A DNA stretch of 64,000 nucleotides from NCBI RefSeq assembly GCF_020745735.1, contig NW_026867509.1, positions 62,001 through 126,000 on the forward strand. Direction: 5' to 3'. Below are positions 1 to 64,000 of the stretch, one piece after another (within the stretch, counting starts at the first letter, position 1; the number at the start of each line of letters is the position of its first letter). The notes under the pieces are model-generated. The model was not told where the DNA came from, did not search any database, and saw only the letters and a list, made by a program, of their open reading frames with translations. The translations under genes were made by a program, and so were the position numbers. This stretch comes from Hemiscyllium ocellatum (taxonomy: Eukaryota).

Positions 1-2680
1 GCTACAGTTTGGATGATCTATGCCTGGGCCAGACAGTAACCAATGTCCATGGTAGTGCTTTTATTAACTCTTCCGGGGAAGGGTAAACTAATTTGGCAAG
101 GGGATGGGAACTAAATGAGGAGGACAGTGGGCCGTAAGGAGTTAGTAACTAAAGCCTGTAAAGAATGAGATCATGACGTGTCCATGACTAAGGTAAAAAG
201 TAGGCAGGGAGCAGATGATGAATGCAAAGGGAGAGGTGGTCTGAGGTGCATATGTTTTGAATGTGAGAAGGGTAGTCGGAAAATCAGATAAACTTAGGTC
301 TTTGATTAGTACCTGGGAGTATGACGGTGTTGCTCTTACTGAGACGTGTTAGAGGGAAGGGCATGATTGGCAACTAAATATCCCAGCAGATAGATGCTTC
401 AGGAGGGATAGAGAGGGAGGAAATAGGTTGGCTGAGCTGCATTACTGGTCCAGATGGTACCACAGGTATGAAGGATTCGAAACGTGATGAAATCGGGGCA
501 GAGATCAGAAACAGGAAGGGTGCGGTACTGCAGGCCTCCCAACAGCAAGTGTGAGGTCGTGGTACAAATATATCAACAAATTATGGAAAGGTATAGGAAC
601 AACGAGATGGTGGCGACAGGAGATTTTATACTTCCAAACATTGACTGGGGATCAAGTGTGTTAGAATTTTATATGGAGCAGAATTTGTAAGGACGGTCCA
701 GGTCAGATTTATAAAGCCGTATATAAAACTTAAAGTTTGACTTGGTGTTGTCAAATGAGCTCGGCCATTTGTTTGAAGTTTCAGTAGCGTATTAATTTGG
801 GAATAGTGATCACAATAATGTAAGTTTTAGAATACTCATGAACAAAGATAAGAGTTGCCCTCAAGAAGAGTTTTATACTGGGGTCAGGCCAACGATAGCA
901 AATTTCGGCAGGAGTTGGGGAATGTGGATTGAGATCAGCTGATGAAGGCAAATCCTGAGTTGATATGTGGGAGACTTTTAAAGAGAGATTAGTTTTTAAA
1001 CAGAGGACAGCTAAGCCCATGTGGAAAGGAAGGGGGAGAATTGGCAGAGGAAGAAACAAAGCATGAATAATGTCCAGGTGACTGAAAACAGATGAATCTT
1101 TGGAAGGATATCAGAAAAGGTTTACCAATATGAATGGAGGTATTAAGAGGCTAAAAAGGGGTCATAAAACACCTTCAGATAACAAGATTAAGATAAATTC
1201 CAAAGCGTTCAGATATAAGAAGCAAGTGGGTAATTAGAGAAAGGGCTGGCCTACTCAAGGGCAGGGGAGGAATGTTATGCATAGAGTCAGAGAAAAGGGA
1301 TGTGATTCTTCTTGAGTACTTTGCAGCGGTATTTTGAAAGGAGAGGCACATGGCATATGAGGTTAGGAATAGATACTTGATTATTCTAGGTCGAGTTAGC
1401 ATAGGAGGGATGAAATGCTGTGTGTTCAAGCAATAAGGTGGACAAGTTACCAATTCAAGATGGGATACATCGCAGGTTTAGTGAAGGAAATGTAAGAGGA
1501 AATACCTGGAGCCTTCACGGATAGCTGTGTAGCATCGTTGAGCACGGGTGAGGTCCCAGAGGACTGGAGAATTGCAACTGTTGTCCACTACTTTTGGAAG
1601 GGTGGCAGGGATAATCCAGATAATTATAGATCAGTGAGCCTGACGTCAGTGGCAGGGAAGCTGCTGGAGAAAACAGTGAGGGATGGAATCGAATCCCATT
1701 TGGAACAAAATGTATTTATCAGTGATAGGCAACATTGTTTTGTGCGGGGAAGGTTATGTCTTACCTACATAACAGCACTGTTCAAGGAAGTGACATAGTT
1801 TATTGATGGAGAAAGGGCTGTATATGTCATATACATGGACTTCATTAATGCGTTTGTTTAATCCCCCATGGTACGCTGATGGTAAAAATGGAGTCGCAAG
1901 AGGTCCGGTATGTAGTAGATAGACAGCTGCGCAATACGGACAAAGAGTGTAGTAGTGGAAAGGAGTTTCTCAAAATGAACACTTGTGAATAGTGATGTTC
2001 CACACGGGATCTGCATTGCGAACACAGTTGTTGGTGGTATACATAAATGATCTGCGTGTAGGTACAAGTGCTCTGATGAATAAGGCTGCAGTGGGCACTA
2101 CGATTGGTGGGGTGTCGGATACTGACGGGAACTGTCAAAATATGCAGCAAAATAGAGATAGATTGGAGCGTTGGGTGGAGAAATAATAGTTGGAGTTCAA
2201 TGCGGTAAATGCGATGTGATGCATTTTAGCAGAGCCAATTCAAAATCGAAATATACCATAAATGGAAAAGCCCTGCGCAAAACTGATGTACAGAGAACTT
2301 TGGGAGTTCAGATTAATTGTACCCTGAAGGTGGCAACACAGGTCGACAGATTAGTTAACAAGGCATTCTGCACCCTTTCCTTCATCGGAAAGGGAATTCA
2401 GTATAAGCGTTGGCAGGTCATGTTACACTTGTATCAAATTTCAGTACGACCTTATTTGGAATACTGCATACAGTTCTGGCTGCCACAGGACTAAGGGATG
2501 TATATGCTTTGTAGAGTCTGCCGAGGACGTTCCCTGTGATGTTGCCTCGTATCGGGAGCGCGAGTGATGAAGAGACGTTGCACAGATTAGGATTACTGTC
2601 ATGAGAACGATGGAGGTTGAGCGGGGGAATTGACTGAGGTCTACAAGATCACGAGAGGTGTTGACAGGGTGGGCAGCCAA
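1..2680 (+). mobile_element. Degenerate CR1-clade LINE (end of ORF1, APE endonuclease, RT)
   Basis: Fragments EDWRIATVVHYFWKGGRDNPDNYRSVSLTSVAGKLLE and VRPYLEYCIQFWLP; many stops and frameshifts. Confidence 0.9.
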
Positions 2681-3362
2681 ATAAATTGTTATGGTGCATT
2701 TGCGTTGGATAATCTTCTGATAGTCAATGCAGTCTCGATAAGCTGATTGGCTGCCTCTTTCGGCACCATAAAGATTCTAGGATTACAGTCACCTAACTAT
2801 GATCAAAATTGAGGCATTTTTGCATCTTAACCCATGCCCGTGTCTTGTCGCTGAAACATATGTCATGTTTTACAGTATAAACTAATTTCCGAAAACAGAC
2901 GAGGCTTTCTTGAGATTGGAAGATTTTTCATTCTTCTTTGTTGATGGCGATTGATTTTTAAAATGGGGAGGATTGCAAAGAGATGTGGATGTCTTGCACA
3001 CCAGTCAAAGAAAATAAACACGTCGCAGTAGCAGGATTGAAGGCTGGCAAAAGAACATGAGTTAATTATAATTACACAAATCACTGAATTATTCACTGCC
3101 AATCACAAGCTTTACAGCTCATTTTATAACTTCCACCTAAAAGGCAGGTCTCATGGCTGTAAAATTCTGCTGAATGAAAGTCCAGAAATGGAGATACATA
3201 AAATAACAGATAATTGGTTACACTTATTTTAAATTTTGTCCCGAGATCCTGCGAATAAGGCTTCCTCTCCTTTTTTTTTTAAATGCTGAGCAGAGGGCTA
3301 CTTTTCAACTCTATCGTGCTCAATGGACACGCACCGAAGAGAGAAGGAAGATAAAGTTAGGT

Positions 3363-3746
3363 CTGCAGATTCTGGAGATGACAGGGAATAGGTATGGTGC
3401 TGGAAAAGCACAGCAGGTCAGGCAGCATCTGACAAGCAGGAGAGTCGACGTTTCTGGCATGAGACTTTCATCAGAAATCGAGATAGTCCAAGGGAGCTGA
3501 GAGACAAATGGACGTAAGATAGGACTGGGGGGGTGGTAGCTTGGATGGCGACAGGCACATTAAATTTGGGTTTGATGGTGGTTGATCGGAACACAGCATC
3601 GGACAGACAGATGGGAAGGAAGATGAACGGACACCTTGCCACACACCACGCTCCCCAACAATTTCCTGATGGAGTACTTAGGCCTAAAATGTCGACTCTC
3701 CTGCTCCTCGGTTGCTGCCTGACCTGCTGTACTTTTTTAGTGCCAC
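3363..3746. mobile_element. Penelope-like terminal repeats in inverted orientation
   Basis: 3394-3478 is the reverse complement of 3661-3746 (GGAAAAGCACAGCAGGTCAGGCAGCA...GTCGAC). Same repeat family as the terminus of the Penelope element at 21916. Confidence 0.7.
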
Positions 3747-4039
3747 TCATTAACTGGAGTAACGCAGCCCCTCTCGTTGTTCCTCATTCCATCGATTTTG
3801 GAAACAGGAGACTGTTGATTGAGGATTCAGAGCACCCATATCAGTGGAGTGTGGGACCTTGAACAAAATTCTTTGTGATGAAGGTGACAAAGCCAAAAAA
3901 AAAATTGTTATTTAACGTTCTGGAAGGTATGATTTCAATACAGTGGATATCGATAGAGATATCGACTATGGATTTGGGGTGCACAGAAAATAAAATGCCG
4001 CGAACAGGTAGAGAAAATAATAAAGGGAGCTTATGATTT

Positions 4040-5265
4040 GTTGACACCTTTATGTTTTGATCACTGCATTATAAAGACATAAGAACAATATTATAGTTCT
4101 ACAAACGTGACTTGAAATACTGCTGAGCAGATTTCAGCAACACATTTTAGAAACGATATGTGACTCTGAGAGGGAGTACAATGGAGCTTTATATGAATGA
4201 GACGTGGACGTCAGGAGTTATGTCATGAGAAGTTATTAAACAAATTATGCCTGTTTTATCAAGTATTTGGAAGAGACTGGTGTGATCTGAGCGAATTCTT
4301 CATGGTATGAAAGAAGAAAAGACAGGTTCGGTGAAGATAAGTTATTCCACTGGTTGAGGTTTCTATCACTCGGGGCCACAGTCTTAGAATGAGATTCAAA
4401 CCATTCAGGAAATATGTCAGGAAGGTCTTAGACACACAGTAGGTGTTTGAGATTTGAAACACACTAAACAAATGGTACTGACGTTCAATCAGTTGGTCGT
4501 ACTAAAGTTGAGACAGTTAAGTTATTCTTCAGGGTATATTGTCAGGGATATGAGCCAATGGCTGGTAAAGTGAATAGGTCCACACATCAGACAAGAGATC
4601 CAAAAGAAAATAAGACCATAATGCATAGGAGCAGAAATTATGCTATTCAGTCTAGTGAGTCTGCAATGCCATTTAATCATGGCTGTTAAATTTTTCAAAC
4701 CCATTCGCCCATTTTCTCTCCGTAATGCTTAATACCTTTGGCACTCATGAGCCAATGTACCTCCATCTTAATTATTCTCACTGAACTGCCTTCACAGCCG
4801 TCTGTGGTAAAGAATTGCTTGACGACTGGGGTTACAATTAAGTTCTCTTCTGTCTGATTGAAAGGCTTCTCCTGCTCTCTGTTTTAAGAGGTCTTCTCTT
4901 TATTCTAAGGCTAAACCGTCGAGTCCAAACGTCTGCTCCTAGTGGAAACAACTTCCCAACATCTACTCTGTGCAGAGCATTCAATATTGTCTATGTTTCA
5001 ATTAGGTATCCCATCATACGTCTAAACTCCATCAAGTACAAATCCACAGTCCTCAGTCTTCCCTCATACGTGAAGCTGTAAATTCCTTGGAACATTCTCG
5101 TAACACTTCTCCTGAGATATTGCGACGACAGTTGGCACAATACTCCAAATATGCTCGTGCCAGAGACTTATCGAGGATGGTGGAACGAGCTCTGCGTTAT
5201 AAATGGCACACTCCTTCAACTGTGCTCCAATGATCATTTTACCTGACCATACAGATCGCATTAAC
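4040..5265. mobile_element. Old CR1 3' fragments (plus strand ~4040-4640, minus strand ~4670-5265)
   Basis: Similar to the CR1 3' regions elsewhere in the window; no long ORF; boundaries approximate. Confidence 0.55.
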
Positions 5266-5284
5266 ACTAGGCAGAAGTCAACCC

Positions 5285-5475
5285 GTTGGTCTGACTTTGA
5301 GAAGATGTTCTCCTACTCATAGAACCTCTTAGAACACCAGCGTGTTCGCACTCCATCTAAAAGCTTTTCCTGATTCAACTGTGGGAAGGGATTCAGTCAG
5401 TCATCCCATCTGCTGTGGCGCTATCACATCCACGCTGGAAAGAAGCTATTCACCTGTTTCAATTTGGGGTAAATT
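5285..5475 (+). pseudogene. C2H2 zinc-finger gene remnant
   Basis: Translates as SDFEKMFSYS*NLLEHQRVRT...CGKGFSQSSHLLWRYHIHAGKKLFTC: Kruppel-type finger and linker remnants with stops. Confidence 0.75.
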
Positions 5476-5484
5476 GTCACACAT

Positions 5485-6860
5485 AAAACATAGAACATTA
5501 TAGTGCAGTACAGGCCCTTCGTCCTTCGATGTGGCGTAGACCTGTGGAATGTACCTGAAGCCCGTCTACCCTACACTATTCCATCGTCATCCACATATCT
5601 GTCCAGTGAGCATGTCAATACCGTCAAAGTGGGGAAGTGTAATACTGTTGCCTCCAGTGTTTTCCAAGCCCCCACTACTCTCTGTGTAAAGAAATTATCA
5701 CCGACATCTATTCTAAAAACATCACTTCTCCGTTTAATGTTACATCCTCTCGTGCTAGTCATCAGCATCCGAGGATAAAAGGCATTCATCGTCCACATTA
5801 TAATACACTCTGATTATCTTGTATATGTCTCAACCTTCTTCTCTCGGAAATAAAAAAAAAGCAGCCTCCAGTCCCTCTGACCTCCATACCAGGCAACATC
5901 CTGGAAATTTCCTCTGAACTGTCTCCAGAACTTCCACATGCTTCCTTTAATGCGGTGACCAGAACTGTGTGCAATGCTCCAACGGCCAGTGTTTTGCAGA
6001 TGTGTAGCATGACCTCGTGGCTCTGAAACTCAATCTCTCTACCAATAGAAGCTAACACATCCTGTATACATTCTTGGCAACCCTATCAACCTGAAGGCAA
6101 CTGTCAGGGATCAATACACATACATACCAAAATCTCTCTGCTCGTCTGCACTGCCAAGACACTAGCCAGTGCTCTTTATTCCTGTTTTTTCTTTCAAGGT
6201 GAATCACCTCACTCTTTTCCAAATTAAATTCCATTTGCCACTTCTCAGCCCGGCTCTGCAGTTTATCTAAGTATGTTTGTAGCCTGCAACATCTTTCAGC
6301 AATATTCAAAACTCTCCCGACCATAGTGTCATCCGCAAATGTACTGACCCACCCTCTACGCCCTCATCCAGGTCATTTATAAAAATGACAGACAGATCTT
6401 TGCAGTACACGATTATTACCTGAACTCCAGGATGAACATCTTCTGTCAACCATCACCCTCTGTCTTCTTTTAGTTCGCCAACTTCTGATCCAAACGGCTA
6501 AATCACCCTTAATCCCACGCCTCCGCATTTTGTGCGGTCGCCTGCAATGTGAAAACCTGTCAAACATTTTAATGACATCTATATACACCACAGAAACCAT
6601 TTTACCCTCATCCACCTGCTTGCTCACGACTCAAAGAAATCAATAATGATTGTCAGGCATGAACTACCCTTTACAAAATGGCGTTGTCTGTCCAGAATCA
6701 ACTTATTGTTCTTGAGATGAGTATAAGTCCTATCTCTTATAACTTTTCAAATACGTTACCTTCAACCAAAGTGAGGCTCATTGGCCGATAATTGCCAGAG
6801 TTGTCTCTACCCCATTCTTGAACAAAGGCACAACATTTGCTATCCTTTGGTCTTCACTTA
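5485..6860 (-). mobile_element. CR1 LINE 3' portion
   Basis: Minus-strand peptides VVYIDVIKMFDRFSH, QTYLDKLQSRAEKWQMEFN and FFTQRVVGAWKTL; short-repeat tail near 5485-5500. Confidence 0.85.
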
Positions 6861-7499
6861 TCACAGCTGCTGAATCAAGACAGAGTTCACAACGAACCAG
6901 AGTGATTGAATTTTCATATTTATTACATTTAGGAGTGAGTTATATTCATTGTGCTCTGTTGTTGATGACGTTATCGCACACCAACTCAAATTTGTAATAA
7001 CATTTTATTGGCACGTCAAAGAAACCAGCTTTATTAAGTCGAGTGCATGGTAAAACACGGTGCATGCCATTCTTCTTGCATATAATACCAGACATTCCCT
7101 CTCAACATTTCCCCTATCTTTTGCAGGTGTGATGAGATCATGGAGCTTCTTTGTCTCTGAGATTAAGACAATCAGATCAACTGCTTCTGTTGTTTCCATC
7201 CTTTACTCGTCCCTGGGTTAATTTGCTTCAAAATGTGCTCATTGCCTGAGCTCTGAACTCACATATCTCGCTAGTTTCAGGCATTTACCCTCATATTTAC
7301 ACGACGTTTGTCATGTTCATGGGGTCAACCTTATGTTCTGTTGACGTTATTCTCACGAAACAAGAGGCAAGTTCATGATCATCTAAAAAAAACTTCATGA
7401 GTTGAAAACAATCCACTCACTGTGTTTAAATAAATAAACCTTTTTGAACCTTGGAGTGAGCAAACTTTGTTTGTTGACATTGACATTTAAGTCAGATGT

Positions 7500-8495
7500 G
7501 TTCAATGCAGTGCTAAGCCCTCTACTTTTTTTGTCATTTACATAAATGTTTTGAATGCGAGTATAAGAGGTACAGTTAGTAAGTTTACGGAAGACACCAA
7601 AATTGGATGTGTAGTGGACAGCAAAGAGGGTTACCTCAAATTACAACAGGATCTGGACCAGATGGACCAATGGGCTGAGAAGTGGCAGATGGAGTTTAAT
7701 TCAGATAAATGCGAGGTGCTTCATTTTGGGAAAGCAAATCTTAGCAGGACTTATACACTTCATGGTAATATCCGAGGGAGTGTTGCTGAGCAAAGAGACC
7801 TTGGAGAACAAGCTCATAGCTCCTTGTAAGTGGCGTTTAAGGTAGATAGGATAGTGAAGAAGGAGTTTGGTATGCTTTCCTTTATTGGTCAGAGTACTGA
7901 GTACAGAAGATGGGAGGTCATGTTGCGGATGTACAGGACAATGGTTCGGACACTGTTGGAATATTGCGTGCAGTTCGGGTTTCCTTCTTATCGGAAAGAT
8001 GTTGTGAAACTTGGAATGGTTCAGGAAAGATTTACAAGGATGTTGCCAGGGTTGGTGGATCTGAGCTACAGGGAGAGGCTGAACAGGTTGGGGCTGTTTT
8101 CCCTGGAGCGTTGGAGGCTGATGGGTGACCTTATAGAGGATTATAAAATTATGCAGGGCATGGATAGGCAAAGTCTTTTCCCTGCGGTTGGGGAATCCAT
8201 AACTAGAGGACATAGGTTTCGGATGAGATGGGAAAGATACAAAAGAGACCTAAGTGGCAACTTTTTCACGCAAATGGTGGCACGTGTATGGAATGAGCTG
8301 CCAGAGCATGTCGTGGAGGTTGGTACAATTGCAACCTTTAAGAGGCATTTGGGTGTATAAATGAATAGGACGGGTTTGGAGTGATATGGGCTGGGCGCTA
8401 GCAGGTGGGACTGGATTGGGATGGGATATCTGGTCGGCATGGAAGGGTTAGACCGAAGGGTGTGTTTCCATGCTGTCGATCTCTACAACCCTATG
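7500..8495 (+). mobile_element. 5'-truncated CR1 LINE
   Basis: SKFTEDTKIG, KWQMEFNSDKCEVLHFG, RTLLEYCVQF and FFTQMVARVWNELP, followed by the CR1 3' UTR. Confidence 0.9.
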
Positions 8496-9395
8496 ACTCA
8501 GTACAAGAACTTTTCAAACACTACGTAAATGCAAACTTTCAAATTTTTTTTGTGTCAAACAGTTTACATACAGAAATTGCATTTGCCCCACACCCCCGCC
8601 ATTCTTGTAGACACTTTATTCTATTGTTGCTTAACTTCCAGAAAAGAAAACCTGAAATAAGCCTCTCCTTGCTCTTTACTTCCAATTTGTTTGGTTAATA
8701 CAATTTGATTTGTTGATTTTATTTTTGTTTGAAACGAACTGTCTGTTCGTTATACAACAAATTCACTTGCATAGTATAGTCATCCGATCTCTCTTTTCAA
8801 TAAAATAGTATGTCCAGGACTCGAACACCAGCTGGAACAGCATAAGAGTCCCCCCAATACTTGATGATATATGGGCTATGAAGTGAAGATGAGTTTATTG
8901 TTACAAAGAAAGAAATCAACTGACCCACCTCAGCATTTCAAAAGATTGTAAGGGTCTGAAGGATGACAGGAAGCCAAGAAATGAGTAAAGCAGTCCTCAA
9001 CAACACACTGCCACATGAACTGGGTCAGTGAAAAACTGGTATTGATCTCAAAAGGCTAAGCTCAGAAATTGAAGTTTCTCTCAGTGGAACATTGTAAATT
9101 GTAATACAGCACGGAGAATTTCGTCAATTTTTCATTCTCAAAAAGGCAATAGTTTAGCTTCTCCCCTCCATTGGGCAGCTCAGAGACGGACATTGAATGC
9201 CGGTCACCTCTTATAAAGAAAGATCAAAATGGTCCGTTATTTCTTTTTGTTTGAAACTGAGTGCAGTGAGTGAAGTCCAGAAACAATGCACAACAAAACA
9301 TCTATTTTCCTGTTTTGTTACAACGCCGAACCATATAGTAGACTCTTTCAAGCGATTTTCTGAGATCGTGGAACATTTTATATTCCATGATTTCA

Positions 9396-9964
9396 TTGTT
9401 GTGGTTCTGCTCGCCGAGCTGGAAGTTTTTGCTGCAAACGTTTCGTTCCCTGTCTAGGGAACATCATCAGTGCTGTTGGAGCCTCGTGTGAAGGGCTGCT
9501 TTGATGTTTCTTCCGGTATTTATATTGGTTTGTTCTTGCCGCTTCCGAGTATCAGTTTCAGCTGCAGTGATTTGTATGTGGGGTCCAGGTCGATGTGTCT
9601 GTTGATGGACGTTCTTGCCGTTTCCGGGTGTCAGTTTCAGCTGTAGTGGTTTGTATATGGTGTCCAGGTCAATGTGTCTGTTAATGGAGTTTGTGGATGA
9701 ATGCCATGCTTCTAGGAATTCTCTGGATGTTCTCTGTCTGGCTTGTCCTATGATAGTGGTGTTTTCCCAGTCAAATTCATGTTGCTGGTTGTCTGAGTGT
9801 ATGAATATAAATACCGGAAGAAACATCAAAGCAGCGCTTCACACGAGGCTCCAACAGCACTGATGATGTTCCCTAGCCAGGGAACGAAACGTTTGCAGCA
9901 AAAACTTCCAGCTCGGCGAGCAGAACCACAACAACGGATACCCGAGCTACAAATCTTCAATCAG
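9396..9964. mobile_element. Penelope-like insertion with 131-bp inverted repeats and a 14-bp target-site duplication
   Basis: 9396-9526 vs 9804-9934 are inverted with 2 mismatches. TSD ATTCCATGATTTCA at 9382-9395 and 9965-9978. Empty site in copy B (~56826-56839). Minus-strand GIY-YIG C-terminal peptide FDWENTTIIGQARQRTSREFLEAWHS. Confidence 0.92.
9857..9896 (+). ncRNA. Minimal hammerhead ribozyme motif in a Penelope terminal repeat
   Basis: GCA-CTGATGA-T-GTTCCCT/AGCC/AGGGAAC-GAAA-C-GTT-TGC: catalytic core, perfect 7-bp stem II, palindromic ACGT helix III, 3-bp stem I. An antisense copy lies at 9434-9473. Confidence 0.75.
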
Positions 9965-10039
9965 ATTCCATGATTTCAGATCAAGAGAATATATTAGATT
10001 CTTCAGTGTTTGTGATTGGCGTGGATTGACGTTTTGGTT

Positions 10040-10262
10040 GGCAGAGTCGACCCTCTTTACTCAGCGGGTTGTGAGTTCATGGAATGCCCTGCCAGTCGCA
10101 GTGGTGGACTCTCCCTCTTTATGGTCATTTAAGCGGGCATTGGATAAGCATATGGAGGTTATTGGGCTAGTGTAGGTTAGGTAGGTTTCGGTCGGCGCAA
10201 CATCGAGGGCCGAAGGGCCTGTACTGCGCTGTATTTTTCTATGTTCTATGATCTATGTTCTA
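10040..10262 (+). mobile_element. CR1 LINE 3' end with (CTATGTT)n-like tail
   Basis: TTTACTCAGCGGGTTGTGAGTTCATGGAATGCCCTGCC...GGGCCGAAGGGCCTGTACTG...CTATGTTCTATG. Confidence 0.8.
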
Positions 10263-10527
10263 GATTGGGAAGAAGGATCTGTCTCCGCGCTGCTGGAAAA
10301 GATGATACTGACTCTATGAAGCTTTATGATGCTGTCACAGCTATGAAGGTTATTTTTTCGATAATTCAGCATTCCTTCATATTGCAAAGATGGAAATAAG
10401 TCTTACAATTCTTATAGAAGCCGCAGCACATAGTTTGTTCGGTGGATTAGGAGGTTGAAATACTGCTGCCCATTGAGTCAGATTTGTGGGATTGAAATAG
10501 CTCCTAAACACTTCACTGTTCTGTTAT

Positions 10528-12660
10528 TCATTGCCGAAAACGATCAGTAGGCCTGGTAAAGGGATTCACCAGCAGCTTTTTCAACTCCTCACGGAACTTG
10601 TTCTGCGACACGACATAAATAAAGAAATTGTTGCAGGAACTGAGTAACTGGAGCATGTTGGTCGTCTCTTGACGAATGTACTGCTGGTTACCGAAACCCA
10701 AGCTTGATACGTATTCGTCACCAGTAATCATTCTGTACAGGAAACGCGCAAAATATGTCGCCCAGAGGAGCAGGAAGCTGAGAGAGATTGCAAAGAGAAG
10801 AATAATTGACCTCTTGCGGTTGGCCATCTCTGTGTCTTCGCTATTTTCAGCACCCAGTGGTTCTGCTTGCCACTAAGATATGCCTTACATTCAAGACATT
10901 TGACAAAAGAATGATAAGGAATGGGAGAAAAGGGACTAAGATGTGGTCAAGCCAGTAGTATGTCTGCCAGGCGGGAGACATGTGGATGATCGGTTTGATA
11001 TCACAAAACCAGGGCACACCATCCGGAATGTACAAAGGCTGGCAGATGAAGTAGAATGGGATGTTCTTGCAGCAGCTCAGAGCATATATCACTCCGATAA
11101 TCACTGAAGCACTTTTCTCAGTGCGGTACTTGGTCTTCAGACTTTGACAGCAAATAGCTACGAAACGGTAAATGGTGAAGGCCACGGTCAGCCAAACCGA
11201 GCAATCCCGTGTGGCATAGACGAGCGCAGCATTGAGGCAGCATGCCGGAGTTGTGGACAATACACTGTAGCTGAAGTAAATGCGGCTGATGCGGTTGAGG
11301 ATACACCCAGTGATGATGACAAGTAAATCAGCTACCGCTATGGTGACTAGATAGTGGGTGACACATCGGGAAAGGCCGCAATGTCTTTGCTTTAGTATTA
11401 CAATGGCCAGCAAGTTGGCTGTGAGAGATAAAAGAACAACTATGTTACCAAGGGTCTCCAAAAATGAGTTCCCACCTCATCCTCAGGTTTCCTCAAACTT
11501 TTCGGTTTAATCACGTTTCCATCTTCAAACTGTCTGCTCCAATTGGTGATTCAATTTCCAAAGCTCAAGTAAGCATTTCCCAACAAAATATGTGAACAAT
11601 TTCTTTCGACATCATGAATTCCACTGCGTAGTCTTCAGTCAATTTCAGTGGCCAGCTATCTATTTCGAGGCAAGGCTCTTTACAGCACGGGTGTTGTCAT
11701 TACCTAGAAGCTGAACAAGACCAGGCATATAAATGAATTACGACAACAGCAAATCAGAGACTCAGACTCCTGCAGCATACAATTCATCTCCCGAATCCCA
11801 GAAGTTGGTCCATCATCTAGAAGTCATAAGTGCGGGACTGTAATTGAATACTAAAAACTTGCCTGGATGTGTTCAATTCCAACAAAACTCGAGATGTGTG
11901 CACCATCCTGGACAAAGTAGCCCGATTGACTGGCATGATACCCTGAATTGCACACTGCATCAGATATTGATATTCATTTGCAACACTATCGACAATAGTC
12001 ACGACAGAAATTTACCAAAGATCCTCAGACAGCACATTCTAAATACATGACCACATCCTTCAAAAAGGACAAGGGCAGCGGACAGCTGAGAATATCAACA
12101 CTTGTGTGTTCCCTTGCAGCCACTTACCATCCTGATTGGAGATATATCATGATTACTTCACTGTCACTGGGACTAAATCCTGGAATCAAAATCAGATGAT
12201 TAAACGTTGCTGCATTACTGCATAATGTGAGACTATATTTCACAGAGTTCACAGCATTTCCTCAAAAACAGAATTTTGCAAAATTTTAATAAGAGATAGA
12301 ATTATATTAAACTGATATCACAACGTGTTCAATGCATATTTCATTAATCTAATCAAAGTACGTTTTCATGAAAGTACTGAAATTATTTTGAATCAAATAT
12401 GTCAACTCTCCGCATTGCTACCAATTAACTAATTAGAAGAGCATGGGTATACTCATCGAAAATTCGCAGGTTGAAGTCATTCACTGAGGCCGTGCGTATT
12501 ATTTTAGAGTTTAATCCTGAAGCGACAGCTCCACAAATTTCAAGTAACTGCAAAAATAAGTTAGTAACTTATTCAAAATCTATTTCATACCAGGAAGATC
12601 TATTATAGCGAGAATTGGATAGCAAACAGCATAGAACAGGCCTTTAGCTGGTCCGTGCAT
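10528..12660 (-). pseudogene. GPR139-like class A GPCR, copy A (exon 1 12660-12591, exon 2 11418-10528), frameshifted
   Basis: Exon 1 MHGPAKGLFYAVCYPILAIIDLP-G|GTATGA; acceptor TCTCTCACAG|CC AAC (ANLLAIVIL). An 11-bp deletion relative to copy B near 10855-10866 breaks the frame after TM5. The DRF motif is changed to YRF. Confidence 0.9.
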
Positions 12661-25692: not shown

Positions 25693-27269
25693 GGATTCAG
25701 AGTGGAGTTGATTATTCCAATAGCCTGCTTCCAAACTGCAGGGATGCTATATCCTGCCACGCTGTGTTCAAATGACGATGTTTGTGGGGCCCAGTGCACA
25801 GAGATATCGCAGAGTTATCGATAGAGACAAAGCAATAGTTAAATTAACAACTTTCTTTTCTTGATCAAAATAAACTGATCAGAAAAATCTGATCAACCTT
25901 TCTCTTTACTCGAGTCAAATTTCTTTAGTAATTATGAGAAAGTAGTCTGGGAATGTATTTAATTCGGGGAGGGGAAATTATACTACAAAAACACATGTGT
26001 TGTGGAGTTTCAATGGGGAAGAATTGTTCGATGGGAGATGCACAACAGAAATGTTGAGGACTTTTAAGAACGGTTATTGTCAGTGTTGGATAACTTTGTC
26101 CTGCTGAGACAAGCAATGCTTGATAAGGTGAAGGAAATTTGAATTTCAAGCGAAGAGGCGGTTCTTGACGAAAGGAAGAAGGAATCTAACTAAGGGTTGA
26201 GGAAACAAGGATTTGCACAACTTGGCAGGGTAGATGGACAGATTTTAAGAATGGACTGAAGAGAGCTTGGATGGGGCACAAAATAGCTTGAGCAGGAAGA
26301 AGTGGGAAACGCTAAAAGCGTTCTGCACTGACCTGAGGAACAAGAGAATGACCATAGAGAGGAGAGGGCCGATCAGGGATAGTGGAGGAAAGTGGTGCCT
26401 AATAAAATATTTTATTTGTTTATTTATATTCCACCATTGCAAGATTGCATTCCGCTTTCCTAGCACACACCTGGTCCTTTGAAAAGATATTCCAGTCATC
26501 ATACCGCGTTATAGCCACTATGAAGTTGTACATGATATAAATTATATCAGAGAGGCTGACATGTCTTTTGGAAATTACGGAAAATTGATGTGAGAAAAAA
26601 GAACCTGAGGTTCTTTATTTTGAGAGGACGCTTTGTGGTACCACATGGGTTTTTGTGTGAGGCGGAATTATTGGGATGGCTGGCGTAGCCACTTTTGAGG
26701 CACAAATTGAATTTGTAACAAGATAAACGGCAAAAAAGTGAAGAACTGGTAAAATGTAAATAGGTGAGAACCTTTAAAAGAAGTCAACTGTTAAACTGAG
26801 GAATTGCTTATCAAGGATCGAAACCAATATATGTCAAAAAGGTTCGTTCTTTGGTGGAATGATGACAGTGATCGGCTCAATCCATGTGAAGTGACTGAGA
26901 GCCAACATTTCTTCTCATGCTTTCACAAAATTTTCACCGACAGTAACGCGGGGGGATCAGAGAGCCGAAGTAGGGAGAGTGAGGAATAAATGAAAAAAAA
27001 TGTCATCTGGACGAGACGAATGGATAGTAGCCGCAGCAAGGGGATGTGGGAGGGGGAACACAGATTGCAATTGCGCTTCTTTTCGAGTAATACAAAATGC
27101 AAGTGTTGCCCATTGTTTTCAGGATCGACTGCAGTCAATTATCAGAGCTGCCAATAGGCTTTCTATCCCTTTGGTACTGGCACTAACTTTCCATAAATTT
27201 CAGTACCAGGTGCTAACGCCACCAGTATCCTCTGAACTCATCTCGTGGAAAAGAAAGAGCATGAGAGAT

Positions 27270-29737
27270 TTATTCCACTCTGCGTTTAAAGAAATTGGTG
27301 ATGGTAGCGAAGGGGTACATAAACAAGCTCATTAACTCCTTTCGAAACAAATTCTGAGATATTGCATAAACTGAATAACTGTTGCAGGAACTGAATAACT
27401 GAAGTGTGTTCGTCGTCTCTTGGAAGATATACTGTGGGTCACTGAAATCTAATCCACCGAAGTAGCTCTGTGTTTTAAACCGCACATAGATGAAATGTCT
27501 GACAAGAGTGGCCCACAGGAGGAGGAAGCTGAGAGAGATGGCGAACAGTAGGATGATGGATCTCTTGCGGTGGGCCATCTCCGGGTCTTGTTGCTTCGCT
27601 GCACCCCGGAGCCTCCTACGGGCTCTGTTGGCCACCATGATCTGTCTTATGGTCAGGACGTTCAGCATCAGAATAACGAAAAATGGGAGAGAAGGGATAT
27701 AAATCTGAAAGAGTCAATCATAAGCCTGCCAAGCTGGCAAGACGTAGAAGTTGGATTTGATGTGGCAAAAACACGATACCCCATCTAAGATGTATAAGGG
27801 TTCGTAGATAAAGTAGAATGGAATGTTCTTGACGCAGCACAGAGCACAGACAATTCCAATGACCAGAGACGCAGTTTTCTCTGTACAGTATCTGGTCTTC
27901 AACTTTTGGCAGCAGATGGCAACGAAACGGTCGATGGTAAAGGCGACTGTTAGCCAGACCGAACAATCTCGCGTGGCATAGACCAGTACGACGCTGAGAG
28001 TGCACACAGGAGTGGTCGACAAGATACTTTCCCGGAAATAGATGCGGCGGATTCGATTGAGGATGTCTGCGGTGATGATGAAAACGAAATCAGTCACTGC
28101 GATAGCCACCAGGTAGGAGGTGATGCATCGGGAGAGATTGCACCATCCTCGAGATAGAATTATGATTGCCAACAAATTGGCTGTGAGAGATCAGAAGAGA
28201 AAGATATCACAGAACTTAATCAAAACACTGTCTGCTGCCTTTTACAATCTTTTATGTAACAGCTTTAAAACACCGGGTTTCCACTTTCATTCCCTGCCTA
28301 TCCAAAAACCATTGACAAGCATGGACGTTCACTACAGCATTAAATATCTCTCAATGTGAATAATCCCAGGAATGGATATTGTTCGCTCGTTACTGAGTAA
28401 ACTCCAGTAGCTACTGTCCAATTCAGGATAAATGGAGTAATGTGGGCTCAATGAAAGTATTCATACCAAACCCCGGACACGCTTCAACCCATAAATGTTT
28501 GCTCACGTTGGATTTTCACTGGTGGTGTCCCACCCATTACAATTCTCATCCTTTGAAACTTCAGAAGCTCCATAGTCTAACTTCGTACATTCCCGCAATC
28601 ACACACAACTCTTTGTAATCACAAATTAACTTTGTTTCTGTCTCCTGTCTATGCCTCGAAATGGTGTTTCTAACTGTGTCAGTTATAGGTTTAAAAAATA
28701 AAGCTCTAAACTCTGGAATTATTACCGAAGATCTTCGCTTCTACTCCCTTCTTTCAGAGTTCGTTTGATCGACCCTTTTTTCCAATATCTCATATCTCAC
28801 GAAATTGCATTAATTTACTCAAGCTGTTCAATGTTTGCTAGGGGCGGTGTTGTGGCTCGAGATGATGTGTACTTTCTTATAATTGTGAAGAATGTTGTTT
28901 TGGCTAATTATTCCAAAAACGTATCGAGAGCTTACGAATCCTTGCAACAGAGAAGCAAATTAATGACATTTTAAAATCTTGCATCTCCACTGACACCTTT
29001 TACACTAAACTTCAGTTAATTCCGACGATCAAATTAACAATGACTCCATTCACTATGAAAAATAAATCATAGACAGAGATTGCAATAAGCCCATGCAGAA
29101 AGGCATTGTACCATATTATGGTCAAAAATTAAAGACTGGACGACAACGCTGAAAAGCTTTTACTGTTTTGAAATTGAACATAAAATTCATCCGTATTACA
29201 GTTTAATGTTCCTGCATTAAGGAGGACACATCACAGAAGCGCTTCACAGGAGGCTCCCAAGCACTGAGGATGTCACCTAGACAGGGAACGAAACGTCTGC
29301 AACACAAATTCCCAGCACGGCGAACAGAACCACAACAATGAGCAACCGAGCTACAAATGTTCTCCCAAAGTTGATGCATATTCATTCATCCCAGTTCGTA
29401 GTTCAGCAGACAATAAGCCATTTTTCCATGAATACACATCATGGAAAGTTCAGAAACGTATTTTTCATTCACACTTAAGAAAGTGTCAGTACTGAACCAT
29501 GATATGACACAGCACAGATAGTATCCTGACATACTCACTGAACATCATTTGATATCTGTTAATGTTGCATGTTGGAAAAGTTCAGCTATATCCTGAATGG
29601 GAAAGGAATGCATTTCATGAAACACAGAATAAAAAAAATATACTTTTCATATGAATCAGTGACTTACCAGGGGCGAAAATAGCAGCGAGTATTGAATAGG
29701 AAATGAGGAAAAAGGGGGAAATGACTGGTGCGTGCAT
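27270..29737 (-). pseudogene. GPR139-like class A GPCR, gene C (exon 1 29737-29668, exon 2 28180-27270), premature stop
   Basis: Exon 1 MHAPVISPFFLISYSILAAIFAP-G|GTAAGT; acceptor TCTCTCACAG|CC AAT. A TGA replaces the conserved Trp (AYD*LFQ) at 27714-27716; the downstream ORF 27270-27668 is in the same frame. Confidence 0.9.
29205..29375 (+). mobile_element. Solo Penelope terminal repeat with hammerhead core
   Basis: GCA CTGAGGA T GTCACCT AGAC AGGGAAC GAAA C GTC TGC at 29261-29300; similar to 9804-9960 and 40050-40110. Confidence 0.7.
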
Positions 29738-30052
29738 CGTCGTTCAGGAACTGCAGGAGTTCTGGTCGCTGTGGAGGTTTGCTCTGCGACACATTTAAGT
29801 GCAACCTCATTCATTCGGATTGATAATCTCCAGGGGGCCAATTAAATTTCCAGATCAATCTTGCTGACAATTCCATGCACAATGAGATGACCTCACTCCT
29901 TTATGCCTTTCAACAAAGTGGACGATTTCAATTCACTTTGGGACAGGCTTGTAATAATTTTAGTGGTTCGTCTGTTCTGGACTGGGTCAGACCACTCAAT
30001 ACATTCTAAAGCAGAAAGCCCAGGCCATACCTTTCCTATTTGTTTCGGTAAG

Positions 30053-33000
30053 TGTACAATGAAAATTCACCGGAGTAACTGAGTTAGCTTGACTACTAGG
30101 TTTTAAAACGGACAAAAATTAGTTCACAAAATTGCAGTTTGAAACATGAAGAACCGAATACAGAATTACCCATAAAACCTAGACTATCCACCTAGACTTA
30201 ATTATGGTGTTCGGAAAATGCACAACAGTCCTAATAAACAAACGCCTTAAACACCGAGTAAAAATGACATAGAGGCTTAATGATCGAATGTGAAGTGCAG
30301 AAGTAGAGATAAATTCCAGTCTCAATTGACTGACTTCACCAGCGTTTTGTCACACACACCTCTGCTGAACTGAACTGCTAGATAGTTGGCCACACTCCCC
30401 TGACTGTACAGGTTACTTCTAAATCAGAAAAGCTTTGCTATGAAGACCCATTTGTTTACAGATTAGCAAAAAGGCTGCCCAACACATTTTCTTTTATCTC
30501 CCTATCAATCAAGCCGATTCAGTGTCTGGTCTTTTTACACAACTCCTTCAAAAATAAATCAAGGACACATTATCCTTGAGAAAAGGAACAGCTTTTAGAA
30601 AAATAAACAGTTTTGTATCTCCTTCCATCTAAAAAAAAATCAATATTTCAAAATGGCTAAATTCTTAAAGGAACGAGAAAAAAACGTGTTTTGTCCTGTA
30701 AATCACGGTTGCCTAGTACACTGACTATATATGTAGTTCAAACATGCACAACCACATTTGAATTCAGGCCGTGGCATACCCACCAGCAAATGTTTCCATA
30801 TGTTATTCGAGTCTCAACAACGTATTGGCAATCACGTTTTTGCAAACTGCTGCAGGCACAATTGTCAAATTGAATGGCTGTCACAACAAGCTCGAACTAA
30901 ACAGCCTGTTTTTTTCCGTCCTGAAATTTTTCCACAAATGTCAACGGGTTATTAGCAATGCACACGATTGTCAGATGTATTGCTGGTCATATAAACACTG
31001 AAATGTTTCAATTCCCATTCCAAGATCAAATTCTCTTTCTCAGCTGTTGAATCTTCTTGTTAATGAACATTTACGCTTTAAGAGACATACTCAATGGATC
31101 TTTCTTTCCTCTCATCATCATCCTGCAGTGGTATCGCACTGACACCCACAGCACTGGCATCAACGGCCGCCTTAAAAGATTTCGTGTAATCAGCTGTGGC
31201 GAATAGGGGGGCAGTGGGTGACAGAGGTGTTAGGCAGCCAAATGTCTTTAGACAGTCTGTTTTCCACTGAAACGTCTTCCCCATTTTTGTAACAATTCAG
31301 TGAGTGTAGCTGTCACACTTCTAACATTCGGCAAAAAAAGTTTCTGTTATGTCCACTCAATTCCAGAAACCTTGGTAAAGCTCTTTTCCTCGATGGCGTT
31401 AGAAATTGCCAATTACTTTCTTTTTCACACCCCATGGGGCCATTTGCTCGTGTCTAATAACGTGGCCCAAGAACGTGGCTTGGGCTTTGACAACTTTTCT
31501 TTTAGCTCGGTTTAACATGAAACCTGCCTACTGATGTCGATCGAACAAGTCCAATAAATGCAGCAAACGTTCCTTACCCGAGTGACAAAAACTCGCCATG
31601 TCATCAACGTACACCACACATATCAGTAATTAGGCAATGGCCTTATTAGTTAGTTTCTGAAATGTGTCTGGAGCATTTTCCATACCAAATGGCATGAGTT
31701 TAAACTGATATATCCATCTGGCATTACGAAAGCCAAAATTATCTTTGGGTTTCTGACAAAGGTACCTGCCAGCAGCCTCTGAGCAAGTCCAACTTAAAAA
31801 TGTAAGTTACTTGTCCCACCTTCGCGACACAGTCCTCAACTGCGGAATTGGATATGCATCCGTCTTCGCAACGGCATTGATTTTGCCCTAATTCATTTAT
31901 AACCATTGAGTACCATCTGGCTTTGGCACCGTGGCTCTGGGTGAGCTCCAGTTACTGTAAAACTCACTTCGATTGTGTTATTCTTCTAAACCTGCGTCAA
32001 CTTCAGATATTCACGCTGATAAGGATATTGCTAAATCGGAAAAATATCTCTTGGACCTGTCTCTTGCACAATTAGAATAGTATTTCCCAGTCTACTTCTA
32101 TGATAATTATATCTCCTTCAGGTTATTGCGATTTTCTTGTGGAAGGTAGCTCAATAATTGAGGAATGTCTAATTCAGAGAAATTAACTTAGTTTTTCCTT
32201 CTTGGTTGTAATCATCAACACCATCTCCTCTTCCTTTCCTTTGCTGACAAAATAGCTTTTGAGCATATTCACATGACTCACTTTGCCACATTTCATCCTG
32301 TCTCCAGTTCCTATCAAGTAGTTCACCTCACTCAATTTCCTCTCTGTTTGATAAAATTTACGAAACCTTCCTGTTAAAGGTTCACCTATTACTGGAATTA
32401 ACACGAATACCTTATCCCCAATGGCAAAATTGCGAACTTTGATATATTGTCCACTTTCTGCTCTATTGTATGCTGTGATATTTTTAAATTTTGTTTTGCC
32501 ATCTCCCCAGCTCTCTTCTCTTGTTCTGTAAAATTTGACACATCTTCCAAATGTGTGGTCTCTGAATTCTGATAACTGTCCTATTGCTTCATGCCCCAGA
32601 AATACTTCAAATGCACTGCATTTGGTTGATACTTTTGGTGCATCTCTGACCATATAAAGCACAAACAGCACTCCCCGATCCCAATCATCTGGATAGTCCT
32701 GACGATAAGCCCTCAATATGGTATTTAATGTTTGATTCCAACTTTCTAGCACTCCCTGCAATTCTGAATGGCAAGCAGTAGATTTAGATTGTTTGTTTAC
32801 CAAGCTATCCATAAACTCCATGAATATTTTGGACGTGAAGTTTGACCCTTAATCTGACTGAATCTCTATTGGTTGTCTGTATCTAATAATCAAAAGAAGA
32901 TTTCATTCTTCTCCAACTCTTCTATCTGTGATATCGCACAATTTGACGATTTCAGGAAATTCAGTCGATGCATCCTTGATTGTTAATCAATACTGCTTCA

Positions 33001-33490
33001 CACTTTTTGTTTGAGGTAGGGGACATCTGAAATCAGTTAAGGCTCTCGTGAACGGTTACTCAAACGCAGGAATAGGTATTAAAGATGCAGGTTTTATTAT
33101 TGCTTGAGGTTTTCCGATTAGCTGATACATATGCCACGCCTAGAAAAATTCAACTGCATCGACCAGGCCAGTAAAAATGTCTTTGAATTTTGCTTATTCT
33201 GCATTTTCCTCACTCCTTAGCGACCTCTGACTGGCAGCTCATGTGCCACTCGCAGCACCCTCTTTCTATACTCAACTGCCAATACAATTTGAAGACACTG
33301 CAGCATTGGATTTTTCTAGCGAACTCTGCCTTTGTTGTAGATTCTATTTCCTCCTTTGTTTGTAAAGCCAGGAATTCAAAAAAAAATCGTGAATGGTCGA
33401 TATCTGCGATAATTGTCCTAATTATTCCCCAAGACATCGGCACCTGCCAGTCACAGAAGGAGGCTTTCAGTCTTCAGCAGCACTCCTGTC
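30053..33490 (-). mobile_element. Degenerate Gypsy LTR retrotransposon with Gmr1-like INT-RT-RNaseH order; probable 3' LTR ~30053-30618
   Basis: Minus strand, 5' to 3': integrase (RHFYWPG; PFTRALTDFRCPLPQTKS; 32821-32183 ORF), RT (KLDLLRGCWQVPL, MPFGMENAPDTFQ, YVDD; ~31900-31600), RNase H (KSFKAAVDASAVGVSA; 31284-31078). Purine tract near 30620. Confidence 0.85.
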
Positions 33491-34290
33491 CCTGAACTGA
33501 GGGATTAGGTTAATCACACTGCCCTAAACTCCCAGAAACGTTGCATATGTGCACATTTCGAAAACAGCCAAATATCCTTTGAAAATGAGATTTAATCTGC
33601 TCCTGAGCTCTCTCAAGCAGCTTGTATCATTGCAGAGTTACCTTCTGCACAGATAGGCAATCGTCAAATGCCTTCTGAATAGTGTTCAACATTTGGTACA
33701 TATTTTGGAAGTGGCAATATGGAGATTGTTCTTCCAGAGATTGGGACCACTAGTTTGAACATTTGTGCCTCTATGTCTCTAATGCTATAATTGTGAGGCT
33801 TTTCTACAATGAGTTTAACAGTGTGAGAGTATGACAGCATGATTATGAGAGAGTGTATGTGAAGATGAGAGCTGGTCTGATAATGAATTTTACAGTGTGA
33901 GGACGAGTGTGAATGAAAGATAATTTGTGAGCGTGAAATAAAGAGTGTATGCATATACGTGTGAATGAGTGTGAGCTTTTCCGAGAGTAAATTTAACGAA
34001 GAGAATATGAGAAAGAAACATTGCATCTAAGTTTGAGTGAGAGTTTGAGAATAACTTTAACAGTGTCAGAAATAATGCACGTATTCTTTCTCCACACTTG
34101 CTATTGGATCTCTGAATTCATACTGGTGAGTGACGGGTCATCTAATCTGATCATAGGAAGGTGCTTTCTCGATTAACCTGACTGTGTGCACATTAACTGG
34201 TAAACAACAATAATAGACGTTTTAAATGTCCTGTTCAAAATAACAGTTGAAAAGAAAACCTGCTTAAAAAGATGACACAGGAAAAATTAG

Positions 34291-34380
34291 ACTGGAGAGA
34301 AGCCGTTCACCGTGTCCCACTGTGGGAGGGAGTTTACCCAATCATCAAATTTAGTGAGACATCAGCGAGTTCACCAGTGA
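34291..34380 (+). pseudogene. Single C2H2 zinc-finger remnant
   Basis: TGEKPFTVSHCGREFTQSSNLVRHQRVHQ*; the first Cys is lost. Confidence 0.8.
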
Positions 34381-35329
34381 TGGAAACGTTGTTATTTCAT
34401 GCAGCCACATTCAGTATTGAAAGAAAAGTTTCTTGGTTCAGGGAAATTTACTCCGACTTACTGCCATGTTCAGATAATCGGACTATGGATGTTTTCCCTC
34501 AATGGAATTCCGTCTTTTGTTCCTCTTATTTTGAGCAGACGATTAAAGTAGTTTTTGGCAAAGATATGAAACAGACGGTTCGACCACTCGTGATGTATCA
34601 ATCAAACATCTTCAGCCGTACATAAGGTATTCAACGCTTATATTCAAAGACATATCAACAGGAAGTTCACACTGGATTGAGCAGAACGTCTTCAAAGTGA
34701 CATAATTTTCATTCAGAAGTGGAACAGTGAATCCACATGTGCAAGGGTCTTTGGCAATTGACAGTTTATTAAACATCAACATATGTCATCCAAGCCACTG
34801 ACAACTCGTTTCTTCTTCAATCAAACCATCAGATAAATTGTCCGTATAATCAGCCCAGAACTTCCACTTGCTGAGGAGAGAAACGAGTATGGAATTCAAA
34901 GACAAACAGATTAGTCATGATTTTATTTAATGCAAGAAAAGTAGGGTTTCGTTCCACTCCTAGTTCATGTGTTTCCATGTATATAAGGGAATTAGGCAAT
35001 AGTCCAATTCAATTTTCTACCTCCAACATCACAAATTAAAAGCATAAACAAATGAACAGTTAATGGTGTTCTTGTATCTGATCAAGAGTCTAGAATTTAA
35101 GGAGTTGTTGAAAATTAGTTGCATTCATGAAGTCGATGCAGGCAGCCATTCGCCCCTCAAAAACTCGAAGATATTATGTCCCTAAATATTTGCTTGTGAC
35201 ACATGTAACCTGTTCAGGATATAAAGGTTGCGGCAGGGAGTGAACTTGTGATGGATTTGAAGAGAATAAGAATGAAAAGACATTGCTGGGCTCATGGAAT
35301 GTATTGATCATTCTAATTATTCAAAGGTC

Positions 35330-36190
35330 TTACGCATCCAAAATGCACGTGGTGATAGACGATAGTTTGCGTTTCTGGAGACTAGAGTCTTACGTCAGGC
35401 TTCAGTGCTGGGTTCCTTATTGGTCGTTGCATATACGATCTGTTTCAATGAGAATTAGGCAGGAGATTGGGGTGGAGGATAAGGTAACAATGCTTGCAAT
35501 GACTGAAAACTTCGCCGGGTGATTGACAACAAGGATGACTGTCATAGGTTACAGGCGATTGTAAACAGATTAGTAATGTGGCAGATCAGTGGCAGATGGA
35601 ATTTAATCATGATAATAGTGAAGTGATGCATTTCAAAAGAAGCAAGTAAGATAAGAGAGTATTAATTGAATTCTAACAAACTACGAAATTCAGAGGAAGT
35701 AAGATATTGTGGGGTGCTTGAAAACAGATCGCTGAAGGCGACTGGGAAGGTTTTTGCGACAGTTTAAGATGCATAGGGGGCTCTTGCTATTATCAGTGGA
35801 GGTATATATTAAACCGCAGTGAGGATTTATTGAAGATGCACAGGACTTTGGTTAGGTCACAACTGAAGTTTTGTGCATCCTTCTCGTCTCTCTCAGAATT
35901 GCATGATTGCATTCGAGGTGGAGTAGAGGTGGTATAACATTTTGGCGATATAGATAGACTGGATATAAAGAGAGCTATTCGTCTTCGTTGGAGAATCAGC
36001 AGGAATGGAGCATAATTTAAAAATGAAAGGCAAGAGGGTTAGAGGAGATTTGCGCTGAGAAGAAATTACCCAGAGAGTGTTTGGCTGAAACACATTGCCT
36101 GGGTTGAGGTACGTAAATTCACAATCTTCCAAAATTACTTCGATGAGGGATGGGTTTCGTGCTGCAAAGCATAGAATTCGTGTAGTTTTT
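35330..36190 (+). mobile_element. Old CR1 LINE 3' fragment
   Basis: Degenerate CAGTGCTGGGTTCCTTATTG and CAGTGGCAGATGGAATTTAAT motifs; boundaries approximate. Confidence 0.65.
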
Positions 36191-36537
36191 GTGGTACAGA
36201 CCTGATGGGATGAAAACACGATTCTGAAATGTATGATTCAATGATTTTATTTTCTTGGAGTTATGGTGGTAAGTGGATAAAGAAGCCGTGCTGATCTTGA
36301 CATGGAGGGACAGGTTAACAGTATGATAGATTCAGTCATCTCTCTGCTCAGCAGTTGGATTTCTCAGGCGTTTCTTCAAAAAATCCTGTGACAGTTTCCA
36401 TCCAGTATGCTCTGGTTTCCTGGCAGCCGTGCCGTTGAGCGCTAAACACTGCACTTCGCTTTGTGTTTGCATTTAATTTTGTGATTCTGAGCAACCCAAA
36501 CAATCTCTAACAGAAAGACCCTCAAAAACTGTTCAAT

Positions 36538-36580
36538 AGTTTTTAAACAGAGCTCAGATTGCATTTTTGTTTTTACTGTG
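36538..36580 (-). other. Recombination signal of the V segment, abnormal 27-nt spacer
   Basis: CACAGTA - 27 nt - TTAAAAACT, directly after the V exon. Confidence 0.65.
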
Positions 36581-37036
36581 CGGCTGAAAGCACATAAATA
36601 TATGGCAATGTCAGTCAGCTGCAGCCCCAAAATGGTCAAACTGGTGACTTTTATTCCATGTTGGAGCTCTGCCGACACATGGACTTTGGAATGGGCTCCT
36701 TTCCTTTGTTCTGTATCCCAACACCGCCTCCACACAATACACTGAAGCTCCGTGTCTGATTGTTGCTGACACCAACACAAATAATACTCACTTTCTATTG
36801 TACTGTAGGTACATCTCATAGTCACCGATTCATCCACTCTCCTGCTCTCGGAAAGATGAGACTGAGTTACGGAATTACCATCACTGACATGTGGAACATG
36901 TTCAAAAAGAAGAAGGCAGTATTTTAAAAATATCACTCGAATAACTACGTGCTTCTAGTTTGTAGAAGACACAATTGGTCTATTCCTCACCTGCAATGAA
37001 CATTGCAAATATAAGACAGGTGCTGAATATCCGCAC
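36581..37036 (-). pseudogene. T-cell receptor alpha/delta-type V gene segment (leader 37036-36991, V exon ~36890-36581)
   Basis: The V exon is open: SVTQ...VTMRC TYSTIESEYYLC W CQQ...SLTILGLQLTDIAIYLC AFS (both Cys and the Trp present). 46-nt leader (GTG)RIFSTCLIFAMFIA-G|GTGAGG starts with GTG; the expected acceptor reads TTCCAC, not AG. Confidence 0.85.
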
Positions 37037-37504
37037 GGCTGATGCCGACTGACACTGTCGGTTTCTTTAAAAGCTCAAACTCGGACAGAAGACACAGCAT
37101 GAGAGGCTCCGATTGGCTGAATGTCAGTTTCTAATGTAATGGTTCCATTACAACAGAGTAATCTCACAGACAGAAACCAGAAATAAGTTGACATTCAAAT
37201 TAGATCCTGGTCACCTGCAGCTGTTTCCAATGGAGCAATCTCTCTGATTATGGAGAGTGGTAACAAGGAATTTGCTAATCATCTCCGAAAGTGAAAACGG
37301 CAGCACAAATATAACAAATGGCCAGTAATTATTAAAATGGAAATTGGGAATAGAAGTAGGAACTTTTTTTTAGGAATATCCATATTTCACAAAACTATGC
37401 TGGATAAAGTAACTACTGTGAGGCAGAGTTTTAACTTAATGATGAAACTCCGCTCTTAGCTCCATAAACACAATTCAGATAACTGCCTGGACAAAACACA
37501 GAAT

Positions 37505-38140
37505 TGTAGCAACTAGACAAACACAGTTATCGTCAGATGGGATGGAATTCCTCTTCACTCGTTTCACAAGAAACGTCTTGTGGAGGAGGGATGGGAAACT
37601 GTCACAAAGCTAGTCACGTCTTTTTTCTGAAATTTGCTCCTTGGCTCAAGGACGCTCTGTCCGTGATTTTTTTTTCAGATAAACCAGCCCGGGCTCCAAT
37701 CAGTCTGGTTTGGTACAGAAAAAGAGTTTGAGAGGCATTTTATTTATATGTTAACAGATGAGACTTCAGGCTAAAGTGGTCTTGTTTTAGACGGGGCCTG
37801 CAGGATGCAATTCTCTTAATGAGCTGTTTAGTTCAGTCCTGAACTGGTGAGGATTTCAACACAGAGCTGTGTGGAAACTCTCTCTCTCTCTCTGTCTGCC
37901 CTTGACCTTCTACCTGCCAGTTGTCCGAAAGCAGCGGGCTCCTTTTCGTTTAGAGTACGCCCAAGTACTTTCCAGCATATCATTGTAAATACTGGGGTGT
38001 GAAATACACAATAAACCGTCGAAAGCTCCCCCAACCGTTGGTATGATAGCCTGATGTTCACTTGCATGGATAATTGGGAAAGACAGTTTTGCAAAGGTGG
38101 TATCGGCTCAGTGGAGGTAACTAAAGATTCCAGAAACTGT
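37505..38140 (+). mobile_element. Possible solo LTR
   Basis: Starts TGTAG, contains TATTTATAT, a CT microsatellite and AATAAA; 3' end not defined. Confidence 0.35.
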
Positions 38141-38829
38141 AAAAGTGTCGACAGTTTGTGAAAAATGTCAGTAATCTGACTTCAGGAATAGCCATCAATG
38201 GCAGGGTGCAGTCAATGCAGGACTGAGAGCGTACAATATACTAAGTAATGGAAGTGAGCTTGCAGAGTAAATTGAAATTGGAGGGTACGATGTTATGGAT
38301 ATCAGATATACGTGGCTGCAACGGTATTAGAGCTGATCACGAATGATCCAAATATACTGAAAGGACAGCACTTGGGTAGAATGGTGGTGTTGTTTTGTTT
38401 TGAAGAAATTAATTTTAATCACGAACATGAAGTAATTTAGGGTTGGGACGCCTCGAATTTGTGTGGGAATGTGTTTAGAAGCAACAAAGGAAAAGAGAAC
38501 CTGGTGGAATTAATGGAAAGGCCTCACCCGCGCAAAAAAAAACAATCAGGAAATGGATAAGGCATGTAAGAAAGACACAATTACAACAATCATGAGGCAT
38601 TTCAGTATGTAGGCGGATTGGGAAAGTAACGTGGGTCACGGATTCCCCAAAAAATGGTTCGTGAAATATCCACACGTTGTTTTTAACACATCTTGTGGTA
38701 GAACTAATGAGCAAAGGATAATTCTCAATTTAGTGAGAAGCAATGACGGAGACCTGAATTGCTAGTACAAGTTGAAGGAAATTGTAGGTGATATTGACCA
38801 TACTATTGGAGAATTCGACTTTCAGTTCA

Positions 38830-40110
38830 AGGGAGAGTTGCTTGAATTAGAAGTACCTGATTTAGAAGAAACCCACAAACACATAAATAACATCCTCATC
38901 GGTATAAGGTTCACCAAAGAGGCAGAGAATATTAAGAGACTCCCCTTCCTAGACGTCATAGTTGAACGAAAAGGCAAAGGAGAGCTGCAGACTAGCCTTA
39001 AATGGAAAGTGACACAACTGATCATACGTTCAACAACAGGAACAGCCAACCCAACATCCACAAACAGAGCAACATCAGGACATTATTTAAAAGAGCGCCA
39101 ACGAACTGTAGCAACCTGGACCTCCGAGAAGTAGAGGAAAATATCTATACAATCTATTCAGGTACAACAATTATCCAATAAGTGCATCTCACCAATCCTG
39201 ACACAACAGAAGTAAAAATTAAGACACAACACACCTAGAGACGATGGTCACCCTTCTAGATATTAAATGCGTCTCAGAGATGAAAACCAGACTCATGATA
39301 GTCAACGGACCTAATACGACTGATACAGCTCCGAATGGTTTTATATTACCCCTTACGAGCAAGTAGCAGAACGAACCTCATTTCTAAATACCCTGCAAGG
39401 CCTGCAGAAAACATTACATTGGACAGACGAGCAGGAAGCTATCCACCAGGATACATTAGCACCAAATTGCCACCAAATGACAAGACCAAACATCACTAGT
39501 ATTCATATATACAGACGAAGAGCGACATCAGTTCGCGTGGGGCAATACATCCTTCCTGGGACAGAGTTAACAAAGACATGCACGGGAATTCCTTAAGGCC
39601 TGGTTTTCAAACGGGAAATCCATTCACAAGCATATCAATTTGTGCTCTATTTACCAACCTCTCAGAAAAAGAACTAAGGACCCGATACACAGCATGAGCA
39701 AAACCAATGTAGTGTACAAAATCCCATGCACGGACTGCACAAAACATCATATCGGGCAAACAGGAAGACAGCTAACGATCCGCATCCATGAACACCAACT
39801 AGCCACGAAACGACACGTCCAGCGATCCTTAGTAGCCACACAAGCAGATGACAAACAACAGATATTCGACTGGGACAACACTACTATCATAGGGCAAGCC
39901 AAACAGAGAACAGCCAGGGAATTCCGAGAGGCATGGCACTCATCCACCGATTCTATAGCAAACACATCAAACTGGACCCAACATATCGGCCACTGAAGTG
40001 GACAGCTGGAAATGACAACCGGAAGCAGCAGAGACAAACCACTATGAATGCCGGAGGAAACATAACAGAAGCGCTTCACAGGAGGCTCCCAAGCACTGAG
40101 GATGTCACCG
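38830..40110 (+). mobile_element. Penelope-like fragments (RT C-terminus and GIY-YIG endonuclease)
   Basis: IRFTKEAENIKRLPFLDVIVER; KTNVVYKIPCTDCTKHHIGQTGRQLTIRIHEH; truncated terminal repeat at ~40050-40110. Confidence 0.85.
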
Positions 40111-40499
40111 AGACAGTGATGAATGTATGCAACTCATTGTGGAAGGACGCTGTGCAGGCCAAGTCACAAGTGCCTTTTCGGCAGAGATAGATATGATGAG
40201 CTGAATCATGTTGTCCTGCTTTTTTCTATCAAACTATTAAGCGATTGCCTCAAAGGCGAGATTGAGACTGAATTAAAGCGATTATTGCACAAATTTTCAA
40301 TCACAAACCAGCCACACTTTTTCCCCATCGATTACAATTGTGTTTTTGCAAAGTCAGTGAAAAGAAAAGCTGGCATCATATTGTTCAGCACTCGTTTTCC
40401 TTGACTCCCAAGGATTATTCACCCTGCATCACCAGAATAAATAATGCAATAATAACAAAGTGCAATTCGTAATTATTTGGAATAAACACCCAGCCGTTC

Positions 40500-42380
40500 C
40501 TAATTCATTAACTTAACAATTAGTCTCCAAAGATAATTTCCTGCAGTCTTCAATTCCGCTCTGAATTTTCTCTGTGTCACGGCATAAATACAAGTGTTGG
40601 TGCAACAGCTCAGGAGCTGAAGCATATTTCCACTTTCTTGTCGAATGAATCTTGAATCATTGAAATTGGAACCTGAGAAATAAGGTTCGTTTGTAATTTT
40701 CACATAGAGGAAATCTACCACATACGTCATCCATAACAGGATGAAGCTTCCTGAGATGGTGAAGAGTAAAACAATGGACTTTCTCCGGCTCTCCATCTCC
40801 GGATCATTATAATTTTCTCCACTGCTCGTGCTGGCTCGCAGCCGCCTCCGGCTCCACTGGCTGCAAGGACGTGTCTGACAGTCAGAGCATTGAATAGTAA
40901 AATCAGGAGGAAAGGCAGGCCCGGATTTAAAACACGTGCAAACCAATCATAGGCAGTCCACCCTAATGAAGTATAGAAGCTTGATTTTACGTTACAAAAC
41001 CATGGCACCTTGTTGATTGTATATAGTGGTTCATACATAAAGTACCAGGGGATACGTTTTAAACAGCTCAACAAACCGACTAGTCCTATGACCACAGCCG
41101 CTGTTTTCTCTGTGCAATATTGTGTTTTCAGATTCTGACAACAAATGGCTATGAATCTATCGAAGGTGAAAGCAACAGTTAACCAGACAGAACTTTCTGT
41201 GGCTGCGTAGATGATCACCGTACTGAGTGTACCGGCAGGCGTCATGGACATAAAACTAACTGGGAAATAAATGCCAGTGATCCGATTGAATAGCACAGCG
41301 CTGATAACCACCAAGAGATCTGCCACGGCCATGGAAACCAAATACCGAGTGATGCTTCCAGAAAGATCACATCTTCCACGGGCGAGGATCACGACAGCCA
41401 TCACATTTACTGAAAGGGGGAAAGAAATTGTAAACGACTAACCAGATACATAATATTGCAAGGTTTGATAATTAAGCATACTTTATGATTGGAAACAAAA
41501 GCATTTATTTTTGCAACTCCAATGACACGTCCCTCTCACTAATAATAGCACCAACTTACATTTACGTAGCACCTTTATTATAATTGTTATAAGATGCTTC
41601 AGAAAAAAGTTATAGGGTAAATTTCGATGCTGACATACAGAAGGTAATTTACATATACAAGAAAAACTAAACTTAGCATTGGGTTACCATACATTCTTCA
41701 AATAAACTACAATCAGACTTGAAAACGTCAAGATAATACTGGTATCAAATCAGATTCAAACCTCATGAACATTGATATAGCTGCACAGGTACTTTCACAT
41801 TCATGCTGCCTTTCAAACAAAAGTACATTTTGCTGATCCAAATATAGGACAGGGTCGTCCTTGAAGAGCAAACTAATAATGGCTCAGAATTTTTTGCCCA
41901 ACAGGAAATGTTTCCAAGTCAAGCGTTTTACACTTCAGAGGGGCATAAAGACTCCAGTACGAGGGTGTGTACTGAATCAGAAGGAAAGTTAAATTCATCA
42001 CAATTCCAGAGGATCTTCGGGCTGTGTACTCACTGGAGAGGTGACTAGTGGTGGTTTAACGGAAGTGTATCCGCATGTCGGGCGACTGAAGTGTTGTTAT
42101 TTCCAGAAATAGCATTAACAATGCAGTTGGAGCTTTTGAGACAATCCACAATCCAAGATTGAGATTTGCACTCATGTCAAATTTTTATTATGTGGCTTTT
42201 CATTTCACATCCAGCTGTCGATCATTATGACATGCTTTCAGTTGTCAATGGCCGCACTAACTCATTGAATCAGTTCTTTACACAATTATTTATTCAGTAC
42301 AATGACTCACCGGGGGCTCCAATGGCAGCGAGAATTGGATAGTAAATTGCATACACTGGACCATCTATTCGACCATGCAT
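40500..42380 (-). pseudogene. GPR139-like class A GPCR, gene D (exon 1 42380-42311, exon 2 41409-40500), 1-bp frameshift
   Basis: Exon 1 MHGRIDGPVYAIYYPILAAIGAP-G|GTGAGT; acceptor CCCTTTCAG|TA AAT (VNVMAVVIL); FTFDRFIAICC. One base is missing at ~40850 (GCC[C]GG AGG, ...ARRRLR). Confidence 0.88.
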
Positions 42381-45300
42381 TTTTTTAATATTTGAAAAGT
42401 TGGTCTCTGCTCTCTGATTGTCGATCACAGGCATTGCCTCTGACAGGCTCAGAGACGCACCAATTTATAATGGTTGCAAGTCCACAGAGAGCCAATTATG
42501 CTCTCTCGGCCTTTAGAGTTCTTTGAACAACAGACGCTGCTTGCCACTTCCTATTTGGCAGACATGAGAACGTTGGGAAAAGTAGTCAAATCCTGATGTC
42601 CAATGCTGATGTATTGTATGTGTATAATAGTACAGTGTATAATATGTTTGTACTTCATCAAAATAAAACTGGTTTTCGTCCTGTGGGATTTTGCATCAGC
42701 GACCCAAAAAAGGAATATCATTGATCATGAAACCAGGCTAAGAACACTGTGATTACGTTAAATCAAGTGATTATGGTGATGAAAATGATGATTACATACT
42801 ATTTAAAGTACTTCAACAACAGAAGTTGTACTGATGCAACAGAGAGCGTTTCCACACAATGGAACTTATATACACACAAATGAAAGACAGAAGGTCTAAA
42901 CTCACAATGATAATTATGGAAAATAAATTGCAAATGGGGAAATTTCCAAACTAAATCGGAATGGAACCTCGGTCATTATAATGAAATATAAGTGTTTGTG
43001 AGATATTAGAGGAGATGTAGGAGCGATATTTCAAAATGTCTGACACTGCGACAGTGAAAAAAACCTCAAAAACGTTTCAAGTCAGGTAGATTTGTGATCA
43101 TATGTATAGCTGTCTGGGTTGTTCTAAGCAGTGGAGTTCGCAGGAGCGAAGGTGGTGTTCGATGGAACTCAGTAGATTCTGGGCGTTTCCTGTCAGGGAC
43201 TATTTTGAAAAAATTGAGAGGTGATTTCATTGAAACAATTTCATTTGTCAAGTGCTCCTTTCAGGGTAGAGGCTGCGGACGCTTGGTAGTTTAACAATTG
43301 GTTTTACACAATACTTAAATCAGCTTTTGTGGAAATATATTGTTGTGTGGTTGAATAAAGATAGATAATCATCCATGATCCCATTGAATAATGAAAAATA
43401 CTCAAAACTTTAACTGACTCGAATAATCGCAGTTCTTATGTTCGTACAAAATTAATTGACTATTCAACTGTTTGGTGGAAAGGTCTTCAGCTGAAAATTG
43501 CACCGACCTGAAATTCTTGAGCTGGCTGGGCCATTTGTTTTCATAGTAACATGGAACCAGAAAGCGAATTCAAAGGAATCTTTTAAATTATGAGCGGGTT
43601 CAATGAGATGGATGTGGAGCCATTTTCTTTTCGTTTTAGGTCTCGAATAAATAGGAACCACTCGCATGACAGAGCTTACGATGGAGAGCGTTTCTACACA
43701 GCATCACAATACGGTGCTGAACTCTTCTGTTTATTCGAGCAATTTCTAGAAAAGCTCACTTCGCCTCGTAATCTGTTAAAATGTGAGTGACAGCGAACGT
43801 CCAAATTCCACTATTTAAAGAAAATAAAGTGAACACTCAACAACAATTTTTCACATCTCTAAGACTCGCTTCCACTTAACTGCTTATTAACTGCTTCCAA
43901 GTCTGTAATAATATGCTGTTCCAATAAGATACTTATGAAAATATCAACAATGTAAATTCAAAACCACGCAGCAACTATCGTTTTCTGTTTCTGTCTCTTT
44001 CCATCCGAAATGTCCCTTCGTCGTCTTCTTTCGTTTTACTGTCGACAATTATGAAATGAAAAGGTTATTTTGATAGAGAGTGCTTCGAAATTCTTGGATC
44101 TGTGTTGATGGCACTTTCTCAATATGATGTTCAAATGTCTGCCTTTTTACATTCCCTACAATGGACCATCTTTTTGATTCAAAATGTTGGCAAAACAATA
44201 CATTCAAACTCAATTTCCTTTCATTATCCTGAACCATAATTTAAACTGATCAATTAAATTTGAATTTCTATAAAAACAGCAACCAACACAGGTATCTATT
44301 TTGTAGCCAAATGTTGTATATTTTCAATTCTCCAGTACACTCTGAGACGGCTCCCTAGTCTTTTACACAGGTGCTTGTGAGCTCTTAAGATAGCTCACCA
44401 TTCACTGTCGTATAGGAACAGTGCACACCATCAACTTCATAACAAGAGAAACGCATGAAAACAATAATCTCGTAGAAATATGCAGTGAGTGGAGAATAAA
44501 AATTGAGTTTGAAGGAAGGAATATGGAGGCACACATATTTAAGGGCAATAGCTCGCTCTTGGTCGATTGGCTCCAGTGGAGAAGAAACGTGTGTATCCTC
44601 ATTCTGAATCGACCAACCTGTCCCAAGATCCAAGAGAGATTTTAAAGTAAAATTCAGACAAAGGTGCGCTCAGTGAACACGGGAGAGAATCGTCAAATGG
44701 GTTGTTGGAACTGAAATTACCACACATGCAGAAAGAGCACTTTTCACTGAGCAATAGTAAAACCGCAGCAGAATATGCACAAATGGAAAGCAACCAACAG
44801 TTGAGAGAATTAAAGGCACGATCTCACGCTGGTCACACCACAACCTCTGTATTATCGGTATAGAATTCACGTTAACCTTCATGTGTAAACTGAAACAAAT
44901 GTAAAATTGAAAACAAAGTCGATCCTCTTGCAGCATGGAAACAATGAAACGGAATGCAAAACAGGCAGAAGGTCTCATGGCTTGTTCAATTTATAGCGAT
45001 GCTTTGTTTTTCGCGTGATTTTCCTTGTCATGAAATCTGTACTTTCTATTGCATTTTCCAATGTGCCATGATGGAACACTGTTTGATTACGTCCCTGGCC
45101 GTCTTCATCATTTGTCACATTAAAGTTTGTAATTTATTGTTGAATCCACAGACACTTCTGTAAAATTTAATAGTCCATTTTTCTCACATGAATCATGTCA
45201 CTTTGGCATCTAGTATATTGCAATACAGATAAAATACGAAATCAGATTTAATCCAGAGATTAATGGGTTTCCTTTATAAAATGAGAAGAGGAAAATCTAT

Positions 45301-45382
45301 AAAATGAAAATAACCTGTAGATTCAGTTCACTGGCCTGTACAAAGCATTATATTTTTCTGCCTGTACAAAACATTATAATCA

Positions 45383-45420
45383 GGTTTCGTTCTGCTCTGT
45401 CCGTGGTCGACGTCAATGTG
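45383..45420 (-). other. Candidate 22/23-spacer RSS
   Basis: CACATTG - 22 nt - AACGAAACC (or a 23-nt spacer with ACGAAACCT). Confidence 0.45.
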
Positions 45421-45502
45421 TACATATTCACACCATAGTTAGGTTTTGGTACAGTTCTCTCCGTGCTCTAGCTTATTGCGTCTGTCATCGTTATCCTGTT
45501 CA

Positions 45503-45540
45503 TGTTTTTGCACAGCTCTCGCCGTCTCTGTATCACTGTG
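45503..45540 (-). other. Near-consensus 22-spacer RSS
   Basis: CACAGTG - ATACAGAGACGGCGAGAGCTGT (22 nt) - GCAAAAACA. Confidence 0.75.
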
Positions 45541-45600
45541 CCTTCGGCAGTGGAGGTTTGTTAAGGGGGACTCTGGGACCCCCCCAAAAAAAACTGGAGT
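45541..45600 (-). pseudogene. Putative internally deleted V-segment remnant
   Basis: Acceptor-like TTTAATCCCACAG, then 60 nt containing CAG AGT CCC CCT (QSPP, FR1-like) and ending CAC TGC CGA AGG, abutting the RSS. Interpretation uncertain. Confidence 0.35.
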
Positions 45601-47039
45601 CTGTGGGATTAAACACGAAGTTTGTTAAATTACCCTTTATCTAGGAAACATCCAATTGGTGATAACAGCAATTCAAGCATATTTCTTCTTTTGTAGCAGG
45701 TTCCAGACGTTTTATCTCTAATTAACATCAAAATGACAAGCAGAGAGATGTCCTTTTCTTTTGGAAAATAGAACAGCAAGTTGTTCTGATCAGGAGCACA
45801 TAGCAGAATGACTCAAGAATAACTCGCAAACAGGAATTCGTAGAAAATAAATGAAGCATTGAATAATTCCAGGAACACGGGAAAATGTCAGGGGAATGGT
45901 CACAATTTGAAAGTAAATTTGAAAAATCTGCAGGAAGCTGATGGAGAGTAAAATGAGAGTCTGTTCTTTCTAATTCCTTGATTTTAATTGAATACTGTGG
46001 ATAATACAAACATTTCAGAGATAGTTTAATAGTTAATTCTCCTTTTCACTGAGCCACTTGCTTTCAGAATTAGTTGATAGAGAGTAAAATCAGAGGATGT
46101 GTTTGTGTTTTCATGCATATTTGAAATCTGGAACCCACAGTCCAAATCCGAGCTCAATGCTCCTTCCTAGTTATGTATTCGTAGGTGATCGGGAGCTGTC
46201 CGTCGAACTGCTTCAATCTACTGAGTGCAAGTACATCCAAAATTCAGTGAATGAGTGTTTCCAGGATTTGACTGATCGGCAATGAAAGAATGAATCATCT
46301 TTATCAGTCAGGATGGTGTTGGAACTTACAGGTATTGGTTCTTCCACGTATCCACTTTCTTGGTTATATCACAGTCCACAGAAATATTCAATTGAGTGCA
46401 GCTTGGTCCAAGCTGAGAACGGTCAAATGAAAATTGAATTGAATAATGAATAGACCGAGTACAGAAGAGAAGATGGCCATTTGACCTGGCATGCTTGCAC
46501 TAACTGTCTGAAGGAGAATCTCATATGTGTGAACGAAACAAGTTCTTGCCCAGCTCCAATATTCCTTCACTGCTTCTGTAAGCTCCGCTACGATGAATTA
46601 ACGCAATTGGCACGTATGCTTTGCTAAACATAATTTTGACTGATCTCGCTGCCTCAGGAAACAGTGCACAAGCATCCCAAGATTCTCTGTTCAGCTCACT
46701 AGTGCCCGACAGTTTAGGAAGACAGTCTTATCTTGTTACATCTGCCCTCATTACCGAGAAGGCGTTTGAGTGTCATTGCCGTGAGTCTTGAGTTAAATGT
46801 ATTCTTGAAAAGGTAAGGATTGAAAATGTCTTCCCGAAAATGTATTATCAAATTTAGATTCGATTTGCACTGATATGCCAATATGATCATTTAGAAAATC
46901 CAGGATTGGAAATCTCAAGTCTTTTTGCACTCTGAGGGATATGCCAGCGGACACCCAGCCTCCAGTCGCACAAGCAACTTCCGATGAATCAGCAAACATG
47001 GATACAAAATGCTAAGCGATTTGAGATTCCACATCCTTT

Positions 47040-47340
47040 TCACGTTTTTGTCCGTTTTGCGTGTGGGAATCTTTCAAAGGATTTTCTGAAATCCGCATGA
47101 ATTACATCAAGTACATTATCCACACCTACTTTACCATCACCACTTCAAATGATTCAACTTTGAAATGATTGGCATGAGTCAAAACTGTATTAGCTATCCC
47201 TGATAAAGGTTTCCTCTCGAAGCAGAGTGTAATTCTGTCCATCAGAAAAGATGTCAATATGGCAATCACTGCTCTATATTCAGACCACATTTCTTGAAAA
47301 TTGGAAGCCACACTAGCTGGTCTCCAGTACTCTTGCACCC
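47040..47340 (-). mobile_element. Old CR1 RT fragment
   Basis: VDNVLDVIHADFRKSFERFPH (YLDFxKAFDKVPH-like) and EYWRPASV. Confidence 0.65.
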
Positions 47341-47544
47341 GCTCTGAGACCGCAGTAACACCAAATGTTTTGGGGCAACTACTCTTTGATGTTCTTCCTC
47401 ATTTCCCATCGCAGACTAAGATACAATACACCCGGACCTTGGATTTCCTCTCTGATCTCCCAGATGAAGTGATGTATGTCTCAAAAATAAACTGAGACTG
47501 AAAATTAATTTGACAGTTGACAGGAGACCTTTGGAGTCATTTAC

Positions 47545-47597
47545 CTTCTGTGACAGTCACAATGGTTCCACGTCCATCCACAGGATCATATTTCCAA
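47545..47597 (-). other. NAR/IgH-type J gene segment
   Basis: WKYDPVDGRGTIVTVTE-G|GTAAAT: a GxGTxVTV motif with a phase-1 donor. The 5' RSS is degenerate (best candidate CAGAATG-23-ACCAACCTC at 47598-47636). Confidence 0.6.
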
Positions 47598-47932
47598 CAG
47601 AATGACTGCTCTCTCAGTCAGGCCAGAACCAACCTCATTTTGCAAAACAATCCACCCTGCCTCTAATTCGTCAAAAGATTTCCATCAATTAATAATATTT
47701 CATACTTTTCACATTCTGTTGAATCGGAGAGTAATTCAGGAGACTCTGGGATCTTAGCAAGTTGACCCAGAAACAAACATCACAGATGAACACTTGATGG
47801 AAATGCAGATAAAATGCCATGACAAGATAACCGAAGAAGGATATTTTGACAATTTTTTCCCACCAAGGACACATAATACAATGAATCACTTTTTCAAACG
47901 AGAGAGCAATGAACGTATCATTATTGCACTAT

Positions 47933-48005
47933 GATATTTGTTCAGCTCTCATCAATTGTGGTTTCCAAATAACTGTACACAGTGTTTCTAATCAACATAA
48001 ACATC
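47933..48005 (-). other. D gene segment (core 47961-47977) flanked by two 12-spacer RSSs
   Basis: CACAGTG-12-ATAAACATC (47978-48005) and CACAATT-12-ACAAATATC (47960-47933) around a 17-nt core TACAGTTATTTGGAAAC. Confidence 0.7.
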
Positions 48006-48059
48006 TCCGGTTATCTTCTTTGTGCCAAATCTGCAAATGTAAGATGATTTGGCCGTGTC

Positions 48060-51000
48060 ACTTTTTCCCATTGGTCCAAGTATGAGCGAGCTAAGGGACT
48101 TAGCCATGGGAATGACATAGGTAAAAACTGGGGTGAGATCCGAAAAGCAGAATTCAGTGAGTTAGCAGCCAAGTTCAAAACCAGGACCAAAGAAGTAATA
48201 ATCTCCGGATTGCTACAAGTGCCGCTTGCCAGTCAGAGTAGAAATGAAAAAAAAAGCAGTATGAATGCATGACTTGAGATATAGTGCAAGAGGTAGGGGT
48301 TAACATGTTTGCAACAGTGGGACCGATTCTGGGGGTGATGGTACTACTACAGTTTCGATGGTCTATGTCTGGGCCAGACAGGAACCAATGGCCATGCCAG
48401 TGCTTTTATTAACTCTTCCGGGGAAGGGTAAACTAACTTTGCAAGGGGATGGGAACTAAATGAGGAGTACAGTGGGCCGTAAGGAGTTATAACTAAAGCC
48501 TGAAAAGAACTCGATCATGAAGTGACCATGACTAAGGTGAAAAATAGGCAGGGAGCAGATGATGAATGCAAAGGGAGAGGTGATCTGAGGTGCATTTGTT
48601 TTAATGCGAGATGTGTCGTCGGCAAATCAGATAAACTTAGGTCTTTGATTAGTATCTGGGAGTATGATGGTGTTGTTATTACTGAGACGTGGTAGATGGA
48701 AGGGCATGATTGGCAACTAAATATCCCAGAAGATAGATGCTTCCGGAGGGATAGAGAGGGAGGAAAAGGGGTGGTTGAACAGCATTACTGGTCAAGATGG
48801 TACCACAGGTATTCAGGATTCGAACAGTGAAGAAATCGGGGCAGAGGTCAGACACAGGAAGGGTGCTGTAACAATGTTGGGGCTGTACCGCAGGCCTCCC
48901 AACAGCAAGTGTGAGGTAGTGGTACAAATATGTCAACAAATTGTGGAAAGATTTAGGAACAACGGGGTGGTGGCGATATGAGATTTTATGTTTCCAAACA
49001 ACGACTGGGGATCAAGTGTGTTAGAAGTTTAATTGGAGCAGAATTTGCAAGGAGCATCCAGGTCAGACTTATAAAGCCGGATGTAAATACTGCAAAGGGA
49101 AAGTTCGACTTGGTGTTGTCGAATGAGCTTGGCCATTTGTTTGATGTTTCAGTAGGGTAGAAATTTGGGAATACTGATCACAATAATGTAAGTTTTAGAA
49201 TACTCATGAACAAAGGTAAGAGTTGCCCTCAATGAAGAGTTTTATACTGGGGCAAGGCCAACTATAGAAAATTTCGGCAGGAGTTAGGGAATGTGGATTG
49301 TGATCAGCTGATGAAGGCAAATCCGCAGTTGATATGTGTGAGGCTTTTAAAGAGAGATTGGTTTTTAAACAGAGGATAGGTAAGTACATGTGAAAAGGAA
49401 GGGGGAGAATTGGCAAGATCATGGGAACTATGAATGACAGGTAAAATTATGAAATTTGGGAAAAGGAAGAAACAAAGCATGCATAATGTTCAGGTGACTG
49501 AACACAGACAAAGCTTTGGAAGGATATCAGAAAAGATTTGCCAGTCTGAACGGAGGTATTAAGAGGGTAAAAAGGGGTCATAAATCATTTCAACTGGCGG
49601 GATTAAGGTAACTTCCAAAGCGTTCAGATATGAGGAGCAAGTGGGTAATTAGAGAAAGGACCAGCCCACTCAAGGGCAGAGGAGGAAAGTTATGCGTAGA
49701 GTCAGAAAAAAGGGATGTGATTCTTCCTGAGTACTTTGCGGCGATATTTTTCCAGGAGAGGCACATGATGTATGAGGTTTGGAATAGATATTTGATTATT
49801 CTAGGTCAAGTCAGCATAGGAGGGAGGAAGTGTTGTGTGTTCAGGCAATAAGTCGGACAAGTTACCAGCTCAGGATGGGATACATCCCAGGTTTAGTGAA
49901 GGAAATGTGAGAGGAAATACCTGGGGCCTTCACAGATAGTTGTGCCACATCTTTGAGCAAGGGTGAGGTCCCAGAGGACTGGAGAATTTCAACTGTTGTC
50001 CCCTATTTTTGGATGGGTGGCAGGAATAATTCAGATAATTATAGATCAGTGAGCCTGACGTCAGTGGGAGGGAAGCTGCTGGAGAAAACAGTGAGGGATG
50101 GAATCGAATCCCATTTGGAACAAAATGTGTTTATCAGTGATAGGCACCATTGTTCTGTGCGGGGAAGGTTATGTCTTACCTACTTAACAGACCTGTTCAA
50201 GGAAGGGACATAGTTTCTTGATGGAGGAAGGGCTGTATATGTCATATACATGGACTTCAATAATGCGTTTGTTGAGTTACCCATGGTACGCTGATGGCGA
50301 AAATGAAGTTGCAAGAGGTCCAGTATGTACGAGGTAGATGGCTGCACAGTACGACAAAGAGAGTACTGGTGGAAAGGAGTTTCTCAAAAGGAATACTTGT
50401 GAACAGTGATGTTCCACACGGGATCTGCATTGCGAACACATTTGTTGCTGGTATACATAAATGATCTGTGAGTAGGTATAAGTGGCCTGATTAGTAAGTT
50501 TGTTGTGGGCACTGCAGTTGGTGGAGTATCAGATACTGAAGAGTACTGTCAAAATATGCAGCAAAATACAGATAGATTGGAGAGTTGGGTGGAGAAACGA
50601 CAGATGGAGTTCAATGCGGTAAATGTGATGTGATGCATTTTTGGCAGAGCCAAATCAAAATCGAAATATACCATAAATGGAAAAGCCCTGCGGAAAAATG
50701 ATGTACAGAGAGATTTGGGAGTTCAGATTCATTGTGTCCTGAAGGTGGCAACACAGGTCGATAGAATGTTTAACAAGGCATACTGCATCCTTTCCTTCAT
50801 CGGAAGGGGAATTCAGTTCAAGCGTTGGCACGTCATGTTACACTTGTATCAAATTTTAGTTCGGCCTCATTTGGAAAACTGCATGCAGTTCTGGTTGCCA
50901 CAGGACTAAAGGATGTGCATGCTTTGTAGAGGGTGCCGAGGAGGTTCCCTGGGATGGTGCCTAGTATGGGGAGCGCGAGTGATGAAGACAGTTTGCACAG

Positions 51001-51270
51001 ATTTGGATTACTTTCATGAGAACGACGGAGGTTGAGCGGAGGAAATGACTGAGTTCCTCAAGATCATGAGAAGTGTTCACAGGATGGACAGCAAGAAGCT
51101 TCTTTTCCTGACTGGGACATTCAATTACCAGGTGTCACGAGTTCAACGTGAGGGGGAAAAATTGAAAGCAGGTATCGTGGAAAGCTCTCTATGCAGTGGA
51201 CAGAGGGTGCCTGGAATGCGTTCTCAGTAGAGGTGGTACAGGCGGTTATGATAGCGTCATTGATATCTGG
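48060..51270 (+). mobile_element. Degenerate CR1 LINE (ORF1 esterase-like region, APE, RT, 3' end)
   Basis: GNDIG...KTRTKEVIISGLL; DLRCICFNARCVVGKSDKLRSLISIWEYDGVVITETW; RPHLENCMQFWLP. Confidence 0.9.
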
Positions 51271-52006
51271 ATTGGTGCAGGTTTGGAAGTTCGAAGGACT
51301 TCTTCCTGTGGTGGAATTATTTTTATTGTTGTTTGTTCTAAATAAATAGTTATGGTGCATTTGAGTGGGATAAACTTCTGAAAGTCAATGCAGTCTCGAT
51401 AAGCTGATTGGCGGCCTCTTTCGGCACCGGAGCAATTCAAGGATTCCAGTCACCTAACAATTAACTAAATTGAGACATGTTTGCATCTTAACCCGTGCCT
51501 GTGTCTTGTCGCTGAAACACATGTCATGTTTTACAGTATCAACTCATTTCCAAAAACATACGAGGCTTTCTTGAGATTGGAAGATTTTTCATTCTTCTTT
51601 GTTGATGTCGAATGATTTTTCAAGTGGGGAGGGTTGCAACGAGGTGTGGATGTCTTGCACACCAGTCAAAGAAAATAAGCAATTCGCGGTAGCAGGATTG
51701 AAAGCTGGAGGAAGAACATGAGTTAATTATAGTTACACAAATCACTGAATTATTCAGTGCCGATTACAAGCTTTACAGCTCATTCTATAACTTCCAGCTA
51801 AAAGGCAGGTATTCTGCTGAATGAAAATCCAGAAATAGAACGAGATAAAATAACAGATAATTGGTATCGCTTATTTTCAATTTTGTCTCAACACCCTGCA
51901 AATAAGGCTTCCCCTACGTTTATTTTTAAATACTGAGCAGAGGGCTACTTTTCAACTCTATCGTGCTCAGTGGACAGGCACCGAAGAGAGGAGGAGGAGA
52001 ATGTTA

Positions 52007-52392
52007 GGACTGCAGATTCTGGAGATGACAACGAAAAAGTGTGGTGCTGGAAAAGCAGAGCAGGTCAGGCAGCATGTGAGAAGCAGGAGAGTCGATGTTT
52101 CTGACATGAGACTGTCATCAGAAATCGAGAAGGCCCAAGGGAGCAGAGAGACAAGTAGAAGCAAGATAGGACTGGGAGATGGTAGTCGGGTAGCGACAGG
52201 CACATGAAATTTGGGGTTGATGGTGGTTGATCGGAACACGGCATCGGGCAGACAGATGGGAAGAAAGATGAACGGACACCTTGCCATACACCACGCTCCC
52301 CATCAAGCTCCTGATGGAGTACTTCGGCCTAAAATGTCGACTCTCCTGCCCCTCGGCTGCTGCCTTACCTGCTGTGCTTTTTCTTAGTGCCA
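52007..52392. mobile_element. Inverted Penelope-like terminal repeats (paralog of 3363-3746)
   Basis: 52007-52125 vs 52309-52392 in inverted orientation. Confidence 0.7.

Positions 52393-64000: not shown

What the first reader, a model, noticed from the sequence alone, without database searches (positions are those of the whole stretch)
45383..48005. Decayed D(12/12)-J(NAR-like)-leaderless V cassette resembling a NAR-TCR unit, inside a GPCR cluster
Seen: on the minus strand, a 17-nt core flanked by two 12-RSSs. About 365 nt downstream is a J (DGRGTIVTVT, Asp where IgH has Trp) with a phase-1 GT donor. About 1.95 kb further is an acceptor-like site, a 60-nt V-like stub and a near-consensus 22-RSS. 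Established: shark IgH/IgNAR clusters use closely spaced segments with 12/12 terminal D segments, and NAR-TCR joins a NAR V-D-J onto a leaderless supporting V-delta. Inference: this is a broken NAR-TCR-like cassette whose upstream V was displaced or deleted at the CR1 starting at ~48060. None of this appears in the ORF track.
Basis: partly seen in the sequence, partly recalled or inferred. Interest (0 to 1): 0.8.

Follow-up and report, generated by a model that had tools for sequence, protein, structure and literature searches.

The report
Dead shark NAR-TCR gene cassette remnant
This stretch of epaulette-shark DNA is a broken, non-working leftover of a rearranging immune-receptor gene unit, most likely the sharks' two-headed NAR-TCR; it is a pseudogene of a known kind rather than a new system.

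Summary
On the minus strand lie a 17-nt D-like core between two 12-spacer RSSs (48005-47933), an IgH-type J (DGRGTIVTVTE, exon end 47545, GT donor, phase 1) and, 1.95 kb further, a near-consensus 22-spacer RSS (45540-45503). Together they are far beyond chance: the strict J motif arose in 0 of 300 simulated windows, an RSS this good in 2%, and the 12/12 D layout in 5%.

Three additions. The RSS is the first of three tandem 60-nt RSS units (45540, 45480, 45420). Their spacer is homologous to a 70-nt-period RSS array fetched from the sevengill shark Heptranchias perlo, next to the orthologue of the neighbouring GPR139-like gene. An intact-looking TCR alpha/delta-type V exon lies 8.5 kb downstream on the same strand.

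The unit is dead. No V-set or C-type Ig domain was found near it, the J has no recognisable RSS, the "V stub" shows no V homology, and a LINE abuts the D.

The D, J with donor, intron, then V-type RSS order fits a truncated NAR-TCR cassette. I could not fetch an intact cassette for comparison, so that label rests on architecture, context and unchecked earlier notes. Genome: Hemiscyllium ocellatum. Modest interest.

The parts
47933..48005 (-). D-like segment: 12-RSS (GATGTTTAT-12-CACTGTG), 17-nt core TACAGTTATTTGGAAAC open in all three frames, 12-RSS (CACAATT-12-ACAAATATC)
   Evidence: Sequence read. RSS scores 14.0 and 10.0 bits. The paired layout is unique in the window and arose in 2 of 40 simulations.
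47545..47613 (-). IgH-type J pseudo-segment, reading EQSFCWKYDPVDGRGTIVTVTE. The exon ends at 47545 in phase 1, with donor GTAAAT at 47544-47539.
   Evidence: Motif unique in six frames and found in 0 of 300 simulations. The best PDB matches are antibody heavy-chain FR4, e.g. YFDLWGRGTLVTVS, at a weak E of 0.4-0.5.
47614..47651 (-). Possible decayed 22-spacer RSS of the J (TTGTTTTGC-22-GACTGAG); not significant
   Evidence: Scores 4.4 bits; the best RSS-like site anywhere near the J scores 5.8 bits, which is background.
45601..47544 (-). About 1.95 kb between the J donor and the acceptor-like site (the putative former J-to-supporting-V intron). No protein-domain signal.
   Evidence: No Pfam V-set or C1-set among ORF pieces of 40 aa or more. 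No Rfam family. No repeat copy elsewhere in the window.
45541..45600 (-). 60-nt 'stub' between an acceptor-like cccacag and the first heptamer; holds a T8G7 run; V origin not demonstrable
   Evidence: no V-set hit at E up to 10; no tblastn match to the window's own V.
45382..45540 (-). Tandem array of three RSS units with a 60-nt period. U1: CACAGTG-22-GCAAAAACA. U2: CGCAATA-23-ACCAAAACC. U3: CACATTG-23-ACGAAACCT.
   Evidence: In-register identity of U2 to U3 is 25/39, against a background of 10.5 +/- 3.4. Aligned with Heptranchias units in A5. blastn to the L007 array gives E 0.003. An HMM built from Heptranchias units alone has U1 and U2 as its best non-self hits.
48050..52400 (+). 5'-truncated LINE abutting the D's 5' nonamer; part of the segmental duplication that begins at 48347
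   Evidence: tblastx matches 49878-50894 and 51995-52381 to the RVT_1-bearing ORF at 19130-20806(-). The 5' limit near 48050 is my own reading of the translation; Pfam gave no support there.
36574..37003 (-). Context: TCR alpha/delta-type V gene segment (V exon 36885-36581, ends YLCAFS, heptamer CACAGTA 36580-36574, poor nonamer), same orientation as the relic
   Evidence: Pfam V-set 2.6e-10. Best PDB hits are human TCR alpha and delta V domains, E 1.5e-11. Sequence.
40366..42575 (-). Context: frameshifted GPR139-like gene (coding exon 41437-40503, conserved 5' exon region 42575-42220), 2.8 kb downstream of the RSS array
   Evidence: Pfam 7tm_1; two overlapping frames; 77% and 69% nucleotide identity to the Heptranchias orthologue in L007.

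Best explanation
This is the dead, truncated remnant of a NAR-TCR-type cassette in the V region of the epaulette shark's TCR alpha/delta-linked antigen-receptor complex.

A working cassette would have a leader and NAR-type V with a 23-RSS, a D flanked by two 12-RSSs, and a J with a 23-RSS and a splice donor. An intron would follow, then a leaderless supporting V-delta that ends in 23-type RSSs. RAG would join the V, D and J of the first domain and, separately, join the supporting V to D-delta and J-delta. Splicing of J to the supporting V would then give a V-V-C delta chain.

What survives here is the D, the J exon with its donor, the former intron, and the tandem RSS array that once followed the supporting V.

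What is lost: the NAR V is gone, with a LINE abutting the D. The J's RSS has mutated away. The supporting V body is deleted or unrecognisable, and RSS units 2 and 3 have decayed heptamers or nonamers. Nothing here can make a receptor chain.

Shown: the elements, their non-random nature, their order and strand, the array and its cross-species homology, and the TCR V context.

Inferred: that the lost parts were a NAR V and a supporting V-delta.
For: - The element set is non-random: J motif in 0 of 300 simulations, top RSS in 2%, D layout in 5%. All lie within 2.6 kb, on one strand and in one order.
- The J is heavy-chain-like (GRGTIVTVT; best PDB matches are antibody FR4) and has a phase-1 GT donor. 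It is followed not by C exons but by V-type 23-class RSSs pointing the same way. To my knowledge only the NAR-TCR layout has that order (Criscitiello 2006, as summarised in PMC1845163 and PMC12227049).
- The RSS is a three-unit tandem array, homologous in its spacer to a 5.3-unit array in Heptranchias perlo.
- Earlier notes of this scan report such arrays behind NAR-TCR supporting V-delta genes of this genome, including several on this same sequence piece 0.4-1.9 Mb beyond the window's end. Another note describes a V(23)-(12)D(12)-(23)J-intron-V(23) cassette. These are leads, not evidence.
- A TCR alpha/delta-type V exon lies 8.5 kb downstream in the same orientation.
- The genome is Hemiscyllium ocellatum. 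Published work places NARTCR V segments in its TCR alpha/delta-linked antigen-receptor complex (PMC12227049).
Against: - No NAR-type V and no supporting V body is present, so the two defining domains cannot be seen.
- I could not obtain any intact NAR-TCR cassette to align. Protein word searches found no candidates, phmmer gave 0 hits, and most shark assemblies gave no DNA.
- The one external array I did fetch (Heptranchias L007) also has no V-set ORF upstream. So from my own data the arrays are not shown to follow a V.
- The J RSS and the stub carry no signal.
- The stub's Cys-containing frame does not match the J splice frame.
Confidence: 0.65

Rival explanations
1. It is the relic of an IgH-type minicluster (IgM, IgW or IgNAR: V-D-D-J-C) whose D-J piece came to lie next to an unrelated orphan TCR V RSS array. 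This could happen through the deletions, LINE insertion and segmental duplication that shaped the region.
For: The J is heavy-chain-like. [quoted passage not shown]
Against: No C1-set or other Ig domain in the 6 kb after the J, before the next GPCR gene. Only one D is visible, whereas IgNAR clusters have three (PMC4279169). The RSS array sits about where a spliced supporting V would end and points the same way. No IgH V within 16 kb upstream.
Confidence: 0.2
2. A working or partly working element: the near-consensus first RSS (perfect heptamer, 22-nt spacer, 7/9 nonamer) is still cut by RAG in thymocytes. It would act as a cryptic or decoy signal that rearranges to D-delta without making protein.
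For: U1 is the best 23-type RSS in the window at 22.3 bits. The Heptranchias orphan array keeps five perfect heptamers with no V-set ORF in front of it.
Against: U2 and U3 are decaying, which argues against selection here. No expression or rearrangement data could be consulted. A 22-nt spacer and an imperfect nonamer lower efficiency.
Confidence: 0.1
3. Chance resemblance: RSS-like and J-like strings that arise in AT-rich repeat-laden DNA.
For: The two D RSSs singly score at background level, and the J RSS is absent.
Against: Joint occurrence, order and strand; simulations; the tandem array and its cross-species homology; a TCR V exon nearby.
Confidence: 0.03

Closest known systems
NAR-TCR (doubly rearranging TCR delta of cartilaginous fish; Criscitiello, Saltis and Flajnik 2006, as summarised in PMC1845163, PMC5931798 and PMC12227049)
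   Same: A heavy-chain-like J carrying a splice donor is followed on the same strand by a V-type 23-class RSS instead of C exons. A single D sits between two 12-RSSs. The unit lies among TCR alpha/delta-type V segments, in a shark.
   Different: No NAR V, no leaderless supporting V body, no usable J RSS. It cannot rearrange productively or encode anything, so it is a pseudogene fragment.
Shark IgH miniclusters (IgM, IgW, IgNAR)
   Same: Close spacing of D and J (about 380 nt), a 12/12 D, and a VTV-type J with a phase-1 donor.
   Different: No C exons after the J, no V before the D, one D only, and RSS units of V type lie downstream.
Tandem 23-RSS arrays reported by this scan behind NAR-TCR supporting V-delta genes (unpublished AI notes)
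   Same: Period of 60 nt, each unit a heptamer-spacer-nonamer, same genome. The spacer motif ATACAGAG(C)ACGG is shared with the Heptranchias array that I fetched myself.
   Different: Only three units, two of them decayed, and no V in front.

Membership tests
NAR-TCR cassette | N-terminal NAR-type V gene (leader, V exon lacking the canonical Trp of WYRK, 23-RSS) upstream of the D | tested here: not met
   No V-set hit among ORF pieces of 50 aa or more in 48400-64000, nor among pieces of 40 aa or more in 47885-48514. A LINE occupies about 48050-52400.
NAR-TCR cassette | D and J segments dedicated to the NAR V, with compatible RSSs (12/12 D, 23-type J) | tested here: inconclusive
   The D with two 12-RSSs is present and non-random as a pair. 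The J exon is present, but its RSS is not recognisable, best 5.8 bits.
NAR-TCR cassette | J exon ends in a splice donor that joins it to a downstream V exon rather than to a C exon | tested here: inconclusive
   Donor AAG|GTAAAT in phase 1 is present. An acceptor-like site lies 1.95 kb downstream. No C-type Ig domain follows. No transcript data were available.
NAR-TCR cassette | Leaderless supporting TCR delta V exon with a Cys in CDR1 (PMC1845163) | tested here: not met
   Only a 60-nt stub precedes the RSS. No V-set signal at E up to 10 and no tblastn match to the window's own V.
NAR-TCR cassette | Location within the TCR alpha/delta locus among V segments, in the same transcriptional orientation | tested here: met
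   TCR alpha/delta-type V exon at 36885-36581 on the same strand. Species is Hemiscyllium ocellatum. Locus description in PMC12227049.
Tandem RSS array family of sharks | Head-to-tail units of 60-70 nt, each with heptamer, 22-23-nt spacer and nonamer, sharing a spacer sequence | tested here: met
   Three units in register. Alignment A5 with five Heptranchias units has 17 invariant columns, including spacer positions. blastn E 0.003; nhmmer top non-self hits.
Shark IgH minicluster | Constant-region Ig exons downstream of the J | tested here: not met
   No C1-set or other Ig-domain hit among ORF pieces of 40 aa or more between the J and the GPCR gene (41410-47545).

The most novel reading that the evidence does not exclude
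Tandem RSS arrays may persist without any V gene. They lie next to orthologous GPR139-like genes in two sharks from what I recall to be two deeply split lineages: three decaying units in the epaulette shark, and five near-identical units with perfect heptamers in Heptranchias. That would suggest the arrays have a life of their own, for example as RAG-binding or RAG-cut sites that shape locus deletion or accessibility, rather than being mere appendages of the supporting V-delta.
Probability: 0.07. Interest if true: 0.6.

Novelty: new member of a known kind. Interest (0 to 1): 0.3.

Why it matters
On its own this is a pseudogene. It adds one decayed copy to the catalogue of NAR-TCR-type cassettes in the epaulette shark. 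It also shows that such cassettes were carried along by a segmental duplication spanning at least 15.6 kb, together with GPR139-like genes.

Its wider use is as a neutral comparator. It shows how the cassette and its tandem RSS array decay once selection stops: the heptamer and nonamer of units 2 and 3 are already damaged while unit 1 is still near consensus. That helps judge whether the extra RSS copies behind working supporting V-delta genes are under selection.

The Heptranchias array, which also has no V, raises the question of whether these arrays can persist independently.

Tried and rejected
1. Protein word searches with the window's V exon and with the open frame across the RSS array found no candidates.

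2. phmmer of the array frame against 1.84 billion representatives gave 0 hits. So predicted proteins that read through such arrays could not be used to fetch intact cassettes.

3. A metagenome scan for a generic two-unit RSS pattern hit only a bacterial coding gene. Irrelevant.

4. Fetching orthologous loci through GPR139-like proteins. The epaulette shark, Heterodontus, Mobula and Chiloscyllium assemblies gave no DNA. Six Heptranchias loci were readable, and only L007 holds an array.

5. Searches of this scan's notes by sequence were blank, which means nothing.

6. Pfam gave no support for the LINE in 48.0-50.9 kb, and the atlas look-up was uninformative. tblastx to the window's own RT ORF settled it.

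7. An RSS-like site at 12948(-) scoring 16.8 bits has no V in front of it. It is a chance match and a useful gauge of background.

8. The key NAR-TCR paper (PMC1458790) and the Ott 2021 review (PMC7909615) are not held. NAR-TCR gene layout is therefore cited from secondary sources and from my memory.

9. I considered whether the V at 36.6 kb could be the supporting V spliced from this J. I rejected this: a GPCR gene lies between them, and the V exon's acceptor is in phase 2 while the J donor is in phase 1 (my reading).

Full report
**What is there.**

- D-like element: GATGTTTAT, a 12-nt spacer, CACTGTG (48005-47978), a 17-nt core (47977-47961) open in all three frames, then CACAATT, a 12-nt spacer and ACAAATATC (47960-47933).
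- J-like exon: about 380 nt further the frame reads EQSFCWKYDPVDGRGTIVTVTE. The exon ends at 47545 with one base of the next codon, followed by GTAAAT.
- Stub and RSS: 1,945 nt further an acceptor-like cccacag (ending at 45601) precedes 60 nt, then CACAGTG, a 22-nt spacer and GCAAAAACA (45540-45503).

**Is it more than chance?**

I scored RSSs with an approximate weight matrix recalled from published compilations, so the bit values are only relative.

- The 22-RSS is the best 23-type site in the whole window, at 22.3 bits against 18.5 and 16.8 for the next two. Only 2% of 200 Markov-simulated windows reach that score.
- The two D RSSs are ordinary singly, at 14.0 and 10.0 bits.
- A 12/12 pair around a short core is unique in the window and arose in 2 of 40 simulations.
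- The J motif is unique in six frames, and the strict form G.GT.VTV arose in 0 of 300 simulations.
- Its best matches among solved structures are the FR4 of antibody heavy chains, for example YFDLWGRGTLVTVS. These are weak, as expected for 22 residues (E 0.4-0.5).

All three features lie within 2.6 kb, on one strand and in one order. Chance is excluded for practical purposes.

- The RSS is the first of three tandem units in exact 60-nt register, starting at 45540, 45480 and 45420. Each has a heptamer, a 22-23-nt spacer and a nonamer. U2 and U3 share 25 of 39 positions, against a background of 10.5 +/- 3.4. U1 aligns to U2 with one gap at about 72% by my count (alignment A5). Tandem Repeats Finder missed the array because it is too diverged.
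- The window holds one clear antigen-receptor gene. This is a TCR alpha/delta-type V exon at 36885-36581 on the same strand. Pfam V-set scores 2.6e-10, and the best solved-structure hits are human TCR alpha and delta V domains at E 1.5e-11.
- The organism is the epaulette shark, Hemiscyllium ocellatum. The GPCRs are GPR139-like, and the best hit, at 92% identity, is an annotated protein of that species. Published work places NARTCR V segments and TCR alpha/delta-type V exons in one antigen-receptor complex in this species (PMC12227049).

**What is missing.**

- I passed ORF pieces to Pfam for three spans: pieces of 40 aa or more in 41410-48514, and pieces of 50 aa or more in 48400-64000 and in 20810-40469 (a few short pieces there were left out). 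The V at 36.6 kb was the only immunoglobulin-type domain found.
- So there is no NAR-type or other V before the D, no V body before the RSS array, and no C exon after the J.
- The stub gives no V-set signal even at E 10. Its only V-like trait, LHCRR before the heptamer, is in a different frame from the one the J donor and the proposed acceptor would give.
- The J has no recognisable RSS. The best site scores 5.8 bits, and a possible decayed TTGTTTTGC-22-GACTGAG scores 4.4.
- Upstream of the D, a LINE on the plus strand runs from about 48.05 to 52.4 kb. tblastx matches 49878-50894 and 51995-52381 to the window's own RVT_1-bearing ORF.
- From 48347 on, the sequence is a segmental duplicate of window 2-17170 at 87-92% identity. 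The alignment starts at the window's first bases, so the duplication may extend over the cassette. I could not read upstream of position 1.

**Comparison with other sharks.**

I could not obtain an intact NAR-TCR cassette. Word-based protein searches found no candidates. phmmer of the frame across the array gave nothing. Most shark assemblies were too large to deliver DNA.

The Heptranchias perlo assembly was readable.

- Locus L007 surrounds the orthologue of the GPR139-like gene just downstream of the relic. The coding exon is 77% identical in nucleotides and a 5' exon region 69%.
- L007 carries, on its minus strand at 23297-22924, five and a third tandem RSS units with a 70-nt period: CACAGTG, ATACAGAGCACGGGAGTGAGT, ACAAAAACC.
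- The spacer is plainly the same sequence as in the window's U1 (ATACAGAGACGGCGAGAGCTGTG) and U2. blastn gives E 0.003.
- An HMM built from the Heptranchias units alone finds U1 and U2 as its best non-self hits across the window and five loci, at E 0.077 and 2.5. These are marginal singly, but they are adjacent and in register.
- Five other Heptranchias GPR139-like loci hold no array.
- The array family is therefore old, and in both species it lies near this particular GPCR gene, although position and orientation differ.
- The Heptranchias array also has no V-set ORF in the 2.2 kb available upstream.

**Earlier notes of this scan.**

Several notes on the same genome state that the leaderless supporting V-delta of the NAR-TCR is followed by tandem 23-RSS arrays. 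Some give the unit length as about 60 nt, and some concern sites on this same sequence piece 0.4-1.9 Mb beyond the window's end. One first-reader note describes a decayed cassette as L-V(23)-(12)D(12)-(23)J, intron, leaderless V(23).

These are unchecked AI notes. I verified only that my locus has an array of that period and that the family exists in another shark. I did not verify the association with the supporting V.

**Interpretation.**

A heavy-chain-like J with a splice donor, followed on the same strand by V-type RSSs rather than C exons, and preceded by a single 12/12 D, among TCR alpha/delta V segments of a shark, is the layout of a NAR-TCR cassette. I know of no conventional locus with that order; this rests on my knowledge of Criscitiello et al. 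2006, whose paper was not held.

I therefore read the region as a truncated, dead NAR-TCR-type cassette (confidence 0.65). The main rival is a fragment of an IgH minicluster placed beside an orphan V RSS array (0.2). In either case it is a fossil: it cannot rearrange productively or encode a domain. The first RSS unit is still near consensus and might be cut by RAG as a cryptic site, but that is speculation.

**Verdict.**

This is a new, decayed member of a known kind, and interest is modest (0.3). Its main value is as a neutral comparator for the tandem RSS arrays, and the V-less arrays in two species are a side lead.

Noticed in passing
window 36574-37003 (-): TCR alpha/delta-type V gene segment with odd features. 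It has four extra cysteines (LCWCQQ, LQCIVW, RRCWD), a CACAGTA heptamer with no good nonamer at 12 or 23 nt, and no convincing leader exon: the nearby ATG mini-exon donor is in phase 1 while the V exon acceptor is in phase 2. An alternative 46-nt intron would give the signal-peptide-like MFIAVIRVIFLKYCLLLF. It may be a pseudogene.
   Followed up: partly
L007 22924-23297 (-), Heptranchias perlo JAYJKY010001183.1: Orphan tandem RSS array of five and a third units, 70-nt period, units highly similar to one another (alignment A5), all with a perfect CACAGTG. It lies 7.3 kb downstream of and convergent with a GPR139-like gene. No V-set ORF in the 2.2 kb upstream; a possible decayed extra unit sits just 5' of it, and a CR1-like LINE tail lies at about 24540-25400.
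   Followed up: partly
window 2-17170 and 48347-64000: Segmental duplication at 87-92% identity, carrying a LINE, a GPR139-like gene copy (10847-11461 and 57431-58300) and flanks. Copy 1 starts at the window edge, so the true unit may be longer, about 48 kb, and may include the relic.
   Followed up: partly
window 10847-11461, 27273-28190, 40503-41437, 57431-58300 (all -): Four GPR139-like GPCR genes or pseudogenes. At least two are frameshifted (27.3-28.2 kb and 40.5-41.4 kb), and none has an in-frame ATG before TM1 in the same ORF. In sharks this family is a large expansion, with many paralogues on single contigs in several species.
   Followed up: partly
Heterodontus francisci locus around P0100 (no DNA): A 242-residue V-set gene model on the opposite strand spans the whole 28-kb locus of the orthologue of the window's GPCR at 40.5 kb. 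This suggests the same GPCR-antigen-receptor neighbourhood in a third shark order.
   Followed up: no
window 17907-20806 (-): LINE with long open frames (467 and 558 aa, RVT_1 1.4e-28), interrupted by the N run at 18575-18882, which I left untouched.
   Followed up: no
window 32186-34026 (-): LTR-retroelement remnants (integrase C-terminal and RT RNase H Pfam hits) between the V gene and a GPCR pseudogene.
   Followed up: no
window 48061-48032 (-): Just 5' of the D's nonamer the frame reads SDTAKSSYICR, faintly like a V FR3 end (DTA..Y.C). A stop lies 11 codons upstream and no RSS follows. It overlaps the LINE's 5' end and is probably chance.
   Followed up: partly
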